Below, in pieces: positions 1 through 64,000 of a DNA stretch of 64,000 bases (positions within the stretch are counted from its first letter, which is position 1; each line of letters opens with the position of its first letter). Made by a program: the position numbers and the translations under genes. The notes under the pieces are model-generated. The model made no database searches. It saw nothing but the letters and a program-made list of their open reading frames with translations, and was not told the origin of the DNA. The stretch is from the IMG/VR virus record IMGVR_UViG_3300031566_000024, one strand, 5' to 3'. Source of the DNA: an uncultured virus (IMG/VR IMGVR_UViG_3300031566_000024). Its lineage: Duplodnaviria > Heunggongvirae > Uroviricota > Caudoviricetes.

Positions 1-153
1 AAAAATTTTTACGCTAATTACTACGGAAAAAGTATATCCATCTACCCCGGAACTTGAAAAAGAGTATAATTTCTATTTGGAACGTGTATGTTATATGCAG
101 GAACAAATTAACCGATTAATTAAAAAACTAAATAGGCCAAAAAGGAAAGACAA

Positions 154-693
154 GTGATAAAAGAAAAATATATTTGGTATGGTATAGACCAAATAGTATA
201 TAAAGATAATCGTTTTTACTGTGATATTTGCGGAACAATAGAACATAAACCAAATATACAGTTAGCTTTGCAAAGTATTGATAATATGCATAATAAAACA
301 TCTATTTTTTTTGGGTATAAAACTGTTACGTATATTGGTTATACTATAACCGTGTTTTCGCTACATGTGGATCTGCATGTAGATAATAATGTGTTATCTT
401 TTCCAGACATATCTGAGGCTATTGCTTGGGTGGATAGGATAAAAAAAGAAAAACAAGAAAAAAGAATACTGGAAATTTCACAAAAAGACGTAAAAGCGGC
501 CATAAGCGATGCATTAGAAAAAGTATTATTGAAAGGTGCAAGGGAAGCGAATGAAAAGACCGATAAAGTCTATCACGTAACGTCAGAACTTGAAACTACA
601 TATACAAATTATATTACAGAAAAAGATAAATTTGAAAAACATTTGAATACGCTTCTGGCCGAAATAAAAAAGAATGTAGAAGCTAACCAATGA
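154..693 (+). CDS. Hypothetical protein, partial paralog of the ORF starting at 63459
   Basis: 179-aa ORF with AGGA upstream; AIAWVDRIKKEKQEKRIL resembles CLDYIDMVEKKKQENRIL in the 63459 ORF. Confidence 0.75.
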   Translation: MIKEKYIWYGIDQIVYKDNRFYCDICGTIEHKPNIQLALQSIDNMHNKTSIFFGYKTVTYIGYTITVFSLHVDLHVDNNVLSFPDISEAIAWVDRIKKEKQEKRILEISQKDVKAAISDALEKVLLKGAREANEKTDKVYHVTSELETTYTNYITEKDKFEKHLNTLLAEIKKNVEANQ

Positions 694-742
694 TATTCAG
701 TAACGGATATCAGCAAACAGTAAAGGTGACTGGAGTTAAACA

Positions 743-991
743 ATGAGTACAGAATTTGATACTTTTATTTTTATAATGCTAAGAATAGATGAGGACGTAA
801 AAGCGTACCAATCCGAAAACGGCATAATATATTTTGATAAAGACGGTTTGTTTGTTCTGAGAGATATCATAAAAAACATATTAGATACGCTAATTGACGG
901 ACTTGCAAACACGGATTTAGCCGCGAGTCTCTTTCTTTCCGGATACGGCTTTAGATTACCAAAGAGGGATATGACAAATGAACAAGATTAA
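743..991 (+). CDS. Hypothetical protein
   Basis: GGAG RBS; overlaps next start. Confidence 0.7.
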   Translation: MSTEFDTFIFIMLRIDEDVKAYQSENGIIYFDKDGLFVLRDIIKNILDTLIDGLANTDLAASLFLSGYGFRLPKRDMTNEQD

Positions 992-1190
992 AGGTAGAGA
1001 CTATGGAGTGGGTAAATTTCAAAAACATCTGTATGGCAAACCACGTCATTTTAGATCAGACTACACACAGAAAAATAGCCCCTTCAAAGGTTGTTTTGGC
1101 CGGTGTAAATATTTAATCGTTAGACAACTACCAGTGTTAAAAAAAAATAATATATTACAATTATTCGTGGATTATGGACTGGAACGATAA
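978..1190 (+). CDS. Small basic hypothetical protein
   Basis: 70-aa ORF coupled to upstream gene; GAGGG upstream. Confidence 0.5.
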   Translation: MNKIKGRDYGVGKFQKHLYGKPRHFRSDYTQKNSPFKGCFGRCKYLIVRQLPVLKKNNILQLFVDYGLER

Positions 1191-1221
1191 AAAATAACAT
1201 GCAGAAAGGGAGCGTAAGAGG

Positions 1222-1578
1222 ATGATGAAAATGGAAAGATTTTACGGGATATTATATAGGGATTGCGAAGCAGTACAACGCGGAATGAAAGACTTTGCCA
1301 CAATAACGATTAAGGTCGACGCAATTGATGCTGTCGTTGAAGCGGTGCAAAATTATGATGTATTGTACCACATACAAAAGGCGGACGATTTGGACGTATG
1401 GGTAGCATTGCACATATATAAAGACCCCATCATGAAAGAAATTATACAACAACTACCGGACGATCCAAATACAGCATATGATCATTATACCAATGGCAAG
1501 GCATATGGGTACCGGTCGGATCAGATTTTTAATTTTATCCGGGAACTACAAATGTCAGGAAAGATAAGGAAACAATAA
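1222..1578 (+). CDS. Hypothetical protein
   Basis: 118-aa ORF; GGGAG/GAGG RBS. Confidence 0.75.
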   Translation: MMKMERFYGILYRDCEAVQRGMKDFATITIKVDAIDAVVEAVQNYDVLYHIQKADDLDVWVALHIYKDPIMKEIIQQLPDDPNTAYDHYTNGKAYGYRSDQIFNFIRELQMSGKIRKQ

Positions 1579-1749
1579 AGAAATATGCATGCTATGCGGG
1601 TAAAAATACAATACCTGTGTGAAAAAACAGTATACCACCAGTATACTTGCATAGCAAAATGTAGATGATAGTACTCATTATGTATACTTTTTCGCATAAT
1701 GAGTACTTTGACCATAAATTAAAAAATAAACAATAGAAGAGGGGTTAAA

Positions 1750-2874
1750 ATGAGATTAGAAAAATTCAAAAATGTATGGGATATCATAGTATTCTTTACA
1801 AGTATACCGATTATACTTGTGTTTACGTTCGGTATAATTCTTATGAGAATAGACGGACTGTCAAGATATGTCGTTAGTTTGGTGGTAATGGGCGCAGTGG
1901 GTATAACCTCTATCGAATATATTGTTGGTTTCATTGTAAGTAGTATAATAAAAGAAAGAAAAGCAAAAGAAAAAAACATAAAAGAATATAGTGAACAATA
2001 TGCAAAGATAATTAACCGTGCAGACACTACTAGCAATCCTTGTGGAGTAGTGAAAAAAAAACAAACAGACATATTGAAATACATTAAGAATTTCGCTGAT
2101 CATCAAAAAGTCATAATCCGGATAAGTACTGCTAGTCCATATATGGCAGACAGTGTTACCATGTTTATACAAAGCAAGGAAGAAAGACTTGATAAACCCG
2201 GATTATGTGCCACGTATCAACTCAATGGCGATAAACCCCTTGCGCAGTATCTACATGGTTTTTATGCTGCATATGTTGAACATAATCAATCACAAGAAAC
2301 GCGGGAAGGTGTTAATGTGGATCATAAGGCAGGCCATACACAACTGGTTTGTAGCAGTAAGGATTGTAATAATGTGTTTAAACATGGTGATGCTAATTGG
2401 GATAGTATACAATGGTGTGAGTTAACAAAAGCATTTCTATGTGTGGTGTGTTGTAACGAAACACACAGGCATGCTTCTATTAATATGTGTTGCGAATGTC
2501 GTGTGTTTGATGATGTTGAATATACAAAAGAAGAAGGCAGTGATTGTGGTAAGAAGGAAGAGCAGGAATATAAAGAAAAATACTGGAATAATGTTTACGC
2601 CACAATGGGAATTGGTGATCTTGCACGAGAAAGCAAACACAACAGAACTTGCTGTGTTTGCGCTTATAGTGTAGCTCCAAGCGAGAAAGATTACACTGAA
2701 TTTAGGTTTTGTAGTAGTAGAGATTCTACTATATGTCACAGCTGTTGTGATCATATATGTAACTTAATTGGTGATCGGGAGTGTCAAGACTGTACAGTGT
2801 TTAACAAAGCGGCTACACCCAAAACAACTAAAGAACGAAAAACATCCGTTGGCGGTAGAGTGGATGAGGGATAA
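1750..2874 (+). CDS. Membrane protein with two N-terminal TM helices and duplicated Cys-rich C-terminal domains
   Basis: Two hydrophobic segments, then two related CxxC..C..CxxCC..H..CxxC.VF blocks; GAGGGG RBS. Confidence 0.8.
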   Translation: MRLEKFKNVWDIIVFFTSIPIILVFTFGIILMRIDGLSRYVVSLVVMGAVGITSIEYIVGFIVSSIIKERKAKEKNIKEYSEQYAKIINRADTTSNPCGVVKKKQTDILKYIKNFADHQKVIIRISTASPYMADSVTMFIQSKEERLDKPGLCATYQLNGDKPLAQYLHGFYAAYVEHNQSQETREGVNVDHKAGHTQLVCSSKDCNNVFKHGDANWDSIQWCELTKAFLCVVCCNETHRHASINMCCECRVFDDVEYTKEEGSDCGKKEEQEYKEKYWNNVYATMGIGDLARESKHNRTCCVCAYSVAPSEKDYTEFRFCSSRDSTICHSCCDHICNLIGDRECQDCTVFNKAATPKTTKERKTSVGGRVDEG

Positions 2875-3043
2875 TTGAATTATCACCTATTAAGGGTTTG
2901 GCCTGGTTAACATAGTCACGTAATCACTCGGTATGAGTGATATAATTATATTTATTTTTGAATGATATGTATGGATCTGGGATGTTTGTTACATGTTCCG
3001 GATCTTTTTAGTTGGTACCATAAAATAATTATAAAAATAAATA

Positions 3044-3090
3044 AAAAACTTGTTGACAAAAACAAAGAACTGTATTATACTTAGTATAGT
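3044..3090 (+). promoter_or_regulatory. Strong sigma70-type promoter, conserved phage promoter family copy 1
   Basis: TTGACA 3053-3058, 17 bp, TATACT 3076-3081; 47 bp identical to the reverse complement of 14138-14184. Confidence 0.9.
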
Positions 3091-3130
3091 AAGGCAGTTA
3101 GCCCGAACAAATAACTTTAAGGTGGTACTT

Positions 3131-3361
3131 ATGGAAATTATACAAGTAACTAATGGTTGGGGAAGCAAATCAGATCAAGAGGGTATAGCAGTAGGTAGAA
3201 AATATTTTTACACCTATTACCTTAATAATAATGGAGAGTGGATTAAAAATGGAAAACATAAAATAAACAAAAACAAAGAATTAGTTAAAGCTTATCGGGA
3301 TAATGACAAGAGTGTATTGAAAGAAGAATGTAACAAAGAAAAATACTGGATAAATGACTAG
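3131..3361 (+). CDS. Hypothetical protein
   Basis: ATG follows AAGGTGGTACTT; the longer TTG start in the ORF track only translates the promoter. Confidence 0.75.
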   Translation: MEIIQVTNGWGSKSDQEGIAVGRKYFYTYYLNNNGEWIKNGKHKINKNKELVKAYRDNDKSVLKEECNKEKYWIND

Positions 3362-3402
3362 GAATATTTTTAGGTAAAATAAAAGAAATTAAGGTGGTAT
3401 GT

Positions 3403-3771
3403 ATGAACAAAGACAAACAGCAGTATGAATTTAAAGCACGTAGCAGCAGCACGGCAGTTCAAAAACAACGTGCTATATTAGATGATCGTGCGTATGACTG
3501 GTACTTTGATTTTGCGTTGGATTACATTGAAGTTAGTATAGATGTGCGAGGTTTAGACTTTTCATTCAAACCGGATGAAATGAGATTGTACATCAAAGCA
3601 AGGACTATGAACATCAAAGCAAGGACTATGATTCCTAATTCAAAAGAATGGTTTACGGTTGTATTTAAAAGCCTTAAGCAGTCCGGAATTATTAAACAAG
3701 TGTTGACTGGTAATGTACACGGTATTGTATATGACAATCCGTTTTTAGGGTACTTGCTGGCAAGTAGGTAG
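3403..3771 (+). CDS. Hypothetical protein with 7-aa tandem duplication
   Basis: AAGGTGG RBS; IKARTMN-IKARTMI. Confidence 0.75.
   Translation: MNKDKQQYEFKARSSSTAVQKQRAILDDRAYDWYFDFALDYIEVSIDVRGLDFSFKPDEMRLYIKARTMNIKARTMIPNSKEWFTVVFKSLKQSGIIKQVLTGNVHGIVYDNPFLGYLLASR
3590..3631 (+). repeat. Exact 21-bp tandem duplication (in frame)
   Basis: ACATCAAAGCAAGGACTATGA twice. Confidence 0.95.
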
Positions 3772-3803
3772 TAACAAAGGCGGTGTAAAAGCCGCCTTTG
3801 TTA
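3772..3803 (+). terminator. Hairpin, probable terminator or processing stem
   Basis: TAACAAAGGCGGT / GCCGCCTTTGTTA immediately after the stop codon. Confidence 0.6.
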
Positions 3804-3822
3804 TAATATATGGAGTAAAACA

Positions 3823-3990
3823 ATGACAGTAAATAAATGTAGCATCCGTGGCATACATTATTACACATACACAGGAAATAATGTATTTATTGCTGGTGAT
3901 CTGGTTGGTATATGCCACGGATGCTACACAACGAGAAAAGAAATACAACGAAAGTGGCTACGAAGAGCCAACATAAGGAAATATAAATGA
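3823..3990 (+). CDS. Small hypothetical protein (55 aa, not in ORF track)
   Basis: GGAG RBS, MTVNKCSIRG...; ATGA overlap with next gene. Confidence 0.6.
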   Translation: MTVNKCSIRGIHYYTYTGNNVFIAGDLVGICHGCYTTRKEIQRKWLRRANIRKYK

Positions 3991-4259
3991 AAAAGTTAAA
4001 ACCAATTAACGCGGCATTACAGTTTTTAAGCCGGTACGTGCAAAAAGGGGCGCCAAATAACCAATATTTTACAAAAAAGGCTTTATTTACTTACATGGAT
4101 GAACATGGGGTGAAAATCAACAAATTTGATAAATGTCTTATACTGCTTAACTTAGAGACAGCACATTTCATTGAATATGATGAACATTGTGACGCATTTC
4201 ATGTGGATATTGGCAGTAGCTTAGTTTGTGAAATTTTAAAAAAATATATTGTGTATTAG
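3987..4259 (+). CDS. Hypothetical protein, possibly winged-helix
   Basis: 90-aa ORF with AAGGA RBS; fold is a weak guess. Confidence 0.65.
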   Translation: MKKLKPINAALQFLSRYVQKGAPNNQYFTKKALFTYMDEHGVKINKFDKCLILLNLETAHFIEYDEHCDAFHVDIGSSLVCEILKKYIVY

Positions 4260-4269
4260 GAGTACAACA

Positions 4270-4500
4270 ATGAGTAGCAGTATCGAAATATCTGCGAAAC
4301 AATATGAGATACAGGGCAATGTGTATGATGCAAAGATAATAGTCAAGACAAATGAAATGACCCGTTTAGATCTAAACGGGTTGTCAGATGAACAGCTAAA
4401 AGAGGCGTTAATGACTGTTGATTTTGATCAACTAATGGATTTCATATCTAGCAATTATGATGAGGAATTCAAATCATATATTAATGATTTGGAAGATTAA
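4270..4500 (+). CDS. Small acidic hypothetical protein
   Basis: AGGAG RBS before ATG 4270; Asp/Glu-rich C-terminus. Confidence 0.7.
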   Translation: MSSSIEISAKQYEIQGNVYDAKIIVKTNEMTRLDLNGLSDEQLKEALMTVDFDQLMDFISSNYDEEFKSYINDLED

Positions 4501-4503
4501 CAC

Positions 4504-4534
4504 ATAACCAGGCAATAAACCTGGTTATTTTTTT
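4504..4534 (+). terminator. Intrinsic terminator
   Basis: ATAACCAGG / CCTGGTTAT stem followed by T run. Confidence 0.8.
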
Positions 4535-4543
4535 ATATATTTT

Positions 4544-4575
4544 TTGTTGACAAAAACAACTTATTGCAGTAATAT
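4544..4575 (+). promoter_or_regulatory. sigma70-type promoter (family variant)
   Basis: TTGTTGACAAAAACAA; TTGACA 4547-4552, 17 bp, TAATAT 4570-4575. Confidence 0.8.
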
Positions 4576-4605
4576 ACGTATATCAACATAATAGGAAGGT
4601 GAGGA

Positions 4606-5751
4606 ATGAAAGACTACAAATATATTAAGGTAAAAAATAAGTTTTATAAGCGGGTATATAGTACAAGACCACATCACAACAGGTGTGATGTATGCGATTT
4701 AGATTCGAAATGTATTAGTGGTGATATATATGGTTGCCAGGCTTATAATTATAAGCCTGGCAACACAGCTTGTTCATTCAAAGAAGTATTAGAATTGCCC
4801 GTTGGCGCCGTGATATGGTCATATGATGAAAATATGGCAATGATCTTTAAATCGGCAGTTGTTCAAAATTCGCAATGTAGGCATTGTCTTTTTGGCATTG
4901 CATCAAGAGCTGGGGTTTGTGATGTTCCATACGAACTAAATTGTGGTAACGTAAACGGTATTCATTTTGAACATCACAAACCACACAGAAACACAGAGCA
5001 GCTTTTAGCCATGGGTAAAGGGCACAATCAATCTAAGGCGTTTCGTCGGTATAGTGTTTATGATTGTATTTATGTAGGTCTGGACAAAAGCGACGGTGCC
5101 GACAGTACGGTAAATGATTTTGAACAGGCAATGAAGGATACCCAAGAAACATTGCAGCAGACGCACAAAAAGGCACTAAATACGGCATTTTTTAAGCTTG
5201 GCGGAAAAATATACGAAGAATGTAAAGATTGTGCTACCTGTCGTGATTGCGTTGCTGTTCATAGTGTGTCTCTATGTAAGATTTTGAAGGGAGTAAGGAA
5301 AAAATGCGGTACCTGTGGAACGGTGATCTTCAAACAGGTTAATACATTGCTGCCTGGTACAGTGCTATATGATTATGATACAGGGCGTTATTTGATTGTA
5401 ATGAAAGACACTGATAGGGGTCAACGTGTTACATGCTTTCCTGTATGTGTAGCAGCGAACGCAGATGGAAGTTGTACAACAGGGAAAAAATTTAATTGTG
5501 CCAATATACATTTTGCAATGTATACACAGGAGCAACCGAAAATTAAAGACCCTGCATATTATGTAATAAAAGACGGTGACAAATACTTTACGGGTGTATA
5601 TGGTGAACAACCAATGCATTTAGCACAGATACATTTTGCGCGGATATTTGATGACATTACGGTTGCACATAGAATGCTTACTGTGTACAAAACAGACAAT
5701 AAAAAATATACCGGCGCAATCCGAACGATTACAATTAGTGAAATAGATTAA
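4606..5751 (+). CDS. Cys-rich repeat protein (about four related modules)
   Basis: Repeated CxxC...C...C..F/H modules; N-terminus MKDYKYIK shared with 5809. Confidence 0.85.
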   Translation: MKDYKYIKVKNKFYKRVYSTRPHHNRCDVCDLDSKCISGDIYGCQAYNYKPGNTACSFKEVLELPVGAVIWSYDENMAMIFKSAVVQNSQCRHCLFGIASRAGVCDVPYELNCGNVNGIHFEHHKPHRNTEQLLAMGKGHNQSKAFRRYSVYDCIYVGLDKSDGADSTVNDFEQAMKDTQETLQQTHKKALNTAFFKLGGKIYEECKDCATCRDCVAVHSVSLCKILKGVRKKCGTCGTVIFKQVNTLLPGTVLYDYDTGRYLIVMKDTDRGQRVTCFPVCVAANADGSCTTGKKFNCANIHFAMYTQEQPKIKDPAYYVIKDGDKYFTGVYGEQPMHLAQIHFARIFDDITVAHRMLTVYKTDNKKYTGAIRTITISEID

Positions 5752-5755
5752 AAAG

Positions 5756-5787
5756 TTGTTGACAAAAACAAGTTAATGGATTATAAA
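5756..5787 (+). promoter_or_regulatory. sigma70-type promoter (family variant)
   Basis: TTGTTGACAAAAACAA; TTGACA 5759-5764, 17 bp, TATAAA. Confidence 0.75.
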
Positions 5788-5808
5788 TTAAGATAAAGGA
5801 GTAGAGAA

Positions 5809-6186
5809 ATGAAAGACTACAAATATATTAAATTTAAAAATAAATTTTATGAATGCATCCCAGGTCAATTGGAATGTGATAAAGATTGTGATTTACAAAA
5901 GATGTGTACGACGAGCGAGGCAATGGATGGTTGTTATGAAGATTGGAAAGACGAAGAGAGTTGCGTATTAAAGCAAATAACTCAAATCCCAATTGGTGCT
6001 GCGGTGTGGTCATATGATGAAAATAAAGCGATTGTTGTAGTAGTTGATATAAAAGATAAAACATGCGGTAGTTGTAGGCCGTGTGTGTATTATGGAAATT
6101 GTCCGTTTCCTGATGACAGACATTGTTATGTCTATAACCGAAAAGGCTATCGAGCCTCGCATTTTGAAGTGTATAAATTAGGATAA
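5809..6186 (+). CDS. Cys-rich protein, paralog of the 4606 N-terminal half
   Basis: MKDYKYIK.KNKFY and P.GA..WSYDEN.A shared with 4606. Confidence 0.85.
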   Translation: MKDYKYIKFKNKFYECIPGQLECDKDCDLQKMCTTSEAMDGCYEDWKDEESCVLKQITQIPIGAAVWSYDENKAIVVVVDIKDKTCGSCRPCVYYGNCPFPDDRHCYVYNRKGYRASHFEVYKLG

Positions 6187-6198
6187 AGGGGGTAAATA

Positions 6199-6447
6199 AT
6201 GAGAATGCGGAAGATAAATTTTTCAAGATTTTATGGCAGCGACATAAAAAATGCTTATAGAGGCAGTGAACCAATTGATTACATATTATTGCACGAAATT
6301 GCAGCAGAGGATATTGGCTGCCTTAAATGTGGCGGTGATAATTTTGTTTGGGACTGTGTAAGACAAGATGGTTGTATTGAATTTACATGTCGCGAATGTG
6401 GTTGTGTTGCAAAGTTGGAATGGCATGTAAAGTGGAGTCAAAAATGA
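6199..6447 (+). CDS. Zinc-ribbon protein
   Basis: CLKCG ... CRECG. Confidence 0.7.
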   Translation: MRMRKINFSRFYGSDIKNAYRGSEPIDYILLHEIAAEDIGCLKCGGDNFVWDCVRQDGCIEFTCRECGCVAKLEWHVKWSQK

Positions 6448-6527
6448 ATAAATGAACAGATATTCCATGGTTAATAAGGCAAAATAACACAAACATAGTT
6501 TGTGAATATATATTTATAGGAGATAAA

Positions 6528-7184
6528 ATGAGAAAGATGATTTTTTTAGTGCTGCTTTTGGCACTGCTTACAACAGGGATTAACGCAATTGGACTTATGC
6601 AGTACGAGCAAACAATTATACAGGATAATGTCAGAGCGTCTTGCGCGGCCTCTTCGATACTGGTAGTGTATAGTGAAATATTCGGTACACCTCTTGACCC
6701 GTCATTAGAACAGTATGTGCACGAGAGAGTGTATACACCGGGACTGGGAGCAATGGCTACAGACATGTTTAATTTTCTTCAAACGCATTGGCAAATGGCC
6801 GGACGCGTCAAGATTATCACATATAAGCAATATAATTTTGATGCTGTGACAGCCGAGCTCAAACCAATTTATGAGGCCGTCTTCACACAGGAAGAAGCGC
6901 GGCTTTTTGAGCTGCAAAAAAAGTATCAAAAAGAAATTAAAATCTATGATGGTGCGCCGAATATTAAGGAGTTTGTTGATTACATTTTGACAACGCCTGC
7001 TGCAAAATCAATTAACTTAATTGTTGTGAACAACCAAATATTGCATTGGGTACTGATAAGAGGGATTGACGGTTTCATTGCAGTTATGGACCCGCTAACG
7101 GGTGAAAACACACTATATACCCCGGATCAATATGTGAAAGAATTTAAGCTGGTGACAACAGGAATATCGATTGAAGTGTTATAA
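6528..7184 (+). CDS. Secreted papain-like (C39-like) cysteine peptidase
   Basis: Signal peptide MRKMIFLVLLLALLTTGINA; Q..SCAASS, HWVLIRG and VMDP give a Cys-His-Asp layout. Confidence 0.7.
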   Translation: MRKMIFLVLLLALLTTGINAIGLMQYEQTIIQDNVRASCAASSILVVYSEIFGTPLDPSLEQYVHERVYTPGLGAMATDMFNFLQTHWQMAGRVKIITYKQYNFDAVTAELKPIYEAVFTQEEARLFELQKKYQKEIKIYDGAPNIKEFVDYILTTPAAKSINLIVVNNQILHWVLIRGIDGFIAVMDPLTGENTLYTPDQYVKEFKLVTTGISIEVL

Positions 7185-7234
7185 ATAAGTGTTAAGTGAC
7201 CATAATTAAACACAGCATTAAATGAACAATACAG

Positions 7235-7304
7235 GGGGTAAATTAAACAAACGGTACAAAAAGTGGTATGTAACCCATACATATGTACACGTTTAATTTA
7301 CCCC
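7235..7304. repeat. 14-bp perfect inverted repeat enclosing nested hairpins
   Basis: GGGGTAAATTAAAC 7235-7248 / GTTTAATTTACCCC 7291-7304. Confidence 0.85.
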
Positions 7305-7649
7305 TTTTTAGTGTAAATGAGAGGAGGGTATAAATGGGTAAATGTAAAGATTGTAAAAAATGGTGGTACTGCTCTGTTTTTTATTTTACAAGCTTTGTCA
7401 CTTATATTGTGAATACATTAGACAGGATAACGGAAGGACTTAAAAAAACTTATAGAAGAAAATAAAGAAAAGAAGAAAGGAGAATAAAAAGAATTGTCGA
7501 ACACGTCAAATGAAAAAAGTGGTAAATATTATGAATGTATACCAGCGCAAGAGAGGGTGTATGTAGATAAGTGGTGCCTTGTGATATTCAAAAACTATCA
7601 AGGCACCACACACATAAAAGAATTTAAATTATTAAATAAGGAGTGGTAA

Positions 7650-7883
7650 ATGTTTATAGAATTAACGGTAGCAGTAATTTTTGTTGGAATTAGGGACCAA
7701 CCTATATACGTCAATGTAAATAATATTACAACAATAGAACCCTGCATCACTGTAGATAGTGATGCAGTATGGGGTAGTACTGTAACTTGTGGGAGTGGGA
7801 ACCATTTTACGGTAAAAGAAAAATATGAAGAAATTAAGAAAATGATTAACAACGTATTAATAGGAGTACACAATGACGTATAA
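7650..7883 (+). CDS. FlbD/SwrD-like small protein
   Basis: IELT..IYVNVNNITTIEP..STVT..G.HFTVKEKYEEI resembles the FlbD family pattern. Confidence 0.55.
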   Translation: MFIELTVAVIFVGIRDQPIYVNVNNITTIEPCITVDSDAVWGSTVTCGSGNHFTVKEKYEEIKKMINNVLIGVHNDV

Positions 7884-8511
7884 AAAAGCCCAAATACAGA
7901 CACCAATAGGTGCGAAAGAAGCTTATGACGTGCAGCAATTACATTATATTGATAATATTGAGCCCTACTTACGTGATGATGGCAAATACGATTTCCCGCT
8001 TAACATATTGTTCAAATATGAGAATGCAATATATCAAGTAGCGGAGGGTTATCTTTGTATGCAGTGTGATATGGAGAAATGTAAAAACTTTTGGTGTTCA
8101 AGCGTACACCGTTCGGATGCAACGTATGCATGGTATAAAAAAATATGTGACATACCAAAAACCCACACAAAAGAGCAAGTGGATAAAAAATCAATCACTG
8201 CCGCCGACCAACGAAATGAAATGAAGAAGTTTGTAAATATTAATTACAAATTGAAAACAACACAGAAAAAAATCAAGACATTAACAGAGCTAAACAAGCC
8301 ATACCAGGATAACAGCCTACCACACTTCAAAAATGCACCCTTCAACGAGATTATACGTAGCAGGTTGCAACTATGTGATCATTTACTATTCTTTCAATTT
8401 GGACAGCATATACAAGCCGTAATCAAAGATAATCAAATTATTGAAGTTCGTTTTACCAAATCCAATGAAAAAATTATTACTTTTCCACTTGACAATGAGA
8501 AAAATAAGTAG
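7873..8511 (+). CDS. Hypothetical protein with one Cys-rich module
   Basis: FKYENAIYQV..CMQCD..C..WCS...RSD resembles the modules of 4606; AGGAG RBS. Confidence 0.75.
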   Translation: MTYKKAQIQTPIGAKEAYDVQQLHYIDNIEPYLRDDGKYDFPLNILFKYENAIYQVAEGYLCMQCDMEKCKNFWCSSVHRSDATYAWYKKICDIPKTHTKEQVDKKSITAADQRNEMKKFVNINYKLKTTQKKIKTLTELNKPYQDNSLPHFKNAPFNEIIRSRLQLCDHLLFFQFGQHIQAVIKDNQIIEVRFTKSNEKIITFPLDNEKNK

Positions 8512-8580
8512 TACTGTAGTAATACTTTAATACTACTAATATTAATACTTACCTTTCCAAAATCCTAAAAATCCTTATGT

Positions 8581-8630
8581 AAAAGCTTTTCCGGTATTTC
8601 CTAATTTAACCGGAAAAGCTTTTTATTTTA
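8581..8630 (+). terminator. Intrinsic terminator
   Basis: 15-bp inverted repeat AAAAGCTTTTCCGGT / ACCGGAAAAGCTTTT plus T-rich tail. Confidence 0.8.
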
Positions 8631-8635
8631 TTTCA

Positions 8636-8686
8636 AACAATTATTTAAATAATTGTTGACAAAAACAAAGAACTGTATTATACTTA
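8636..8686 (+). promoter_or_regulatory. Conserved promoter copy with overlapping 22-bp palindrome
   Basis: 34 bp identical to copy 1 (TTGACA 8656-8661, TATACT 8679-8684); AACAATTATTTAAATAATTGTT 8636-8657 overlaps the -35. Confidence 0.88.
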
Positions 8687-8737
8687 AAGTAACCGGTTGT
8701 TAACCGTATTTATTTACTTTTTTTTGAGGTGGTACTT

Positions 8738-9235
8738 ATGACTTATGCAGATTATACAGAGCAAACAAACAAAGTTGATACATATTATACTTATTGTCCG
8801 AAATGTGGAAATTTCGATATAATAGAAAGTGTTAGTAATAACCCTGTTAGTTTCACATGTGAATGTGGTTGTGAAACTGTTGAAGCGGCAATTTGTCAAG
8901 AGTGCGATGGTTTGTACATCGTCGGTGAGGGTCTTTGTTGTGAACCGAGTGAATTACCAGTCATTGAAAACTGGCTTTTTGATGATGGTATCCCTGGTTA
9001 CACCGTTGCATTCAACACGATAAAAACCGAAGTGAAATTTGATAAAGTTAGTGTATTTATGGCCCGTGCAAAAAAAACTGATCCGATACAATTTGATTAC
9101 GAAAGTATGTCGGTTTTTTTTGCAAAAGAACTGTACATAACTGTGGACATGGGTTATTATGTAGCCGAAAAACTCGCCGAAAGTATGGGTATAAGACAAC
9201 TGGAAAGACTTCGACTAACTAAGTTTGACAATTAA
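8738..9235 (+). CDS. Zinc-ribbon hypothetical protein
   Basis: GAGGTGGTACTTATG start; CPKCG, CECGC, CQEC, CC. Confidence 0.8.
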   Translation: MTYADYTEQTNKVDTYYTYCPKCGNFDIIESVSNNPVSFTCECGCETVEAAICQECDGLYIVGEGLCCEPSELPVIENWLFDDGIPGYTVAFNTIKTEVKFDKVSVFMARAKKTDPIQFDYESMSVFFAKELYITVDMGYYVAEKLAESMGIRQLERLRLTKFDN

Positions 9236-9258
9236 TCAGTACCACCTGATTTATATAT

Positions 9259-9300
9259 ACCGGCTGTATGCTTGTTAAGTGTATGGTCGGTTATTTTTTT
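9259..9300 (+). terminator. Intrinsic terminator
   Basis: GU-rich 15-bp stem ACCGGCTGTATGCTT / AAGTGTATGGTCGGT plus T run. Confidence 0.75.
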
Positions 9301-9319
9301 AATTTAAAAGGAGTAAGGT

Positions 9320-9523
9320 ATGAGTAAAAATGAAGAGCGAAGCGTAATAAACGTAGTAAAAAGCCATATAAATAGTTTGTCGTATATACAAAATGACATT
9401 TCCAGTATATTGTTTACTGGAAATTATTGCTTGCTAAATGAGGTGCAAGTGCTGTTGCAGAATTGCATAGATGGTCAAACGGCTGTATTAGATGAAATGC
9501 TAAAAATACACAATAAGGATTAA
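9320..9523 (+). CDS. Small hypothetical protein
   Basis: AAGGAG RBS. Confidence 0.7.
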   Translation: MSKNEERSVINVVKSHINSLSYIQNDISSILFTGNYCLLNEVQVLLQNCIDGQTAVLDEMLKIHNKD

Positions 9524-9525
9524 AA

Positions 9526-10002
9526 ATGACAACACAACAAGCAAAAGAAGGCCTCAGAAAAATTGAGACGGCAGAAAAGTTACTTATCGGTTTAACACAA
9601 AAGCAAAAAGTTGATTTATGTTTGTATGCCGTATGTTATTTTTACAAAAATGTAACAGTACAAACCGATAATACACAAAAAATTAAATTACTCATTGACC
9701 GGATCGACGCGCTTAACTGTAAGTCTCAGAACAGAGCAAAATATAAAAGCATTGTCTTAGAGTCCGCGGAAGTGGTAAAGAAAATAAAGAAATCCGCAAC
9801 AGATCAAACAACAATCATATACAAAATTGCGCAATTGGCGTATGATATGTCAATTGCTGCAACAAGTTCGAGTGATGCTACAAGTACAAAATACGCCCAA
9901 TATGTGATTTACTATGCATTAAAATTTAGTGGCAATAAGATCATAGACGATTTAGCTAAAATAAAAGAGTTTCTTATTACTGAGGAAATCATCCAAAATT
10001 AA
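9526..10002 (+). CDS. Alpha-helical hypothetical protein
   Basis: 158-aa ORF, AAGGA RBS. Confidence 0.75.
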   Translation: MTTQQAKEGLRKIETAEKLLIGLTQKQKVDLCLYAVCYFYKNVTVQTDNTQKIKLLIDRIDALNCKSQNRAKYKSIVLESAEVVKKIKKSATDQTTIIYKIAQLAYDMSIAATSSSDATSTKYAQYVIYYALKFSGNKIIDDLAKIKEFLITEEIIQN

Positions 10003-10021
10003 CCACCTTTTTATAACATAT

Positions 10022-10057
10022 AAGCCGGGTATGCAGCATCTACGCCCGGCTTTTTTT
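10022..10057 (+). terminator. Intrinsic terminator
   Basis: AAGCCGGGT / GCCCGGCTT plus T7. Confidence 0.8.
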
Positions 10058-10060
10058 ATG

Positions 10061-10089
10061 TTGATATTTTAACAACAATATAATATACT
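10061..10089 (+). promoter_or_regulatory. Promoter upstream of portal
   Basis: TTGATA, 17 bp, TATACT. Confidence 0.6.
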
Positions 10090-10167
10090 TACTCATTATG
10101 TTAATTCTAAGATTTGCAGCAATAATAATCACTATTATTATGCTAGTGTTACTAACAAGGAATAATA

Positions 10168-11496
10168 ATGAGTAAGAAAAAGAATAGAAATAAGAAAAAA
10201 ATAAGGCGTGACAGTTGGAGTAACGTATATGCAGGAATCGGAAAGAAAAACGACAAATCTATATATACTAATTTCACTTCGTCTGTTACACTGTCAGACA
10301 GGCTTCTAAGTGATTTGTGGTGTGGCGATGGATTCGCCGCAAAAGTCGTTAGGACCATACCAGATGATATGACCCGTGAGGGCGTCACGATAGAAAACGA
10401 TACTGAAAATGTTATTGATAAAAAACTTGATGATCTTGATAGTGATTTGGTTTTTAATCAAGTGTTAATCTGGAAACGTTTGTATGGAGGCGGTGTGGTT
10501 GTAATGGGTGTAAACGACCAACAAGACCTGGAAGAAGAACTAAACGAAAACAATATACAGTCAATCGACTGGTTGCGAGTGTATCCGCGTACACAAATTG
10601 ATTTGCCCTTTGAAAATTTTGACACTGATACACAATCAAAATTTTATTGTATGCCTGAATTTTATACAATTATGCCTATGCGATATGGTGTGCAGTATCG
10701 TGTACACAGGTCAAGAGTACTTGAATTTAAAGGTGTGATGGTCCCACCTGATAGAGAAAGCGGAAATTTATGGTATTGGGGTATGTCGGCATTACAACAA
10801 ATATGGGATCAAATCAAAGACATTGCAGCGGGAGAAAGGAATCTTTCAAAGTTGTTATATGAATTAGTGATCGGAAAAATTAAAATCAAAGGACTTTCGT
10901 CATTAATTGCTAGTAAGAACTGGGAAGCAATTCACAATATGGTAGAAGCTATTGACCTTGGTAAGTCGACAATTAACAGTATGATACTGGACGCAGATGG
11001 GGACGACTTCGGGCGCGATACTGTCAATGTAGCAGGCTTTGATAAAATATTGCAAGTTTTCATGTCATTTCTGGCAGGTGTGGCGGGATATCCAATCACA
11101 AGATTATTTGGTCAATCCGCAATGGGTATGAACGCGACCGGCGACGGGGACGAAAAAAACTACAATGCAGAAGTCGAAGCCGCACAAAATACAACTCTTC
11201 GAAAACCGTACCAGCGACTTGTTGACTTGATTAACATGTCAAAAGAAATTGTAAAAAAAGTCACAAATCCAACTGTAAAATTCAATCCATTATTTCAACA
11301 GACACAAACTGAGATTATAACAAATCAAAAAATACAAGCCGACATTGATAATATATACATGCAGAATAGTGTATTAAGTCCCGAAGAGGTGAGGGAAAAC
11401 AGATTTGCTAATGGTTATTCACACGACACTGTTGTAGAGGGTGAAATTGAGTTTGAAGAAGAAGAAGAAGAGGTAGAAGATGAGAGTATAACATGA
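10168..11496 (+). CDS. Portal protein (DUF1073 type)
   Basis: DSW.N..G.G...DK, PDDMTREG, RLYGG, VHRSR, PITRLFGQS..G.NATG.GD..NY motifs. Confidence 0.92.
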   Translation: MSKKKNRNKKKIRRDSWSNVYAGIGKKNDKSIYTNFTSSVTLSDRLLSDLWCGDGFAAKVVRTIPDDMTREGVTIENDTENVIDKKLDDLDSDLVFNQVLIWKRLYGGGVVVMGVNDQQDLEEELNENNIQSIDWLRVYPRTQIDLPFENFDTDTQSKFYCMPEFYTIMPMRYGVQYRVHRSRVLEFKGVMVPPDRESGNLWYWGMSALQQIWDQIKDIAAGERNLSKLLYELVIGKIKIKGLSSLIASKNWEAIHNMVEAIDLGKSTINSMILDADGDDFGRDTVNVAGFDKILQVFMSFLAGVAGYPITRLFGQSAMGMNATGDGDEKNYNAEVEAAQNTTLRKPYQRLVDLINMSKEIVKKVTNPTVKFNPLFQQTQTEIITNQKIQADIDNIYMQNSVLSPEEVRENRFANGYSHDTVVEGEIEFEEEEEEVEDESIT

Positions 11497-12536
11497 AAGC
11501 ATCATTAACAGAGTACCGGCAAGCCAAAAAAGATTACAGACAATTTCACGATTCACTTAATCTTAATTACGCAGATGACAGTATCCGATTTGATGCCGAT
11601 CGAGAAAAAGCAACAGCCAAACTATTCAAACAGATTGTACAGCAAAAAATGTTACAAGGACCCTTACCAAATAAGAAGGCCGCCTGGTTATACCCATTTG
11701 CACAAGAAAGGGCATATCAAAAGCAATTAAAAAAAATACTTAATAAGTTTACCGCTATAACAATATCCGCGATAAAGCCGAATTTAAGCCGTTGGTTAAG
11801 TGAGTTTAACGATTCGGCAAGCGATGACTTGGAAAATATCAATCCCCAATTTGAACGGCAAAAAGAGATTTTGCTAAATACATTTCTTTTTGAGCTAAAA
11901 GACATACTACTTGCACTCGGTATAACAGTATCATTATTCAACAAAAAACAATGGCAAAAAATACTTAAAGCCAGCCTGGACATTGAATTTCTTATACAAG
12001 AGTCCTGGGAAAAGCCGTTATTAAATGCGTGGGTAAATCGTAACGTAGGCTTAATCAAGGGTTTGTTGGATGATTACACGAAACAAATCAATGACGCCGT
12101 ACAGCAGGGATTTCTTGAAGGCGTGACAGCCAATAAGTTGGCCCAGACATTAAGAAAAATTAACAGAAATTTCAGTCAGTACCGAACAATGTTAATTGCC
12201 CGGGATCAGATTAATAAATTAAATGGAGCTTTTGCCAGGCGTAGACAACTTGACGCTGGGGTAGATAAATATACCTGGAACACTTCCATTGATGAGAGGG
12301 TGCGCGGCAGACCTGGTGGGAAGTATCCAAATGCGCGTCCGACACATTGGGCGCTGGAAGGTAAATTATGCAGGTGGGATAATTCGACCTTATACAGTGT
12401 TGACGGTGGTAAAACATGGTTACAGAGGTCAAGTCTTGGTGCTGTACAAGTACCGCCTGGATTCGCTATACTATGTCGCTGTTGGGGTAACCCATATTTT
12501 GAAGAAATAATAAACGAAATTGAAGAGGAGAAATAA
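11493..12536 (+). CDS. Head morphogenesis protein (SPP1 gp7 / Mu F-like)
   Basis: LIARDQ..KLN, Y.W.TS.DERVR, H..LEGK..W, PG....CRC. Confidence 0.92.
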   Translation: MKASLTEYRQAKKDYRQFHDSLNLNYADDSIRFDADREKATAKLFKQIVQQKMLQGPLPNKKAAWLYPFAQERAYQKQLKKILNKFTAITISAIKPNLSRWLSEFNDSASDDLENINPQFERQKEILLNTFLFELKDILLALGITVSLFNKKQWQKILKASLDIEFLIQESWEKPLLNAWVNRNVGLIKGLLDDYTKQINDAVQQGFLEGVTANKLAQTLRKINRNFSQYRTMLIARDQINKLNGAFARRRQLDAGVDKYTWNTSIDERVRGRPGGKYPNARPTHWALEGKLCRWDNSTLYSVDGGKTWLQRSSLGAVQVPPGFAILCRCWGNPYFEEIINEIEEEK

Positions 12537-12537
12537 A

Positions 12538-12948
12538 ATGATAGAAAATACTAAAAAATACAGATCCAAAACAAACCCGGATATGTTTGTTGATGCCATT
12601 AAATTTAAATTGGGGTGTGGAATGCAAGATGGTTTTTCACGTGAACACACTTCAAAACAAGACAGGCCATACATATACGCAAGTGTATCCGGCCGGTGGC
12701 GTAATGTTACTGTCACAGAAAAAGACACAATTGTGTATTATAAGAAAAAAATGAAAAACGGTAATGTAATCAATCATGTGATCATTATGGGCACTAAACA
12801 ATTTAATCTACATTATGAGAGGGTGCGAGAAGATGTCAGACAAACAGTTGGACCGGAAGATCCGAGCGGTGATATTATACCCCGAACAGAAAAAAGAAAG
12901 AAAAGCAGAAAGAAAGAAGAACCGGAAAGCAATAAAGAAGCTGAATAA
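12538..12948 (+). CDS. Hypothetical phage protein
   Basis: AGGAG RBS; KKYRSK....VDAIKF N-terminus typical of phage hypotheticals. Confidence 0.7.
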   Translation: MIENTKKYRSKTNPDMFVDAIKFKLGCGMQDGFSREHTSKQDRPYIYASVSGRWRNVTVTEKDTIVYYKKKMKNGNVINHVIIMGTKQFNLHYERVREDVRQTVGPEDPSGDIIPRTEKRKKSRKKEEPESNKEAE

Positions 12949-12968
12949 TTTGCCATATAAGACATAAG

Positions 12969-13006
12969 AAAGGCCGGGTAGACTGTGTAGCAGCTTTCGG
13001 CCTTTT
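12969..13006. terminator. Bidirectional terminator between convergent units
   Basis: AAAGGCCGG / TCGGCCTTT stem with A/T flanks. Confidence 0.75.
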
Positions 13007-13332
13007 ATATTATATTAACTTGAAGGGTGGTTTCTTAGATGGTGTTCTTTTTTCTTTTTCTTTCTCTTTTCGTTTTCGTTTTCGTTTTCGTATACATATG
13101 TCTTTTTGTTCGTTTTCCCATTTCTTGTATTGATCAAACCAATTGCGTAGCATTATTTTGATTTCCTTTTATAGTAGAAGTGGGTGAATTTTTCCCGCTT
13201 CTTTGATTTTAACTTGAATGTGAATGATTGCACACCATCCACGGCATCGATTGTTATTCCTTCTTTTGTAAATGTTATATTCATTTTAAATCCTTTTTGT
13301 ATAAACTACGTTGTCCATTTATTATCTCCCTT

Positions 13333-13425
13333 TTAAACTCCAAATATAACGTAATAAGTTGTACACAACATAAACCCGGCTAATAATACAGCAATCCAAA
13401 AACCTATTGATTTCAATAATTTCAT
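13333..13425 (-). CDS. 30-aa single-TM microprotein
   Basis: GGGGGTG RBS; MKLLKSIGFWIAVLLAGFMLCTTYYVIFGV. Confidence 0.55.
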   Translation of the reverse strand: MKLLKSIGFWIAVLLAGFMLCTTYYVIFGV

Positions 13426-13513
13426 GAATCACCCCCTTTATTCTTCGATTGTGGTGCAGCTAAAACATCTGCAAGTATGTCCGCTTCTTTTGTTTCTAAT
13501 TTTAAGACGTCAT

Positions 13514-13711
13514 TCATTTTACAGCCTTTCTTTTTAAATTGTCACGCAGGCAGTACATACAATTGTAATCATCACCTTCGCCTACTTTATAATATTTAGA
13601 AGCACATTCCTGTTCTTTACCATTTGCTATTTGTAACCAGCATCCGCAATCTTCCCCGTTCTCAATAGCTTGTAAAATCTTGTATAATTTTTTCTTTTCT
13701 CCCATAAGCAA
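13514..13711 (-). CDS. Small Cys-rich protein
   Basis: CGC..C..CMYC; inside the minus-strand cassette. Confidence 0.6.
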   Translation of the reverse strand: MLMGEKKKLYKILQAIENGEDCGCWLQIANGKEQECASKYYKVGEGDDYNCMYCLRDNLKRKAVK

Positions 13712-13722
13712 CTTCTTTTATT

Positions 13723-14115
13723 TTACGCAATTCTTTTGTCTTTTCTTGTGATTTTAGGCCCGCCGCCGTATACAGGATCAACTACGACTACGTTATAATC
13801 ATATTCCAAAATAACTTTGCCTAAAAATCTAATCTCGTCTTTTTTGCCAAGATTAATTCTAACTTCATCACAGAAAGTAGGGAGTTTTCTTTCTTCTTTT
13901 AAGGTATATTCATAACAATAATTCTTGCCTGAATCTCTTGTGTCAAAAAAACAAGTTTCTTTGTTAAGAAACAAAGACAAGAGGGTGTCTGACCAGTGAT
14001 AAAATTTTGTTCCCTTTTTAAAAAGCTTCATCCCGGTACACTCTTCTGTCCATTTCATATCTTGTCCGTTGTATCTCGCACGATCACTCACAAGCACCAT
14101 GTCACCCTTTTTCAT
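13723..14115 (-). CDS. Hypothetical protein
   Basis: AAGGAG RBS before ATG 14115, just downstream of the conserved promoter. Confidence 0.8.
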   Translation of the reverse strand: MKKGDMVLVSDRARYNGQDMKWTEECTGMKLFKKGTKFYHWSDTLLSLFLNKETCFFDTRDSGKNYCYEYTLKEERKLPTFCDEVRINLGKKDEIRFLGKVILEYDYNVVVVDPVYGGGPKITRKDKRIA

Positions 14116-14137
14116 ATTGTTCTCCTTTAAACACCTC

Positions 14138-14184
14138 ACTATACTAAGTATAATACAGTTCTTTGTTTTTGTCAACAAGTTTTT
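14138..14184 (-). promoter_or_regulatory. Conserved promoter copy, inverted
   Basis: 47-bp exact reverse-complement match to 3044-3090. Confidence 0.9.
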
Positions 14185-14303
14185 ATTAAATAATTAAAAT
14201 TTATTTAAAATTTCCTTGACACAACTGTATACTTTTTTATACACTGTATACAAAATCATACACCAATTGTCAATATATTGACAGGTGTTGAAATATCAAC
14301 GGG

Positions 14304-15794
14304 TTGGAAAATATGTGTACAGAGTTTGAAAACATTACAAATACAAACTTTTCAGAAGATGGTGATAAAGATAGCAAAGCCGTAAAAGCCGCAAAGAATA
14401 AAATCTCAAACGGTATTATTGCAGGCAAAATTAAAAAGCCCGCAACGTGTAAAAAGTGCGGCAAAAACACAAAACTCGAAGCACACCATAACAAAGGGTA
14501 TGACGAAAAAAACCAAACTTCAATCATATGGCTTTGTCCTACTTGCCACGTAGCTGCACATAAGAAGCTTAACGCGTGTAAGAAAAAATCAAAAGACACA
14601 ATCAATCGTATTGATGTATTCAACAACATTAATGAATATATGATTGAACCTTTTATGATTGACCAGGAAACAGGCTTTTACAGTGGTGTTGCTGTTGTTA
14701 CAAATACTGGTATATTCAATTATAGAATTAATGGTAAAACAGTAAGAGAACTTAGAACGCCCGATGAGGTAGGCAGATCATCGAGCCTTGACTCACTGAA
14801 AATGATACCGATTACAAATGAACATCCAAAGGAATTTGTAACATCTGAAAATGCACAAAAATTAAGTATTGGTATGTCAGGTGAGATTGTAAATTTTGAT
14901 AATACAGCTGTAAGTGTGCGCCTTACAATTACAGACAAAAAAGCGATTGAAGACATCAAAGCCGGCAAAGTGGCATTATCCTGTGGCTACAAAGCAACCA
15001 CAGTTGATAATGGTGGTGGTTTTGCATTTGGCAATAATAGGTATGATGTCGAGCAAACGGACATCATATACAATCACATTGCCCTGGTTGGTATGGGTCG
15101 TGCGGGTGATTTGGCAAGATTGAAATTCGATCGTGATGACGTAGGAATCAATGAAAGTACTATTAATAGTACTGATAATATAGAAACTAATGAAAAAGGA
15201 GCAATAAACATGGCTACTGAGTTACAAACATTGAGAATTGACGGCGTTGACTATTCAGTTGACAAAGACGTAATCAAAGAAGTCAACCGATTAAACAAAG
15301 ACAGCGTTGAAAAAGATACGATAATTGAAGCACTGAAAAAAGATAAAGATGTCTTACAGGCAAAAGCCGACACGCTTGACATTAAAGTCAAAGAGGCAGT
15401 TGAAATTATGAAAGCGGATGAAGGAAAATTCACTAATGAAGATGTGAAAGAAAGGATCGAATTATTCAAAATTGCCGACTCACTGAAAGTCGAATATACA
15501 GACAATGACAATAATGGCGCGATTAAAAAATTAATAATTAAAACCAAAAACGATAAAATTAATCTTGATGCAAAATCGGATGATTATATCAATGCTGCGT
15601 TCGACATTCTCAAAGAAGACATCAAGAATGAACCGGCAAAAAAGAACGTACAAAAAGCGATGTTTGACAATATGCCAGGCGACAACGCTAGTAAAAAAGA
15701 TACGCGAACAGCAAGAGAAAAATTTTGTGCTGACAATCAAGAGCGCGCTGAAAATTATAAAGGCGCTGTAAAAAATACAGGAGGTAACGCATAA
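14304..15794 (+). CDS. Head maturation protein (DUF2213-like) with N-terminal HNH-like domain and coiled-coil scaffold tail
   Basis: CKKCG..EAHH.KGY....WLCPTCH; ELRTPDEV, PITNEHP, LSCGY, NHIALV..GRAG. Confidence 0.9.
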   Translation: MENMCTEFENITNTNFSEDGDKDSKAVKAAKNKISNGIIAGKIKKPATCKKCGKNTKLEAHHNKGYDEKNQTSIIWLCPTCHVAAHKKLNACKKKSKDTINRIDVFNNINEYMIEPFMIDQETGFYSGVAVVTNTGIFNYRINGKTVRELRTPDEVGRSSSLDSLKMIPITNEHPKEFVTSENAQKLSIGMSGEIVNFDNTAVSVRLTITDKKAIEDIKAGKVALSCGYKATTVDNGGGFAFGNNRYDVEQTDIIYNHIALVGMGRAGDLARLKFDRDDVGINESTINSTDNIETNEKGAINMATELQTLRIDGVDYSVDKDVIKEVNRLNKDSVEKDTIIEALKKDKDVLQAKADTLDIKVKEAVEIMKADEGKFTNEDVKERIELFKIADSLKVEYTDNDNNGAIKKLIIKTKNDKINLDAKSDDYINAAFDILKEDIKNEPAKKNVQKAMFDNMPGDNASKKDTRTAREKFCADNQERAENYKGAVKNTGGNA

Positions 15795-16588
15795 TGGCTC
15801 AATATGGAAATATGGAAATTGCAATTCCAGGTCTGCTCGATAGTTATTACCCGTTTTTCAAATCAACACGATGTGCAAAACAAGATATTCAGTATGGCAA
15901 ACCTGTAATGGGTTATCTGGATGATGTTACAAACGGTTATAATTATGCGTTAGATACTTCAAAAATAGTTTGGGACGCTGATTTTGTAACCAGCAACTTA
16001 ATAGATATTGTGGTAAATGGTGTAACAATAACACAAGTTCCTTTCAACACGGATCATGATACCACAATGGATGATGTTGTTACACAGGTAACAGCAAAGT
16101 CTATTACAGACAGTGTGTTGGGTGTTGTTACGTTCAAGGCTGCCCTGGACGCTACTGATGCCAATAACAGAACCTTATACATCCGGACAACAGGTCTTGA
16201 TTCTACTGTAACCGAAGCTGTTACAGCCGGTGCAACACAAGCGACCGGTACAATTACAACACAATCCGATCAAGTACTAATCGGCGGGGCCGTTTTTCTA
16301 CAAAGAGAAGTTGCTGCGAGCACTGGGGCAAAATACTATGTTAATGACGATATCACAGTAATTGAACAGGGTAGAATTTGGATGTATGCCAATTCTGCAA
16401 CTGGTGACGGTATAGCATATATTGATAATGCTGGGGCCGACAAAGGCAACTTTGCAAATGCGGCAGGCGATACGGTTAACACTGTATTCAGGTCGTTAAA
16501 AATAACCAATGCAGATACTACCGATGATCTTGCGCTTGTTGAATTTTTCGGTATCAAAAAAATAAATGCTGTACTGGCATGGGTATAA
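15794..16588 (+). CDS. Head decoration/cement protein with inserted domain
   Basis: Between maturation protein and capsid; I.YG.PV and V...GRIW motifs flank a Thr-rich insert. Confidence 0.7.
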   Translation: MAQYGNMEIAIPGLLDSYYPFFKSTRCAKQDIQYGKPVMGYLDDVTNGYNYALDTSKIVWDADFVTSNLIDIVVNGVTITQVPFNTDHDTTMDDVVTQVTAKSITDSVLGVVTFKAALDATDANNRTLYIRTTGLDSTVTEAVTAGATQATGTITTQSDQVLIGGAVFLQREVAASTGAKYYVNDDITVIEQGRIWMYANSATGDGIAYIDNAGADKGNFANAAGDTVNTVFRSLKITNADTTDDLALVEFFGIKKINAVLAWV

Positions 16589-16598
16589 GGAGTAACAA

Positions 16599-17615
16599 AT
16601 GAGAGAACAACGAGTAACAAAAACAGATATTGAAACGTATAAAAACGACAATGCCGAACGTGTTGACCATTTGGCGGCCGTGTATGGCTGGTATGACGAT
16701 GAAACGGGTAGAGTAGATTCTAATCTATCAGCCTTTTTTCTGCGAGAGCTTGAAAGTATTGAGGCTCAAAGTTATGATACAAAATTTAAATTAATTAAAT
16801 ACTTAGATCATTTTCCTACCGACTACTCAGACGACGAAGGGGCGGAGACACTTACTTATCGCGTATTCACAGAAACCGGTACAGCAAAAATTATTGCTGA
16901 TTATGGCGACGATGTGCCACGAGTAGACCTGTATGGCGAAGAAGTAAGCAAGAAAGTGTATTCACTAGGAAATATGTTCACTTATACTGATAGAGAGGTG
17001 CGCCGTGCACGAATGGCGGGAAAACCACTCGAACAGCGTAGAGCAAACGCCGCACGCAGGGCAGTTGAGCAAGAATGTAATACTATTGCATACACAGGTA
17101 ATGCTACATATAACATACCAGGATTTATTAATAACGCCAATATTTCAGAATACACTATTCCTAATGGTGTAGGAGGAAATGAAGAGTGGAACACGAAAAC
17201 ACCAGACGAAATTATTGCGGATCTTTCAGGAATTGCAACAAGTATTATAGATGGTACAAACGGTGTAGAAGAGCCAGACACAATGTTGTTGCCTATTGAG
17301 CAATTTAATTATCTGAATAATACACGTATGACCGGCGGTAGTGACATAAATATTATGCAATATTTTTTGACTACCAACGGGCACATTAAGTATGTCGATT
17401 GGGTAACCGAGTTAAAAGGCGCAGGTGCTGGTGGATCTGATAGAATGATGGTATATGCAAAAGATCGAGAAAAATTAGTCTTTAAAGCGCCTATGGAGTA
17501 CCGACAGTTAGCACCGGAAAGACGGGGTTACGGTACAGAAATTCTAACTGAAAAAAGAATTGCTGGCGTAACTATCTATTACCCGCAATCGGTCGCGTTT
17601 GCTGACAATATCTAA
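16599..17615 (+). CDS. Major capsid protein (DUF2184 type, HK97 fold)
   Basis: RELESIE, G.AKII.DY.DD.PRVD, PLEQRRA.AARRA, GFINN.N, GV.IYYP. Confidence 0.92.
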   Translation: MREQRVTKTDIETYKNDNAERVDHLAAVYGWYDDETGRVDSNLSAFFLRELESIEAQSYDTKFKLIKYLDHFPTDYSDDEGAETLTYRVFTETGTAKIIADYGDDVPRVDLYGEEVSKKVYSLGNMFTYTDREVRRARMAGKPLEQRRANAARRAVEQECNTIAYTGNATYNIPGFINNANISEYTIPNGVGGNEEWNTKTPDEIIADLSGIATSIIDGTNGVEEPDTMLLPIEQFNYLNNTRMTGGSDINIMQYFLTTNGHIKYVDWVTELKGAGAGGSDRMMVYAKDREKLVFKAPMEYRQLAPERRGYGTEILTEKRIAGVTIYYPQSVAFADNI

Positions 17616-17639
17616 CACTACACTATATAGGAGGTAAAA

Positions 17640-18203
17640 ATGAATATATTAATTAAAAATAATGAAAAACGACAAATAACAATACCTGGAAGTACAGGGC
17701 AGAAAAAAACAGCCCTGTCGCCTGGTTATAATGAATTATCTATTGATGTGTGGCTTACACACAAAGATTGCAAAGCAATCAAATATAAACTCGATAATAA
17801 ATTACTGGAAGTTGAATTCAAAGAAAACAGCGAATCTAAAAAACATACAAAAAAAATACATGAATTAAAAACAAGACTTGGTGAACACAAAGCCGCACTC
17901 GAAAAAACAAACAAAGCAATTCTAAAAGAAACTGTTGAGGCTAAAATTGCAATTCTTGTGACAGAAAAAAAAGAGACTGAAAAAAATGTTGAAGAATTGA
18001 ACAACCAATTAGCCGAAACACAGGTTGCAGAAATAGCCACGCGAGGCGATTTTAATCTACTTTCCCACGAAGAAAAAGAGAACGTTATCAATAACACATA
18101 TAACGTGAAAGTGCTGGAAAAATGGAAAGCTGATGACGGCAGAGCCGAGATTAGAAATTTAATTTTGGATCAAATGAAAAAAATTAAGAAAAATAAAAAA
18201 TAA
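17640..18203 (+). CDS. Hypothetical head-region protein (coiled coil)
   Basis: AGGAGG RBS; L.PG.N motif; follows capsid. Confidence 0.75.
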   Translation: MNILIKNNEKRQITIPGSTGQKKTALSPGYNELSIDVWLTHKDCKAIKYKLDNKLLEVEFKENSESKKHTKKIHELKTRLGEHKAALEKTNKAILKETVEAKIAILVTEKKETEKNVEELNNQLAETQVAEIATRGDFNLLSHEEKENVINNTYNVKVLEKWKADDGRAEIRNLILDQMKKIKKNKK

Positions 18204-18214
18204 GAGAATAAATT

Positions 18215-18604
18215 ATGAGTCTTACAATTGAGCAAACACTTGATAGCATTGCACCACAACTAGCAGCAGATACTGAAAAAGCAAACCATATCACATTTGC
18301 TATACAGCAGACTAATCTTACAAAGTTTGGTGACAATTATAATCTTGCTGTTGCCCTGCGTGCGGCTCACTCTCTTACTCTGAAAGATATACAAAATGGA
18401 ATAGGTGCAGGCACAGGTGGAAAGATCATTTCAAAAAGGGAAGGTGATTTGGCTGTTAATTTTGCGGCTACTCGTTTTGTAAGTGACGGAGATCCATACC
18501 TTAATCAAACAGCATACGGTACGCAACTACTATCACTAATTAATAGTACAATCATGTCTGTTAGTTTGACTGGTTTAGGTTTGTTCAATACAGGGGGCGT
18601 GTAA
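18215..18604 (+). CDS. Head-tail adaptor (DUF4054-like)
   Basis: AAH.L, I.SK.EGDL.V.F, L.QT.YG. Confidence 0.85.
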   Translation: MSLTIEQTLDSIAPQLAADTEKANHITFAIQQTNLTKFGDNYNLAVALRAAHSLTLKDIQNGIGAGTGGKIISKREGDLAVNFAATRFVSDGDPYLNQTAYGTQLLSLINSTIMSVSLTGLGLFNTGGV

Positions 18605-18955
18605 ATGGCTATTGCATACATGACATCCGTTAATATATCAGAATATGACAAAAATATTACTAATGAAGCGTGGGAATTCAAAGAGGTTTTGTCCGCTCCC
18701 GGTACAGGAAGTAGTGTACTGATACCCGTTAATGTAGATAATATTGGTATACAATTAACTATTCTTCCAAATGCTGCTGCAAAAGTACAGGTGACAAACG
18801 ACACAGTTGCAGCTGTACTAAATGACACAGCTACTTGGATAGACTGGGAATTAGGTGAAATTGGATTGACCGGAATTGATACTATATATGCTGTAACAGC
18901 AATTAGACATGTGTGTACACTAATAGAATCTACAATGACAGTGAGGGCGCAATAA
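18605..18955 (+). CDS. Putative virion structural protein (beta-rich)
   Basis: Coupled within the neck module. Confidence 0.7.
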   Translation: MAIAYMTSVNISEYDKNITNEAWEFKEVLSAPGTGSSVLIPVNVDNIGIQLTILPNAAAKVQVTNDTVAAVLNDTATWIDWELGEIGLTGIDTIYAVTAIRHVCTLIESTMTVRAQ

Positions 18956-19699
18956 ATGGGAGTCTCGAAAACGAATAAGGATGTGTCACAGCAATCAAGT
19001 GTTGATAATTTTTTTCAATATACAGGTATACGCGAATTGAAAAACGATATCACATTAACCACACAGGTTCAAAAAGATGATACCATTATTAATGTATCTT
19101 CCGGGCATGGTTTTGTTATTGGTGATATATTGACAATTTGGGAAGATACCCGTTTTGAACAAACGGAAGTGATCCTTGTTACTGTTGATGCAATAACAAT
19201 AACTATACCAAGTGCAAGTGTTTTTAGTGTTGCAGGCGCGCGCGTGGTACGTGGAAATAGTAATCTTAATGTAGATGGGAGTGTAACGCCTGTTTCAGTG
19301 CTGTTTAAAACGTACAACTCTTTTGTGCCAATCGATATATCAAAAACTGTAATTCTTATGTCACACAGTGCAGCAGCAGATGATTCGAAATTTGGCGGGA
19401 TCACTGCACTAATCAACGGTATATATTTTAGGAAAGAAGATGGTGTTCGCACAAACTTTGGTAACTACCGGAAAAATATAGATTTTAAAGGGTTCGGTGC
19501 AACAGTGGCGTACACAGACAAAGCCGGCGGCGGTATATATGCAACAGAAATTACATTTGATTTTGTGACAATTTTCGGGCGTGAACTGCGCTTAAACACA
19601 AGACTTGAAGAATTTATTTGCGGGGTGATACGCGACGACCTAAGCGGATTATCTGGACTCAAAGTTGTATTAACAGGCTCTTTCACGGAGGGTGAATAG
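18956..19699 (+). CDS. Putative virion structural protein
   Basis: Beta-rich; NVDGSVTPV and FGGI.AL.NG segments; coupled. Confidence 0.7.
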   Translation: MGVSKTNKDVSQQSSVDNFFQYTGIRELKNDITLTTQVQKDDTIINVSSGHGFVIGDILTIWEDTRFEQTEVILVTVDAITITIPSASVFSVAGARVVRGNSNLNVDGSVTPVSVLFKTYNSFVPIDISKTVILMSHSAAADDSKFGGITALINGIYFRKEDGVRTNFGNYRKNIDFKGFGATVAYTDKAGGGIYATEITFDFVTIFGRELRLNTRLEEFICGVIRDDLSGLSGLKVVLTGSFTEGE

Positions 19700-20551
19700 A
19701 TGGGATTGGATACATATTACAAAGATATTACAAGTGATGATTACATTGTAGAAATTAATAAAGGTAATGTTGCCGGTCATTATCATATACGAAAGTTTTT
19801 TGAAAATCCTGATTTTGGTACAACCACGGAAGACATGTGGAATTATCCCGGATCGGGAGCCGGTGTATACACATACACTGCCTATGCTGGTGCTGATTAC
19901 TACATTGCGAGTAGCAATGATAGTGATACACAAGAAATTATTATAGGTCTTTTTGATACTGATTTCAATCTGCACGGACACACTTTGACACTTACAGGGC
20001 GGACACCCGTAAAAATAGTTAGTGGTACAACGTTATGGACGAGAGCTTTTCGGATTGTGAATAATTCAAATACACCTTTTCTCGGCAACATCGCATTAAC
20101 GGAAGGAAATGCGTTTACGCTGGGTGTACCGAATGTAACTACCTCAGTAAGAGCGTATGTCAAATTAGGCCCCCTTGAAAATCAAACACTAATGTGTCAT
20201 ATGTCGACACCCGCTAATTATTACGCGTATCTAACAAATATAAAAATTGATACACTACGAAAAGTAGCCGCACAAATTAACGTACGTCTTTATATACGAA
20301 AATACGGAAAAGTATTTACAACACAGGATAGCACCGGATATGTTACATCTGGTACGTCTGCAACACAATACTCAATTAACACCACTGGACTTATTGCGCC
20401 GAAGAGCGACATAAAAATTGATGCTATCAGTGATGCCGCAAGTATGGCGGTAACAGGTAGCTACGATGTTACTTTCATTCGTTCCGATTTGGTTAATCGT
20501 TATAATATTTTTGATGGTAGTGATCCTAATTTTATACAGGGCTCTCAATAA
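19700..20551 (+). CDS. Putative virion structural protein
   Basis: 283-aa beta-rich ORF; coupled. Confidence 0.7.
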   Translation: MGLDTYYKDITSDDYIVEINKGNVAGHYHIRKFFENPDFGTTTEDMWNYPGSGAGVYTYTAYAGADYYIASSNDSDTQEIIIGLFDTDFNLHGHTLTLTGRTPVKIVSGTTLWTRAFRIVNNSNTPFLGNIALTEGNAFTLGVPNVTTSVRAYVKLGPLENQTLMCHMSTPANYYAYLTNIKIDTLRKVAAQINVRLYIRKYGKVFTTQDSTGYVTSGTSATQYSINTTGLIAPKSDIKIDAISDAASMAVTGSYDVTFIRSDLVNRYNIFDGSDPNFIQGSQ

Positions 20552-21021
20552 TGACTACTACTAATTACAGACTCATAATTAAGGATCGAGGTTGGAACGA
20601 AATAAAAAAAGAACATAAACGGCTTGACGGTGTCAAAATCGAGGTTGGCCTATTTAATGATGGTGGTGGGGACACGCCAGAAGATAATATTGCTATGCGC
20701 GGCGCTGTACACGAGTACGGCACAACAAACATACCCCAAAGACCCTTTATGCGAAAAGCAATGTTGGGTAAAAATAAAAAAGAATTACAACACTTTATAA
20801 GTGTTATCTATACACAATATGTTAAAAAAAAGCAAACACTATCTTTATTTTTAAAAAAAATAGGTGTGTTTCATGAATCACAGATAAAAAACAGTATAAA
20901 AAACGGAAGGTACAAGAAACTAAGTCCCATTACTATTAGACGCAAGCTTAGTAGTAAACCACTCATAGATACAGGTGAAATGCTAAACAGTGTTGAATAC
21001 AGAATAAAGATGAGGTTATAG
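20551..21021 (+). CDS. Neck / virion morphogenesis protein
   Basis: VHEYGT..IPQRPFMR, T..RK.SSKPLIDTG.M. Confidence 0.85.
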   Translation: MTTTNYRLIIKDRGWNEIKKEHKRLDGVKIEVGLFNDGGGDTPEDNIAMRGAVHEYGTTNIPQRPFMRKAMLGKNKKELQHFISVIYTQYVKKKQTLSLFLKKIGVFHESQIKNSIKNGRYKKLSPITIRRKLSSKPLIDTGEMLNSVEYRIKMRL

Positions 21022-21022
21022 C

Positions 21023-21373
21023 ATGTCAATATTTTTTCCGCAAACATGGTCAAAAACACAATATACGGCTGGAAGTTATGTCAATGGAAAATGGGTAGAA
21101 GGCACGCCGACTGTATCGGCTCTTATAGCAGACATACAGCCGATATCAGGCAAAGAACTAGATACATTAACTATTGGTGATAGAAATATTGGAAAGATAA
21201 AAGTATACACCAGTGAGGCACTTATAATAATGAATGAGGGTACATACCAATCAGGGGACCGGGTAACATGGAACGGTGAAATATATGAACTTATTGGAAA
21301 ACAAGAAAGAAATGGTGGCTTAATTATGCATACTAAATATATTGGAGAATTGAGAAAAAATGACAATCGATGA
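21023..21373 (+). CDS. Head closure protein
   Basis: G.YVNG.WVEG, IQP.SG.EL..L..G.R, D.V.W.G..YE. Confidence 0.8.
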   Translation: MSIFFPQTWSKTQYTAGSYVNGKWVEGTPTVSALIADIQPISGKELDTLTIGDRNIGKIKVYTSEALIIMNEGTYQSGDRVTWNGEIYELIGKQERNGGLIMHTKYIGELRKNDNR

Positions 21374-21881
21374 AATGTACACATTTATACGGTCATGGAT
21401 CAATCAAATTCTTAACACCCAATACAGTCTAAGTATACCTGTTATTTTTTCAAATGAAAATGCAGCACGGCCACCATTGCCATATTTTGTTATACACCGT
21501 CCGCCAATTTCAAATATACAATTGCCAGGTGAGAATTATTGTCCGTGGCAATTCACAAACGAACAAACAGACACCGGTAATGTAGAATATAGCACCAACT
21601 ATCAAGCTTCTATTTCACTAGAAGAAGTGGGGGGTGATGACGGGCAAACATTACAATACTTAACTTTGTCACGAAAACAAGATGATATATTGCAATTATG
21701 GAAAAACAACAAAATAACACTACTCAGTCAGACGGCTATTGCAGATATATCCGATATTACTGAGAATGTAATTGAAAAACGTGCGGTAATGGACATTACT
21801 GTAATTTATAATGTACAAACTAGCTACGATCCGGGGTATATCGGTACTGTCGAATTTTCCGGAACTATTTCACTAAACTAA
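21360..21881 (+). CDS. Tail terminator / neck protein
   Basis: N..RPPLPY; position before sheath. Confidence 0.75.
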   Translation: MTIDEMYTFIRSWINQILNTQYSLSIPVIFSNENAARPPLPYFVIHRPPISNIQLPGENYCPWQFTNEQTDTGNVEYSTNYQASISLEEVGGDDGQTLQYLTLSRKQDDILQLWKNNKITLLSQTAIADISDITENVIEKRAVMDITVIYNVQTSYDPGYIGTVEFSGTISLN

Positions 21882-21901
21882 AATAAAAGGAGCGAATTCA
21901 A

Positions 21902-22966
21902 ATGGCAACAGACGCACCATTAAAGAATTTAATTCAAATTACAATCACACGCGAAACACAAACAATCAAAGTTGCGAGTTTCAACACTATACTACTTGTT
22001 GATGAAGTTGACGACGCAAGCCCCCCATTTGTAGGCCGTACAAAAAGCTACGCATCAATACTGGAACTTGCAGGAGACGGTTACACAGCAGGTGACTATG
22101 TATACGATTCGGCTGCAAACATTTTTGCACAAAATCCAAGTGTTTCAAGTATCAAAGTCGGCCTCAAATACATTACTACTACACCGGATGCAAGTTGGAC
22201 GGCTGCAATGAACGCGATACAAACTGCAGATCCCGATTGGTACGGCTTTACAATTATTTCAGAAGTTCTCGCAGATCAATCAGAAGTTGCGGATTGGGCG
22301 GAAGCTGCTGCACCAAAAGTACTCTTTGCTATTCGTTCTAATTCCGCCGATATAATTGACCCTGTAAGCACTACTGACATTGCATATTATATACAAAATA
22401 GTTCATATGAAAGAAGCTTTGTATATTATCATTCGGGCACAAACGCAGAATACATTGACGCGGCCGCACTGGGGGAACGCTTTCCACGCAATCCGGGAAC
22501 AGGCACATGGATGTACAAGACCCTTGCAAGTGTTTCTATCTATGCGCTAACCAGTGCAGAAAGAACAGCAGCACTTGATAAAAATTGTAACATATATATT
22601 AGCTATGCAGGTGTTGGAACCACAGAGGCCGGAACGGTTGGTGTGGGTGAATACATAGACATTATGCGGGGTACGGACTGGTTGGAATCGACTATACAGG
22701 CCGACTTGTTTACTGTCTTGAAAAATATTGAAAAAGTACCGTATACCGATCCCGGTGTAGATTCCATGGTGAGCATCATCAAGGGATCACTACAAAAAGG
22801 CGTGAACAGAAATTTCATTAACGCCGGTTTCACAGTTACAGCGCCACTTGTTGCAGACGTAAGTGTCAATGACAAAGGCAATAGAATACTACCAGACATA
22901 ACATTTACAGCCACGTATTCAGGTGCTATACACACAATTCAAATAACTGGAACAATCAGTTTATAA
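21902..22966 (+). CDS. Tail sheath protein (DUF3383-like, contractile)
   Basis: F.QNP, DWY, TW.YKTL, YID..RG.DWL, K.PYTD.G, GAIH.I.I.G. Confidence 0.9.
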   Translation: MATDAPLKNLIQITITRETQTIKVASFNTILLVDEVDDASPPFVGRTKSYASILELAGDGYTAGDYVYDSAANIFAQNPSVSSIKVGLKYITTTPDASWTAAMNAIQTADPDWYGFTIISEVLADQSEVADWAEAAAPKVLFAIRSNSADIIDPVSTTDIAYYIQNSSYERSFVYYHSGTNAEYIDAAALGERFPRNPGTGTWMYKTLASVSIYALTSAERTAALDKNCNIYISYAGVGTTEAGTVGVGEYIDIMRGTDWLESTIQADLFTVLKNIEKVPYTDPGVDSMVSIIKGSLQKGVNRNFINAGFTVTAPLVADVSVNDKGNRILPDITFTATYSGAIHTIQITGTISL

Positions 22967-22978
22967 AGGAGGTAGATC

Positions 22979-23413
22979 ATGGCATTAGATACGAAACTTA
23001 GAACATATGATCCTAAACTAGTTGCGTTGAGTTTTAAAGGCGCAATAGTTACCGGATATACTGACGGTGACTTTATTGCCGTCACCAATGATGACGGCTT
23101 CGAATCCCGCACAGGTGCGGACGGATCAGAAGACCGTGTAAACAAAAATATAACAGGTGTTAATGTAGATGTAACGTTGATGGGCTCATCAATTACAAAC
23201 GATGTCTTAAATGATTTTTATGAGATCGACAAAGCCACAAATGTAGGGTATGGCGCGTTTAGTATTAAAGATCTTAACGGTACAATGCTGTTAACATCTG
23301 GTGAAGCGTACATTACAAAAAAGGCTGACAAATCATTAGGTAACGGTGTGGGATCTGTAACATGGACTTTCAGGTGTCCACAGGCGATTTACAACCCTGG
23401 CAGTAACCTGTAA
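22979..23413 (+). CDS. Tail tube protein (DUF3277-like)
   Basis: TYDPK.V, GADG, L...S..N..L, KDLNG, W.F. Confidence 0.88.
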   Translation: MALDTKLRTYDPKLVALSFKGAIVTGYTDGDFIAVTNDDGFESRTGADGSEDRVNKNITGVNVDVTLMGSSITNDVLNDFYEIDKATNVGYGAFSIKDLNGTMLLTSGEAYITKKADKSLGNGVGSVTWTFRCPQAIYNPGSNL

Positions 23414-23435
23414 TTACGTAAATAGGAGTTTTTGA

Positions 23436-23894
23436 ATGAAAATAGAAACGGTTAAAAGGATCATTGATGGTATTGAATTTAATGTTCAGCAATTCAAATG
23501 GTCAAAATCTATTGAGCTTGAAATAGAAGTTATCGAGGTTCTTAGTCCTGCGCTTGATGTACTGAAAAACTTTAAGAACATGGATGATGAGATTGAATTC
23601 AATGAATTGGGAATGGCTATACAAAAAGCTATCACAACATTGCGCGGTAAGGGTGCCTTTGAATTCATATCAAAATTAGTGTGTCAAACGTTTGCAACCA
23701 TTAATGGAAAAGAGACATTACTTGATAACGAAAACATAATTAATGAGGTTTTTCACGGCCAAACAATGACAGCAATCAAACTTGTTATAGAGGTCATGAA
23801 AATAAATAAATTTGCTTTTATCGCGGGGTTGGCTGGACGGGATGCGATAACCGGTATCTTTACGCCGGACGGCAAAAACAAAAACAAAAAATGA
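23436..23894 (+). CDS. Tail assembly chaperone
   Basis: Between tube and tape measure. Confidence 0.75.
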   Translation: MKIETVKRIIDGIEFNVQQFKWSKSIELEIEVIEVLSPALDVLKNFKNMDDEIEFNELGMAIQKAITTLRGKGAFEFISKLVCQTFATINGKETLLDNENIINEVFHGQTMTAIKLVIEVMKINKFAFIAGLAGRDAITGIFTPDGKNKNKK

Positions 23895-24124
23895 AAATGA
23901 TAGGGAAAGTGGGTGAATTATCTAGTACATTGGAAGCGCAGCATATGTACTTTCATGTACTTGATACATATCCACAACTGATGCTTGTTGAAGATCAATT
24001 GTCTTTTCCTGAGTTACAAAAATATTATGCTGTTTGCTGCATGAAAGAGGCTTATAACATGACTATGTATGAATATAATAACGAGCAGGCAGAAAAAGAA
24101 GCGGAAAGAGCAAGGCGTAAATAA
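23891..24124 (+). CDS. Tail assembly chaperone, second part
   Basis: In the -1 frame of the preceding gene, directly before tape measure. Confidence 0.7.
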   Translation: MKMIGKVGELSSTLEAQHMYFHVLDTYPQLMLVEDQLSFPELQKYYAVCCMKEAYNMTMYEYNNEQAEKEAERARRK

Positions 24125-26125
24125 ATGATAGTAAGAAAATTACTTAATTTGATAGGTTTTGATGTTGATAAAAATTCAATGAACAAAGCCGAAAAAGATG
24201 TAAAAGCTTTGCAATTCAGACTGCTAAAAGTAGGTAAGATTGTCGGCGCTTCGATTTTTGCAATTGGTATTGCTGCTGTGAAAACTGCTGCGGATATGGA
24301 AATGCTAGAAGTACAGTTTGAAGTCATGTTAGGTAGTGCAGAAGCCGCCGCCGCACTAATGGAAAAATTAAAAACTTTTGCGGCTGCAACGCCTTTCGCG
24401 TTGCAGGATCTTGCACAAGGCACACAAACACTACTTGCAGCAGGTATAGAAGCCGAAAATGTCGTAGGTGTAATGCGAATGTTAGGCGATGCTGCGCAGG
24501 GTAACAATGAAAAACTACAAAGTATGGCTCTAGTTTATGGGCGTATACAACAAAAAGGAAAGGCCTCACTAGAAGAAATTAACATGCTTGTTGAAAGACA
24601 AGTACCGATTATAAAAACATTAACTAATCAATTAGGATTGGACACTCCCGAAGCATTATTCAAACTTATCAGTGCAGGTAAGGTCACGTCAAAAGACATG
24701 ACTACCGCTTTTCAAACAATGACCAGTGAGGGCGGTGTTTTTTTCAAAGGAATGGAAAAACAAGGACAAACTTTTTTAGGTCTGCTGTCTACAATGAAAG
24801 ATAATATTACTTTCGTGTTGGCAGACATTGGAAAAAAGTTACTGCCGACAATGAAGATACTGACTAAACGCGTAACAACATTATTTCAAGGCGTGTTAGG
24901 GGAATTGGCAATGCAATTAACCTCAATACTTAATCCAGTTCTTATAAGCGCTATTGATATATTTGAAGGGTTACTCAATGTATTACTACCTATAACAAAA
25001 GTACTTATAGATGTACTTGTGCCTGTGTTGGACTTGTTATTCAAAACATTACTTGACATCCTAAAACCAGCTTTACAACTCATTAACGCAATTCTTGCAC
25101 CAATACTCAATATTATATCAGCTATTACACCTATATTCTTAGAATTTGCTACACTTCTATTAGAAACATTTACAAGTGAAATATTAAAAATACTAACAGA
25201 CATGACAGATATATTCACGGAATTAGGGGTAATAGTCGAATCATTATTGCCAGCATTTATACCTTTATTACAAATGGCTTTAAAATTTTTTGGGATATGG
25301 TTAAAAATACGGCTACTGATGCATACAGTATTGATTAGAATCATGCTAAAAGCAATTAAATTGATACTCGGTTTATTGTCACCACTCATACAAAAAATTG
25401 CAGGAGAATTACCAGCAGCAGTATTGGTGTTGGCAAAAGCATTTAAATTCCTTGAAATTCTTGCTGGTAAAACGTTTGCTGCCATAAAAGAAGGATTAAG
25501 TGAGGCTTTTGCATCCGGGAGCGTAAAAGCAAAAGAGATTTTTCAGAATGCTTTTCAAGGCGCGAAAGAGTTTTTTTCAAATGTAATTGATGTCATTAAC
25601 GTTGTCATTACTGCTATTGTAGATAGATTAATGATCATAAAGCAGACCATTAGAGATTTTTTGGTTGGAATATTTGGAGAAGCGTTCATCAAAAAAGTAA
25701 GTGATGCTTTCCGGTCTATTACTGACTTTCTGGCAAATGTAGTTGAAAGTATATTTACCACAATATTCAAACAAATTAACAACGTGCTTGTAGCCATTAA
25801 TAAGGCCATTAAATTTATTAACGATTTGCCGTTTGTCAAAGAATCTTTCAAAGAACTTGAATTATTGGAAGCGTCCGGAATATTTGACAAACTAAAAGGT
25901 GATGATGAGAAAACAAATCAAATACTTGCCGAATTATCGGGATTGACTACACCAGGTGCAGGCGACACAAAAATTACAAACCTTAATCTTAACAATGATA
26001 TTAATATTACAAACCATAATAAGAATACTACTACAAACAAGATAAGTCAAAAATCACTTGCCGATACAACAAAAAACATATTTAGTATTGAGCTAAAACG
26101 TTTGTTAGTGGATGCGGGGGCGTAA
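24125..26125 (+). CDS. Tape measure protein
   Basis: FAA.TPF, MLGD.A.G, YG.I..KGK..LEE.N.L.E, F..MTSEGG.F, LSTMKDN; long amphipathic helices. Confidence 0.93.
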   Translation: MIVRKLLNLIGFDVDKNSMNKAEKDVKALQFRLLKVGKIVGASIFAIGIAAVKTAADMEMLEVQFEVMLGSAEAAAALMEKLKTFAAATPFALQDLAQGTQTLLAAGIEAENVVGVMRMLGDAAQGNNEKLQSMALVYGRIQQKGKASLEEINMLVERQVPIIKTLTNQLGLDTPEALFKLISAGKVTSKDMTTAFQTMTSEGGVFFKGMEKQGQTFLGLLSTMKDNITFVLADIGKKLLPTMKILTKRVTTLFQGVLGELAMQLTSILNPVLISAIDIFEGLLNVLLPITKVLIDVLVPVLDLLFKTLLDILKPALQLINAILAPILNIISAITPIFLEFATLLLETFTSEILKILTDMTDIFTELGVIVESLLPAFIPLLQMALKFFGIWLKIRLLMHTVLIRIMLKAIKLILGLLSPLIQKIAGELPAAVLVLAKAFKFLEILAGKTFAAIKEGLSEAFASGSVKAKEIFQNAFQGAKEFFSNVIDVINVVITAIVDRLMIIKQTIRDFLVGIFGEAFIKKVSDAFRSITDFLANVVESIFTTIFKQINNVLVAINKAIKFINDLPFVKESFKELELLEASGIFDKLKGDDEKTNQILAELSGLTTPGAGDTKITNLNLNNDINITNHNKNTTTNKISQKSLADTTKNIFSIELKRLLVDAGA

Positions 26126-26647
26126 ATGGCAATATTAAATAGTACTTTGTTTTTCAAATCGAATCGCAGTTATGGCGTAGGCGCAATTGTATTTGATTTG
26201 ATATTAGAAGAAACACACAGCCTTGTAAATAGTGTAACAGAGTTCAAAATAGAAGACGGCTCGACTATCACGGATCATATTCAAAACGAAAACCGCACTG
26301 GTACGACAAAAGGCTTAATAACCAATTTCAGTTTGACGCGTGGCATACTCACACAAAATACCGCACAGACGGCATTTAATCAGATTGTACAGTTGTGGAA
26401 AGATCGGGAATTAGTAGACATTGTAACCGTCCTGGACGTGTACCGTAATGTACTAATCGATAATATAACAATGAAGCGTGATAACGGAGACGGGGAAAGC
26501 TTAACTGCCGACTTCGCTTTTACAACTGCAAAAATTGTAAAACTCCAACAATTAACTATTGAGGCATCTGTCAATCTGACAGATATGGGAAATGATTTGA
26601 ATCGTCAAAGTGCGCTCCTGCTTAATGCAGGAAAGACAGCGGGATAA
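26126..26647 (+). CDS. Baseplate / tube initiator protein
   Basis: D..LEE.H...VT...IE.G..I.DH. Confidence 0.8.
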   Translation: MAILNSTLFFKSNRSYGVGAIVFDLILEETHSLVNSVTEFKIEDGSTITDHIQNENRTGTTKGLITNFSLTRGILTQNTAQTAFNQIVQLWKDRELVDIVTVLDVYRNVLIDNITMKRDNGDGESLTADFAFTTAKIVKLQQLTIEASVNLTDMGNDLNRQSALLLNAGKTAG

Positions 26648-26651
26648 TAAA

Positions 26652-27008
26652 ATGAGTGTGGCAATACCACTTTTCAAAGAATCGAGTGCTGACTTTCAGC
26701 AAAATATAGACCTTAATAATGTCAATTACACCATCCGACTTACGTACAATGTGCGTGTCGGTTATTGGTTCATGACATTATCAACAGAAAACTATACAAT
26801 AACGAGTGTAAAATGTACTCTTGAATTTCCGATTCTTTGGCAACATTATGCTCTTATGCCTGAATTATCCGGGGATTTTTTTATAAATCAAATCGAAGAT
26901 CTGCAAAACCGACCCGACTTGACATATGATAATTTTGGATCCGTATTCAAATTATTTTATTACACGCCGGAAGAAGTACTTGAATGGAGGTCTGCGAATG
27001 GCCTTTAA
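26652..27008 (+). CDS. Baseplate protein
   Basis: Y..RL.YN.R...WFM; position. Confidence 0.75.
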   Translation: MSVAIPLFKESSADFQQNIDLNNVNYTIRLTYNVRVGYWFMTLSTENYTITSVKCTLEFPILWQHYALMPELSGDFFINQIEDLQNRPDLTYDNFGSVFKLFYYTPEEVLEWRSANGL

Positions 27009-27837
27009 GCGCGTAGTAACACTCGAAGTTATTAACAACAATACAACTCTTACTCAAATATCAAATCTTGATATAGAATTCGATATTGAGCGGTCTATCA
27101 CATTGCCAGATAATACAGCCGAGTTTGTTATTCATAATGCAAAAACTGAGACTCGAAACAATATATTGAAGGCCGGTAATAATATAATTTTTAAAGCGGG
27201 TTATGAGGATGAAAAAAACATAGCTTCTATTTTTTTTGGTACAATCGATACAGCAATATCAGTCAAAGACGGAGTTAATTGGATTACAACTATAAGCGCA
27301 AAAGACGCGGGAAACAACAAACAACCTCTTACACACCAGACATTAGCATACAGTTACATACCAGGTAGCCCTGTAAGCCAATTAATAAGCGATTTAAAAA
27401 CTTTTTTGAATATACCTGTATTTGGACTTGAAAATATAGCAGGTTTAAAATTAAATAATGGGCTTAATTATTCTGGGGCGTTGGGGGGATTGCTTCGACA
27501 ACTACAGCAAATATTGAATAATTCAGATATTGGCTTATTTTTTGATAGTTCCCAAATGGTTATTTTTAATAAGGCCGGTAGGGATTCGAAATTTGGAGTT
27601 GTGAACTTAACTCAAGATTCAGGACTTATTGGAAACGTTGAAGATGTTACGGATACAACGAAAGACAGCAAGAAAAGAATAAAATTTAAATCTCTTATGA
27701 ATCCAAGATTTCAACCGCTTGGGCTTGTTAACATCACAAGTCAAACAATAACAGGATTGTTTATAATTGAGAAATTAGTTTTTGCAGGTGATAATTTTGG
27801 TGGTGATTTTTCTGTAAGCGGCGAAGGAGTAGAGTAG
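26998..27837 (+). CDS. Baseplate hub protein
   Basis: I.F.IE.S, N.A...I.N, AGY, IF.G.I, SGLIG, L.NP, GD.FG..F. Confidence 0.85.
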   Translation: MAFKRVVTLEVINNNTTLTQISNLDIEFDIERSITLPDNTAEFVIHNAKTETRNNILKAGNNIIFKAGYEDEKNIASIFFGTIDTAISVKDGVNWITTISAKDAGNNKQPLTHQTLAYSYIPGSPVSQLISDLKTFLNIPVFGLENIAGLKLNNGLNYSGALGGLLRQLQQILNNSDIGLFFDSSQMVIFNKAGRDSKFGVVNLTQDSGLIGNVEDVTDTTKDSKKRIKFKSLMNPRFQPLGLVNITSQTITGLFIIEKLVFAGDNFGGDFSVSGEGVE

Positions 27838-28604
27838 TGCTTGAAAATATAGTTGATGTAATGGACCAATTTTTGTTTAGTCGTCTGCTTAATGTACACA
27901 CATGTTTGCCTGGTGAAATTCAAGAATATTATGGCCATAAAGAGCGAAAAGCAAAAGTCAAACCACTGGTCAAAATGAAGACTATCAAAAATGAAAATGT
28001 AGAAATCCAACCCATTGACGGCGTACCTATAATGTTTCCAGGTTCAACAAAAACACACAATGAATTATTTCCATTAAAAAAGGGTGATGGTGTGTTACTG
28101 TTATTTGCAGAAAATCCAATTGGTAATTATCTATCTGGAAATTCCGAAGTCGATAGCGATGATTTAACGCGTTTTGCTCTTACGGATTGTATCGCTATTC
28201 CTGGATTATGGAGTTTTTCAAACATACCCCAACCGGTACCGGAAAACGATAATGATTATTTTTTTACATTTCAAAATGCAGCAATCACAATAAAAGACAA
28301 TACTAACGATATTGAAATCAAAAATAATAATACAACAATTACAATGTCAACAGCGGGAAGTATCACACTTGAAACCACTACCGGAAAAATAGAAGTTGAT
28401 ACAGTTGGTAATATTACAATGAACAATGGTACAGAGCCATTTGTGTTGGGTACTACTTTTGACACCTGGATTACAGCAGCACTATTAACTGTATTCAACG
28501 CACACACACACGCAAGTCCGGCGGGGGGTAATACAGGACCACCAAACGCGCCACTTACGCCGCCGATTGCGTATCTAAGCAATAGAATAAAAGGAAGTAT
28601 ATAG
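27837..28604 (+). CDS. Baseplate spike (Gp138-like N-terminus)
   Basis: HTCLPG.I, VP..FP, P.KKGD..LL.F.E, D..AIPG, C-terminal His-Thr-His metal motif. Confidence 0.88.
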   Translation: MLENIVDVMDQFLFSRLLNVHTCLPGEIQEYYGHKERKAKVKPLVKMKTIKNENVEIQPIDGVPIMFPGSTKTHNELFPLKKGDGVLLLFAENPIGNYLSGNSEVDSDDLTRFALTDCIAIPGLWSFSNIPQPVPENDNDYFFTFQNAAITIKDNTNDIEIKNNNTTITMSTAGSITLETTTGKIEVDTVGNITMNNGTEPFVLGTTFDTWITAALLTVFNAHTHASPAGGNTGPPNAPLTPPIAYLSNRIKGSI

Positions 28605-28605
28605 A

Positions 28606-29007
28606 ATGGCTTATAATTTCTATCAAGATCCTGTTACGAAAGATCTTGTAATTGAAAATAATAATTTCAAATTAACAGCGGGCAACACCGAATTCATAAG
28701 TCAAAAAATTGAAAATGAATTTCTTTTTTTCCTTGGTGAATATTGGTTAGATGTCTCGCAAGGTATCCCGTATCGATCAATAGAAAACAAAGACAGAGAT
28801 AACCCAACAAAAAACATAGTAGGGATAAAAAATCCTGATATTAACTATATCAATAGTGTGTTTGTTTTGGCACTATCCAGTATAGAAGGTATTGATCAAA
28901 TCATAGACTTAACCAGCAATTACAACAACATAAATAGAAAATTATTGATTAACTACACTGTAAGAATTACAACAGGTGAGATTATAGTTAATCAAGTGGG
29001 AGTATAA
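28606..29007 (+). CDS. Baseplate wedge / sheath initiator
   Basis: FLGEYWLD...GIPY. Confidence 0.8.
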   Translation: MAYNFYQDPVTKDLVIENNNFKLTAGNTEFISQKIENEFLFFLGEYWLDVSQGIPYRSIENKDRDNPTKNIVGIKNPDINYINSVFVLALSSIEGIDQIIDLTSNYNNINRKLLINYTVRITTGEIIVNQVGV

Positions 29008-29010
29008 CAA

Positions 29011-30474
29011 ATGGGCACATATATAGACGCAACAGGATTTCACAAAAAAACACTCTCAACACTATTGTCTGAAATGCAAACGGATTTTAAAACCGAATTT
29101 GGTAATGACTTGGATCTTGCACCATCCGGAACAGCTGGACAATTAATTAGTATTATGACAAAAGATTTTGCTGATTTGTGGGATGGTGCAGAAGAAATTT
29201 ACACTGCAAGAGACCCGGACGAGGCGACCAGTACGAGCTTAGATAATATCATTGTAGAAAACGGCATTAAAAGACTTGAAGCGACAAAAACAACTGTACT
29301 TGATGTAATGCTTACAGGTGATCAGGGCGTGATTATTGCAGCCGGGAAACGTGCAAAAAATCCTAATCAGATAATTGAATATATATTAGATAGTGCTGTA
29401 ACTATTGATCAAACGGTTGCAAGAGAGGGTTACATTAGTGTGGGTACGCTTACAACAATAGTAACTTACACAGTTACTATTGACGCTACACCTTACGCAT
29501 ATGTAGCACTAATTACCGACGACGAAGAAGCCGTATTAACAGAAATCAAAACCCTTATCGATGCAGGCGCGTGGGGCGGTACTGTTACAGTAACAGGTAA
29601 TTCAATGAAAATTGAAAACACTACACCTTTTGATTTTGATGTTACAAATTTGGATATAGATGGGATTTCCAATCCTGGTAATTTCACAGCCGATACTGCA
29701 GGAGCCTACACGCTTGCTGCAAATTCACTAACAGAAATTGTAACGCCTGTTACAAATTGGGATAGCATCAACAATGCTGGTGCAGGACTTACCGGTAGAA
29801 ATGTAGAAACCGACAGCGAGGTAAGAATTCGCCGGTGGGTAAGTATTTTGAACGGATTGGCAACTGATCAATCCATTGCTGAAAGCATATTCAACAATGT
29901 AACAGGCGTCACGGCTGTGTCTGTCATAAGTAACAGGTCTGATATTGTTGATATAGATGGGCGTGACGCTCATTCTTTTGAGTCAATTGTTGTGGGAGGT
30001 GGTGACACTACAATTGCCGAAGAAATTCTGCGAACACAACCGGCAGGAATTCAAAGTTTTGGGAACACAACCGAAATAGTTAATGATTCGCAGGGCGTCC
30101 CTCAAACAATTAATTTTTCAAGACCCGTCAATCAATATATACATGTACGAATTAGCAGAAGTCTATATAGTGAAGAGAGCTACCCCGCAAATGGTGATGA
30201 ACTAATCAAAAGTAACATTGTTGCATGGTCGCTATTGTCTGCCAACATTGGTGTAGGAAAAGATGTAATTCGCCAACGGTTAGCCACACCCGTTTACGGC
30301 GTAAGTGGCAATACTATATATCCCCTTATACCGGGGATTGAAGACATATTAATTGAATTGGATGTTACACCGAATCCAGGCGACACGCCTACATTCACGC
30401 AAACAAACATTACAATTGCAGCGCGTGAAATTGCCGTATTTGCTATAACAAGAATAACTGTACAAGTGCTATAA
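29011..30474 (+). CDS. Baseplate J-like protein
   Basis: DP..A....LD, GRNVETDSE.R.R, HSFE..V.GG, PAGI...G, FSRP. Confidence 0.92.
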   Translation: MGTYIDATGFHKKTLSTLLSEMQTDFKTEFGNDLDLAPSGTAGQLISIMTKDFADLWDGAEEIYTARDPDEATSTSLDNIIVENGIKRLEATKTTVLDVMLTGDQGVIIAAGKRAKNPNQIIEYILDSAVTIDQTVAREGYISVGTLTTIVTYTVTIDATPYAYVALITDDEEAVLTEIKTLIDAGAWGGTVTVTGNSMKIENTTPFDFDVTNLDIDGISNPGNFTADTAGAYTLAANSLTEIVTPVTNWDSINNAGAGLTGRNVETDSEVRIRRWVSILNGLATDQSIAESIFNNVTGVTAVSVISNRSDIVDIDGRDAHSFESIVVGGGDTTIAEEILRTQPAGIQSFGNTTEIVNDSQGVPQTINFSRPVNQYIHVRISRSLYSEESYPANGDELIKSNIVAWSLLSANIGVGKDVIRQRLATPVYGVSGNTIYPLIPGIEDILIELDVTPNPGDTPTFTQTNITIAAREIAVFAITRITVQVL

Positions 30475-30484
30475 GGAGTGAAAA

Positions 30485-31072
30485 ATGACAAAAGAATTAA
30501 GCCAAATAGCAGATTACACAAGTAATACGGAGTTACTATTAAGCGAATATTTCACAAAAGAAAATGTTCAAAAAATATTAAAAATATTTAGTCAGCAATG
30601 TGATGATCTTGAAACTGCACAGTTTGAAATACGTGACGAATTCTGGATTGACACCGCCGAAGGTGTACAACTTGATATACTCGGAAAGATCCAAGGCATC
30701 ACACGTGACGGACTTAATGACACAGATTATCGTACGATAATAAAAACAAAAATAGTAATCAATAATGGAAGTGGTGAATTTGAAACAATCATACAGGCCC
30801 TAACCGGCCTTTTCGGTGCCACAACTGTCATACTAAAAAACATAGGAAATGCCACATTGTCAGTAAGTGCAGACATATCATTGACAGTATCAGAATTTAC
30901 AATCTTATTAGATCTGTTTGCGGCTGGCGTGGGTGTAATATTCAAAGAAATTACTACAAACCCTTTTCAATTTGACACAATTAATCAAGGGTTTGGTATA
31001 CCGACTGTACCAGGCAACTTACCAGACAACACAGCAGCAGGTGGCAATCTTAGTGCCGTGCTTTCAACATAA
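30485..31072 (+). CDS. Baseplate wedge protein (DUF2612-like)
   Basis: IDTAEGVQLD.LG.I.G..R.G..D.DYR..IK.KI..N. Confidence 0.88.
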   Translation: MTKELSQIADYTSNTELLLSEYFTKENVQKILKIFSQQCDDLETAQFEIRDEFWIDTAEGVQLDILGKIQGITRDGLNDTDYRTIIKTKIVINNGSGEFETIIQALTGLFGATTVILKNIGNATLSVSADISLTVSEFTILLDLFAAGVGVIFKEITTNPFQFDTINQGFGIPTVPGNLPDNTAAGGNLSAVLST

Positions 31073-31093
31073 ATTTATTAAGGAGTTAACACA

Positions 31094-33226
31094 ATGGCAA
31101 TAAAACCATTAGATGATCTTACTTTTGCAACAGCATCAATAACAGATCCGGCTACCGGACAGCCAAACAAGATAGTACCTAACGTAACTTATCAGACAAA
31201 TGGGTGGGTGAGTTTTGATACAGCCCCTTTTTCTTGGTTTAATTACTTGTTTAACGGCTATTACACGTGGCAACAATATTTTGAAGCCACTACTGACGAT
31301 ATTTTACTAAATAATCTGACAATTGCAGGGAATAAAACTTTTTCAGGGAGTACTATATTTCAAGCTAACATTAATGTAGACATTAATGTGTTTTCGGTTA
31401 ACACAACGTCAAATTTAGTTGGCGTCAAAGCTGATTTGGCTGTGGTATCGCCGGGGGCCGACGGTCTAATTGCAGAAGGCATTTTTCCAGTTACTTCACG
31501 CCGTGACACAAGCACAGTTGGTTTCAGTGTATTACAGTCTTTTCAAATGAAAAACAGTAGCGGCGACTACACACCTTATGCTAATTTTCTGTCTGTTATC
31601 GATGATAACACCGCCGGAGCCGAGTGTGGTTCTTTTCACATACGCTGTGTGAGTGCGGGCAATATAAGCACCCCTCAATTTATTTTCAACGATACTGGAA
31701 ATTTTACAGCAATTACAAGTATAACGATTAATGATACATTTATTAATGCTTCCGAAATAGGGATTAATAAATTAACAACGGGCAACAGGACTGCAAAACT
31801 TGATTTGTATTCGGATGATACAAATCCTTTTGGTTTAGAAATTCTAAGAAGTAGTGGTGTAAATGGTACTACGCAGCTATTGCATCATGGTACTGGCAAT
31901 CTAAGCTTTGAAACATTAGACACAAGTGCAATGAATTTTTCGACTGGAAGTACCAGCCGTGCTGTTATAGAGGCAAATGGTAATTTTGCATATAAAACAA
32001 ATTTACTTTTCGTAGATTATGTTAATAGCCGAATCGGTATCAAAAAAACTCCAACGGTGCACAACCTGGAAGTGCTAACAAGCGCTGCTATTGGAAGCAC
32101 TGTTGTAGCATCAAGCATGATTGGTATTAATCAATTAGGTACTGGTGATAGGGGCGCCTATATAGATTTTGTAGCAGAGGATACCAACCCAAATTCCGTA
32201 AGAATTATAAGAAATAGCGGAGTGAATGGTAGTTACAGCACAACTAATCAAGGCGACGGTCAAACGGTATATGAAAATGTTGGTATCGGATCACATAGAT
32301 TTCGAAATAATGGCGCCGATTCATTATATGTAACTTCTGCAAATCAAATACAAGCAGTTGCGAATACCAATGCGACATCAAAAGACACCGGCGCCTTTGT
32401 GGTGACATTGGGCGGAATGGGAATTGAACAGGATGTATGGCTGGGTGGCAGCCTTAATCATGCGAGTGCGCTGTTATTCAAGACGGGGGGAAATGAAGGC
32501 TTACGCCTTAGTAATAGTAAACTTAGTACATTAGGAGAACTTACTCCTGATTGCAGCCCTGGGGGACTTACTTTACAGCAAGGGCCTAACGATGGTTATA
32601 TTTTAACATGTAAATCAACCGATGTTGCTCATGGTATGACAACAATAGCGGAAACAGACACATATGCAACCTTTGACAAGTTCCAAGGAGGACAAGGGGG
32701 ATTGCAAATTATAGGACTAAACGGAGGTACTGGAATTAGGGGTATCTCTATATCTAGTTACGCGCCCACAACAGATAATACTACTAGTGTGGCGGGAACT
32801 GGTCAAATCGAACTTGTCAGTTACTTAAAAACCGGAACAACCGGAGGAAGTTTAGCAAGTGACGCCAATTTACTTGCTATGCGTAATGCTGGACTAACTA
32901 GACACCTTTTTAAGGGTGATGGAGATATACGCACAAGTACAGGAGTTCTAAGTATATATGATAACGAAAACGACATGTTATTAGTACACGCAGCAAGAAA
33001 CGTGCTATCAGGGAATACCTCACCATTTAAGGATAATAAAGAGTTTAAAAAATACGCCACAAGACTAAACGAATTGGGTATCATTGAAAATGGATTTGTA
33101 AGTCATCACAAAATGATGCAGCTCAACTTAGGCGCAATGGGGCAAGTTTGGAATATGATTAAAGGTATGGCAAAAGAATTCAATATTTCAGAAAAAAAAC
33201 TATTAACCTTTGCAAAACAATATTAA
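31094..33226 (+). CDS. Tail fibre protein
   Basis: P..WFN.L N-terminal anchor; Gly/Asn/Thr-rich beta repeats with internal duplication (IGIN.L.TG.R.A..D...DTNP....I.R.SGVNG twice). Confidence 0.85.
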   Translation: MAIKPLDDLTFATASITDPATGQPNKIVPNVTYQTNGWVSFDTAPFSWFNYLFNGYYTWQQYFEATTDDILLNNLTIAGNKTFSGSTIFQANINVDINVFSVNTTSNLVGVKADLAVVSPGADGLIAEGIFPVTSRRDTSTVGFSVLQSFQMKNSSGDYTPYANFLSVIDDNTAGAECGSFHIRCVSAGNISTPQFIFNDTGNFTAITSITINDTFINASEIGINKLTTGNRTAKLDLYSDDTNPFGLEILRSSGVNGTTQLLHHGTGNLSFETLDTSAMNFSTGSTSRAVIEANGNFAYKTNLLFVDYVNSRIGIKKTPTVHNLEVLTSAAIGSTVVASSMIGINQLGTGDRGAYIDFVAEDTNPNSVRIIRNSGVNGSYSTTNQGDGQTVYENVGIGSHRFRNNGADSLYVTSANQIQAVANTNATSKDTGAFVVTLGGMGIEQDVWLGGSLNHASALLFKTGGNEGLRLSNSKLSTLGELTPDCSPGGLTLQQGPNDGYILTCKSTDVAHGMTTIAETDTYATFDKFQGGQGGLQIIGLNGGTGIRGISISSYAPTTDNTTSVAGTGQIELVSYLKTGTTGGSLASDANLLAMRNAGLTRHLFKGDGDIRTSTGVLSIYDNENDMLLVHAARNVLSGNTSPFKDNKEFKKYATRLNELGIIENGFVSHHKMMQLNLGAMGQVWNMIKGMAKEFNISEKKLLTFAKQY

Positions 33227-33264
33227 TTATATATTATAATGTAACAAAAACATAGGAGATATGA

Positions 33265-33642
33265 ATGATAAAAACAACGATTCAAAAATTACTTACAACC
33301 AAACACAGCATGGAAATGCTAATTGCAAAAGATTTTGACATGAAGAAAAGTTGGGAAATAGTGAAACTAATACAAGCCTGCGATGTCGAATTACTGGCTT
33401 TTGAAAAATTAAGAGATCAGTTATTGAAAAAGTACGAGCTTACTATCGAAACACTACAACAAGACATAACAGATCCGGTAATTATCGAAAATAAAAGAAA
33501 GCTTAATTCAGATATTAAAGCACTATTGGATAATGAAATTAGTCTTAATATTAACAAAATTGAAATTGATGTAAACACAAATATCAATATTGCACCAGGC
33601 GTGTTACTGGCATTATCTGATTTCATTACAATTTTGGAGTAA
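33265..33642 (+). CDS. Putative tail fibre chaperone
   Basis: Follows fibre; R..L.KKY, LL..E..L.I..I, L..L..FI pattern. Confidence 0.65.
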   Translation: MIKTTIQKLLTTKHSMEMLIAKDFDMKKSWEIVKLIQACDVELLAFEKLRDQLLKKYELTIETLQQDITDPVIIENKRKLNSDIKALLDNEISLNINKIEIDVNTNINIAPGVLLALSDFITILE

Positions 33643-33649
33643 ACAAAAA

Positions 33650-34039
33650 ATGAGTGATTACGAAAAAGCATTATATGAAATCATTGAAAAATTCAGATCG
33701 GAAATGACAGCGTTTCGAGAAGATGCAAAAACAGAAATCAGAGCCCAAACACAGGACATCAAAGAAATTATGGTAATCGAGTTCAACAAAATCCACACAG
33801 AATTAAGTACAATGAGTGACAAAATCTCAAATGAACATGACAAAAATATAGTGCAAGATATGTTAATCACACAGCTCGCAGCAGATATTGGTGGGCTGTC
33901 AAAACGGTTTACCGGGAAAATTGAGACGATGGAAAAAAACAAAACCAAATTAAATTTTTTGTGGGGTGGAGCTATACTATTATTATCTGTACTTTTTACA
34001 AAAATATTACCCTCAATTTTAACAAAATTCACACCTTAA
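33650..34039 (+). CDS. Coiled-coil protein with C-terminal TM helix (holin/lysis-module candidate)
   Basis: GGAG RBS; LNFLWGGAILLLSVLF; last gene of the late operon. Confidence 0.55.
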   Translation: MSDYEKALYEIIEKFRSEMTAFREDAKTEIRAQTQDIKEIMVIEFNKIHTELSTMSDKISNEHDKNIVQDMLITQLAADIGGLSKRFTGKIETMEKNKTKLNFLWGGAILLLSVLFTKILPSILTKFTP

Positions 34040-34045
34040 AAAATA

Positions 34046-34146
34046 GCTTGCTGCATATCCGGAAACACCACAGCAAGCATTTTAATAAATAAATTAACTC
34101 CTATTTATTTAACCCGGCGCTTTATCATTCAAGAGCCGGGTGTTTT
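34046..34146. terminator. Paired terminators between convergent operons
   Basis: GCTTGCTG/CAGCAAGC 34046-34078 and ACCCGGC/GCCGGGT 34112-34141. Confidence 0.75.
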
Positions 34147-34298
34147 ACTCGTATTTTTCAAAATAACCCTTTCTTTTAAACTCTTTCCGTACCCGTACCA
34201 ACTATTCCCCCTCCCATCTTCTAAACATTCTAATATGCAAGCGTCTCTCATTAATCGGTCATACTCTTTTTTGTAATTGTAATCATTTCATTATTCAT
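34145..34298 (-). pseudogene. Frameshifted small phage gene
   Basis: AGGAG RBS, MNNEMITITK then an A6 run; adding one A continues KEYDRLMRDACILECLEDGRGNSWYGYG. Confidence 0.55.
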
Positions 34299-34955
34299 TT
34301 ATTTTCTCCTTTGTTTTTCTGTTTTATTCCCATATTTCCAGCCGACAGAACATCCATTATTTATATTCCAATTCACAACATCAAGATTGGCTTGCCCCTG
34401 GGGAGTGCCTGGTTTGATTTCCATATTGTTGTTATTTAAATAAAGGCGTGTAAGTCCCATAAGTCCATTAAGCGGACTTATGGGACTTATTGAGTTACCG
34501 TCTAAATCAAGGTCCGTAAGTCCACTTAATGGGCTGATGTCGCTTATTGAATTGCTGTATAAATAAAGGTATTCACGCTCTGTAAGTCCTCTTAATGGGC
34601 TGAGGTCACTTATTGAGTTGTATGATAAATCAAGATATGTAAGCGCTGTAAGCCCACTTAATGGGCTTATGTCACTTATTTTGTTGTCGTCTAAATCAAG
34701 GGATGTAAGCGCTGTAAGCCCGCTTAATGGGTTTATGTCGCTTATTGAGTTGTTATATAAATTAAGGTCTGTAAGCGTTGTGCAGTATTCTAAACCGGCA
34801 ATATTTGAAATCTTTTTCATACTAGCACTTAATGATTTTATCAATACCAAATCAAAAGCCAAAATCTTTCCAGTTGGCTTGCCAATCTTTAAACGGATGA
34901 CAGATTCTAAATTTGGATCAGGAAAATTCACAACCATATTATTTTCATTTTTCAT
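34299..34955 (-). CDS. Internalin-like LRR protein 7 (6 LRR units)
   Basis: N-cap FPDPNLE..IR, 22-aa LxxLxxLxLxxNxIxDxxPL repeats, C-cap MEIKPGT.QGQ.NLD.VNW. Confidence 0.93.
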   Translation of the reverse strand: MKNENNMVVNFPDPNLESVIRLKIGKPTGKILAFDLVLIKSLSASMKKISNIAGLEYCTTLTDLNLYNNSISDINPLSGLTALTSLDLDDNKISDISPLSGLTALTYLDLSYNSISDLSPLRGLTEREYLYLYSNSISDISPLSGLTDLDLDGNSISPISPLNGLMGLTRLYLNNNNMEIKPGTPQGQANLDVVNWNINNGCSVGWKYGNKTEKQRRK

Positions 34956-35812
34956 TTATTTTCTCCTCTGATTTCCGTTTTATTTCCATATTTCCAGTTA
35001 ACGTCACACTCATTATCCAGATGCCTGTTAACAATATCAAGGTTAGTTTGTCCCTGGGTGGTGCCTGGTTTGATTTCCATGTCGTTGTTCTGTAAATAAA
35101 GGTATTTAAGCGCTGTAAGCCTGTTTAATGGTGTGATGTCACTTATTGAGTTGTTAGCTAAATGAAGGTATGTAAGAGCTGTAAGGCCGCTTAATGGGCT
35201 GATATCAGTTATTGAGTTGTTATCTAAACCAAGGATTTCAAGCGCTGTAAGCCTGCTTAATGGGCTTACGTCAGTTATTGAGTTGTATGATAAACAAAGT
35301 TCTGTAAGCCCTGTAAGCCTGCTTAATGTGCTTATGTCAGTTATTGAGTTACCGTCTAAATAAAGGTCTTCAAGTTCTGCAAGTCCACTTAATGGGCTGA
35401 TATCACTTATTGAGTTGTTATCTAAATGAAGATATGTAAGCGCTGTAAGTCCGCTTAATGGACTGATGTCACTTATTAAGTTATAGTATAAATAAAGTTC
35501 TGTAAGTGCTGTAAGCCTGCTTAATGAGCTTATGTCGGTTATTGAGGTGTTGTGTAAATCAAGGGATGTAAGCTCTGTAAGCTCTCTTATTGGGCTTAGA
35601 TCACTTATTGAGTTGTTATCTAAACCAAGGTATGTAAGAGCTGTACAACATTCTAAACCGGTAATATTTGAAATATCTTTATTGCTAGCACTTAATGATT
35701 TTATTCCGAACAAATCACAAGCCAAAATCTCCCCAATTGGCTTGTTGATCTCTAAACGGATGATAGATTCTAAATTTGGATCAGGAAAATTCACAACCAT
35801 ATTATTTTTCAT
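34952..35812 (-). CDS. Internalin-like LRR protein 6 (9 LRR units)
   Basis: Same caps, 9 units. Confidence 0.93.
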   Translation of the reverse strand: MKNNMVVNFPDPNLESIIRLEINKPIGEILACDLFGIKSLSASNKDISNITGLECCTALTYLGLDNNSISDLSPIRELTELTSLDLHNTSITDISSLSRLTALTELYLYYNLISDISPLSGLTALTYLHLDNNSISDISPLSGLAELEDLYLDGNSITDISTLSRLTGLTELCLSYNSITDVSPLSRLTALEILGLDNNSITDISPLSGLTALTYLHLANNSISDITPLNRLTALKYLYLQNNDMEIKPGTTQGQTNLDIVNRHLDNECDVNWKYGNKTEIRGENK

Positions 35813-36344
35813 TTATTTCTCCTTTGTTTTCAGTTTTATTCCCATATTTCCAGTTAACATAACAACCATTATCTATATGCCAATTAACAACATCAAGATT
35901 AGTCTGCCCTTGGGTAGTGTCTGGTTTGATTTCCATGTCGTTGTAATTTAAATCAAGGTATGTAAGAGCTGTAAGCCCACTTAATGGACTTATGTCACTT
36001 ATTTTGTTGTTATCTAAATAAAGCTTTGTAAGCTTTATAAGTCCACTTAATGGACTTATGTCAGTTATTAAGTTACCGTCTAAATAAAGTTCTGTAAGCT
36101 TTATAAGTCCATTAAGTGGACTTAGGTCACTTATTGAGTTGTCATTTAAACTAAGGTATATAAGCGCTGTGCAACATTCTAAACCGTTAATATTTGAAAT
36201 ATCCTTAAAACCAGCAATTAATGATTTTATCACGATCAAATCAGATTCTAAAATATCCCCAGTTGGTTTATTGATCTTAAAACGGATGATAGCTTCTAAA
36301 TTTGGATCAGGGAAATTCACAGCCATATTATTTTTATTTTTCAT
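35802..36344 (-). CDS. Internalin-like LRR protein 5 (4 LRR units)
   Basis: Same caps, 4 units. Confidence 0.93.
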   Translation of the reverse strand: MKNKNNMAVNFPDPNLEAIIRFKINKPTGDILESDLIVIKSLIAGFKDISNINGLECCTALIYLSLNDNSISDLSPLNGLIKLTELYLDGNLITDISPLSGLIKLTKLYLDNNKISDISPLSGLTALTYLDLNYNDMEIKPDTTQGQTNLDVVNWHIDNGCYVNWKYGNKTENKGEINEK

Positions 36345-37074
36345 TTATTTCTCCTTTGTTTTCCGTTTTATTTCCATATTTCCAGCCGACATAACACCCA
36401 TTATTTAGATGCCAATTAACAACATCAAGATTTATTTGCCCTTGGGGAGTGCCTGGTTTAATTTCCATGTCGTTGTTATCTAAATCAAGGGATGTAAGCG
36501 CTGTAAGCCCACTTAATGGGCTGATATCAGTTATTGAGTTGTTAGATAAACCAAGGTGTTTAAGCGCTGTAAGCCCACTTAATGTGCTGATATCAACTAT
36601 TTCGTTCATGTCTAAATCAAGGAATGTAAGCCCTGTAAGGCTGCTTAATGGTGTTAGGTCAGTTATTTTGTTGCCGGATAAATCAAGGGATGCAAGCCCT
36701 TTAAGGCCGCTTAAAGGGCTTATGTCGCTTATTAAGGTGACAGATAAATCAAGGGATGTAAGCTCTGTAAGCCCTCTTAATGGGCTGATGTCACTTATTG
36801 AGTTATCAGATAAATCAAGGCCTGTAAGAGCTGTAAGCCTGCTTAATGGGCTGATGTCGCTTATTGAGTTGCCGTATAAATAAAGGGATGTAAGCGCTGT
36901 ACAGTACTCTAAACCGGTAATATCAGAAATATCTTTATTGCTAGCACCTAATGATTTTATTTTGACCAACTCAGATGATAGGATATCCCCTGTTGGTTTG
37001 TTGATCTTAAAACGGATGACATCTTCAAGATTTGGATCAGGAAAATTCACACCCTTATTATTTTTATTTTTCAT
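36334..37074 (-). CDS. Internalin-like LRR protein 4 (7 LRR units)
   Basis: Same caps, 7 units. Confidence 0.93.
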   Translation of the reverse strand: MKNKNNKGVNFPDPNLEDVIRFKINKPTGDILSSELVKIKSLGASNKDISDITGLEYCTALTSLYLYGNSISDISPLSRLTALTGLDLSDNSISDISPLRGLTELTSLDLSVTLISDISPLSGLKGLASLDLSGNKITDLTPLSSLTGLTFLDLDMNEIVDISTLSGLTALKHLGLSNNSITDISPLSGLTALTSLDLDNNDMEIKPGTPQGQINLDVVNWHLNNGCYVGWKYGNKTENKGEINEK

Positions 37075-37930
37075 TTATTTCTCCTTTGATTTCTGTTTTA
37101 TTCCCATATTTCCAGTTAACATAACATCCGTCATTCAGATGCCAATTAACAATATCAAGATTAGTTTGTCCCTGGGTGGTGTCTGGTTTGATTTCCATGT
37201 CGTTGTTAGATAAATCAAGGTATGTAAGCTTTGTAAGTTCGCTTAGTGGACTTATGTCACTTATTGAGTTGCCGTCTAAATAAAGTTCTGTAAGCTTTAT
37301 AAGTCCACTTAATGGACTGAGGTCACTGATTGAGTTGACATTTAAACTAAGGTATATAAGCTTTATAAGTCCACTTAATGGACTTATGTCACTTATTGAG
37401 TTGTCGCATAAACCAAGGCGTGTAAGCGCTGTAAGCCCGTTTAATGGGGTGATATCAGTTATTGAGTTGCTATTAAAACTAAGTGATGTAAGCGCTGTAA
37501 GCCTGCTTAATGGTGTTAGGTTAGTTATTTTGTTGCCGGCTAAACCAAGAAATGTAAGCTTTGTAAGCCCTCTTAATGGGCTTATGTCTCTTATTGAGTT
37601 GTTGTCTAAACCAAGGCGTGTAAGTCCTGTAAGTTCACTTAATGGGCTTAGGTCACTGATTACGTTGTATGATAAACTAAGGTATATAAGCGCTGTAAGT
37701 TCGCTTAATGGACTGATGTCACTTATTGAGTTGCTATTTAAACTAAGGTCTGTAAGAGCTGTACAGTACTCTAAACCAGTTATATTTGAAATACCCTTAA
37801 AACCAGCAATTAATGATTTTATCCCGACCAAATCAGATGATAGAATATCCCCTTTTGGCTTGTTGATCTCTAACCGGATGACAGCTTCAAGATTTAGATC
37901 AGGAAAATTCACAACCATATTATTTTTCAT
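37064..37930 (-). CDS. Internalin-like LRR protein 3 (9 LRR units)
   Basis: Same caps, 9 units. Confidence 0.93.
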   Translation of the reverse strand: MKNNMVVNFPDLNLEAVIRLEINKPKGDILSSDLVGIKSLIAGFKGISNITGLEYCTALTDLSLNSNSISDISPLSELTALIYLSLSYNVISDLSPLSELTGLTRLGLDNNSIRDISPLRGLTKLTFLGLAGNKITNLTPLSRLTALTSLSFNSNSITDITPLNGLTALTRLGLCDNSISDISPLSGLIKLIYLSLNVNSISDLSPLSGLIKLTELYLDGNSISDISPLSELTKLTYLDLSNNDMEIKPDTTQGQTNLDIVNWHLNDGCYVNWKYGNKTEIKGEINEK

Positions 37931-38524
37931 TTATTTTCTCCTCTGATTTTCTGTTTTATTTCCATGTTTCCAGTTAACGTCACACCCATTATTCAGATGC
38001 CAATTAATAACATCAAGATTAGTTTGTCCCTGGGTAGTGCCTGGTTTTATTTCCATGTTGTTGTTATATAAATCAAGTTCTGTAAGAGCTGTAAGTTCAC
38101 TTAATGGGCTGATGTCACTTATTTTGTTGTCATATAAACGAAGGAATGTAAGCGTTGTAAGTCCTCTTAATGGACTGATGTCACTGATTGAGTTGCTATC
38201 TAAATAAAGCTTTGTAAGCTTTGTAAGCCCACTTAATGGACTGATGTCACTGATTGAGTTGCTATCTAAATAAAGCTTTGTAAGCTTTGTAAGCCCACTT
38301 AACGGACTGATATTGGTTATTGGGTTATCTTCTAAATCAAGTTCTGTAAGCGCTGTACAGTATTCTAAGCCGGTAATATCAGAAATATCAGACGAACTAG
38401 CATATAATTCAGTTATCACGATCAAATCAGATTCTAAAATATCCCCAGTTGGTTTATTGATCTTAAAACGAATGATATCTTCTAGATTTTTATCAGGGAA
38501 ATTCACAACCATATTATTTTTCAT
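37931..38524 (-). CDS. Internalin-like LRR protein 2 (5 LRR units)
   Basis: Same caps, 5 units, one exactly duplicated. Confidence 0.93.
   Translation of the reverse strand: MKNNMVVNFPDKNLEDIIRFKINKPTGDILESDLIVITELYASSSDISDITGLEYCTALTELDLEDNPITNISPLSGLTKLTKLYLDSNSISDISPLSGLTKLTKLYLDSNSISDISPLRGLTTLTFLRLYDNKISDISPLSELTALTELDLYNNNMEIKPGTTQGQTNLDVINWHLNNGCDVNWKHGNKTENQRRK
38166..38302. repeat. Perfect 66-bp-period tandem duplication of one LRR unit
   Basis: CTTAATGGACTGATGTCACTGATTGAGTTGCTATCTAAATAAAGC... starts at 38166 and again at 38232. Confidence 0.9.
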
Positions 38525-39124
38525 TTATTTTCTCCTTTGTTTTTCCGTTTTATTCCCATGTTTCCAGCCGACATAACATCCGTTATCCAGATGCCAATTA
38601 ACAATATCAAGATTAGTCTGCCCCGGGGCAGTGCCTGGTTTGATTTCCATGTCGTTGTAATTTAAAACAAGGGATGTAAGCTTTGTAAGTCCACTAAGCG
38701 AACTTATGTCGGTTATTTTGTTGTAGTCTAAATAAAGGTATATAAGCCCTGTAAGCCTGCTTAATGTGCTTATGTCACTGATTGAGTTGCCGTCTAAATA
38801 AAGTTCTGTAAGCTTTATAAGCCCTCTTAATGGGTTGATGTCACTTATTGAGTTGTCATTTAAACTAAGGTATATAAGCTCTGTAAGTTCGCTTAATGGG
38901 CTAATATCAGTTATTTTGTTGTTATATAAGTAAAGGTCTGTAAGAGCTGTACAGTACTCTAAACCAGTTATATTTGAAATCTTTTTATTGCTAGCACGTA
39001 ATGATTTTATTCCGACCAAATCAGAAGCTAAAATATCCCCAGTTGGTTTATTGATCTTTAAACGGATGACAGCTTCTAGATTTTTATCAGGGAAATTCAC
39101 AACCATATTATTTTCATTTTTCAT
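38525..39124 (-). CDS. Internalin-like LRR protein 1 (5 LRR units)
   Basis: Start moved to ATG 39124 (MKNENNMVVNFPD, GGGGAG RBS) to match paralogs. Confidence 0.92.
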   Translation of the reverse strand: MKNENNMVVNFPDKNLEAVIRLKINKPTGDILASDLVGIKSLRASNKKISNITGLEYCTALTDLYLYNNKITDISPLSELTELIYLSLNDNSISDINPLRGLIKLTELYLDGNSISDISTLSRLTGLIYLYLDYNKITDISSLSGLTKLTSLVLNYNDMEIKPGTAPGQTNLDIVNWHLDNGCYVGWKHGNKTEKQRRK

Positions 39125-39929
39125 TTGTTTCTCCCCACTCTTCCCTTTTACCATATTGTTTACACACATACCACCACCAATGATTGGTTTTGTCAATGCT
39201 ACACGCATACCGCAATTTATGTTTTTGCATCTTTTTTTCCTCTGTACCGTCTTTTGTGTACATAGTCCTAAACGGGTTACAACAATAACCGGCAATACAG
39301 TTCTTACATGTGTCATCACTTTGTTTTATGACATACTGCTGATTACTAATCAAATCAACACAAGTCTTTTCTTTGTATTCTTTTTTCCATATATACCAAG
39401 CATAGACTTGCATACCTGTTATATATTTTCCGTCATCCCTAATTTCATCGCTTAACATAGGGTAACGGGTGAATGTCTCTATGTTTGTGAGGTAAAACCC
39501 ATTAAGCCCTGTAAATATTTTTTCGGAAAACCTTTGTTGTCCGGAAAAATACGATTGCGGTAGTAAAAAAGCAAATGCTTTTTGCGCAACAAGGCCTGCT
39601 TGCTGGATAAAAGCGCCAGCGTGTATAAACGGCGGATTACCTATTATGTAAGCTGGTTTTTCTGCAACAAAATCAAAAGGTTTTAAGAAATCAAATTCAG
39701 GATACTGAATTGCCTTAACAGTCTTAAAATATTGCTGCAACACCTTTACCATCGCACCCTTACCCGCTGCTGGCTCCAATACTGGCAGCGTAAAATCAAA
39801 AAAATCTTTATACTTATCTATAAATTGTCTTGTCATAGAATAAGGTGTCTGGTAATCATCATCCTTATTGCGTTGACCCTGGTTAACCTTACTATAACAT
39901 TTACCCGTTTTATTTTTTTCTTTTTCCAT
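39114..39929 (-). CDS. DNA amino-methyltransferase (probably N6-adenine) with Cys-rich tail
   Basis: D.Y.TP, LEPAAGKG (SAM binding), IIGNPPF (catalytic), AFLLP, YAWYIW. Confidence 0.88.
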   Translation of the reverse strand: MEKEKNKTGKCYSKVNQGQRNKDDDYQTPYSMTRQFIDKYKDFFDFTLPVLEPAAGKGAMVKVLQQYFKTVKAIQYPEFDFLKPFDFVAEKPAYIIGNPPFIHAGAFIQQAGLVAQKAFAFLLPQSYFSGQQRFSEKIFTGLNGFYLTNIETFTRYPMLSDEIRDDGKYITGMQVYAWYIWKKEYKEKTCVDLISNQQYVIKQSDDTCKNCIAGYCCNPFRTMYTKDGTEEKKMQKHKLRYACSIDKTNHWWWYVCKQYGKREEWGETNEK

Positions 39930-40046
39930 TCTTTTTCCTTAATCCGTATTTATTTAATTCTTGCATTATATAAGCATCCAATAACCAATATAGAATCAAT
40001 CCACCAATAAACATCATGTACAAAAGAAACCACAATTGATAACCCA

Positions 40047-40394
40047 TTAATAATCTCCCTTTTCCTTATTCTCTTTTGCCGTCTTAATATCCGCACGTAT
40101 ACCATCACGCCACGGTGTCTTAACACCTTTGACCCGATGTTCTTTTTTCATACTATAATGATTATGTTCAACTCCTGTAAATTCTTTTCCTTTTTCTGTT
40201 ATATACCAAAAACCGCCTTTTTTGTGCACTCTGTAACCGGTTCCATACAACACCTGTTTCAGCGTGACTTTTTTTGTTTTGATGCTGTCGGGCCATTCCA
40301 TATATATGTTAATTGATTTGACTCCGTGTACACTAACCTTACAAGCCCTTAAAAGTATATCGGCATCTTTTTGTAATTGTTCTGATATTTTCAT
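40047..40394 (-). CDS. Basic hypothetical protein
   Basis: 115 aa; ATGA-coupled. Confidence 0.7.
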   Translation of the reverse strand: MKISEQLQKDADILLRACKVSVHGVKSINIYMEWPDSIKTKKVTLKQVLYGTGYRVHKKGGFWYITEKGKEFTGVEHNHYSMKKEHRVKGVKTPWRDGIRADIKTAKENKEKGDY

Positions 40395-41437
40395 TCCAAA
40401 ATCCCCCTTAATATTATATGCAGGCCCACAACAGGCAGAAAATCAATAAGTATCGCAATAATTACGAAAATAATCAACTGTAATATATTCGCATCGAGAT
40501 TAAACATACTTTGAAAGTGCTCAAAAGGACTTTTAATCTCGATTTTTTCAAACTGGATTTTTTTTGCTTCAATCATTGTGGCCTTTTCATTTTCAAGTCT
40601 GTCAATATCCTTTTCATATTTTTGAATTTGTAAAACCTTTTTCCAGATCCGATCATACAATTTCTTATACTCGTTTGAATCGCTTTCATATTTTTCCATA
40701 CGCGTTTTTAAGTCTTCCCTCATTGAATTTCGATCGGTAATTTCATTATAACAGAAATCTATTTTTTTCTGCAAAGCGGCATATAAGTCAATGTCATTCT
40801 GGTTATTATTGTTTTGAAATCTAATATTATTCTCTTTTGCATCTTTCACAGCCGATTGACCTGTGATCGACGTAAAAACGCTAAACATTGTAATGACTAA
40901 CCATATTGCCAGGTATGTTATCCGTTTTTGTTTGATGCCAAAGTAAAAACACACAATACCAGCAAGAGTCACACTCCCGGAAAATGAGTAGGCAAGATGT
41001 TTGCTTTCAATAAAAAACACAAAAAACTCTTTGGCATACAAAACAGTCAAAATAAGCGGTGTTACTATGGTTGCAAGCACTAACACTAAAAACACAGTTT
41101 TCTTTAATTTTACCCCCTTTTTGTTCGTCTCCTGTGGTGTTTTTACAGGGTCTTTAATTTGCGGTTTTTCTTGTGTTTCTTCCTGTATTTCTTTCTGTAT
41201 TTCTTCCGGAGTCTTTAAAACTTTATAATGTGCCACATTTCTTCCTAATGCTTTTCTTTTTATAAGCGCTTTTAATAGGTCTTGAAGTGTGCCCATATCA
41301 CACTTCATGTACTCAACCATTACAGGGAAAGTCGGAAATGTGTCACGACTTTTTTTTAATCCCTGACTTTTTTTATCTTTTACATAATCAGAAATAAACT
41401 GGTATAAAAGCTTTTGTTGTTTTTCAAACTCTGTCAT
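40391..41437 (-). CDS. Membrane protein: winged-helix-like N-terminus, 3 TM, coiled coil, C-terminal TM
   Basis: PTF..M.EYM......LQ.LL..L...; hydrophobic segments; AGGAG RBS. Confidence 0.75.
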   Translation of the reverse strand: MTEFEKQQKLLYQFISDYVKDKKSQGLKKSRDTFPTFPVMVEYMKCDMGTLQDLLKALIKRKALGRNVAHYKVLKTPEEIQKEIQEETQEKPQIKDPVKTPQETNKKGVKLKKTVFLVLVLATIVTPLILTVLYAKEFFVFFIESKHLAYSFSGSVTLAGIVCFYFGIKQKRITYLAIWLVITMFSVFTSITGQSAVKDAKENNIRFQNNNNQNDIDLYAALQKKIDFCYNEITDRNSMREDLKTRMEKYESDSNEYKKLYDRIWKKVLQIQKYEKDIDRLENEKATMIEAKKIQFEKIEIKSPFEHFQSMFNLDANILQLIIFVIIAILIDFLPVVGLHIILRGILE

Positions 41438-41469
41438 TTCACATTCTCCTTTCTTGATTTACTATCATT

Positions 41470-42039
41470 TTAATCCTTCCAACCCAGTTTTTTTAAAAGC
41501 GATTCTTTACTTTTCCGCCACGCATCCAATGTCGATATACGCATTTGAATAACGGTAAATGGATCTTTACTGTCAATCACGCTTTGTAATATGTTAATCT
41601 CTGTTGTTAGTGAGGTAATTTCTGTTTTAGTTGCTTCTATTAATTTATAATCAGTATAATGTTGTGTAGACTTAACGGGAAATAGTGTAGTGAGATCATC
41701 TGCCATTTGTGCTTTATTACCAGTCATAGACTGCGGTTTAAGTATTTTTTTATACTTTATATGCGGTTGAAAATATCCTGCGGCATTCGCTTTATTCAAA
41801 AACGAACTAATATTAGCAATTATTGTTTTCTTTGTCTTATCGCCTGTATTTTTTTGTTTGTTTATCACTGCCATATATAGTTCTAAGTCTTCTAATGACA
41901 ATGTAAAAACACTTCTAGCCGAATGATTTGTTATGTTAAGTAGCTCAATAATGTTGCGTCTATATGTTGCTTTTACGCCTGAATTTAAATGTGAAAAAAA
42001 CACTTTCATGATACCATTTATACTTTGAATTTTATTCAT
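41470..42039 (-). CDS. Protein resembling an integrase N-terminal (core-binding/SAM-like) domain, no catalytic domain
   Basis: ATYRRNI..L...LSLEDLELYM.......KT....IANISSFL; no catalytic R/HxxR/Y region. Confidence 0.55.
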   Translation of the reverse strand: MNKIQSINGIMKVFFSHLNSGVKATYRRNIIELLNITNHSARSVFTLSLEDLELYMAVINKQKNTGDKTKKTIIANISSFLNKANAAGYFQPHIKYKKILKPQSMTGNKAQMADDLTTLFPVKSTQHYTDYKLIEATKTEITSLTTEINILQSVIDSKDPFTVIQMRISTLDAWRKSKESLLKKLGWKD

Positions 42040-42124
42040 TCTTTACCTTCCTTTTTTAATTGTACACTTCATGCCATTTGTTATAATTTCTAATCTCTTC
42101 TTTCATTTTCCTTCCCCCTTTTAT

Positions 42125-42361
42125 TCAATCTAATTCCAATACTTTTGCTCGCTGATTTTCTGTAATTTCTTTTCTGTAAATCCAACGGTCCCTGTGCTCC
42201 CGACATGCTTCTAATGTAGAACGTACACAAGAAAATAAACCATGTACTTTATGTCGAAAATCATATTGACACATTTCTTTTTTTATAAAAGAACTGTAAA
42301 ACATTTCATAACTCTCTTTACCTTCTTTACAAACACTACAACCGTTTTTATCGCTTTTCAT
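42125..42361 (-). CDS. Small hypothetical protein
   Basis: AAGGTGGTACTTATG start; NGCSVC..G.E.YE.F, QYD.R...G.LFSCV..TLE.CR..RD.W. Confidence 0.8.
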   Translation of the reverse strand: MKSDKNGCSVCKEGKESYEMFYSSFIKKEMCQYDFRHKVHGLFSCVRSTLEACREHRDRWIYRKEITENQRAKVLELD

Positions 42362-42441
42362 AAGTACCACCTTATTTAAAGTTAATTCGCCTACCTTTTA
42401 TTTTTAATGCCGGACGCACTAAACACCCGGCATATTATTAT

Positions 42442-42570
42442 TTAATATTCCTTTTTAATATGCCCCATACTCTCGTAAGATCGCAATCTCTGTGACCGCG
42501 CTTTTAATTTTTCATATTCCGCTTTTGTAATTGTACCCATTATTTCATTGTTTGTATTCTTCTTCTTCAT
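42442..42570 (-). CDS. 42-aa microprotein (not in ORF track)
   Basis: First ORF after the promoter, AAGGTGGTACTTATG start; MKKKNTNNEIMGTITKAEYEKLK... Confidence 0.65.
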   Translation of the reverse strand: MKKKNTNNEIMGTITKAEYEKLKARSQRLRSYESMGHIKKEY

Positions 42571-42621
42571 AAGTACCACCTTAAAGTTAATTTTTAAGCT
42601 AGTTGCCAACTAACTAATATT

Positions 42622-42657
42622 AGTATATTACATAAGTTTGTTTATGTCAACAAGTTT
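42622..42657 (-). promoter_or_regulatory. Conserved-family promoter at the head of the minus-strand operon that ends in the LRR array
   Basis: AAAACTTGTTGACA; -35 at 42645-42650, 17 bp, TATACT at 42622-42627. Confidence 0.85.
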
Positions 42658-43550
42658 TTATATGTTTTCTTAACTTTCTTCATAAACAACTTACTTTCAT
42701 CTTGTGTAAGGTTGTCGGCGGCCTTTTCAGCACTTATAATAAAACTAACTACACCCAAGCTATCAAGTAACAAACTAAGTTTTTGACTACCGTCTCTGCC
42801 TGCGCTATCAGGATCAAAGTAGATGAAAACTACCTTGAAACAAGATAGTAACAAGACTTGTTGCTCTGTGAAGATACGACCTAAGGTCGCGCAAGTGTTA
42901 TCGCCTAACTTCCAAACTTTCATAAATCCCTCTGTTACTATACACCAATCTTTTTGACAGTTATCGAAGTTGTAAAGTATATGCTTATGGTGCACTATCT
43001 CTTTTGGCTTTGAACACGCTTTGTACCGTTGCTCGCTTTGATTAGTTATGTCTCTTCCTTGGTAGCTAACCAACTTTTTATTGTAAAAAAAGGGTACAAC
43101 AACCCTTAATCGATATGCACCAAGTGGGCCGGTCCCTGTTATCTTATACTTATGTATGAGGTAATCAGGGCTAAATCCTCTTTGTTTCAAGTAGTTTTTA
43201 TGTAATTTTGTTAGATTTTGCCCTGGTAATATAACTTTTTTGGGTATTTCTTTTAGTTTTCTTTCATTATTGTTTAATTTTAATAATAATTGATAACCTG
43301 GACGATACTGTTTTACGATCTGTTGTGGGCTCGTATCCGGTGCAAGTAGTTTTAGTGTGGCAAAAATTGATTTTTTACCACATTTCCAACAGCTCGCACC
43401 CATACCATTTTTTGCAATTCCAAAATGGTACCCGTGATCATCACAGCCAGGGAAAGGGCAATGAATATTTAAGAAATTTTCAGACGTGTTTGGACCTTCC
43501 GTAATGAAATCAATATTGTAATCCCCTAGAAACCGTTCAACATCGAACAT
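42642..43550 (-). CDS. DNA primase (DnaG-like)
   Basis: CPF..C.D..YH...CWKCG zinc finger; SYQGR, LYN.D, TEG, FDPD.AG Toprim motifs. Confidence 0.92.
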   Translation of the reverse strand: MFDVERFLGDYNIDFITEGPNTSENFLNIHCPFPGCDDHGYHFGIAKNGMGASCWKCGKKSIFATLKLLAPDTSPQQIVKQYRPGYQLLLKLNNNERKLKEIPKKVILPGQNLTKLHKNYLKQRGFSPDYLIHKYKITGTGPLGAYRLRVVVPFFYNKKLVSYQGRDITNQSEQRYKACSKPKEIVHHKHILYNFDNCQKDWCIVTEGFMKVWKLGDNTCATLGRIFTEQQVLLLSCFKVVFIYFDPDSAGRDGSQKLSLLLDSLGVVSFIISAEKAADNLTQDESKLFMKKVKKTYKNLLT

Positions 43551-43611
43551 TATTTTAAAATTCCTTTTCTGTGATATTAATCTTATTCATTCTTGTACTT
43601 CTTTTTAACGC

Positions 43612-43896
43612 CTACTTGTGACGGTGCCGATGATGTTGTGGTGGTGCCGATAATGGGTGTGGTTTTGGGTAATCAGGTGCGTCACTGTTTTTTGTATATA
43701 CTCTTTTTCTCCCATCCCTGGTTTTTGCATATGCATTATTTATCTTCTCTTCAATTATCTGGTATTTTTTATCAAATTTATGTATAGTTTTCTTTTGTTC
43801 TGCAAAGATTTTTTTTAATTCATACCGCATAATAGTAAACAAACAACCGGATAAAAACACACAAAAACATAACATTCCTGTTTGAAAATCTGTCAT
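43612..43896 (-). CDS. Small membrane protein
   Basis: AGGAGG RBS; N-terminal TM helix. Confidence 0.7.
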   Translation of the reverse strand: MTDFQTGMLCFCVFLSGCLFTIMRYELKKIFAEQKKTIHKFDKKYQIIEEKINNAYAKTRDGRKRVYTKNSDAPDYPKPHPLSAPPQHHRHRHK

Positions 43897-43909
43897 TTAA
43901 AAACCTCCT

Positions 43910-45547
43910 TTATAAGTTCACAATATCCGTAAACCCTTCTTTCTTATAATCATCAATCCTCATAAGTGTATGTTTTTCAAGTATGCAATTATGACTATCA
44001 AAAAAATCATATACATTAACACTAGTTTTACCTGTATCAATCCTTAACGCACGCCCTAACCTTTGTATTGTTTGTATATAGCTTTTTCCCCCGCCGGCAA
44101 TTATCAATGTGCGTATACAATTAATAGATATACCCTGATCAAATATACCGGACGCGATTAATACAAAGTCATCTGTATCATTGAAAAGCTCCACATTATA
44201 TTCACGGATAGACACAGCATCGCTACCGGAAATAAATACGCTGTTAGGGATGATGGAAGCAAGTTTTTGCCCGTGTTCGATCCTTTTCACCAATATCATA
44301 GTTTTGTTTGATTTTAGGGTTATTTCTTTGATCTTTTGATTCCTTATGTCGTTGTCAATAATTCCCATTTGTTCGGCATTTCTCCAGCGTTTCTCGTATA
44401 AGTTATCTGGTTTGGTAATTGGCACCATGAATATTCTAGGCTTTGCTATTTTTTCCTGGGCAATGAGATTTACAGCCGGCAATGTATACTCAATATCTCC
44501 AATGTACTCTTGCACTTTAAGTTTTTTTACTCTTTCTTTTTCGACAAATGGCGTTGCAGAAAAGCCAAACCGGTAAATAAAATCATTACTTTGAAGAAAT
44601 GACCGAAATGTGTATGACACTGCTGTGTGACATTCATCAACAATTACAGTATCATATTTTTCTTTCAACTTGTGTACAGAATTGATACTACACATAATTA
44701 TTTTTCTACCTTTCTCATCAACTACCGCACCTGTAATAATGCCTACATTGAGTCCGGCATCCTGTGCGCGTTTGTAGGTTTGTCTTAATACCGATACCGC
44801 TTTGAACAGTAATAATACTTTTCTATTCATTAATTTACAAAGGGCGAGAAATATTTCAGATTTTCCGCCGCTTGTCGGAAGCTTAATTACCACGTTTACT
44901 TTTTTAAGACAGACCTTAACGGCCTTTATTTGGTAATCATATAATGACAAGTAACCGAGACAATCCTTAATTTCACTGTTTGTAAACTTGTACTTAGTTT
45001 TGTTTCTTTTATCGTTAGTTTTGACCTTGTTATTATCTAGTTTTAATCTAGCTACAAGCCCTTTTTTGAACCCTATACCCATTTTTACATAAGGGTTAGT
45101 TTTGTTTTTTTCTAAACTAGCAAACTCTACTATTTGGCGTTTGCTTGCGTCATATGATCCCGATAAGTAACACATACTATAATCATACGTTTGATATACA
45201 ATCAATAATCTATTGAGAAAATCAGTATCTTTTGATTCTACCGTCAAATGGTTGTTATACAATTGAACGGTAATCGGCTTATTGCTAATTAGTTTGTCTG
45301 AGTTAGTTTCTTTGCAGCCTGGTTTGAAAGTTATATCGAAACCTAATTTTCTAATTATCTTCAATGTTTCCGGGCGGTTATGTACTATCCATTGTTTGTT
45401 ATAGTCTGTGTATTTTCTGTATTTACTTGGAATTGTTCTTATTGCAGCAATGATTTTAATAAATTCCGGACGTGGTAGATATTTTATTTTCAGTGTGAAT
45501 TTGTCATCAACGCAAATCGCCTCAAGCACGATTTCTTTACTAATCAA
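43910..45547 (-). CDS. Superfamily 2 helicase (UvsW-like)
   Basis: LYDYQ, PTSGGKS, DECH, SATP, QRLGR.LR. Confidence 0.93.
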   Translation of the reverse strand: MISKEIVLEAICVDDKFTLKIKYLPRPEFIKIIAAIRTIPSKYRKYTDYNKQWIVHNRPETLKIIRKLGFDITFKPGCKETNSDKLISNKPITVQLYNNHLTVESKDTDFLNRLLIVYQTYDYSMCYLSGSYDASKRQIVEFASLEKNKTNPYVKMGIGFKKGLVARLKLDNNKVKTNDKRNKTKYKFTNSEIKDCLGYLSLYDYQIKAVKVCLKKVNVVIKLPTSGGKSEIFLALCKLMNRKVLLLFKAVSVLRQTYKRAQDAGLNVGIITGAVVDEKGRKIIMCSINSVHKLKEKYDTVIVDECHTAVSYTFRSFLQSNDFIYRFGFSATPFVEKERVKKLKVQEYIGDIEYTLPAVNLIAQEKIAKPRIFMVPITKPDNLYEKRWRNAEQMGIIDNDIRNQKIKEITLKSNKTMILVKRIEHGQKLASIIPNSVFISGSDAVSIREYNVELFNDTDDFVLIASGIFDQGISINCIRTLIIAGGGKSYIQTIQRLGRALRIDTGKTSVNVYDFFDSHNCILEKHTLMRIDDYKKEGFTDIVNL

Positions 45548-45573
45548 TTTGAGCTCCTATTTTTTGTTTTTAT

Positions 45574-45603
45574 ATTATTACCATATCCATAGATTTTTGT
45601 CAA
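45574..45603 (-). promoter_or_regulatory. Promoter for the helicase-primase unit
   Basis: TTGACA, 17 bp, TGG-TAATAA on the minus strand. Confidence 0.65.
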
Positions 45604-45831
45604 GTAATTTGTATTCTTGTAATCAATTGATGTACAAAACTGTAACTAAAAGTATTGATATGTTGTGTAATACGAGAGGTCAATTATAACCAAAATTATA
45701 CAAAAGTGTAACGCATAATGAATGAAAATGTTTAAAATATAAGAAATATGTTTATAAACTTTGTAGAATCAAAAGTATAAAACATACAAGACTACTACAT
45801 AAATGTATAGTAAAAATAGTTAAAATATATG

Positions 45832-45882
45832 TTGACAGCTTTAACCTATTATAGTAGACTCTTTTAACCTATTTAGGTTAAA
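45832..45882 (+). promoter_or_regulatory. Promoter with repeated operator-like sites
   Basis: TTGACA 45832-45837, 17 bp, TAGACT; TTTAACCTATT in the spacer and palindrome TTTAACCTA-TT-TAGGTTAAA 45863-45882. Confidence 0.75.
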
Positions 45883-45987
45883 GTAATAAGCATATATGGT
45901 AAACGTCATTAATCTATATAGTAAAAACCATGTACTATTATTTATAGTTTTTATAAGAAAAATCTGAGATTATAGGAGAAAAATAGC

Positions 45988-47391
45988 ATGAACGATATTG
46001 AAACTGTGGCAAGTGCTGACACGTGGTATTTGTATGGCGATGGATTGCTTTTGGAATTAGGCATGGATACCACTTTACTTTTGTCACGAATAATAAATAT
46101 ATACACCCAATTGAATTTTACAACCGATTACTTTGAGTGTAGTGTTGTATCTATAAGAAGAGAGATTGAAATGTCTGCTCATAGACAACGGATTTCAATA
46201 GAAAAACTAACAAAGTTGGGAATAATAAAGACTAAAAATAGCGATTTGCCTGCAACACGAAAAGTAAAACTTTGTAACACAAACATTATCAATACTGTAA
46301 AGGATGTTTATGGTGGTGAAGAGGGGGGTGGTTTTGAGCAAAACAAAAGTGTCGAATTTGAGTTGATTTTTCCAAAAACACAGTTATATATTACATATAT
46401 AACATTATATTCTCTTTATTATTTATTAATAATAAATAATAGAGTTATCAAAAATGATAACTCCTATTTGTCCACTTTAAATTTTTTTTCAAATAGGAAA
46501 ATACTTTCTTTTGAAGAGAGAGAAAAAAAAACAAAAGAAAAAAACAATGAACTAAAAAACAAAATTTTATCCGATGAAAATTTCTTGGAAATTATAAGAA
46601 CATTTTCAGATTTTCCGGCCCCGGCAGTTACACACAATGTGAACAAAATAACGAACACACTTGCAGAAGCGTACAGTCTATACCAGCACTTGCTTAACGG
46701 TACATTTTTCGATAATTGTAAACAAATCACAGAGCCGTGGATCGTTGCCAATAAAGGCGATTGGAGTAAATTAAAGGAAAAAAAATGGAAACACAAGAAA
46801 ATTATGAAAGTACTGAAAGAGGCCGGAAAACCATATTTACCAGACTATTACCCATTTTCAAAAGATGACAAAAAAAAGATTTTGCCGAAGAGCTTGCCAC
46901 AATTATTTTATAATCCCTTCGTAAAAAAATGCCCGTCTTCTTTTATTCGTGCCTATTTACAGCCGCCGAAACTATCTCCGGTACAAGAAATCACAGACAA
47001 GTACCCGGGAATTACTACTGAAATTTCGCAGATGTGCGACGTAACACCTCGGATAATTATACGTGCTATCACATATTTAGAGCCCTTCTACAATGAAATT
47101 TGTAACAAGTCGATTATTTTTGAAGATGGTAAAAAATACACCCGGTTATCCCTTGACATGGAGTTTTCGCGCCATTTGGGAACGTTTGTAAAGTTTTTAG
47201 GCGTGTATGTCGAGTGGTTAGGGTCTTTATCGGAAAAATGGCGCAACCAGCAATCAGTAAGGCTCGCGGGTGTTACGCGTGGTTGGTTCGACGAGTACTT
47301 GAAAAAAAATTATGATATTATTTTAGAGCCTAATGACAGCTATTTACAACGGTTGGCGCGAGATTTGAAAAGAATGAAATCCGGTTATTGA
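45988..47391 (+). CDS. Putative replication initiator / DNA-binding protein
   Basis: Winged-helix-like N-terminus (F.CS...I..E..MS.H.QR..I.KL...G.I...LPA), AT-rich low-complexity linker, replication context. Confidence 0.65.
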   Translation: MNDIETVASADTWYLYGDGLLLELGMDTTLLLSRIINIYTQLNFTTDYFECSVVSIRREIEMSAHRQRISIEKLTKLGIIKTKNSDLPATRKVKLCNTNIINTVKDVYGGEEGGGFEQNKSVEFELIFPKTQLYITYITLYSLYYLLIINNRVIKNDNSYLSTLNFFSNRKILSFEEREKKTKEKNNELKNKILSDENFLEIIRTFSDFPAPAVTHNVNKITNTLAEAYSLYQHLLNGTFFDNCKQITEPWIVANKGDWSKLKEKKWKHKKIMKVLKEAGKPYLPDYYPFSKDDKKKILPKSLPQLFYNPFVKKCPSSFIRAYLQPPKLSPVQEITDKYPGITTEISQMCDVTPRIIIRAITYLEPFYNEICNKSIIFEDGKKYTRLSLDMEFSRHLGTFVKFLGVYVEWLGSLSEKWRNQQSVRLAGVTRGWFDEYLKKNYDIILEPNDSYLQRLARDLKRMKSGY

Positions 47392-47411
47392 AAAAAAATT
47401 AAAAAAATATC

Positions 47412-47440
47412 TTGACATGTTAAAAAAAATAGGTTATTAT
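47412..47440 (+). promoter_or_regulatory. Promoter of the RNA island
   Basis: TTGACA, 17 bp, TATTAT. Confidence 0.85.
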
Positions 47441-47446
47441 GGCGAA

Positions 47447-47938
47447 CAATTAACGATGACAAGGGAAACCAGGGAGACGGCAAGATGAAAAACTTAGTGA
47501 AAATTATTTTTATAACGATCGTGAATAATCTCACTAAGAAAAATAATTTTGTAATAAAATCCTTTACGACACGTGTGCTTACAGTTTATGATGGTTTATG
47601 GCCTGTAAAAAACACTACTTCGGAAGCAGGAACGGTGACAAGGCTGATAACCGTAAACCGTGATAGCAAAAGGATTGCTAATACCATTCGTATCAATGGT
47701 CTACCTGGTTATGGTTAATTGAGGTTTAGCATGGTCTGTGATTTTGGATCAGTTCGGTGGGTGTCATACACTTTCCGGAAGGCAAAATCTAGAATCGGAT
47801 TGACTTCTGTTGTGTTTGTGCAACGTGCAACGTCGCATGATAAACATGATGGGAAAAATCAGGATCTTGTTGAAGGGGTTCGGGGTGGTGCTGCCAGGTC
47901 TCACCCCGAAAAACCTTTAACGAATGATTATTTTTTTT
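47447..47938 (+). ncRNA. Candidate large structured ncRNA (~490 nt)
   Basis: Long-range and nested helices throughout; begins at the expected +1; ends in a long hairpin plus T8. Confidence 0.75.
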
Positions 47939-47951
47939 GTAGGGTGGTCAT

Positions 47952-48137
47952 GTGTCTAATATTTGGAATGATGGGATTTGTAATGCGTGTGGTGCAGTAG
48001 TTGAAGAAATGTCAAGTGCAAGACTTGGTCAAGGTTTTGATTATCAAAATAGGTGTACCAATTGCAAATGTGTTAACCATTGCTGGCATCATTGCGGAGA
48101 TATGGAAGAACTTGATTATTACAAGCATAATCAATAA
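47952..48137 (+). CDS. Small Cys/His-rich protein
   Basis: GGGTGG RBS, GTG start; CNACG, CTNCKC, HCWHHC. Confidence 0.6.
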   Translation: MSNIWNDGICNACGAVVEEMSSARLGQGFDYQNRCTNCKCVNHCWHHCGDMEELDYYKHNQ

Positions 48138-48232
48138 GTGTATTGACAGAGTAGTATGGTACTAACGCTACCGTTCAGGCCTTACAAGCTTGGTAAATCG
48201 GATGGTTTGTACTGTACTCTGTGAATGCACTT
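48136..48232 (+). ncRNA. 97-nt rod-like RNA with an apical anticodon-like loop
   Basis: AAGTGTATT/AATGCACTT, ACAGAGTA/TACTCTGT, TGGTAC/GTACTG stems; apex CAGGC-CTTACAA-GCTTG. Confidence 0.55.
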
Positions 48233-48251
48233 GTATTTAAAGCCTGTTAAA

Positions 48252-48325
48252 CGGGGTATATGTATGATTTGGTGTAATAAACAGGTCGTACCTGTTTATC
48301 GGAGGTTCAAGTCCTCCCGCCCCGA
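48252..48325 (+). tRNA. Atypical tRNA-like gene, anticodon CGT (Thr) on a Pro-like acceptor stem
   Basis: CGGGGTA/CGCCCCG acceptor, GGAGG-TTCAAGT-CCTCC T-arm, AACAG-GTCGTAC-CTGTT anticodon arm, poorly paired D-arm. Confidence 0.6.
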
Positions 48326-48378
48326 ATACATACAGTCTGCCAGGTAGGCAGACTGTATAATCTAAAGTTTTTTTCAAA

Positions 48379-48471
48379 CGGGCTGTGGTCTAATTGGGAG
48401 CGGCTATCTGATCCATAGCAGTAAGACAAGGGCAAACGCCTTTATTGTGAGTTCGAATCTTACCGGTCCGA
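48379..48471 (+). tRNA. Atypical tRNA-like gene, anticodon GAT (Ile) with C37 and long variable arm
   Basis: CGGGCTG/CGGTCCG acceptor, GCTAT-CTGATCC-ATAGC anticodon arm, 27-nt variable arm, GTGAG-TTCGAAT-CTTAC T-arm. Confidence 0.65.
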
Positions 48472-48540
48472 TTGAAAAAACAGTATTGCTAATTTTTAAT
48501 TTCATTAATACTTATGGGGTGTCACTCTCATAAGTATTAT

Positions 48541-48611
48541 GGCCTAATAATCTAATGGTAGGATATTAGATTTTCGATCTAAGTACCGGGGTTCGACTCC
48601 CTGTTAGGCTA
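48541..48611 (+). tRNA. tRNA-Glu (TTC)
   Basis: GGCCTAA/TTAGGCT acceptor, ATCT/GGAT D-stem, TTAGA-TTTTCGA-TCTAA anticodon arm, CGGGG-TTCGACT-CCCTG T-arm; no encoded CCA. Confidence 0.9.
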
Positions 48612-48613
48612 AT

Positions 48614-48849
48614 GAACAAGCACGAACTGAGCAATAGGAATTATGATAAACGACACACTTTAAGTTTTTAATTCCTCCCTTTTGAGCTATACGAGAACAA
48701 GGTAGACACAAAAGGGCAGCGTGTTACGTGGGTGGCGAAGGAAAGTCGATGACTAAACCCGTTTACCGCTAGACGAACAAGCGGAAATCTAATTAGTACA
48801 AAGCAGGATTATACCCGCGCCTGTTGAAATAATGGCGGGTACATTTTTT
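48614..48849 (+). ncRNA. Candidate multi-stem ncRNA with terminator
   Basis: AGGAATTA/TAATTCCT, CCCTTTTG/CAAAAGGG, CCGCT/AGCGG stems; TACCCGC/GCGGGTA plus T run. Confidence 0.6.
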
Positions 48850-48890
48850 AAAAATTATATTTATATATGGCTACTCCTTTTAATTTATTT

Positions 48891-49032
48891 TACCGGTTAC
48901 ATATATTGATAATATGTAACCGGGTTATTTTACACGCAATCTCTTTTTGAGATCATTATATATATTCCATTTTAGTCAGTTCTTTTTTGCCGGTTGTTAT
49001 TTATCCTTTTTGTAATAACCGGTTATTTTTTT
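48891..49032 (+). terminator. Two further terminator-like hairpins
   Basis: CCGGTTACATAT/ATATGTAACCGG and CCGGTTGTTAT/GTAATAACCGG, each followed by a T-rich tail. Confidence 0.7.
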
Positions 49033-49049
49033 CTTAAAGTGAGACGTTA

Positions 49050-50522
49050 ATGAATTTTACGATTGATAGAGTTGACAATAAAAAATTAAAAATGCTTGTT
49101 ATATCAATGATAGTGTCAACAAAAGTGTGCAGTGAAATTATACCTGTACTGAGAGTTAATCTTGATTTATTTTACGAGGTGTTCGAAAGTTTCTATAAGC
49201 CGGTTGTAACCTGGATCATTGAATTTTACGAACTTACAGAGAAAGCACCAGAAAAACATATACAAAATATATTTGACGACAAATCAGAAAAACTTGAAGG
49301 TACTGAGAAAAGTTTAATTCAGACTTTTCTGAAAACTCTTAATGATGAATATGTGAAATATGAAAAATACAATGAAGATTACGCAATTGATCAGGCAAAA
49401 ATATACTTGCGTGAAGCGAATCTGGCATTACTCACAAAAAAAATAAGTGCTGCAACAAAAGCAGGGAAACTAGATGATGCTGAAAATTATATTGCAACAT
49501 ATAACCAGATCGAAGCCAAAACACAGATATGCCAAGAGACGTCTATTGTGTATGGTAAAGAATTTTGGGATGATGATCCGGATAACAATCCCGATTCACT
49601 TTTTATAATGCCTGGTGCACTGGGCGACATTGCAGGCCCATTTGCACGCGGTGATTTTGTAGCGTTTAACGGCCCCAAAAAGCGCGGGAAATCATTCTGG
49701 CTCAAGCAAATAGCAATATGGGCGATGGAAAGTAATCTCAATGTAATCTATTTCAATATGGAAATGGCACATAAGAAATGCATACGCAGATTTAGACAAT
49801 ATTTCAGTGCCGAAACTCTACGATTGAAAGATAAAAAAACTGGATATGATGAAATCAGAATTCCGAAATTCATTGAAGCGGGTGACGAGTCTGGACAATG
49901 GGAAATGTCATACACAATGAAAAAGAAAAAGGGTGTAACAAAAGAGAAATCTAAAAATAAACAAAAACAATTACAAATCAAATACAGGGGCGATATCCGA
50001 TTCATTACGTATGCAGCAAACTCATTAACGCTGTCTATTGCTGATAAGAAAATTGACGAGTATTTCAACAATGGCTTTGTTGCAGACGTGATAATATTTG
50101 ACTCAATGGATTTGTTGAAATCTGGAAAACGGGACCAGGTACGGCAGGAAATCAATGAAAAATGGGGTGTAGGTCGAGAACTCGCACAAAAAAAACACGC
50201 GTTAATTGTTACAGTATCGCATACAAACAAGGAAACTAATAAAAGAGCTATTACAGGTTCGGACTTTCAAGAGGATGATAGAAAAGGCAATTGGTTAACT
50301 GCTGGATTTGGGCTTAACCAAACAGAGGATGAAAAAGAGACCGGTATTATGCGCGTGAATTGTTTAGTGAGTCGTGACAATTTTTTCACATCAAAAAATT
50401 TTGTATATGTTTTGGAGTGTCGAGATATTGGGAAAATTTATCTGGATTCAAGACATCAATGGGAAATAAAAAATAATGAGAGGAGTAGCAATGAAAATAA
50501 GCAAAAGCCAGCTTATCAGTAA
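49050..50522 (+). CDS. Replicative helicase (DnaB-like)
   Basis: GPKKRGKS Walker A, FNMEM, IIFDSMD, TVSH, EDDRK, GLNQT..EK..G.MR. Confidence 0.9.
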   Translation: MNFTIDRVDNKKLKMLVISMIVSTKVCSEIIPVLRVNLDLFYEVFESFYKPVVTWIIEFYELTEKAPEKHIQNIFDDKSEKLEGTEKSLIQTFLKTLNDEYVKYEKYNEDYAIDQAKIYLREANLALLTKKISAATKAGKLDDAENYIATYNQIEAKTQICQETSIVYGKEFWDDDPDNNPDSLFIMPGALGDIAGPFARGDFVAFNGPKKRGKSFWLKQIAIWAMESNLNVIYFNMEMAHKKCIRRFRQYFSAETLRLKDKKTGYDEIRIPKFIEAGDESGQWEMSYTMKKKKGVTKEKSKNKQKQLQIKYRGDIRFITYAANSLTLSIADKKIDEYFNNGFVADVIIFDSMDLLKSGKRDQVRQEINEKWGVGRELAQKKHALIVTVSHTNKETNKRAITGSDFQEDDRKGNWLTAGFGLNQTEDEKETGIMRVNCLVSRDNFFTSKNFVYVLECRDIGKIYLDSRHQWEIKNNERSSNENKQKPAYQ

Positions 50523-51552
50523 GATAGGCTTTTTTAAAAAACTAAAAAACCAGGCGGATGATAACCGTATATACATAGATGGTTCTGCTATGTACAAAGA
50601 CGGTAGAATTTCTTTTTTGGTTGTACAGTTAGAAACTGAAAATTTAAAAAAATATGTAATACCATACGCAGAATTTGTGAAGTTTCTTGACCGGGTGAAG
50701 GCCGACAAAGGCGATGAGATTACAATCGAGTATAACGAAGAAGGTACACAATTACAAATCAAATGTGGGCGGAAATGCTGTAATTTACCGGTTCTTAAAT
50801 GGGATGAGAAAAACGATAAAAAGATTGAAACATTTTACGATATACAACAAGGAAACGAGCTGTCTGTTGATTTTGTACAGGCGTTACAGCACTGTAAGGG
50901 CACAATTGACAAACAACGCGGCACGCCTAATAATAATATTGTAGTCGAAAAAGATTACACATGGTCATTCAACAGATACGCTTTTGCTAGGATGAAAAAT
51001 AATATAAGTTGTTTGGACACTTTGTACATTCCCGTTGAATATGTAGATATCTTAACGGTTTTGGGGCCCGTTAAAATTAGTCAAACAAAAAATGGCTTAT
51101 TTTTTGCAAGTGCTGGTAATGATATATTACAAATACACCAACCTGCATATCAAAGCCAGCATACCCCGAAAGATTTTTTCGATAAAATCACCATGTCGCC
51201 GGACATCTTCGACAGTAAAGCGTTGTTAGATGGAATTAGAACAGCCGAAATACTTGTTGAAAAAGAAGAAATTAAGCGTAGGAAGGTACTACTCAATTTT
51301 CAATTGGAAAAAATAACAATTACCGCTGAAAATGATAGCAGTAGTATTCTGTGTGAAATTTCACACAAGAGCCGGACGCTACAAAAAATTATTATAGACC
51401 CTGTAAATTTCACAAAGGGCATAAGTTTGTGTGAAAAAAATAATGTAATCAATATAATTTTTCATGATATTAACGAAAAAGCCGGATACGTGTTGTTTAC
51501 CAATGATAACAAAGAATATTTGGCAACTTATGAGAGAGTTATTAATGAATGA
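50491..51552 (+). CDS. Putative sliding clamp (beta-clamp-like)
   Basis: About 350 aa, alternating alpha/beta pattern, next to polymerase and clamp loader; AGGAG RBS. Confidence 0.55.
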   Translation: MKISKSQLISKIGFFKKLKNQADDNRIYIDGSAMYKDGRISFLVVQLETENLKKYVIPYAEFVKFLDRVKADKGDEITIEYNEEGTQLQIKCGRKCCNLPVLKWDEKNDKKIETFYDIQQGNELSVDFVQALQHCKGTIDKQRGTPNNNIVVEKDYTWSFNRYAFARMKNNISCLDTLYIPVEYVDILTVLGPVKISQTKNGLFFASAGNDILQIHQPAYQSQHTPKDFFDKITMSPDIFDSKALLDGIRTAEILVEKEEIKRRKVLLNFQLEKITITAENDSSSILCEISHKSRTLQKIIIDPVNFTKGISLCEKNNVINIIFHDINEKAGYVLFTNDNKEYLATYERVINE

Positions 51553-54106
51553 AGGGTTTTTTGATTTTGAAAAAGCACAAGCGGAAATAAAGGAGCTTTC
51601 CTCCATACGCTCGGATACTCTAAAAAAAAGTGTCTGTGAAAAATGTAAACTTTGTAAAAATCAAATTCCAAAAATGGACGCAATCGGGAAAGGGAAAAAA
51701 AAGATTCTTATTGTAACTAATAATCCCGAATGTATTGATGGTCAGATAGAAAAAGAAAAGCTTAGAAACATTCTAAAAGCAGAAAATATTGATTTGAATA
51801 AAGATTGTTGGTACGCATACGCGGTAAAGTGTTACACCGATACTGTATCAATTGCGCGGGTTAAGCACTGCAAACAATTTCTAATTGATCAAATAGAAGA
51901 ACTTAAACCCCATAAGATACTTATACTCGGTAAGGCCAGTATGCAGGCATTGTATTGTGATGAAATCACTATTAGCGATATGGAAAGATATTACCAGGCT
52001 GAAATTCCTTGTCAAAAATACAAAGCTTTTGTATATCCGTTCTATTCAATTGAATATATGGATTACCAGAAAAATACGATACTATGGGGCCGCTTCAAAA
52101 AAACAATACACAGGTTAGCAGTAAGAAAAATTGAAGATTTTAAAGATTATGGTGATTTAAAAAAAGATTACAATCATTTACTGTCAACTGATCTAGTCAA
52201 AATCAAAAAGTTTTTGGCTAAAATCATTCCAAATCAAGACCCTCTGTTTTTTGATTACGAGACAACCGGATTAAAGCCGCACGCACCAGGGCATGAAATA
52301 ATCTGTGTATCTATGCAGCAGGGTAAAAACGCGCTGGCATTTCCAATGTATGATGAGTTAAAGCCAATAATAGCCGAAATTTTATTCGATAAAAAGATTA
52401 AAAAAGTGGCGCACAACATGGCTTTTGAAGATGATTGGAGTTATTTCATTTTGAATACCAATGTAAATGGGTGGTTTTGGGATACACAATTAACTGCACA
52501 TGTTATAGACAACCGGCAATATTTTACCAGTCTCAAACATCAAGTGTTTTTGAATTGCGGTGTTTTGGGATATGAAAAAGAAGTATCCACACACATAAAG
52601 TCTACGAACGGTACTGCCAATGGGTTCAATCGCATGAAAGAGCTTGATATTGAAAAAGTATTACTTTATTGTTTCTTTGATACTATGTTTATGGCGGATT
52701 TATACCCCTATCAAAAAGCCATTATAAAAAAAGACAAACATCTTGCAAAAGGAAATAAATTTTTATTACGTTCCATGAGAGGTTTAAATTGTGTACAAAA
52801 AGCGGGAATTTGTGTGGACATGGTACAAATACTTAAAAATGAAGAATCGTTAAATAAGCGGTTGTTTTCGATCAATGAGAGTATACAAAAATGTAAGGAA
52901 GTCAAAAAGCTTAATTTGCCGCCTGGTCAAAAGTTCGACCATACTAGCAATAATAAATTGAAAGACCTATTATACTGTGTGCTAGGCTATGAGACAGAAA
53001 ATGCTACTACCGGTGGGGCGAAGTCAGTAGAAAAAGAAGCACTTGAAAAGATCAATTCTGAATTGTGTAAGTTGGTGTTGGAGTACAGACGATTATTCAA
53101 AGCATTGTCTTACGTATTACAGCTCAAAAGGGAGGCAGTAGAGATTGAAGGACTTTGGAAAATATTCCCGATGTACAGGCTGTCGGGTGTAGTAACATAT
53201 CGCGGTAGTGCAAGTAATCCCAGTTGGCAGAATATACCGGTTCGAGATCCGGAAATTAAGAAACTCATTAGAGGTTGCGTAATTCCGAGTCCTAACAATC
53301 AAATAGCGGAAGCGGATTACTCAGCCATTGAGGTTGCCGCAAGTGCCTGCTACAACGAAGATCCAAAATTGATAGAGTATGTAACTGATCCCACAAAAGA
53401 TATGCATAGAGACGTTGCATCGTTGGTTTTTGGTTGCAAGCCGGAAGAGGTTTCAAAACCAATGAGGCAAATGGTTAAGGGCGGTTTTGTATTCAGTCAA
53501 TTCTACGGTGATTGGTGGAAACAATGTGCGGAAAATATGTGGATTGAAATGACATCGGAATTTAAGAAAATTTTAAAAGCCAATACGGGAATTTCAACAC
53601 TCGGAAAATTAAAATATAATGATCGTGGGTACATTGATAAGGCGGCCGGATTTTATAATCATATTCAAGAAATTGAATATGATTTTTGGTACAAAAGATT
53701 TAGGGTGTATAACCAATGGAAAAAGGATAATTGGACGGCTTACCAGAAAAATGGATATGTAGAATTAAAAACCGGTTTTCGAATGACCACTATTCAAAAA
53801 CGAACTAAAGTTAATAATGGATGTATACAAGGAAGTGCCTTTCATATATTATTATGGAGCCTTTACGAAATTGTAAAGTATCTAAAAAAAGGAAATTATA
53901 AGACTTGTATAATTGGACAAATACATGACTCACTAATTTTTGATTTTGCGCCGGGTGAGCGGGAAGAGCTTTTACCTGCGATAAAATATATAATGGAAAA
54001 AAAAATTAAAAAACATTGGAAATGGATTATTATACCGCTGCGTGTAGAGTTTGAAATTACACCGGTAAATGGTTCATGGGATCAAAAAAAGGAGATAACA
54101 GAATGA
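51545..54106 (+). CDS. polA: Family A DNA polymerase with N-terminal UDG-like and 3'-5' exonuclease domains
   Basis: CEKCKLC, KP.KIL.LG; DYETTGL, HNMAFE, DT; ADYSAIE, R...K....F..FYG, IQGSA, QIHDS. Confidence 0.93.
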   Translation: MNEGFFDFEKAQAEIKELSSIRSDTLKKSVCEKCKLCKNQIPKMDAIGKGKKKILIVTNNPECIDGQIEKEKLRNILKAENIDLNKDCWYAYAVKCYTDTVSIARVKHCKQFLIDQIEELKPHKILILGKASMQALYCDEITISDMERYYQAEIPCQKYKAFVYPFYSIEYMDYQKNTILWGRFKKTIHRLAVRKIEDFKDYGDLKKDYNHLLSTDLVKIKKFLAKIIPNQDPLFFDYETTGLKPHAPGHEIICVSMQQGKNALAFPMYDELKPIIAEILFDKKIKKVAHNMAFEDDWSYFILNTNVNGWFWDTQLTAHVIDNRQYFTSLKHQVFLNCGVLGYEKEVSTHIKSTNGTANGFNRMKELDIEKVLLYCFFDTMFMADLYPYQKAIIKKDKHLAKGNKFLLRSMRGLNCVQKAGICVDMVQILKNEESLNKRLFSINESIQKCKEVKKLNLPPGQKFDHTSNNKLKDLLYCVLGYETENATTGGAKSVEKEALEKINSELCKLVLEYRRLFKALSYVLQLKREAVEIEGLWKIFPMYRLSGVVTYRGSASNPSWQNIPVRDPEIKKLIRGCVIPSPNNQIAEADYSAIEVAASACYNEDPKLIEYVTDPTKDMHRDVASLVFGCKPEEVSKPMRQMVKGGFVFSQFYGDWWKQCAENMWIEMTSEFKKILKANTGISTLGKLKYNDRGYIDKAAGFYNHIQEIEYDFWYKRFRVYNQWKKDNWTAYQKNGYVELKTGFRMTTIQKRTKVNNGCIQGSAFHILLWSLYEIVKYLKKGNYKTCIIGQIHDSLIFDFAPGEREELLPAIKYIMEKKIKKHWKWIIIPLRVEFEITPVNGSWDQKKEITE

Positions 54107-55026
54107 ATTTTGCAGTAGAAAACAGGCCGGATAATCTTGATGATTATTGGGGAAATGAAAAGACAAAAAAGATTATAACAAAAATGGCAGAAGCGGAAAC
54201 GCGTCCAACTACATACTTATTTCACGGCCCGCACGGAAGCGGTAAGACTACACTTGCAAGAATTTTCTCTAAAATGGTTAATTGTCCGGAAGACAATATT
54301 TTTGAGATTAACGCGGGTCTTGATAAGGGTATTGGTGCTGTACGAGATATGACAGACAGTGTCGCAGTTCCCACATTCGCGGGTGCAAAAAAAGTATACA
54401 TTCTTGATGAGGCGCACAATTTTACCACACAAGCCGAAGAAGGTCTATTAAAGCTATTGGAGGAGCCCCCAAAAGATGTGTATTTTGTTCTTTGTTCGAC
54501 CAATCCACAAAAAATTGTTAAGACTGTGATAAGTCGGTGTACAAAGTTTGAGATTGAAAGATTACAGGTAAAGGAGCTTACAAAGTGTTTGTTTTCTTTT
54601 GCTGAAAAAAACAATATACAGGTAACAAAAAAAATATGTAAGGCGATTGTGAAACGGGTTAATAGACATAATAGGGACGCAATCATATTACTGGAAAAGC
54701 TGTCACATCTGGAAAGCGAAGACGAACAGCAAGCGATGATTGACCAGGTAATTATTGAACTCGATGAAAAGGAAGCGATTGATTTGTGTAGAATTTTGCT
54801 TACTGGTGGTTGGAAAGATGTTGCAGAAGTGCTCGCAGCCATACCGGATACTGCAAATGTTGAAACAATAAGACTAACCATTTGTGGTTACATGCAAAAA
54901 GTGTTGCTGTATGGGGAAAAAAACACAAGAGCAGCTAATGTTTTGAATGCGTGTAAGAATGATTTTTTTAGGTCCGGTTTTTCTGGTCTCGTACATGCAT
55001 GTTATCAGGCTGTTAATGCAAAATAG
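54103..55026 (+). CDS. Clamp loader subunit (DnaX gamma/tau-like)
   Basis: RP..LD...G, GPHGSGKTT, ILDEAH, LLK.LEEPP, SRC, R.A..LL. Confidence 0.92.
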   Translation: MNFAVENRPDNLDDYWGNEKTKKIITKMAEAETRPTTYLFHGPHGSGKTTLARIFSKMVNCPEDNIFEINAGLDKGIGAVRDMTDSVAVPTFAGAKKVYILDEAHNFTTQAEEGLLKLLEEPPKDVYFVLCSTNPQKIVKTVISRCTKFEIERLQVKELTKCLFSFAEKNNIQVTKKICKAIVKRVNRHNRDAIILLEKLSHLESEDEQQAMIDQVIIELDEKEAIDLCRILLTGGWKDVAEVLAAIPDTANVETIRLTICGYMQKVLLYGEKNTRAANVLNACKNDFFRSGFSGLVHACYQAVNAK

Positions 55027-55029
55027 TTA

Positions 55030-55058
55030 TTGACATCAACAAAAATAACGGGTATAAT
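55030..55058 (+). promoter_or_regulatory. Consensus sigma70 promoter
   Basis: TTGACA, 17 bp, TATAAT. Confidence 0.88.
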
Positions 55059-55069
55059 TAGTATGGGAG

Positions 55070-55570
55070 TTGAAAATGAATGATAGAGAGATTGACATAA
55101 TAGTTAATCCAGACCAGCTTGATGAGCTTTTTGAACGTCAAGCTTTGTTGACACTACGTTATAGGGATCTTGCAGACGATTTTCTTGATGAGGTGCAGCG
55201 GTGTAAGTTGATTGTTGATAAGAAAAAAGAAGAATTAGGAATATTGGAAAATAAAATGTTTGCGCAGTTCAAAACAACTATAAAGTTGGATGGAAAAACG
55301 CCGACCGATTCATATGTTAACGCGCTGGTCAAATCCGATCCTGCACGAAAAACAATTATAGATAATCTGTATACGTTACGTGAAGAGTTGGACAAAGCGT
55401 ATTCTGATCATAGAAAAGCCGAAACAATGGTATTTGCTTTACAGGTCCGGAAAAACAGCGCCGAGCGTATCAATTCACGAATCGAACAAGGGTTATACAT
55501 TCGCGGATCTGCAAAAAAAACACAAAAAAAAATAACAAACAAAAAATTAAATAAACATTTTGAAAAATAA
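55070..55570 (+). CDS. Recombination mediator-like coiled-coil protein (UvsY-like)
   Basis: LD....Q..L..Y, K.PT...V..LV..DP, A...RK; upstream of SSB and RecA. Confidence 0.6.
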   Translation: MKMNDREIDIIVNPDQLDELFERQALLTLRYRDLADDFLDEVQRCKLIVDKKKEELGILENKMFAQFKTTIKLDGKTPTDSYVNALVKSDPARKTIIDNLYTLREELDKAYSDHRKAETMVFALQVRKNSAERINSRIEQGLYIRGSAKKTQKKITNKKLNKHFEK

Positions 55571-55583
55571 AGGAGATTGTGAA

Positions 55584-56432
55584 ATGAAAAAAAAAGATTT
55601 GAATAAAAAAAGAAAAGAGAACCGTATAAATGATCAAAATAGTAGATTCGGTGCGAACTTTTACGATTACGAGGTGTTGAGTGATAAAGGTTTTGACAGG
55701 TTCAATCCCAAGGATGCGAAGTACACGATAACATTAGTACCGTTCTTAATCGGCAAGAACCCCTTTAAGGGAGAAACTACCGGCAGCCCTGCTTATGCTG
55801 TGTATCCTTATGTACATTACGGGCAAGGTGTGAACGGTAAAGACTCCGTCGTGTGTCTAATGGACACCTACGGGGAGCCTTGTCCTATTTGTGATCACAT
55901 CAATAAATCAGATTTGACAGAAGAAGAACGTAAACCATTAAAAGCAAAAAAAAGAATGTTCTGTCTAGTTTTAGAAAAAGGTGAAAAAAAAGTAAAGTTT
56001 TTTGCAGTGTCCGCGCCTTTGTTTGATATACCTCTTGATAGAGCTGTCACAGCTTTTACGCAGAAAGCTGAAGAAGCGCCTGCACCTTATTACATAGAAG
56101 GTGGATCGTATTTTACTTTTTTTGACCAAATATCACAGAAAAAAGGGTTGGACCGGTTCCATTCGTTCATTATCCACTCCGAAGAGTCAAAGTTGTTTGG
56201 AAAGATTAATAAAAAAATTACTGAACAGGTTTTTTCATTAGATGAGTTGGTGTATAAACCCACACATGCAGAAGTGCAGAAAGCTATGTATTTTGATATG
56301 GATGAATTAGATGATTCAGAGACAGATGAAAACGAAGAGCCGTTAGAAGCATATGTTGAACATTTGCCAAAAGAAAAGAAAAAGAAAAAGAAAAAGAAAG
56401 ATAAAAAGAAGAAGGATAAGGATAAGGATTAA
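55584..56432 (+). CDS. Single-stranded DNA-binding protein (gp32-like)
   Basis: VHY..G......VC...YGEPCPIC zinc site; acidic then Lys-rich tail. Confidence 0.75.
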   Translation: MKKKDLNKKRKENRINDQNSRFGANFYDYEVLSDKGFDRFNPKDAKYTITLVPFLIGKNPFKGETTGSPAYAVYPYVHYGQGVNGKDSVVCLMDTYGEPCPICDHINKSDLTEEERKPLKAKKRMFCLVLEKGEKKVKFFAVSAPLFDIPLDRAVTAFTQKAEEAPAPYYIEGGSYFTFFDQISQKKGLDRFHSFIIHSEESKLFGKINKKITEQVFSLDELVYKPTHAEVQKAMYFDMDELDDSETDENEEPLEAYVEHLPKEKKKKKKKKDKKKKDKDKD

Positions 56433-56434
56433 TC

Positions 56435-56704
56435 ATGAATACAGAAGACCATGAATTTATTAATGGCCTTTGCAATCTTGCAGGGGCCATTGCATATTTG
56501 AAAAAAAACAAAAAGCCCATGAATTCCGGGACATTCAAAAACTGGTTTCAGCAAATTGGATGGTCAGACCAAATAGGATATATGCGAATATACAAAAAAA
56601 GTGATTTGGATAAAATAATTAAAGGTGTTGTAAAATATGGAGAATGGAAAGCCGAAGACCACAGGAAAAAAATTAAAAGTAACAAAGATAGAAAAAATAA
56701 TTAA
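56435..56704 (+). CDS. Small putative DNA-binding protein
   Basis: A.AYL......TF.NW....G....G..RIY.KSDLD (excisionase-like HTH pattern). Confidence 0.55.
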   Translation: MNTEDHEFINGLCNLAGAIAYLKKNKKPMNSGTFKNWFQQIGWSDQIGYMRIYKKSDLDKIIKGVVKYGEWKAEDHRKKIKSNKDRKNN

Positions 56705-57695
56705 AAAAGCAATGAGGCGAAAGCCATTAGTTGAATTTATCACAACCGGCTGTGATATGTATGATCTGGTGTTGGGCGGGGGTTACATTCAGGGTGGGCT
56801 CATAAACATCGTAGGTGATAAATCAACATGCAAGTCATTACTGGCTACTGAGTGTGTAGCGGCCAACAGGGATGTGCCGCACCAATATTTTGATGAGGAA
56901 TCCGGCGCAAAATTTGACACACAAGCTGTATACGGTATGGACATATATGCCGAAGTGGTGCCAGAAACATTAGAAGAATTTGCATATTCGACCTTCCCTG
57001 TTTTTTATAGAGACAAACAACAGTCACTAACTGTTGTAGACAGTTATGATGCATTACAAAGCAAAGCTGCACGGATACGACAGCAGGAAGAGGAACAGCG
57101 GTACAAAAAAAATCAAGACCCTGATCCGGAAAATAAAGGTTCTTACAAACTTGAAAAGCCCAAATTACTGAAAGAATTTCTGGGCTCCCATATTGTGGCT
57201 ATGCAAAAGAAAAAAGCGACGTTAATTTTTATATCCCAGTTGATAGCGAACCTGGACAATCTTATGTACAAACCTAAGCACAAGAGAACGGGTGGTAAAG
57301 CACTCGATTTCTATTCAAGTCAAATAATCTGGCTAAGAGAGGTAGAAAAGCACTTCAAAAAAGGGCGGGCAATAGGCGTTACTGTCGAGATCCGAACCGA
57401 AAAATGTAGAAGCGCGACACCTTTTCGAAGTTGTTATATACAAGTATTGTTTGGCTATGGTGTTGATAATGTCACAACTAATCTTTTATTTCTGTATGAC
57501 ATGTATACAGCGAAAGAGGGGAAATTAAAAAAAAGCGCAACTGTTGTATGGGATGGTGTGGAGATGACATTAGATCAGGCTGTCGAGCATATCGAAGTGA
57601 ATAACCAGGAAGCGGAATTAAAAAAAAGAATCGTTGAAAAGTGGCATAAGATAGAAAACGAGATTGGACCTGGCAAGCGGAAAAGGAAATATTAA
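56637..57695 (+). CDS. RecA/UvsX-like recombinase
   Basis: TG...D.VLGGG, GDKSTCKS, VVDS, ISQ, TGGKAL.FYSS. Confidence 0.92.
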   Translation: MENGKPKTTGKKLKVTKIEKIIKKAMRRKPLVEFITTGCDMYDLVLGGGYIQGGLINIVGDKSTCKSLLATECVAANRDVPHQYFDEESGAKFDTQAVYGMDIYAEVVPETLEEFAYSTFPVFYRDKQQSLTVVDSYDALQSKAARIRQQEEEQRYKKNQDPDPENKGSYKLEKPKLLKEFLGSHIVAMQKKKATLIFISQLIANLDNLMYKPKHKRTGGKALDFYSSQIIWLREVEKHFKKGRAIGVTVEIRTEKCRSATPFRSCYIQVLFGYGVDNVTTNLLFLYDMYTAKEGKLKKSATVVWDGVEMTLDQAVEHIEVNNQEAELKKRIVEKWHKIENEIGPGKRKRKY

Positions 57696-57696
57696 A

Positions 57697-58287
57697 ATGA
57701 AGAAGGGTGGGAGTAAAAATAAAGGTAATGCTTTTGAAAGAGAGGTAGCAAAAAAACTTAGTTTGTGGCTAACAGATAATGTATTATCTGATGCCGTATG
57801 GCGGTCGGACACATCCGGCGGACGTTCTACTTTGCGCATAAAGAAAGGTGAGAAAAAAACACAGAACATGATTGATAATGCCGGAGATTTGAAATCAGTT
57901 ATACCGCAAGGACAATATGACAATCTTGATAGATTTTTTAATCAGTTTTGTGTCGAGCTTAAATTTTATAAAGAAATTAATATGCGTATACCATTAAAAG
58001 GGCATCTGGTCAAGTTTTTTGACCAGTGTTTACAGCAGCAAGCACAAACACAGAAAGACATATTTTTAGTTGTAAAATCTAATCGTAAAAAAACACTTAT
58101 TTTTACAAGTATATACATTAAATGTGGTAATCGTTTATCTTTGTATATATATAAAGATAAGGGTTTTCACTGCTATCTTTTAGACGATTTTTTTGTAGAC
58201 ACAAAAGATTGTGATTGTAGTAGTAGGATACCTGGTACTTTTTGCTTTTTGGATGGATCTTTATATGTTAACAAAACTGATAATTGA
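57697..58287 (+). CDS. Holliday junction resolvase-like nuclease (PD-(D/E)XK)
   Basis: SK.KGNAFEREVAKKLS.W, WR...SGG, GD, ELK. Confidence 0.85.
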   Translation: MKKGGSKNKGNAFEREVAKKLSLWLTDNVLSDAVWRSDTSGGRSTLRIKKGEKKTQNMIDNAGDLKSVIPQGQYDNLDRFFNQFCVELKFYKEINMRIPLKGHLVKFFDQCLQQQAQTQKDIFLVVKSNRKKTLIFTSIYIKCGNRLSLYIYKDKGFHCYLLDDFFVDTKDCDCSSRIPGTFCFLDGSLYVNKTDN

Positions 58288-59149
58288 AAATATACAGAGT
58301 CATAAGCACACTGTAACAAATTTCAAGTCTGGAATCAATGCCATTATAGGCCCATCTGGAACGGGGAAAAGTGCGCTGGTGAGGTCGATAATAATAAACC
58401 TCACCAACCAGCCGGCGCAAATGCAATCACAGTTAATCAGACATGGCGAGAAAGGTTATTGTATAACCACAGAAGATGATAGAAACAACAGCATAACCCG
58501 TAAAAAAGCACCCGGTATAAATCAATATATTGTGAATGATAATGTATTGGAAGCGGTTAATAAATCCGTACCTGTTGACGTGCAGGATATATTTAATTTT
58601 ACAGAAATTAATTATTCCAGTCAATTATCAGGTGCTTTTTTATTTCATTTTACTTCGGGTGAGATTGGAAAATACATTAATAGCATTGTGGACCTTGACA
58701 TAATGACCAACTGTCTATCAAACATAGAAAAGCGAAAAAATAAAGAAAGTAGAAATATAGAGCAGCTTGAAAAAGAGCTTACAGAAAAAGAGACAGAGTT
58801 AGAAAGGTATGCCGGGTTATCAGACATGGTGAAAGACATCAAAAAACTTAAAAAATTAGATAATAAAAAGAATACAATAATAAAGCTTATAAGCAATCTA
58901 AAAAAATTGTATGGTCAATATATTGAATGTAAGCAAAAACATACTGTTGGTATACCGACAATGCCTGAAAAGTTATTGGCTGAGTACCAGGCGATTGACC
59001 AGAAGATTGTTCTGTTATCAGAGTATAGTGATTTGAAAGATCTGTATGATAATGGAAATAAGCACTTACAGCAAATGGAGAAAGAGCTCAAAAGACTTAC
59101 ACCCGATAATATTTGCCCTTTATGCGGGAAAGAAGGAATTAACAGATGA
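58265..59149 (+). CDS. SbcC/Rad50-like ATPase, N-terminal half
   Basis: L.I.N.QSH, GPSGTGKS, Q-loop, coiled coil ending in CPLCG. Confidence 0.9.
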   Translation: MLTKLIIENIQSHKHTVTNFKSGINAIIGPSGTGKSALVRSIIINLTNQPAQMQSQLIRHGEKGYCITTEDDRNNSITRKKAPGINQYIVNDNVLEAVNKSVPVDVQDIFNFTEINYSSQLSGAFLFHFTSGEIGKYINSIVDLDIMTNCLSNIEKRKNKESRNIEQLEKELTEKETELERYAGLSDMVKDIKKLKKLDNKKNTIIKLISNLKKLYGQYIECKQKHTVGIPTMPEKLLAEYQAIDQKIVLLSEYSDLKDLYDNGNKHLQQMEKELKRLTPDNICPLCGKEGINR

Positions 59150-59280
59150 AATTAGCAATAGTAGGATCAAGAGGTTTCTACAACGTTAACGATTATAACA
59201 AGGTGCAGGATGCTATACATAGATTTTTTATTGATACAGCTATCAAGTTACAGAAACTGGTAATAATAATGCCAATATAA
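59146..59280 (+). pseudogene. Internally deleted SLOG/YspA-like gene (44 aa)
   Basis: MKLAIVGSRGF joined to IDTAIKLQKLVII; central SGGA.GAD and RN motifs absent. Confidence 0.55.
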
Positions 59281-59292
59281 AGGAAGGCAAAA

Positions 59293-60081
59293 ATGAAATT
59301 ATTATTTACAGCTGATTGGCACATTAGAACCACACAGCCCGTAAATCGAATTGACGATTTTTTACTGCTACAAAAAGAAACTGTAAAATTCATATACGAT
59401 ACTGCATTTGATAATCATGTTGATTATGTAGTTATTGCTGGTGATCTTTTCCATTGCGCAAGGGACCGATATCCACAGGAAATGTTAATCTTTCTTAATG
59501 ATAGCATGTTACAGTTTTCTACTGTGTACATACCGGGTAATCACGATCTGTTATACCATGCAGACACTAAGGAATATATGTCAAATATAGGATTGCTTAA
59601 TCGTATGTCTGACAGATCAGACATACCGAACAATATTGATGTCTATCATCAATATTGTTCAATTGTGGTACCACCATATATCGAAAAAGGCACCACTGCA
59701 AAAGATCTATGCGAACAGTCAATCAAAGACGTTATATTAGTTGGTGATAATCACCAATCATTTGTGTATCGGCACCCGGAAACTATGCAATTATTAGTTA
59801 ATCCTGGTTGTATCACGCGCCAAAAGCTATCAGAGAAAGATTACAAACCCTCAATATATATTTATGATTTTGATAATAAAAGCGCACAGCGTGTGTATCT
59901 CTTAGATAAGAGAGATAACGTGTTTGCAGAAAATAGAGCAAAAAACTTGAAATCAATAGAATCATATCGACGCATTGACGGTGTTGAAGGTCTTGATTTT
60001 GAAGAAAAAATATTAAATTATAATAAAAAAATGATGGTAAAAGAACCTGTCAAGGCAATAATCATGGAGTGTTTGTCATGA
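59293..60081 (+). CDS. SbcD/Mre11-like metallophosphoesterase nuclease
   Basis: ADWH, AGDLF, GNHD, GDNH, NPG. Confidence 0.92.
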   Translation: MKLLFTADWHIRTTQPVNRIDDFLLLQKETVKFIYDTAFDNHVDYVVIAGDLFHCARDRYPQEMLIFLNDSMLQFSTVYIPGNHDLLYHADTKEYMSNIGLLNRMSDRSDIPNNIDVYHQYCSIVVPPYIEKGTTAKDLCEQSIKDVILVGDNHQSFVYRHPETMQLLVNPGCITRQKLSEKDYKPSIYIYDFDNKSAQRVYLLDKRDNVFAENRAKNLKSIESYRRIDGVEGLDFEEKILNYNKKMMVKEPVKAIIMECLS

Positions 60082-60314
60082 ATGACATTGTTGTAGCGTA
60101 TACAGCACTTACAAAAAGAATAGAAAGAAATAATACAAAGCAGGCCGAATTAGCAGGGCAGCTAAAAGCACTACAAAAAGAGTTAACCGGTGCAGGGCTT
60201 ACGGCATTTGAATCGGTCCCAGAAGAGTTGAAAATATTGGAAGCGAAGAAACAAAAAATCGCAAAAAAATTAAATAAGATACTTGACAAAATAGGTAGAG
60301 TATTGAATGATTGA
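60078..60314 (+). CDS. Small coiled-coil protein
   Basis: Heptad pattern; coupled between SbcD and the SbcC C-terminal half. Confidence 0.7.
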   Translation: MNDIVVAYTALTKRIERNNTKQAELAGQLKALQKELTGAGLTAFESVPEELKILEAKKQKIAKKLNKILDKIGRVLND

Positions 60315-60912
60315 CTGTATTATAGAGAAAGTGAATGAGAGAAAAGGTGCGTACAAACTCTTACAGCAGCAAAAGAATAAAATAAAAGAAAGCCTTACAA
60401 TTGAACGACAACAAAACAATTACACCTGCGAGGCCTTGGAAATAATTCAAAAATTAGCATTGGAAACACAAGAGCAGTTAACTTTTCATATAACGGACAT
60501 GGTTAATTTTGCCGTTAGTCAGATTCCGTTTCAGGCGGCATACACATTCGAAGCAAAATTTCTTATTAAGAATAATAAGCCAGCCTGTGAATTTTTTTAT
60601 GTTCGGGACGGGCAAAAGATGCAGCCCAAATTTGATAGCGGTGGTCTACTTGACGTGGTGTCATTGGCTTTACGGTTATCGCTGTGGAGTTTAAAAAAGG
60701 GTAAGAAGTCCAATATATTTATACTGGACGAGCCTTTCAAACATCTATCAGATGATTTACTTCCATACGCTTGTGATATGCTAAGAGTGTTAACGGACAA
60801 ATTACAATTACAAGTGATCTTGATTACACAAAAAAGAGATTTTGAAAATATAGCGGACAACATACTACACACAATATTAGAAGATACAGAAACCACAATT
60901 AAGGCTTTATGA
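60307..60912 (+). CDS. SbcC/Rad50-like ATPase, C-terminal half
   Basis: DSGG..DV.SLALR signature, ILDEPF..L Walker B, Q.ILIT. Confidence 0.9.
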   Translation: MIDCIIEKVNERKGAYKLLQQQKNKIKESLTIERQQNNYTCEALEIIQKLALETQEQLTFHITDMVNFAVSQIPFQAAYTFEAKFLIKNNKPACEFFYVRDGQKMQPKFDSGGLLDVVSLALRLSLWSLKKGKKSNIFILDEPFKHLSDDLLPYACDMLRVLTDKLQLQVILITQKRDFENIADNILHTILEDTETTIKAL

Positions 60913-61557
60913 ATGATTGAAAAGAAAAAAAGAGTGACACGAAAAGAAACCAAAGTCAGATCCTTACAAATATGTAAGGATCTTATTGGTGATAAGGTAT
61001 ACAAAGAGTTAAAGGCTGCAGGTTTAGAACCGCGAGAAATTAAATTTTGTGCAATATATACACATACACTTGATGTTGTAGAGGCGTACCAGCAGTATAG
61101 TTTGCGGGGTGTGACAGAAAAAACAGCGTATCAATCGGGTAATGCATTATTACAGATACAGCATATTAAGAAAGCAATTAACATGTTAATTAATAGAGCG
61201 TTTGATGCACTGAAACCAATATTGAAAAAAGAAATTATCGAAACTCTTCGACTACGCGCCTTTTATGACGTCGCTGCATTTGTGAATGAGGATGGTACAG
61301 CAAAGAAAATCAATGAAATAGACAAGTCATTAAGGAAGTCTGTCATTGACGGTGTAGAGCGCAAGCATTACGGAAAAGATGGTAACGAGATCGAAACTGT
61401 GTTGAAGCTGGCAAATAGAGATAAGGCACTGACTGAGATCATAGCCATTATAAATTTGATAAATAAAGTAGAAAATAACACTGTAATAGGCATTAACGCA
61501 GAAGCACAAAAGACATTAATAAATATTTTCAGTGCGCGGAAAGATAATAATGAATGA
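60913..61557 (+). CDS. Terminase small subunit
   Basis: KFC..Y......AY, TA...G..LL, AF.D, KL..RDKAL; precedes TerL. Confidence 0.85.
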   Translation: MIEKKKRVTRKETKVRSLQICKDLIGDKVYKELKAAGLEPREIKFCAIYTHTLDVVEAYQQYSLRGVTEKTAYQSGNALLQIQHIKKAINMLINRAFDALKPILKKEIIETLRLRAFYDVAAFVNEDGTAKKINEIDKSLRKSVIDGVERKHYGKDGNEIETVLKLANRDKALTEIIAIINLINKVENNTVIGINAEAQKTLINIFSARKDNNE

Positions 61558-62854
61558 TGATGTACTTGAAGCAATAGACCTTGAATACATTCGAGATAAT
61601 CCATATGTATTAGGCCATTTGGCAGGGTTCACAAAACTTACACCCCTACATTCGGAGTGGATTAAGTATATTTGGAATCCTCAACAAGAAAAAAGAGCTT
61701 TACAGGCCCACCGCTATAGTTACAAAACCACAGCGATAATAGTAATTGGTGTAATATATTGGCTTCTTTTTCATCCTAACGCTACAATAGGTATTGTTAG
61801 AAAAACCGTGACAGACGCGCAAGAATGTCTTAGAAATATATCCACACTGATGCAAAAGGACGAATTCAAAGCAATTTTTTTGAAAGCACACGGCATAACG
61901 CCCCGACTGGAAGAGGATAACGCCAACACATTAAGATTTAATTTCAAAGAAACCGTCACCAGGGAAGGCTCTGTAAATGCCTACGGCATCAAGACAGGCG
62001 CAACCGGGAAACATGTCGATGCCGCTATATGTGATGATTTTGTAACGATCGATGATAAAATTAGTGTGGCAGAAAGAAAAAGAACTGCTGCAATGATGGA
62101 AGAATTGATTATCAATGTACTTAATCCGGCAGGTCTTATAGGGTTCATTGGTACGCCCTGGCATCGTAACGACTGTTGGAGTTTGAAAGCCATACCGGAA
62201 CCGAAACAATGGGATGTGAACAGTACAGACATATTGACAGAAGTGGAAAAAGCGGATAAACGAAAAAACACAACGGCTATCACATGGGCGGCTAATTACC
62301 TATTGAAGCACGTATCCAGCGAAGACGCGTTGTTTAAAAATCCTCATTATGCAAAATGGCAATACCAGCACAAAAAAGCAATAGGGCATATAGACAAAGC
62401 GTATAGCGGCAATGACACAACGGCTATTACATTTTGTGAGAAGAAACCAGATGGTAGATACCAGGTTATAGGGCTGGTGTTTACTGCAAATATAAAAGAT
62501 AAATGGGATTTTATCTTACAGAAATACAAACAGTTTTATGTAGGCACTGTGCACACTGAGAACAATGATGATAAAGGTTTTGCAACCGATGAACTACGAA
62601 AGAAAGGAATTCTTGCAAGCGACTATCACGAGCACATGAACAAGCATGTCAAAATACAAACCTACTTACTTGAAAATGGCTTCTTTGATTTGATTGATTT
62701 TGATATTGAATTATCAGATCCGGAATATATCACACAGGTACTTGATTATGTAGAGAATTCCACACCTGATGACGCGCCGGATTCGCTTGCATGCATTGGC
62801 CGTATTCTAATAGGCAAAGATGCACAGTTTATTGAGCGTTGGAAAAATAAATAA
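61550..62854 (+). CDS. Terminase large subunit
   Basis: AHR.SYKTT, TG.H.D.AI.DD, IGTPWH..D, HID.AY.G.D.TA, E.N.D.G, DDAPDS. Confidence 0.92.
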   Translation: MNDDVLEAIDLEYIRDNPYVLGHLAGFTKLTPLHSEWIKYIWNPQQEKRALQAHRYSYKTTAIIVIGVIYWLLFHPNATIGIVRKTVTDAQECLRNISTLMQKDEFKAIFLKAHGITPRLEEDNANTLRFNFKETVTREGSVNAYGIKTGATGKHVDAAICDDFVTIDDKISVAERKRTAAMMEELIINVLNPAGLIGFIGTPWHRNDCWSLKAIPEPKQWDVNSTDILTEVEKADKRKNTTAITWAANYLLKHVSSEDALFKNPHYAKWQYQHKKAIGHIDKAYSGNDTTAITFCEKKPDGRYQVIGLVFTANIKDKWDFILQKYKQFYVGTVHTENNDDKGFATDELRKKGILASDYHEHMNKHVKIQTYLLENGFFDLIDFDIELSDPEYITQVLDYVENSTPDDAPDSLACIGRILIGKDAQFIERWKNK

Positions 62855-62909
62855 AGTTTTTGTTGACAAGGATAAGAAAATATAGTATCAATATAGAAAA
62901 GGAAAGCGG

Positions 62910-63191
62910 ATGAATAGAAACGAAAAATTGTTAAAAATATTAAAGTATAAAGGTACAGCCACACAAATTTTAAAATTTTGTGAAGAGGCTGCCGAAGCCA
63001 TACAGGCAGTAGCAAAGGCGGACCGGGAAAAGATTATTGAAGAATTTGCCGACTTGGAAAACCTAAAAGCACAAATACAAATTATGTATACAATTACAAG
63101 TAAAGAGATCCGAGACATGCAAGACAAAAAAATAACCCGGCAATTGGACCGGATCAAAAAAGAAAAGGATGGTAGGAATGAAAAAAGATAA
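62910..63191 (+). CDS. MazG-like nucleotide pyrophosphohydrolase
   Basis: Q..K..EE.AE..QA..K....I.EE.AD. Confidence 0.8.
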   Translation: MNRNEKLLKILKYKGTATQILKFCEEAAEAIQAVAKADREKIIEEFADLENLKAQIQIMYTITSKEIRDMQDKKITRQLDRIKKEKDGRNEKR

Positions 63192-63462
63192 GTTTGAAAA
63201 AAAATGTAATGATTGGTTTAAACGATGTACAGATGATTTGGGGATTAATTCGCAATATGTGGCTTTAATACAAAATCCTGATTTTTTATACGCTGCATAT
63301 GTGGAAGAGATTAAAAAAGGATTAAAAGATTTTACTGTGCACATGGAAAAAGAAGTCGGAGCAGCAATAACACGAGCCGCGGCTATACATGATTCTAAGG
63401 AGCAGATAAATATTTTAATAAAAAAACTGATAAAATCAAAAAGGAAAGAAGGTGCAAAATGA
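63178..63462 (+). CDS. Hypothetical protein
   Basis: Overlaps MazG-like gene; helical. Confidence 0.65.
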   Translation: MKKDKFEKKCNDWFKRCTDDLGINSQYVALIQNPDFLYAAYVEEIKKGLKDFTVHMEKEVGAAITRAAAIHDSKEQINILIKKLIKSKRKEGAK

Positions 63463-64000
63463 ATACAGTACGGCATATATATTTTCAAAATATAGAAATT
63501 GCGGTGAGTAGTTCAGATGTATGTTCTTATACGTGTGGTGGTTCTAAGTGGGTATCCTATGATATATGGCTGGCTGTGAAGAACATTAGAAAGATTACTT
63601 ATTGTCAAACCGAAAGAGATAGAGCGTGGTTATCATACAAAGGATATAATTTTTTAGCTGTGGAAGCTGCTACACAGTCTAACAATATTGTACGTTACAA
63701 AAATGACATTGGTATTTACCACAAAGAGTGGATCACTCTAAAAGGTTGTTTGGACTATATAGACATGGTAGAAAAGAAAAAACAGGAGAATAGAATATTA
63801 CCCACTACTGTAAGAATAGACGGTGCCATAAAATGCAATATAAAAGCTTCTGTATCGAAAGACGTAAAAGAAAAACTAGAAGATCTTAAATCATATGTAA
63901 CAACTTATTGTGGATATGTAATAAGAGATTGTGATCCCGCATTACATAATGGAAATAATTTTTATGTTGATGGTACAGAGTGTACAGACGATGTTAAGCC
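63459..64000 (+). CDS. Hypothetical protein, truncated by the window end
   Basis: MNTVRHIYFQNIEIAV..., open to 64000; ATGA overlap. Confidence 0.7.
   Translation, partial: MNTVRHIYFQNIEIAVSSSDVCSYTCGGSKWVSYDIWLAVKNIRKITYCQTERDRAWLSYKGYNFLAVEAATQSNNIVRYKNDIGIYHKEWITLKGCLDYIDMVEKKKQENRILPTTVRIDGAIKCNIKASVSKDVKEKLEDLKSYVTTYCGYVIRDCDPALHNGNNFYVDGTECTDDVK

What the first reader, a model, noticed from the sequence alone, without database searches (positions are those of the whole stretch)
34299..39124. Tandem array of seven internalin-like LRR genes: a possible phage variable-binder repertoire
Seen: seven translationally coupled paralogs share an N-cap (VNFPD.NLE..IR..I.KP.G.IL..DL) and C-cap (MEIKP.T..GQ.NLD..N.....C.V.WK.GNKTE) around 5, 5, 9, 7, 4, 9 and 6 LRR units in transcription order (45 units). 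The framework is nearly constant, while the x positions of xLxLxxN are hypervariable. No copy has a signal peptide, TM helix, wall anchor or enzyme domain. Known: those positions line the concave binding face of internalins and lamprey VLRs. Inference: a cytoplasmic, probably early-expressed panel of binders, for example against host defence proteins, diversified by repeat shuffling. I know of no characterised phage system like this, but did not search.
Basis: partly seen in the sequence, partly recalled or inferred. Interest (0 to 1): 0.92.

Follow-up and report, generated by a model that had tools for sequence, protein, structure and literature searches.

The report
Phage array of seven LRR binders
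An uncultured soil phage spends about 7% of its genome on seven back-to-back genes for small soluble leucine-rich-repeat proteins that keep a rigid scaffold but differ on their binding face, and whose number and make-up change between near-identical phages; they look like a fast-evolving set of binders for unknown host targets.

Summary
Seven intact paralogous genes lie on the minus strand at 34299-39124. Each encodes only an N-cap, 3-8 full 22-residue internalin-class LRR units and a C-cap, with no signal peptide or TM segment. All are linked by Shine-Dalgarno plus stop/start junctions to each other and to an upstream orphan DNA methyltransferase.

The window is a 64.8-kb virulent-looking myovirus record. 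Variability peaks at positions 3, 5, 7 and 8 of LxxLxLxxN. The strand half of the unit has pN/pS 1.71, the convex half 0.26. Framework codons are frozen at the DNA level.

A relative with 96-98% identical flanks carries three mosaic LRR genes instead of seven. Another assembly lacks exactly one 22-residue unit. So a repeat-shuffled binder repertoire is supported.

Cytoplasmic location is inferred only from the missing export signal. Early expression and an anti-defence role are not shown. The host and the targets are unknown.

The cap pair is rare: 9 hits in 1.84 billion representatives. Outside this phage it occurs in bacterial lipoproteins or membrane proteins.

I found no published phage counterpart. 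This scan has already noted unrelated small-LRR gene arrays in T4-like jumbo phages on other DNA. Verdict: real, unusual, function open.

The parts
39114..39929 (-). Orphan DNA methyltransferase (NPPF motif). It lies directly upstream, and its stop overlaps the start of LRR gene 1 by 11 nt.
   Evidence: phrog_799 DNA methyltransferase, E 5e-26. Coordinates and junction.
38525..39124 (-). LRR gene 1, 199 aa: N-cap, 4 full units, C-cap.
   Evidence: AlphaFold2 model with alignment: pLDDT 94.3, one capped solenoid.
37931..38524 (-). LRR gene 2, 197 aa, 4 full units. Two neighbouring units are 63/66 nt identical. Another assembly (P0022) lacks exactly one of them.
37064..37930 (-). LRR gene 3, 288 aa, 8 full units. 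Units 1-6 are 91-100% identical in DNA to gene 1 of relative L008.
36334..37074 (-). LRR gene 4, 246 aa, 6 full units. Units 3-5 and the C-cap (89-100%) are shared with L008 gene 2.
   Evidence: Single-sequence model: core pLDDT above 90. Foldseek top hits are InlC2, InlA and InlB.
35802..36344 (-). LRR gene 5, 180 aa, 3 full units.
34952..35812 (-). LRR gene 6, 286 aa, 8 full units.
34299..34955 (-). LRR gene 7, 218 aa, 5 units, one shortened to 19 aa.
34129..34298 (-). Small ORF after the array, split here by a frameshift in a poly-A run. In relative L008 and protein P0013 it is intact and fused to the last LRR gene.
   Evidence: Run X4 has one more base at 34266.
34030..34150 (.). Hairpins between the convergent LRR operon and the tail-fibre operon; a likely two-way terminator.
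   Evidence: Read from the sequence. One terminator-like site on the + strand at 34137-34151. Function inferred.
42622..42650 (-). Best sigma-70-like promoter match on the operon strand (TTGACA-17-TATACT, 11 of 12), between primase and the genes leading to the array.
   Evidence: A consensus match only: the scan as a whole found no more sites than shuffles (62 against 61.1).

Best explanation
The seven genes are a phage-borne multigene family of small, soluble, acidic LRR proteins. Each is a single capped solenoid whose concave beta-sheet face is the binding surface. They are probably made inside the infected cell from the leftward replication/methyltransferase operon, by coupled translation. 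Each paralog probably binds a different, variable host protein (or a protein of a competing element), so the set acts as a host-range or counter-defence panel. The panel is renewed by unequal crossing-over and gene conversion between the repeats and caps, with selection for new amino acids on the concave face. Shown: the anatomy, the fold, the pattern of variability, and gain, loss and shuffling between relatives. Inferred: the intracellular site, the timing, and the kind of target.
For: Anatomy and coupling.

Fold: the AF2 model reaches pLDDT 94.3 and pTM 0.89, with caps integral to the solenoid. Foldseek top PDB hits are internalins, E 2e-18, 36-46% identity, rmsd 1-2 A.

No export signal: 0 of 7 phage copies have a hydrophobic N-terminus, whereas 6 of 6 cellular relatives checked do.

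Variability: entropy 2.4-2.95 bits at unit positions 3, 5, 7 and 8, rich in Y, D, S, G and N. Strand half pN/pS is 1.71 (1.36-2.18) against 0.26 in the convex half and 0.32-0.38 in the caps. Only 2 of 28 bacterial LRR control loci show a ratio above 1.

Turnover: relative L008 has 96-98% identical flanks but 3 genes instead of 7, built as mosaics of window units. P0022 equals gene 2 minus one unit, 175/175 otherwise identical.

Context: the array is the distal end of a minus-strand gene string of helicase, primase, small ORFs and an orphan methyltransferase. Orphan methyltransferases are a usual phage anti-restriction device (established knowledge). No terminator-like site lies on that strand between 42829 and the array. 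Structural genes lie on the other strand.

The phage has its own polymerase, clamp loader and recombinase, and no integrase was found.
Against: No expression data: no RNA run holds the stretch, so timing is a guess.

The host is unknown, so no target can be proposed or tested.

The closest cellular proteins with the same cap pair are lipoproteins or membrane proteins. The domain's native setting is therefore extracytoplasmic, which fits an extracellular or virion role at least as well.

The array abuts the tail-fibre module, and the tail fibre's receptor-binding part also differs between the two relatives.

PADLOC gives nothing.

The pN/pS figures come from paralogous repeat units that are not independent, and some x positions are saturated; the class of positions 3, 5, 7 and 8 alone gives 0.79.
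Confidence: 0.45

Rival explanations
1. Virion-associated binders. The LRR proteins ride on the particle as alternative adhesins or receptor-binding adaptors on the baseplate or fibres, or are packed in the head and injected. The conserved caps or termini would serve as the docking part.
For: The array lies next to the tail-fibre module, in convergent orientation. The fibre's distal part is swapped in the same relative that has a different array. Cellular relatives are surface proteins. Passages of a Goslar preprint describe virion fibre proteins with LRR/beta-helix domains. A vibriophage paper reports a weak LRR-like ORF in a tail module. Earlier notes of this scan propose capsid-loaded LRR families in jumbo phages (unchecked).
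Against: The genes are on the strand and in the gene string of replication genes, not structural genes. The AF2 model shows both caps as integral parts of one solenoid. Only about 4 disordered C-terminal residues are left over (mean pLDDT also drops over the first 10), so there is no separate anchor domain. No N- or C-terminal peptide is shared with any of the 73 other window ORFs I listed, including sheath, capsid and fibre (by eye).
Confidence: 0.2
2. Lysis-released extracellular proteins. These would be soluble copies of a host surface LRR lipoprotein family, set free when the cell bursts. They would bind the same outside ligand: a receptor on neighbouring cells, matrix, or a eukaryotic grazer or host.
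For: The same N-cap plus C-cap pair occurs in lipoproteins P0027, P0121 and P0124 and in the membrane protein P0122. LRR-only soluble binders that act outside the producer, such as InlC and YopM, are known (recalled).
Against: There is no signal peptide. The runs that hold the phage are labelled soil metagenomes, and nothing points to a eukaryotic partner. Seven diversified copies are costly for a product that is diluted on release (inference).
Confidence: 0.12
3. Expansion without function, or an assembly artefact. The array would be selfish or neutral repeat amplification, or a mis-assembly of fewer genes.
For: No contig of the public runs spans the array. Contigs break inside it: the L001/L009 contig ends after codon 64 of the first LRR gene. 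One unit difference (P0022) could be an assembler collapse of two units that are 63/66 identical.
Against: All 7 frames are intact with conserved caps (dN/dS 0.32-0.38). The copies differ by 11-26% in cap DNA, so short reads can tell them apart. Unique pieces recur with 0 differences in 3 runs, at depth like the flanks. An independent contig, L008, carries an intact 3-gene version.
Confidence: 0.05
4. Targeted mutagenesis of the diversity-generating-retroelement (DGR) type makes the variable codons.
For: Variable codons change at bases 1-2 while base 3 stays fixed: position 5 is NNT in 36 of 37 units and position 10 is NNA in 37 of 37. This recalls AAY-to-NNY diversification (recalled).
Against: No reverse transcriptase was found among the window's ORFs scanned with PHROGs and Pfam. 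Framework adenines (TTA, AAC, ACA, ATA) are invariant. 38 dispersed units do not fit a template/variable repeat pair.
Confidence: 0.02

Closest known systems
Listeria internalins, LRR domain (InlC2/InlH, InlA, InlB; PDB 4fho, 1o6v, 1h6t)
   Same: 22-residue LRR class. Foldseek E 2e-18 to 1e-15, 36-46% identity, rmsd about 1-2 A over 170-190 residues. The concave face is the binding face (established for InlA and InlB).
   Different: No signal peptide, no Ig-like inter-repeat domain, no LPXTG or GW anchor. The N-cap is different (LRR_EndoS type) and so is the C-cap. NCBIfam internalin models score 86-204 bits against cut-offs of 1050-1600. Encoded by a phage.
Unnamed bacterial lipoprotein or membrane LRR proteins with the same cap pair (P0124, P0121, P0027, P0122)
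   Same: Same N-cap, same 22-residue units and the rare C-cap N.ME/V.I...G..NL..VN.H..NGC.V.W. These are among only 9 hits at E<=1e-3 in 1.84 billion representatives.
   Different: They carry a lipoprotein signal or a polytopic membrane domain, with extra Ig-like repeats in P0121 and three tandem mini-domains in one chain in P0027. They are not in a phage. Their organisms are unknown.
Small-LRR multigene families of T4-like jumbo phages
   Same: Tandem arrays of small capped LRR genes in a phage. The gene set differs between close strains, and modules are shuffled by homologous recombination.
   Different: A different phage lineage (about 300-kb T4-like, against a 65-kb myovirus here). Those copies are said to carry a T4-like capsid-targeting leader, and none is evident here. 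No sequence look-alike was found by the word index.
LRR and ankyrin multigene families of giant viruses and entomopoxviruses
   Same: Virus-encoded families of repeat-protein paralogs. All 47 named proteins among the top 50 BFVD structural neighbours are from such viruses; 3 are unnamed.
   Different: Those viruses infect eukaryotes. Many copies carry F-box or other adaptor domains. Sequence identity is 15-34%.
Lamprey variable lymphocyte receptors
   Same: A constant LRR framework with diversity at concave-face positions, and modules recombined at short homologies (recalled).
   Different: VLRs are assembled somatically from cassettes, have disulfide-bonded LRRNT and LRRCT caps, and are secreted or GPI-anchored. 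Here the diversity is germline, spread over separate genes.

Membership tests
LRR superfamily, 22-residue SDS22/internalin-like class | Tandem LxxLxLxxNxIxDIxPLxxLxx units of 22 residues forming a solenoid with a parallel beta-sheet | tested here: met
   38 units, consensus. Pfam LRR_4 and LRR_8 in 7 of 7. AF2 strands every 22 residues. Foldseek hits.
Internalin family (Listeria class 1 internalins, InlC) | N-terminal signal peptide | tested here: not met
   Hydropathy of the first 31 residues is at most 0.79 in 7 of 7.
Internalin family (Listeria class 1 internalins, InlC) | Ig-like inter-repeat region after the LRRs, and a cell-wall anchor (LPXTG or GW) in the anchored classes | tested here: not met
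   Only LRR families in Pfam. The proteins end about 45 residues after the last unit. NCBIfam internalin models are far below cut-off.
Diversity-generating retroelement target | A reverse transcriptase and a template repeat nearby, with variation confined to template adenines | tested here: not met
   No RT among the ORFs scanned. Framework adenines are invariant.
Known anti-defence or defence protein families | Match to a model of a described system | tested here: not met
   PADLOC: 0 of 12 proteins of the operon and neighbours. No anti-defence library was available, so that side is untested.
Tandem LRR gene clusters evolving by unequal crossing-over and gene conversion (plant R-gene type; recalled) | Copy-number change and mosaic exchange of repeat blocks between paralogs in close relatives | tested here: met
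   7 against 3 genes with 96-98% identical flanks. L008 gene 1 equals window gene 3 units 1-6 plus gene 1 units 2-3. One-unit difference in P0022.
Phage virion, receptor-binding or packaged proteins | Presence in particles, an anchor domain, or a capsid-targeting leader | not testable with these tools
   No proteomics. No shared terminal peptide with structural proteins. No separate domain in the model.

The most novel reading that the evidence does not exclude
Phages keep germline 'counter-immune repertoires'. On this reading the array is a heritable panel of LRR binders, each neutralising a different host defence sensor or effector. The frozen framework codons (CTT/CTT/TTA/AAC/CTT in 35-37 of 37 units) would be kept as recombination homology, so that binding-face cassettes can be reshuffled quickly. 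That would be a viral mirror image of LRR-based immune receptors.
Probability: 0.2. Interest if true: 0.85.

Novelty: new variant of a known kind. Interest (0 to 1): 0.62.

Why it matters
LRR proteins are the standard recognition scaffold of cellular immunity, and repeat-protein gene families are host-range determinants in large eukaryotic viruses. An equivalent in ordinary-sized phages is not in the literature I could search. Here a 65-kb phage gives 4.8 kb to such a family. The family shows excess amino-acid change on the binding-face half of the unit and turns over between near-identical genomes. If the targets are host defence or takeover proteins, this would be a new class of phage counter-measure. 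It would also be a natural source of compact, stable, cysteine-poor binders. The locus additionally gives a clean case for studying how repeat shuffling and selection act together.

Tried and rejected
RNA evidence: no RNA holder was listed for the stretch, so nothing can be said on expression.

Whole-array confirmation: public contigs tile the array but none spans it. One 194-bp bin (37098-37291) had depth 1.84 in run X1 against 23.6 in X2. No long-read run was available.

Relatives by cap motifs: IMG/VR scans found only the 38-kb relative. The first genome scan found nothing. The second found 50 bacterial loci that share only the common N-cap unit, so they gave no host.

Host: not identified. 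DUF3873 hints at Bacteroidota, but the Bacteroidota promoter motif (recalled) is not enriched, with 3 matches against 4.28 expected. The best promoter-like sites are sigma-70 type.

Promoter scan: 62 sites against 61.1 in shuffles, so it is not evidence by itself.

Class-level dN/dS of positions 3, 5, 7 and 8 alone is 0.79, because positions 7 and 8 are saturated at synonymous sites. I therefore report the half-unit contrast instead.

Antisense ORFs across the LRR genes are rejected as genes. They are broken wherever unit position 5 is Tyr, and they vary between copies.

GenBank phages: 29 of 50,697 records matched. 28 are unannotated multi-contig 'Listeria phage LM 4-11-1 / 4-14-1' records and 1 is an Enterococcus phage record. 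I take these as probable host internalin DNA but did not inspect them.

BLASTP of the two tail fibres did not list the shared N-terminus. That N-terminus is visible in the translations and in the DNA match.

Complex prediction was not used, because no specific partner could be justified.

Literature: six searches gave no paper on tandem small-LRR gene arrays in phages. Matsushima et al. 2021 (Arch Virol 166:43), on LRRs of dsDNA viruses, was seen only as a reference in PMC10945359 and was not read; it may bear on the novelty claim.


Full report
**What is there.** The window is all but the first 1.5 kb of a 64,757-bp virus record that CheckV rates complete. PHROG and Pfam scans show a contractile-tailed phage. 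It has a portal, prohead protease, major head protein, sheath, tape measure, baseplate and a 710-aa fibre on the + strand (10168-34039). It also has its own polymerase, clamp, clamp loader, UvsX-like recombinase and terminase. No integrase or reverse transcriptase was found. Its major head protein is at most 34% identical to any of 50,697 GenBank phage records.

Between 45547 and 34299 the minus strand carries an unbroken gene string: helicase, primase, several small ORFs, an orphan DNA methyltransferase (39114-39929) and then the seven LRR genes.

**Check of the observation.** All have the same N-cap and C-cap. Each gene start is preceded by AGGAGAAA(A)TAAATG lying inside the previous gene. 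Stops and starts abut or overlap by 4 or 11 nt, and the methyltransferase stop overlaps gene 1 in the same way.

Between the caps there are 4, 4, 8, 6, 3, 8 and 5 full 22-residue units, 38 in all, one cut to 19 residues.

None of the seven has a hydrophobic N-terminus or a TM-like window. All six cellular relatives I checked have one. Six of the seven are acidic (pI 4.4-5.0; gene 1 is 6.7).

Cap DNA identity between copies is 74-89%, so the copies are old enough to be assembled apart. Contigs of three soil runs tile the array with zero differences, at depths like the flanks. None spans it, so the gene order still rests on the original assembly.

**Structure.** With a 14-row alignment AlphaFold2 gives gene 1 a mean pLDDT of 94.3 and pTM 0.89. 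The model is one solenoid with a strand every 22 residues, an N-cap helix (14-24) and a C-cap helix (166-180) plus strand. Only the last four residues are below pLDDT 50, and the first ten average 74. The caps are therefore structural caps, not separate docking domains.

The single-sequence model of gene 4 finds Listeria InlC2, InlA, InlB and InlH as best PDB neighbours (E 2e-18 and weaker, 36-46% identity).

In the viral structure library, all 47 named proteins among the top 50 neighbours come from giant viruses or entomopoxviruses. Three are unnamed, and no phage is named.

**Variability.** Across the 38 units the framework is nearly fixed: L1, L4, L6, N9, I11, L17 and L20. Entropy peaks at positions 3, 5, 7 and 8 (2.4-2.95 bits) and at position 22 (2.0). 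Tyr, Asp, Ser, Gly and Asn dominate there. In the models the strand covers positions 3-5. By standard LRR geometry (established knowledge) the x residues of xLxLxx face the concave surface.

At the codon level (37 units, without the shortened one) the pattern is unusual. L1, L4 and L20 are CTT in 37 of 37 units, L6 is TTA in 36, and N9 is AAC in 35. Yet the phage uses CTT for only 22% of Leu and AAC for 30% of Asn in eight large genes.

The variable codons change at bases 1 and 2 and keep base 3. Position 5 is NNT in 36 of 37, position 10 is NNA in 37 of 37, and position 8 is NNC in 30 of 37.

- The strand half (codons 20-22 and 1-10) has pS 0.16 and pN 0.28, ratio 1.71, with a bootstrap over units of 1.36-2.18.
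- The convex half (codons 11-19) has pS 0.56 and pN 0.15, ratio 0.26.
- The caps give dN/dS of 0.32-0.38, with pS 0.31-0.33.

As a control I ran the same script on the bacterial LRR loci fetched. Of 50 loci, 28 had at least six units in one frame; the other 22 were dropped. Twenty-six of the 28 give strand-half ratios of 0.39-0.86, and two (L017, L030) exceed 1. The one L008 gene analysed (8 units in one frame) gives 2.05.

So the excess of amino-acid change on the binding-face half is real and uncommon, but not unique. The units are paralogous and not independent, and the class of positions 3, 5, 7 and 8 alone gives 0.79 because of saturation. This is therefore support for diversifying selection, not proof. 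Why synonymous sites are frozen only in the strand half is unexplained.

**Relatives.** A metagenome contig (L008, 32.8 kb) is 96-98% identical over 7 kb of the upstream flank, and the downstream flank lies within an 88.5%-identical block. It has three LRR genes (288, 244 and 257 aa) where the window has seven.

Unit by unit:
- L008 gene 1 equals window gene 3 units 1-6 (91-100% DNA identity), followed by window gene 1 units 2-3 (92-97%).
- L008 gene 2 has window gene 4's units 3-5 (89-100%) and its C-cap (99%), flanked by units closest to genes 2, 6 and 3.
- L008 gene 3 is a more diverged chimera, fused to the small downstream ORF.

A protein from another assembly (P0022, on a 64,693-bp contig) is gene 2 minus exactly one 22-residue unit, and is otherwise 175/175 identical. 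A third contig (L001/L009, 38 kb) breaks 64 codons into its first LRR gene.

The fibre gene of L008 shares only its first 81 or so codons with the window's. More distant phages whose methyltransferase is 44-45% identical have no LRR gene beside it. The array is thus a lineage-specific, fast-changing locus.

**Origin of the family.** A profile of the 39-residue C-cap finds 9 proteins at E<=1e-3 among 1.84 billion representatives. Two are this phage lineage. Four (P0027, P0121, P0122, P0124) are cellular-looking proteins with the same N-cap, units and C-cap behind a lipoprotein signal or a polytopic membrane domain. The other three are weak or partial matches.

The N-cap unit alone is common in many bacterial phyla. 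In IMG/VR both cap-motif scans return only the close relative. The likely history, by inference, is capture of an exported bacterial LRR domain, loss of the signal peptide, and amplification in the phage.

**How it most likely works.** Shown: seven soluble capped LRR solenoids with different concave faces, coupled in translation to each other and to an orphan methyltransferase, and reshuffled between close relatives.

Inferred: they are made in the infected cell with the replication and anti-restriction genes. Each binds a different variable host protein, so the set widens or defends host range. I give this 0.45.

The main rival (0.2) is a virion role. The array adjoins the fibre module, its cellular cousins are surface proteins, and phage particle proteins with LRR-like parts are in print (passages read). 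Against it stand the strand and operon, the lack of any anchor domain, and the lack of a shared terminal tag. Release at lysis for an outside role (0.12), artefact or junk (0.05) and DGR-type mutagenesis (0.02) are less likely, for the reasons given in their entries.

**Comparison and novelty.** The proteins are of the internalin LRR class but fail the internalin family tests: no signal peptide, no inter-repeat domain, no anchor, and scores below NCBIfam cut-offs. They evolve as tandem LRR clusters are known to evolve.

Six full-text searches found no description of tandem small-LRR gene arrays in phages. One survey of viral LRRs could not be read.

Earlier notes of this scan, unchecked by me, report unrelated small-LRR arrays in T4-like jumbo phages on other DNA. 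No look-alike sequence turned up by word index. I therefore file this as a new variant of a known kind: real and unusual, with function and targets open.

Noticed in passing
window 34129-34298 (-): The small ORF after the last LRR gene is split by a frameshift in a poly-A run, here and in runs X1-X3. It is intact and fused to the last LRR gene in L008 and P0013, and run X4 has the extra base.
   Followed up: partly
window 31094-33226 (+) against L008 12423-14504 (-): The tail fibre keeps about 81 N-terminal codons, but the rest is unrelated between two phages that are otherwise 96-98% identical in their upstream flank. This looks like a swapped receptor-binding part.
   Followed up: partly
window 34299-39124, 66-nt units: Synonymous sites are frozen in the strand half of the LRR unit (one codon in 35-37 of 37 units) but vary normally in the convex half and in the caps. 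This is unexplained.
   Followed up: partly
window 48252-48611 (+): A tRNA cluster: tRNA-Glu, a 93-nt tRNA-like gene that ARAGORN calls with a four-base anticodon (Rfam 32.7 bits), and a third match just below threshold.
   Followed up: partly
window 34618-38576 (+), antisense of the LRR genes: Long open frames on the antisense strand translate to LRR-like repeats (E down to 6e-13 against gene 4). They are broken wherever unit position 5 is Tyr, so I take them as a by-product of the periodic sequence.
   Followed up: partly
window 42125-42370 (-): An ORF with DUF3873 (PF12989). Among 14 control genomes the family rings only in Bacteroides thetaiotaomicron, a weak hint at the host phylum. The sigma-70-type promoter matches do not support it.
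   Followed up: partly
window 4606-5751 / 5809-6186 and 3050-3361 / 13723-14178: Two further pairs of ORFs share their first 15 or so residues; they are possible paralogs of unknown function.
   Followed up: no
window 14304-15794 (+): The prohead protease ORF has an HNH-endonuclease-like N-terminal part (PHROG matches over residues 23-119) ahead of the protease part (residues 120-483).
   Followed up: no
P0027 (394 aa, metagenome protein): A bacterial lipoprotein made of three tandem mini-domains, each N-cap plus 1-2 LRR units plus C-cap of the same rare family. It is the fused-chain counterpart of the phage's separate genes.
   Followed up: no
window 63259-64000: These bases lie off the end of the 64,757-bp record as mapped by the genome tool, although the window holds no N. 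The window may wrap around a circularly permuted record.
   Followed up: no

What the first reader, a model, noticed from the sequence alone, without database searches (positions are those of the whole stretch)
34430..38960. Hypervariable LRR codons change bases 1-2 but keep base 3 (NNT/NNY)
Seen: the residue between the conserved CTT and TTA Leu codons is AAT, GAT, TAT, CAT, GGT, AGT, TGT, CGT or GTT (one TAC among those I read). The residue before the conserved Asn is mostly AAC, GAC, TAC, AGC, GGC or GTC. Known: AAY to NNY is the hallmark of adenine-directed DGR mutagenesis. Inference: either very strong diversifying selection over a short divergence time, or targeted mutagenesis supplied in trans. 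No reverse transcriptase or template repeat is visible here, and GAA, AAG, TCA and CAG codons at neighbouring variable positions do not fit a strict DGR pattern.
Basis: partly seen in the sequence, partly recalled or inferred. Interest (0 to 1): 0.7.

Follow-up and report, generated by a model that had tools for sequence, protein, structure and literature searches.

The report
Phage array of variable LRR genes
A soil phage carries seven back-to-back genes for small leucine-rich-repeat proteins whose binding-face codons differ in almost every repeat, and the codon pattern that looked like retroelement-driven mutagenesis is explained by ordinary mutation, recombination and the genetic code.

Summary
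In 45 units of 66 nt, the codon between CTT and TTA is NNT in 44 of 45, and the codon before the conserved Asn is NNC in 38 of 45. The units lie in seven tandem, minus-strand genes for small internalin-type LRR proteins without signal peptides, in a complete 64.8-kb myovirus-like genome.

The DGR reading fails every test I could run:
- The genome has no reverse transcriptase, no Avd and no template repeat.
- Twelve of 23 adenine-majority columns are invariant.
- Inferred changes start from A no more often than composition predicts, 43 of 97 against 162 of 360.
- Contigs from three runs lie on the array pieces they cover without a difference.
- A sister genome differs only by one whole unit.

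A close relative has three mosaic genes instead of seven. Selection for diversity is only weakly shown: omega is about 1 at the concave-face codons and about 4 at codon 8.

Base 3 is held partly by the genetic code, because N, D, Y and H are all NAY. It is also held by an unexplained invariance of the core codons of each unit.

This scan has noted phage LRR arrays of another LRR class in two other genomes.

The parts
38525..39124 (-). LRR gene 6, first of the array: 199 aa, 4 full units plus cap. Its start overlaps the end of the methyltransferase-like gene by 11 nt.
   Evidence: ORF and translation; Pfam LRR_4 E 5.1e-26; units.
37931..38524 (-). LRR gene 5: 197 aa, 4 full units plus cap. Units 5.1 and 5.2 are a near-identical recent duplicate.
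   Evidence: AF2 model pLDDT 91.9 with strands at unit codons 6-8. The sister protein P0013 lacks exactly one unit.
37064..37930 (-). LRR gene 4: 288 aa, 8 full units plus cap.
   Evidence: Best PDB sequence match is InlA 2omu_A, E 5.8e-86. Its counterpart in L004 is identical over 102 codons and mosaic after that.
36334..37074 (-). LRR gene 3: 246 aa, 6 full units plus cap.
   Evidence: The counterpart in L004 is 244 aa.
35802..36344 (-). LRR gene 2: 180 aa, 3 full units plus cap.
34952..35812 (-). LRR gene 1: 286 aa, 8 full units plus cap.
34299..34955 (-). LRR gene 0, last of the array: 218 aa, 5 full units (one of them 9 nt short) plus cap.
34398..38953 (-). Span that holds the 45 units of 66 nt, interrupted by the caps of the seven genes. 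Unit consensus: CTT ACA GCG CTT ACA TAC CTT GAT TTA GAT AAC AAC TCA ATA AGT GAC ATA AGC CCA TTA AGC GGG. Codons 6, 8, 10 and 11 are hypervariable; codons 3 and 13 are less so.
   Evidence: Unit coordinates; codon table; aligned units.
39114..39929 (-). DNA-methyltransferase-like gene that heads the same tightly packed gene string. Its C-terminus (..GETNEK) resembles the ..GEINEK ends of the LRR genes.
   Evidence: phrog_799 E 5.1e-26; translation.
34129..34298 (-). Short ORF directly after the array, broken by a frame change at an A run. In the relative L004 the same reading is fused to the third LRR gene.
   Evidence: Sequence; L004 ORF 10001-10774; one extra base at 34266 in the contig of run X4.

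Best explanation
The region is a germline-encoded family of seven tandem genes for small, signal-less, internalin-type LRR proteins in a contractile-tailed phage.

How it evolves. Each 22-residue unit keeps a fixed scaffold (L..L.L..N.I.DI.PL..L). The residues on or next to the concave-face beta-strand (unit codons 6, 8, 10, 11) differ from unit to unit. The diversity arose by ordinary point substitution, by duplication and loss of units and genes, and by recombination between paralogs. The concave positions are free to vary and are probably pushed to vary.

Why base 3 looks kept.
1. The residues favoured at these positions (N, D, Y, H, and also S, G, C) are NAY, AGY, GGY or TGY codons. They interconvert by single changes at bases 1 and 2. 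A purine at base 3 would give E, K, Q, R or a stop.
2. Whether base 3 is T or C is inherited from the founder unit.
3. The core codons of the unit are held at the codon level for a reason I could not establish.

It is not a DGR target.

Function (inferred). A panel of binding proteins with different specificities. They act either inside the infected cell or on the virion or released at lysis. The target is unknown.
For: Anatomy:
- Seven abutting or overlapping ORFs, all matching LRR_4 at E 5e-20 to 2e-48.
- Closest by sequence and by fold to InlA, InlB and InlF.
- The AF2 model (pLDDT 91.9) puts unit codons 6-8 in the beta-strands.
- No hydrophobic run longer than 4 residues in the first 40 residues of any of the seven proteins.

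Ordinary descent:
- The tetrad E-Y-D-G is shared by units 2.1, 4.7 and 6.2, which differ at 0-1 of 12 hypervariable nt and at 5-8 of 54 other nt.
- Gene 4 and its L004 counterpart are identical over 102 codons, hypervariable codons included.
- P0013 equals gene 5 minus one unit.
- Codons 8 and 10 are linked: mutual information 1.08 against 0.73 bits, P = 0.0008.

Recombination and birth-death:
- L004 has flanks 98.1% and 93-94% identical but only 3 LRR genes.
- Its first gene switches from gene-4-like (98.5-100%) to gene-6-like (91-94%).

Selection:
- Caps have omega 0.40 and 0.20.
- Scaffold omega is 0.40, against 0.97-1.26 at the variable codons.
- Codon 8 has omega 4.2-4.6.
- Differences between the two phages at codons 6, 8, 10 and 11 are 17 nonsynonymous to 0 synonymous.
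- There are 41 distinct residue tetrads in 45 units.

Genetic code:
- N, D, Y or H fill 29, 31 and 29 of 44 units at codons 8, 10 and 11.

Against DGR:
-, as set out under the rival explanations.
Against: - Positive selection is not formally shown. Omega for codons 6, 8, 10 and 11 together is 0.97 (P = 0.59), and codon 10 has pN/pS 0.44.
- The 17:0 count has a chance probability of about 0.06 by my own arithmetic from the site counts. It also includes multi-base changes that may be unit swaps.
- Founder inheritance alone does not explain why base 3 is invariant at codons 1, 2, 4, 5, 7, 8, 9, 12 and 13. It varies freely at codons 14-22 and in the caps of the same genes, where dS is 0.44-0.51.
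- The unit tree is poorly resolved (66 nt) and recombination violates it.
- No experiment or expression data bear on function, and the host is unknown.
Confidence: 0.62

Rival explanations
1. Same origin by ordinary mutation and recombination, but the concave positions are merely unconstrained. Any polar or aromatic residue will do, and there is no selection for diversity.
For: Omega at codons 6, 8, 10 and 11 is 0.97, and it is 1.26 (P = 0.17) for the six variable codons. Pairwise pN and pS at the variable codons are 0.495 and 0.524.
Against: - Seven intact paralogs with caps under purifying selection.
- 41 distinct tetrads in 45 units.
- Omega about 4 at codon 8, and 12 and 14 nonsynonymous to 0 synonymous events at codons 5 and 13, P about 0.01 each.
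- 17:0 in the between-phage comparison.
- Residue use is narrow (Y, D, N, S, G), not what drift alone would give.
Confidence: 0.2
2. Recombination-driven diversification. The invariant codons in the 5' half of each unit serve as a nucleotide-level scaffold for short-patch gene conversion between the 45 units, perhaps by the phage's own UvsX-like, RusA-like and SbcCD-like proteins. Binding-face codons are then reshuffled at a raised rate.
For: - Synonymous sites of codons 1, 2, 4, 5, 7, 8, 9, 12 and 13 show at least 4 events on about 7.1 sites. The other codons show at least 35 events on about 7.9 sites (sums are mine).
- Distance at hypervariable codons is uncorrelated with scaffold distance, r = -0.02.
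- Paralog mosaics between close relatives.
- Recombination genes lie at 56637-60081.
Against: - Identical arrays in the contigs of three runs, and near-identity with the sister genome.
- 102 identical codons between two phages whose flanks differ by 2-6%.
- Codons 8 and 10 are linked.
- The invariant stretches are only 3-9 nt long between variable codons.
- Base 3 of codon 10, in the middle of the invariant zone, varies freely.
Confidence: 0.1
3. Adenine-directed mutagenesis by a DGR supplied in trans, by the host or by another element.
For: NNT and NNC codons at two positions resemble diversified AAY codons, and N, D, Y, S and G are the residues a DGR typically yields.
Against: - No RT, no Avd and no template in the complete genome.
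- 12 of 23 A-majority columns are invariant, among them the A's of ACA, TTA, AAC, TCA and ATA next to the variable codons.
- Inferred changes at bases 1-2 of the variable codons start from A in 43 of 97 cases, where A makes up 162 of 360 letters, P = 0.92. G changes as often.
- T-majority columns are the least variable, so the opposite strand does not fit either.
- The fold is LRR, not C-type lectin or Ig. The variable codons are spread over 45 units in 7 genes, not gathered in one 3'-terminal region.
- There is no variation between the contigs of three runs.
Confidence: 0.02

Closest known systems
Listeria internalins (InlA, InlB, InlF, InlH): the 22-residue internalin-type LRR domain
   Same: Same repeat length and consensus, with an N-terminal cap that aligns. 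Best PDB sequence match is InlA 2omu_A, E 5.8e-86. Best Foldseek matches are InlA, InlF and InlB, E about 3e-14. In both, the ligand face is the concave beta-sheet.
   Different: No signal peptide, no Ig-like inter-repeat domain and no wall anchor. The proteins are 180-288 aa with a short C-terminal cap of their own. That cap is found in only 19 proteins at E <= 1e-3 among 1.84 billion representatives. They are encoded by a phage, not by a Gram-positive pathogen.
Tandem hypervariable LRR locus of Flavobacterium psychrophilum (Altae-Tran et al. 2020, PMC10392669; passages read)
   Same: Many tandem genes for LRR proteins with units of about 22 residues. Repeat number per protein varies, a few positions are hypervariable on one face, and strains differ in gene number and content because of recombination.
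   Different: Those proteins carry an N-terminal secretion peptide and a type 9 secretion signal, and LRR gene fragments lie between the genes. Here the genes abut or overlap, carry no signal, show no fragments, and the carrier is a phage.
DGR variable proteins (for example Mtd of Bordetella phage BPP-1; recalled from memory, not fetched)
   Same: A phage-borne binding protein whose ligand-contacting residues are encoded by NNY-like codons rich in N, D, Y, S and G.
   Different: None of the four DGR features tested as present or absent was found: RT, template repeat, Avd and adenine specificity. The fold also differs, the variable sites are spread over 45 repeats, and the diversity is inherited rather than regenerated.
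Plant NLR/R-gene clusters, for example the coffee SH3-CNL cluster (PMC3113787; abstract read)
   Same: Birth-and-death of tandem LRR genes, gene conversion between paralogs, and variation concentrated on the solvent-exposed x residues of xxLxLxx.
   Different: In the coffee cluster positive selection was significant. Here omega exceeds 1 only at single codons. The host kingdom, the domain context (no NB-ARC) and the scale all differ.
Phage LRR arrays noted earlier in this scan (e1-5802017, e1-6041663; AI notes, unchecked)
   Same: Uncultured phages with 6-8 small LRR paralogs that share a scaffold and differ on the predicted binding face.
   Different: Those are T4-type or giant phages with the 21-residue cysteine-ladder (InlJ-like) LRR class. 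This one is a 65-kb phage with the 22-residue InlA class. No shared sequence was found.

Membership tests
Diversity-generating retroelement (DGR) target | A reverse transcriptase encoded with the target | tested here: not met
   PF00078 six-frame search of the whole 64,757-bp record gave 0 matches at E <= 0.01. The control genomes did respond.
Diversity-generating retroelement (DGR) target | A template repeat nearly identical to the variable region | tested here: not met
   blastn-short of all 45 units against the genome: the listed best matches outside the array are 12 to 17 nt long, E >= 0.011.
Diversity-generating retroelement (DGR) target | Variation confined to positions that are adenine in the template | tested here: not met
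   12 of 23 A-majority columns are invariant. Mean variability is A 0.136, C 0.211, G 0.292, T 0.105. 43 of 97 inferred changes start from A, against 162 of 360 A in composition, P = 0.92. This is a proxy test, because there is no template to compare with.
Diversity-generating retroelement (DGR) target | An accessory variability determinant (Avd) | tested here: not met
   PF05635: 0 matches at E <= 0.1.
Diversity-generating retroelement (DGR) target | The variable region differs between members of one population | tested here: inconclusive
   Logan contigs of runs X1, X2 and X3 lie on the array pieces they cover with 0 other letters, except one X3 piece (35795-36058) with 14. Contigs drop rare variants and no raw reads were on offer.
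Internalin-type LRR domain (Pfam LRR_4 / LRR_8) | 22-residue repeats L..L.L..N.I.DI..L..L with an N-terminal cap | tested here: met
   LRR_4 at E 5e-20 to 2e-48 in all 7 proteins. 45 units in register. InlA alignment from residue 29.
Internalins proper (Listeria surface or secreted virulence proteins) | A signal peptide, an Ig-like inter-repeat domain and, in most, a wall or membrane anchor | tested here: not met
   The proteins start at the cap, and no hydrophobic run exceeds 4 residues in the first 40. They end about 45 residues after the last repeat. No signal-peptide predictor was available.
Tandem hypervariable LRR loci (F. psychrophilum type) | Tandem LRR genes with variable repeat number and strain-to-strain differences in gene number | tested here: met
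   Seven genes with 3-8 full units. The relative L004 has 3 genes. A sister protein lacks one unit.
Tandem hypervariable LRR loci (F. psychrophilum type) | Secretion peptide, type 9 secretion signal, and LRR gene fragments between the genes (as described in PMC10392669) | tested here: not met
   No N-terminal hydrophobic stretch. The genes abut or overlap by 4-11 nt with no room for fragments.

The most novel reading that the evidence does not exclude
The codon-level invariance of the structural core of every unit (CTT ACA ... CTT ACA ... CTT NNT TTA ... AAC NNA) is a nucleotide-level scaffold. It lets the phage's own recombination enzymes exchange short patches between the 45 units. The array would then be a recombination-driven generator of binding specificities in a virus, working like pilin or VlsE antigenic variation or like lamprey VLR assembly, rather than a static gene family.
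Probability: 0.08. Interest if true: 0.8.

Novelty: new variant of a known kind. Interest (0 to 1): 0.35.

Why it matters
The codon signature that prompted the finding is a useful warning. NNY codons at the variable positions of a repeat protein are not by themselves a DGR mark. The residues that binding faces favour (N, D, Y, H) are all NAY and sit one base apart from each other.

The locus itself is less ordinary.
- Small signal-less LRR proteins in tandem are missing from PHROGs for this protein.
- They are all but missing from 50,697 deposited phage records. Twenty-one records match, all below 60% identity, and 18 of them are unannotated records labelled Listeria phage.
- Two full-text searches for phage-encoded LRR proteins or arrays found nothing on the subject.

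If these proteins are a panel of binders aimed at host proteins or at cell surfaces, they would be a compact, evolvable recognition module of phages. They would also be a natural source of LRR binder scaffolds.

Tried and rejected
- **Closer relatives.**
  - Megablast of 10.5 kb around the array against the deposited phages found no match.
  - Protein-pattern scans of viral contigs found only one contig, which ends inside its first LRR gene (L001/L002).
  - The metagenome scan gave the source contig, L004, and that same truncated contig.
  - Species-representative genomes gave none.
- **Unit at DNA level elsewhere.** An exact degenerate pattern in viral contigs gave 8 loci with one match each. 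I did not examine them. Single matches are about what a pattern of 17 fixed bases should give by chance (my estimate).
- **RNA or DNA structure as the cause of silent-site patterns.**
  - RNAalifold on 37 unit-to-unit segments predicted no pair.
  - The border hairpin AAGCCCA/TGGGCTT, which the terminator scan flags on the + strand, has 71.0% of cells paired against 70.2% in shuffles; 98 of 500 shuffles reach that value. Rejected.
- **Dual coding.** The long + strand ORFs across the array read a frame whose third positions coincide with the sense third positions (worked out by hand). They cannot constrain base 3.
- **Codon usage.** Leu TTA 0.32, CTT 0.22, TTG 0.20; Asn AAC 0.33. This does not explain position-specific CTT, TTA and AAC.
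- **Phage tRNAs.** Only tRNA-Glu and one odd tRNA were found, so there is no link to the Leu, Thr or Asn codons.
- **Minimum-event counts.** 40 nonsynonymous and 16 synonymous events at six variable codons, against 29 and 23 elsewhere. These give no omega above 1 and saturate, so they were not used as a test of selection.
- **Taxonomy of the cap relatives.** The cluster look-up gave no organism names. The host stays unknown.
- **Complex prediction.** I did not run one with the tail fibre. Neighbourhood alone was not reason enough.
- **Literature.** The only mention of LRRs in the Bacteroides DGR preprint is as an extra domain of large variable proteins. The anti-defence preprint mentions only plant LRRs.

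Full report
**What is there**

The window is almost the whole of a virus record of 64,757 bp (CheckV completeness 100, classed as linear). PHROGs matches show a contractile-tailed phage with three gene blocks:
- On the + strand: portal, major head protein, sheath, tape measure and baseplate genes, from 10168 to 31072. A 710-aa ORF (31094-33226) with no family match follows, probably the fibre.
- On the minus strand, 42642-45547: primase and helicase.
- On the + strand, 49050-62854: polymerase, clamp loader, recombinase, nuclease and terminase genes.

Between the late genes and the minus-strand block lie seven ORFs on the minus strand:
- 38525-39124
- 37931-38524
- 37064-37930
- 36334-37074
- 35802-36344
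- 34952-35812
- 34299-34955

They abut or overlap by 4 to 11 nt. The first overlaps the end of a DNA-methyltransferase-like gene (39114-39929; phrog_799, E 5.1e-26). All seven match Pfam LRR_4 (E 5e-20 to 2e-48).

Each protein has three parts:
- a conserved N-terminal cap of about 55 residues that starts at the first residues;
- 3 to 8 full 22-residue repeats;
- a conserved C-terminal cap of about 45 residues.

None has a hydrophobic run longer than 4 residues in its first 40 residues, so I see no classical signal peptide. No predictor was available.

The closest solved structures are Listeria internalins, both by sequence (InlA 2omu_A, E 5.8e-86) and by fold (InlA, InlF, InlB). An AlphaFold2 model of the 197-aa protein is confident (pLDDT 91.9). 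Its strands fall at residues 61-63, 83-85, 105-107, 127-129 and 149-151, which are unit codons 6 to 8. By established knowledge of LRR structure, the x residues of LxxLxLxxN line the concave ligand face. Here these are unit codons 6, 8, 10 and 11.

**The observation**

Cut in register, the genes give 45 units of 66 nt: 38 full units and 7 that run into the C-cap.

| Unit codon | Codons seen | Entropy at bases 1 / 2 / 3 (bits) |
|---|---|---|
| 8 | GAT 13, TAT 13, GGT 6, AGT 6, CAT 2, AAT 1, TGT 1, CGT 1, GTT 1, TAC 1 | 1.73 / 1.04 / 0.15 |
| 11 | NNC in 38 of 45, NNT in 6, ATG once | 1.46 / 1.19 / 0.72 |

Against the codon usage of 39 other ORFs of the phage (two-fold NNY codons end in T at 0.683), 44 of 45 T has P = 7.7e-7 and the C excess at codon 11 has P = 8.5e-14.

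Two qualifications apply. Codons 6 and 10 are as variable as 8 and 11, but their base 3 varies too (1.33 and 1.45 bits). And 'bases 1-2 change, base 3 stays' also holds for the moderately variable codons 2, 5 and 13, which are NNA.

**Is it a DGR?**

Every feature I could test fails.
- **Enzymes.** The complete record has no RVT_1 match and no Avd match.
- **Template.** No unit-like sequence lies outside the array. The listed best blastn-short matches are 12 to 17 nt.
- **Adenine columns.**
  - Of 23 unit columns whose majority base is A, 12 vary in under 5% of units. Among them are the A's of ACA, TTA, AAC, TCA and ATA that lie between the variable codons.
  - Mean variability is lowest for T (0.105) and A (0.136) and highest for G (0.292).
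- **Direction of change.** On a maximum-likelihood tree of 55 full units (37 of this window, without the short unit 0.4, and 18 of the relative L004) with Fitch reconstruction, changes at bases 1-2 of codons 6, 8, 10 and 11 start from A 43, G 38, T 9 and C 7 times, 97 in all. The make-up of those columns is A 162, G 101, T 70 and C 27 of 360 (my sum). The A share is as expected (P = 0.92).
- **Stability.**
  - Three units in genes 2, 4 and 6 share the tetrad E-Y-D-G. They differ at 0-1 of 12 hypervariable nucleotides and at 5-8 of 54 others.
  - Gene 4 and its counterpart in L004 are identical over 102 codons.
  - A protein from a sister contig (P0013) equals gene 5 minus exactly one unit.
  - Logan contigs of three runs lie on the array pieces they cover with no other letter, except one X3 piece (35795-36058) with 14. 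Contigs hide rare variants, and one of these runs may be the source sample.
- **Independence of sites.** Codons 8 and 10 are not independent: mutual information is 1.08 bits against 0.73 in shuffles, P = 0.0008. Twelve of the 15 codon pairs tested show no association; pairs 5-6 and 6-8 do so only at P about 0.03.

**Is it diversifying selection?**

Partly.
- **Pairwise Nei-Gojobori values per codon**:

  | Unit codon | pN/pS |
  |---|---|
  | 8 | 4.6 |
  | 6 | 1.4 |
  | 11 | 0.93 |
  | 10 | 0.44 |

- **Tree-based counts**:

  | Codon set | Omega | P |
  |---|---|---|
  | 6, 8, 10 and 11 together | 0.97 | 0.59 |
  | 3, 6, 8, 10, 11 and 13 | 1.26 | 0.17 |
  | the rest | 0.40 | not given |
  | 8 alone | 4.2 | 0.098 |

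- **Codons 5 and 13.** They show 12 and 14 nonsynonymous events against none synonymous, P about 0.01 each, uncorrected.
- **Between the two phages.**
  - The two best-matching gene pairs differ at 60 unit codons, 43 nonsynonymous and 17 synonymous.
  - At codons 6, 8, 10 and 11 the split is 17 to 0. By my arithmetic that has a chance of about 0.06, and several of these are multi-base changes that may be unit swaps.
- **Caps.** They are under purifying selection (omega 0.40 and 0.20), and their dS of 0.44 and 0.51 shows that the paralogs are not young.

So the concave positions evolve about 2.5 times faster than the scaffold relative to silent change. There are 41 distinct tetrads in 45 units. 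Formal proof of omega above 1 is limited to single codons, on a tree that 66 nt cannot resolve and that recombination violates.

**How the family evolves**

L004 is a close relative. The flank on the methyltransferase side is 98.1% identical and the flank on the baseplate side is 93-94% identical. The body of the fibre ORF (about 31339-33212) does not align at all. L004 has three LRR genes where this phage has seven.

Its first gene is gene-4-like over nt 133-528 (98.5-100%), gene-6-like over nt 529-726 (91-94% against 86-88% to gene 4), and gene-4-like again after that. Contigs of run X4 join across 1.5 kb of the array.

Together with the one-unit difference of P0013, this shows birth and death of units and genes, and exchange between paralogs. 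It is the mode described for the tandem LRR locus of Flavobacterium psychrophilum (PMC10392669, passages read) and for plant R-gene clusters (PMC3113787, abstract read).

**Why base 3 is kept**

Part of the answer is the genetic code.
- N, D, Y and H fill 29, 31 and 29 of 44 units at codons 8, 10 and 11. All four are NAY codons one base apart.
- The other common residues (S as AGY, G, C) also carry Y here.
- A purine at base 3 would give E, K, Q, R or a stop.
- The same residue set dominates the hypervariable positions of the Dictyostelium LRR proteins described in PMC10392669. That paper invokes no DGR for them.

The choice of T at codon 8 and C at codon 11 then reflects the founder unit.

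This is not the whole answer. Codons 1, 2, 4, 5, 7, 8, 9, 12 and 13 show at least 4 synonymous events on about 7.1 synonymous sites. The remaining codons show at least 35 on about 7.9 (sums are mine). By tree counts the figures are 4.8 against 99.2 events.
- The minor T/C allele is 1 of 44 at codons 8 and 12, against 42 of 138 pooled at codons 15, 16, 18 and 21 (P = 2.8e-5).
- Leu is CTT at unit codons 1 (38 of the 38 units that have Leu there), 4 (43 of 44) and 7 (45 of 45), and TTA at codon 9 (44 of 45).
- Two of the five conserved Leu columns of the N-cap vary among TTA, CTT, CTA or TTG.
- The 18 full units of L004 show the same pattern.

Codon usage, phage tRNAs, an antisense frame and a conserved hairpin do not explain this (the frame was worked out by hand). 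I leave it as unexplained. The candidates are short-patch gene conversion centred on the 5' half, selection for translational accuracy at core residues, or an unknown nucleotide-level role.

**Function (inferred, not shown)**

The proteins look like a panel of binders with a fixed scaffold and different faces.

*For an intracellular role, such as binding host proteins or counter-defence:*
- no signal peptide;
- the same strand and tight coupling with a methyltransferase-like gene, downstream of the replication genes.

*For an exposed role, on the virion or released at lysis:*
- the array adjoins the fibre and baseplate genes;
- it varies between relatives together with the fibre;
- the four other proteins I inspected of the 19 that share the C-cap (E <= 1e-3 among 1.84 billion representatives) carry the same caps behind lipoprotein-like signals (three) or a multi-pass membrane domain (one), so in bacteria the module may be surface-exposed, though this topology is my reading and was not tested.

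I put roughly even odds on the two and cannot separate them with these tools.

**Comparison and novelty**

The domain is an internalin-type LRR. The proteins are not internalins proper, because they lack the signal, the inter-repeat domain and the anchor. The locus works like the known tandem hypervariable LRR loci, but it lacks their secretion signals and sits in a phage.
- PHROGs has no family for it at E <= 1e-5.
- Only 21 of 50,697 deposited phage records match at all, every one below 60% identity. Eighteen are unannotated records labelled Listeria phage, which I suspect carry host internalin genes (not checked).
- Full-text searches for phage-encoded LRR/internalin proteins and for phage LRR tandem arrays found 4 unrelated papers and none.
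- Earlier notes of this scan describe phage LRR arrays of a different LRR class in two other genomes (unchecked leads). The kind therefore recurs in uncultured phages.

I class it as a new variant of a known kind.

**Verdict**

The DGR reading is refuted as far as sequence can refute it. The selection reading is partly supported. The interest lies less in the codon pattern than in a phage-borne LRR binder family and in the unexplained codon-level invariance of its scaffold.

Noticed in passing
window 34398-38953, every 66-nt unit: Synonymous sites are strongly uneven inside the unit. The exact codons of the core (CTT, ACA, CTT, ACA, CTT, NNT, TTA, AAC, NNA at unit codons 1, 2, 4, 5, 7, 8, 9, 12, 13) are kept in 43-45 of 45 units. 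Base 3 of codons 14-22, and of the caps, varies freely. Codon usage, tRNAs, the antisense frame and a hairpin do not explain it.
   Followed up: partly
window 34129-34298 (-) and L004 10001-10774: The short ORF after the last LRR gene is split by a frame change at an A run in this genome. In L004 the same reading is fused to the third LRR gene (257 aa). The contig of run X4 has one extra base at 34266.
   Followed up: partly
window 31094-33226 (+) against L004 11692-13773: The probable tail-fibre gene (710 aa against 693 aa) does not align at the DNA level between the two phages, although the baseplate genes next to it are 93-94% identical. Fibre and LRR array change together.
   Followed up: partly
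window 48379-48471 (+): ARAGORN calls a 93-nt tRNA of unknown identity with a four-base anticodon (ccat), next to a tRNA-Glu (48540-48612).
   Followed up: no
window 39114-39124 and the gene junctions 37064-37074, 36334-36344, 35802-35812: The methyltransferase-like gene ends in ..GETNEK and overlaps the first LRR gene by 11 nt. LRR genes 4, 3 and 2 end in ..GEINEK and overlap the next gene in the same way. The duplication unit therefore seems to run from one such junction to the next.
   Followed up: no
window 63201-64000 and position 7: After the record's last base the window continues at about base 140 of the record, and the last 58 bases of the record repeat bases 82-139. The genome may therefore be circularly permuted or terminally redundant, although it is classed as linear.
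   Followed up: partly
window 34647-34671 and 37562-37586 (+), and other unit borders: The codons for S-P-L-S-G-L form a 7-bp inverted repeat (AAGCCCA .. TGGGCTT), which the terminator scan flags on the + strand. Pairing across 37 units is no better than in shuffles.
   Followed up: yes

Follow-up and report, generated by a model that had tools for sequence, protein, structure and literature searches.

Large structured RNAs such as GOLLD and ROOL are located near tRNA genes in phage and prophage DNA, and a folded stretch beside the tRNA genes of a soil phage raises the question of whether a further RNA of this kind is encoded there. The initial annotation of the DNA analyzed here (a stretch of 64,000 nucleotides, hereafter the window) had proposed that positions 47412-47938 specify one ornate non-coding RNA of ~490 nt, with its own promoter and terminator, next to tRNAs and possibly of a new class. 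A cryo-EM paper (10.1101/2024.12.08.627333) is concerned with GOLLD and ROOL, which are large RNAs of ornate architecture carried by phages and prophages. Our analysis indicates that the resemblance to them, a folded unit by phage tRNAs, is misleading, as more than half of the unit is most likely a small gene by coding statistics.

The DNA belongs to an IMG/VR virus record that is 64,757 bases long and rated complete. Pfam matches identify a tailed phage whose structural genes are of the E217/Pam3 type and which carries no fewer than seven leucine-rich-repeat paralogues in tandem, besides a replication module composed of a superfamily-2 helicase, a primase, a DnaB-like helicase, a clamp-like protein, a family A polymerase, a clamp-loader-like ATPase and a RecA-like protein. 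Its family A polymerase shares ~23% identity at best with those of cultured phages. The folded unit is part of a 1.66-kb island flanked upstream by the gene for a 467-residue orphan protein (45988-47391) and downstream by that for DnaB (49050-50522), and the island also contains a tRNA-Glu that appears normal, together with two tRNA look-alikes that lack a normal anticodon loop (48252-48325 and 48379-48471). Rfam 15 and ARAGORN both confirm the reported vicinity to tRNAs, with the tRNA and tRNA-like genes of the phage record located 300-700 nt downstream of the unit. Origin-like repeats are present at 45548-45987 and within the gene of the 467-residue protein; a replication origin or primer RNA as the main reading of the unit was rejected, as these repeats lie elsewhere and the unit itself carries coding signals.

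The ends of the proposed transcript are marked by recognizable signals. A sigma-70-type promoter (TTGACA-17-TATTAT, 47412-47440, + strand) follows an A-rich tract and, with 11 of 12 matches, ranks first among 24 promoter-like sites in 45500-49200; the promoter region (47392-47446) has 0 of 55 positions changed in the only other haplotype of the locus. Promoter spacing predicts that transcription starts at ~47445-47448. At the other end, a long hairpin (47863-47929, + strand) is followed by U8 (47931-47938). Folded alone, this terminator hairpin reaches -33.8 kcal/mol (z -4.91), its minimum free energy (MFE) structure and centroid are the same, and none of 200 shuffles equaled it. Hairpin and U tract were absent from the list of a simple consensus terminator scan, which missed them, we assume, because the stem and loop exceed the limits of that scan. 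An insertion of 18 nt interrupts the U tract of the second haplotype, in which termination may therefore be leaky. The claims of an own promoter and an own terminator are thus both borne out, and we infer a discrete promoter-to-terminator unit of ~490 nt, transcribed as drawn if these predicted signals are used.

No known RNA family accounts for the unit. Searching the whole window with cmscan against Rfam 15 at the gathering score returned the two tRNAs and nothing else; permissive thresholds on 47300-48700 and 48560-49100 gave nothing credible over the unit, and neither GOLLD nor ROOL appeared on 47300-48700 at E values up to 10. ARAGORN found no tmRNA, and the Rfam 15 models for RNase P, group I and II introns, riboswitches and T-boxes produced no match, in agreement with the earlier statement that the sequence matches none of GOLLD, ROOL, tmRNA, RNase P or an intron. 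Searches at the level of DNA gave no relatives either: blastn in distant mode with 47400-47945 had no match among 50,697 phage records, a 31-mer index yielded no near-identical copies elsewhere, and the 64-kb window held no paralogue of the unit. Candidate antisense targets in the phage were at chance level (best 14 nt, E 0.31).

The 5' part of the unit carries the signals of a gene. ORF77 (47485-47718, + strand), an ATG-initiated frame that probably encodes a basic orphan protein of 77 residues, shares its boundaries with a 275-nt domain at 47447-47721 and is preceded by a leader of 38 nt. Its Shine-Dalgarno (SD) sequence GGGAGA (47472-47477, + strand) lies 7 nt upstream of the ATG and forms a duplex of -8.2 kcal/mol with a generic anti-SD, a value that just 2.6% of the 1289 + strand ATGs match. 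Strong SD sites occur throughout this phage, and that of ORF77 equals or beats 62% of 50 phage genes. When the 492 nt were shuffled 3000 times with dinucleotides preserved, an ATG-initiated frame of at least 77 codons arose 99 times, and one with an SD-like site as well only 16 times. Three-base periodicity (chi2 24.8, versus a mean of 7.2 in chance stop-free frames) was reached by none of 664 such frames, and the purine fraction at codon position 1 (0.75) by 0.3% of them; both values fall in the upper part of the range spanned by 121 real-gene chunks of 77 codons (mean chi2 19.0, mean purine fraction 0.68), and the periodicity signal is found in each of the three thirds of the ORF. The codon score of ORF77 (0.237 bits) exceeds those of all 84 spurious open frames within genes, and 10% of 473 chance frames from shuffles of the region score at least as high; we gave it no weight because it is largely explained by composition. 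In the second haplotype ORF77 is intact and differs at two sites, one silent and one replacement, which are too few to weigh.

Because a strong SD, a length rare among shuffles and three-base periodicity coincide, we read the 5' half of the unit as coding, and consider this strong evidence that ORF77 is a gene, whose predicted product would be translated. With the same three signals the claim of a single ornate non-coding RNA of ~490 nt and of a new class fails for the 5' 275 nt; the non-coding view of this part is not supported and would survive in dual-function form alone. The predicted protein is itself an orphan. The only match among 1.84 billion representatives was ORF77 itself, and there were no matches in Pfam, PHROGs, NCBIfam or PDB sequences, or by tblastn against phages. 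It is present letter for letter in a protein library and in the ESM Atlas, that is, the source gene callers had predicted it. Mostly polar and basic, the protein has a longest hydrophobic run of ~10 residues, and its predicted structure is of low confidence (ESM Atlas pLDDT 0.39 and pTM 0.16; AlphaFold2 single-sequence pLDDT 50), single-sequence predictions often being poor for orphan proteins such as this one.

The comparison with dinucleotide shuffles that the initial annotation had suggested revealed a strong fold on the + strand. The 492 nt at 47447-47938 fold at -152 kcal/mol versus -116.7 +/- 6.3 in the shuffles (z -5.59, with 0 of 100 equal), while the same segment on the - strand has a z of -2.67. 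The 5' part (47447-47721, + strand) forms a closed multi-helix fold with an MFE of -74.6 kcal/mol (z -5.55, 0 of 200 shuffles equal) and a centroid nearly identical to the MFE structure; the 3' 217 nt have a z of -5.13, and the mean pair probability of MFE pairs over the 492 nt is 0.82. Coding control windows of 275 nt (n=34) had a mean z of -0.71 (sd 1.26, minimum -4.6) and gene windows of 492 nt gave -3.21, -0.79 and -0.52, so that the values of the whole unit and of both halves are lower than those of all 34 coding controls. Since the fold exceeds all 34 (one of them at -4.6), some RNA-level role beyond message stability is conceivable. Two observations count against the fold being unique. 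A composition-regression scan flagged the tRNA region and did not flag the unit (z -0.2 to -1.1), in 300-nt windows that cut its long-range helices. Another small-ORF region of the same phage, 3772-4200, has a z of -5.62, and strong folding may perhaps be common in the small genes of this phage.

G-U pairs make up 28 of the 164 predicted pairs, and the asymmetry of the z-scores between strands is a better argument for pairing at the RNA level than these G-U pairs. Recoding of ORF77 points in the same direction. The native 5' RNA is more stable than versions with permuted synonymous codons (z -2.4; the lowest of 150 was -76.2, compared with -74.6 for the native RNA) and than versions with codons redrawn from phage usage (z -3.3). 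This excess stability and the asymmetry between strands both speak for selection on RNA structure in the sense strand.

Not every helix proposed for the unit is part of the favored fold. All 12 that had been named show complementarity at the positions assigned to them or no more than 1 nt away, and six have pair probabilities of at least 0.85: the outermost helix P1, CAATTAAC/GTTAATTG (47447-47454 with 47714-47721, + strand; mean 0.99), CTTAGTGA/TCACTAAG (mean 0.99), TTACAG/CTGTAA (0.85), a 13-bp GU-rich stem (0.86) and two parts of the terminator helix (0.97 and 0.96). Intermediate values were obtained for ACGGT/ACCGT (0.53) and GATTTTG/CAAAATC (0.33). The remaining four (AACCAGG/CCTGGTT, AGAC/GTCT, AATCCTTT/AAAGGATT and ACCATT/AATGGT) have probabilities of ~0 and represent competing alternatives 1.5-5 kcal/mol above the optimum, which are mutually incompatible as a set because two of them overlap at 47699-47700. 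P1 joins the predicted first bases to the stop-codon region, and the first ~40 nt, which comprise the leader, SD and AUG, form pairs with the final ~33 nt of the ORF. The SD is half buried in this fold (mean unpaired probability ~0.5), and opening the start site would cost 6.3 kcal/mol, which is above 44 of 50 genes; as 6 of the 50 have equal or higher values, it is within the range of genes. Within the ORF, a hairpin of 8 + 7 bp (47493-47538, + strand; pair probability 0.99) has a z of -3.29 when folded alone, equaled by 1 of 200 shuffles. Its 13-nt loop carries the 8-nt self-complementary ACGAUCGU (47515-47522), whose participation in loop-loop pairing is purely speculative.

The last ~220 nt of the unit differ from the 5' domain in coding potential. 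A 93-codon frame over 47719-48000 has a periodicity (chi2 7.2) at the chance mean, a codon score of 0.001 and a poor start context, and the 18-nt insertion of the second haplotype shortens it to 72 codons. Because this frame is at chance level and truncated in the other haplotype, the 3' ~220 nt are best described as non-coding RNA, predicted to form three hairpins of which the last is the intrinsic terminator. The first, hairpin A (47739-47797, + strand), lies in the predicted 3' untranslated region and is modest when folded alone (z -1.88, 13 of 200 shuffles equal; - strand -0.30), and hairpin B (47805-47854, + strand), a GU-rich stem of 13-15 bp in which five of 13 pairs are G-U, reaches a z of -2.82 (0 of 200 shuffles equal; - strand -1.17). 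All three hairpins, including the terminator, fold much more weakly on the - strand.

Comparative data for the unit come from a single other copy, ~98% identical. Near-identical DNA is confined to six soil-metagenome runs, all of them DNA, with no RNA dataset listed among the sequencing runs that contain the stretch, and the four of these six that were examined contained only the same two haplotypes. Across the 492 nt the haplotypes differ at eight positions: three are one-sided changes that keep a pair, three break a pair and two are unpaired, with no compensatory change. The total fold energy is unaffected by these eight differences.

The explanation we consider most probable, while allowing for appreciable doubt, is that the unit is the mRNA of an orphan small protein, in which the fold protects the ends and damps translation. 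A strong sigma-70-type promoter would start a transcript of ~490 nt in this uncultured soil phage, consisting of a 38-nt leader with an SD, the codons of ORF77 and a 220-nt untranslated tail of three hairpins. Pairing of the leader with the end of the ORF would close the gene into a 275-nt domain from its predicted first base onward, leaving SD and AUG half buried. In such a molecule the paired 5' end and the 3' hairpins could shield the message from nucleases, and the partly buried start site could damp or gate translation, though this purpose of the fold is read from its predicted shape. Leaky termination might then supply transcripts of the small Cys-rich gene that lies downstream and of the tRNA and tRNA-like genes. 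Folding a message much more tightly than its protein demands, and pairing its leader to the end of its own ORF, may be a means of stabilizing or gating an early phage message.

The main rival to this mRNA reading is a dual-function RNA, in which ORF77 is translated and the folded transcript in addition acts as a scaffold, decoy or regulator, perhaps pairing with itself through the palindromic loop. We take this possibility seriously but hold it to be unlikely. It draws on the strong + strand fold of both halves (z about -5 each), on structure beyond the protein constraint (z -2.4 and -3.3 against synonymous recodings), on the exposure of ACGAUCGU in a 13-nt hairpin loop and on the position of the unit in an island that it shares with tRNA and tRNA-like genes. 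The 5' domain is also less diverged between haplotypes (2/275) than its neighbors, namely the tail (6/217), the next small gene (10/199) and the following hairpin (9/114), in counts that are small and from a locus that is mosaic. The absence of compensatory changes among the eight haplotype differences weighs against it, however, as do the lack of a paralogue in the genome and of an Rfam match, the equal fold at 3772-4200 (z -5.62) in another small-ORF region, and the fact that the palindrome ACGAUCGU was noticed post hoc. A bolder version, which we regard as quite improbable, would make this a coding "ornate" RNA: its 275-nt domain would pair with its own copies or with a partner via ACGAUCGU, forming an RNA assembly or decoy at the head of a tRNA-mimic island, and the small basic protein might bind it. 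If true, this would add to the phage RNAs a new class with dual function.

We give little credence to a purely non-coding ornate RNA of ~490 nt and of a new class, with ORF77 as a chance open frame. Such an RNA would fit the strand-specific strong fold, a helix that begins at the predicted first base, an SD and AUG that lie within the fold, and a tRNA-adjacent setting like that of GOLLD and ROOL, and ORF77 has neither a protein homologue nor a confident fold. Yet this view requires several improbable coincidences: an open frame with an SD-like site, found in 16 of 3000 shuffles, whose SD equals or betters that of most genes; periodicity over the whole ORF that none of 664 chance frames reaches and for which a folded non-coding RNA would offer no evident reason; and domain boundaries that are those of the ORF. 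There is a similarly small chance that the unit is at heart a regulated leader, its 3' hairpins and terminator serving as an attenuator of read-through into the Cys-rich gene and the tRNA and tRNA-like genes, with ORF77 translation or another signal setting the efficiency. The Cys-rich small ORF has an SD-like site, starts no more than 14 nt past the terminator and shows periodicity (chi2 22.7; its sole relative is 97% identical), the promoter scan of 45500-49200 gave no strong site from 47938 to the tRNAs, and the U tract is interrupted in the second haplotype. On the other hand, no riboswitch or T-box model matches, the terminator hairpin is very stable with identical MFE and centroid structures, and attenuation is compatible with the mRNA reading without being a substitute for it. 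A type I toxin-antitoxin-like module, in which an inert toxin mRNA paired end to end would be under the control of an antisense RNA, seems very improbable indeed. The leader, which pairs with the ORF toward its 3' end, and the half-buried SD and AUG do resemble a hok-type fold-back, but a basic, mostly polar protein of 77 residues with ~10 consecutive hydrophobic ones is no short membrane peptide, no antisense promoter above 9 of 12 matches lies over the unit, and the - strand folds weakly.

Set beside known systems, the unit shares with GOLLD and ROOL its phage origin, a length of several hundred nucleotides, many helices and adjacency to tRNAs, but differs from them in matching no model, in carrying coding signals over more than half of its length and in having no diverged relatives in any of the collections searched. 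Scans for large phage non-coding RNAs should therefore apply tests of SD, frame length and periodicity before a new class is claimed. Closest in kind to the unit are small orphan promoter-gene-terminator units of phages and early phage messages such as those of T7, which are flanked by long stabilizing or RNase III-type hairpins. Like these, the unit combines a sigma-70-type promoter, a strong SD, a short ORF free of homologues, long imperfect 3' hairpins and an intrinsic terminator, whereas its coding part is unusually folded (z -5.55) and its whole leader is paired with the distal part of the ORF. A structured transcript is combined with a short ORF in dual-function RNAs, examples being Staphylococcus aureus RNAIII and SgrS, and the unit is likewise a structured transcript of a few hundred nucleotides with a short ORF and long-range helices that close domains; it shows no homology to them, however, and ORF77 fills more than half of the RNA. 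Translation is gated by long-range pairings in RNA phages and hok-type mRNAs, and here too the ribosome-binding region pairs with a remote part of its own RNA, but the burial is partial (6.3 kcal/mol, within the gene range of the phage) and the promoter scan revealed no evident antisense partner.

The island as a whole appears to be peculiar to this phage lineage. Viral contigs queried with the 467-residue protein, DnaB and PolA each gave just one contig, the same near-identical one, and the 467-residue protein has one relative besides itself in 5.8 billion proteins. Distant syntenic counterparts of this protein (~25% identity) are found directly upstream of DnaB in related phages. The nearest of these by DnaB share 36-42% identity (loci L006, L010 and L011, from viral and metagenome contigs), followed by a short fragment at 33% (L012), and no related DnaB was found in bacterial genome contigs. 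None of the four carries tRNA genes, and similar DNA in the whole record of L006 is limited to chance matches of 14-19 nt. In L006, L010 and L011 the gene order is an initiator-like gene, an ORF of 121-144 residues and DnaB, with an extra ORF of 200 residues before DnaB in L006. As the slot of the island holds a 121-144-residue ORF in these relatives, which lack tRNAs, the 1.66-kb island, absent from the nearest related phages, is by this comparison of gene order a lineage-specific replacement, and the slot itself is variable. This orphan RNA island with its two tRNA look-alikes takes the place that a small gene occupies in the nearest related phages.

The orphan island takes up the entire 1.66 kb separating the initiator-like gene from the DnaB gene (47392-49049), a slot that in related phages holds one ORF of 121-144 aa. 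It begins with the unit studied here, which runs from promoter to terminator (47412-47938), followed by a Cys-rich 61-codon ORF (47952-48137) with a codon-position periodicity chi2 of 22.7 and by a long hairpin (48134-48240). Beyond these lie a first tRNA-like element (48252-48325), a terminator-like hairpin (48330-48376), a second tRNA-like element (48379-48471), a tRNA-Glu gene (48541-48611), a stretch of ~280 nt (fold z -2.29 against dinucleotide shuffles) and, after it, two further terminator-like hairpins. The part of the island directly downstream of the unit (47939-48378) folds with a z of -4.43.

The tRNA-Glu gene, with anticodon UUC, is apparently normal and is adjoined by the two tRNA look-alikes, both of which, as aligned, lack a normal 7-nt anticodon loop. 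The first scored 27.3 bits with the Rfam tRNA model (slightly below the threshold of 29) and, at the position of the anticodon arm, carries a 7-bp stem capped by a ~3-nt loop. In the second, which is 93 nt long and was called by ARAGORN as tRNA-??? with a 4-base anticodon, this position is taken by a hairpin with 6 bp in the stem and 4 nt in the loop, and the D region carries a 26-nt insertion.

A second haplotype of the locus is found on the near-identical contig L002. There, an 18-nt insertion (~5935-5960, corresponding to 47933-47945 of the window) breaks the U tract of the terminator and provides the Cys-rich ORF with an upstream ATG plus a GAGGGGG site. In this haplotype the ORF has 66 codons vs 61 in the window and carries an arginine in place of one cysteine. 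We also compared the 467-aa protein encoded by the initiator-like gene in the two haplotypes (L002 3986-5392 vs window 45988-47391). Since the C-terminal ~330 residues are nearly identical and the N-terminal ~120-130 residues are without sequence relation, the comparison indicates an exchange of the N-terminal domain by recombination.

Palindromes and hairpins also mark an AT-rich segment inside the initiator-like gene (46400-46560), and the 492 nt that include it (46400-46891) have a fold z of -3.21. Upstream of the gene, the divergent intergenic region 45548-45987 holds two copies of the direct repeat TTTAACCTATT. Each of these regions is a candidate replication origin; the segment at 46400-46560, as an origin, would resemble the case of lambda, where the replication origin lies inside the initiator gene.

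This phage may tend to carry small-ORF units with strong folding: region 3772-4200, within an 834-nt stretch free of ORFs of at least 100 codons, folds as strongly as the unit studied (z -5.62). It starts with a terminator-like hairpin and includes a 55-codon ORF (3823-3990) with an internal inverted repeat of ~18 bp. Elsewhere, 34299-39319 on the minus strand holds a tandem array of seven or more paralogues, which encode leucine-rich-repeat proteins of 180-288 aa and have near-identical ribosome-binding contexts; such an array is noteworthy for a phage genome.
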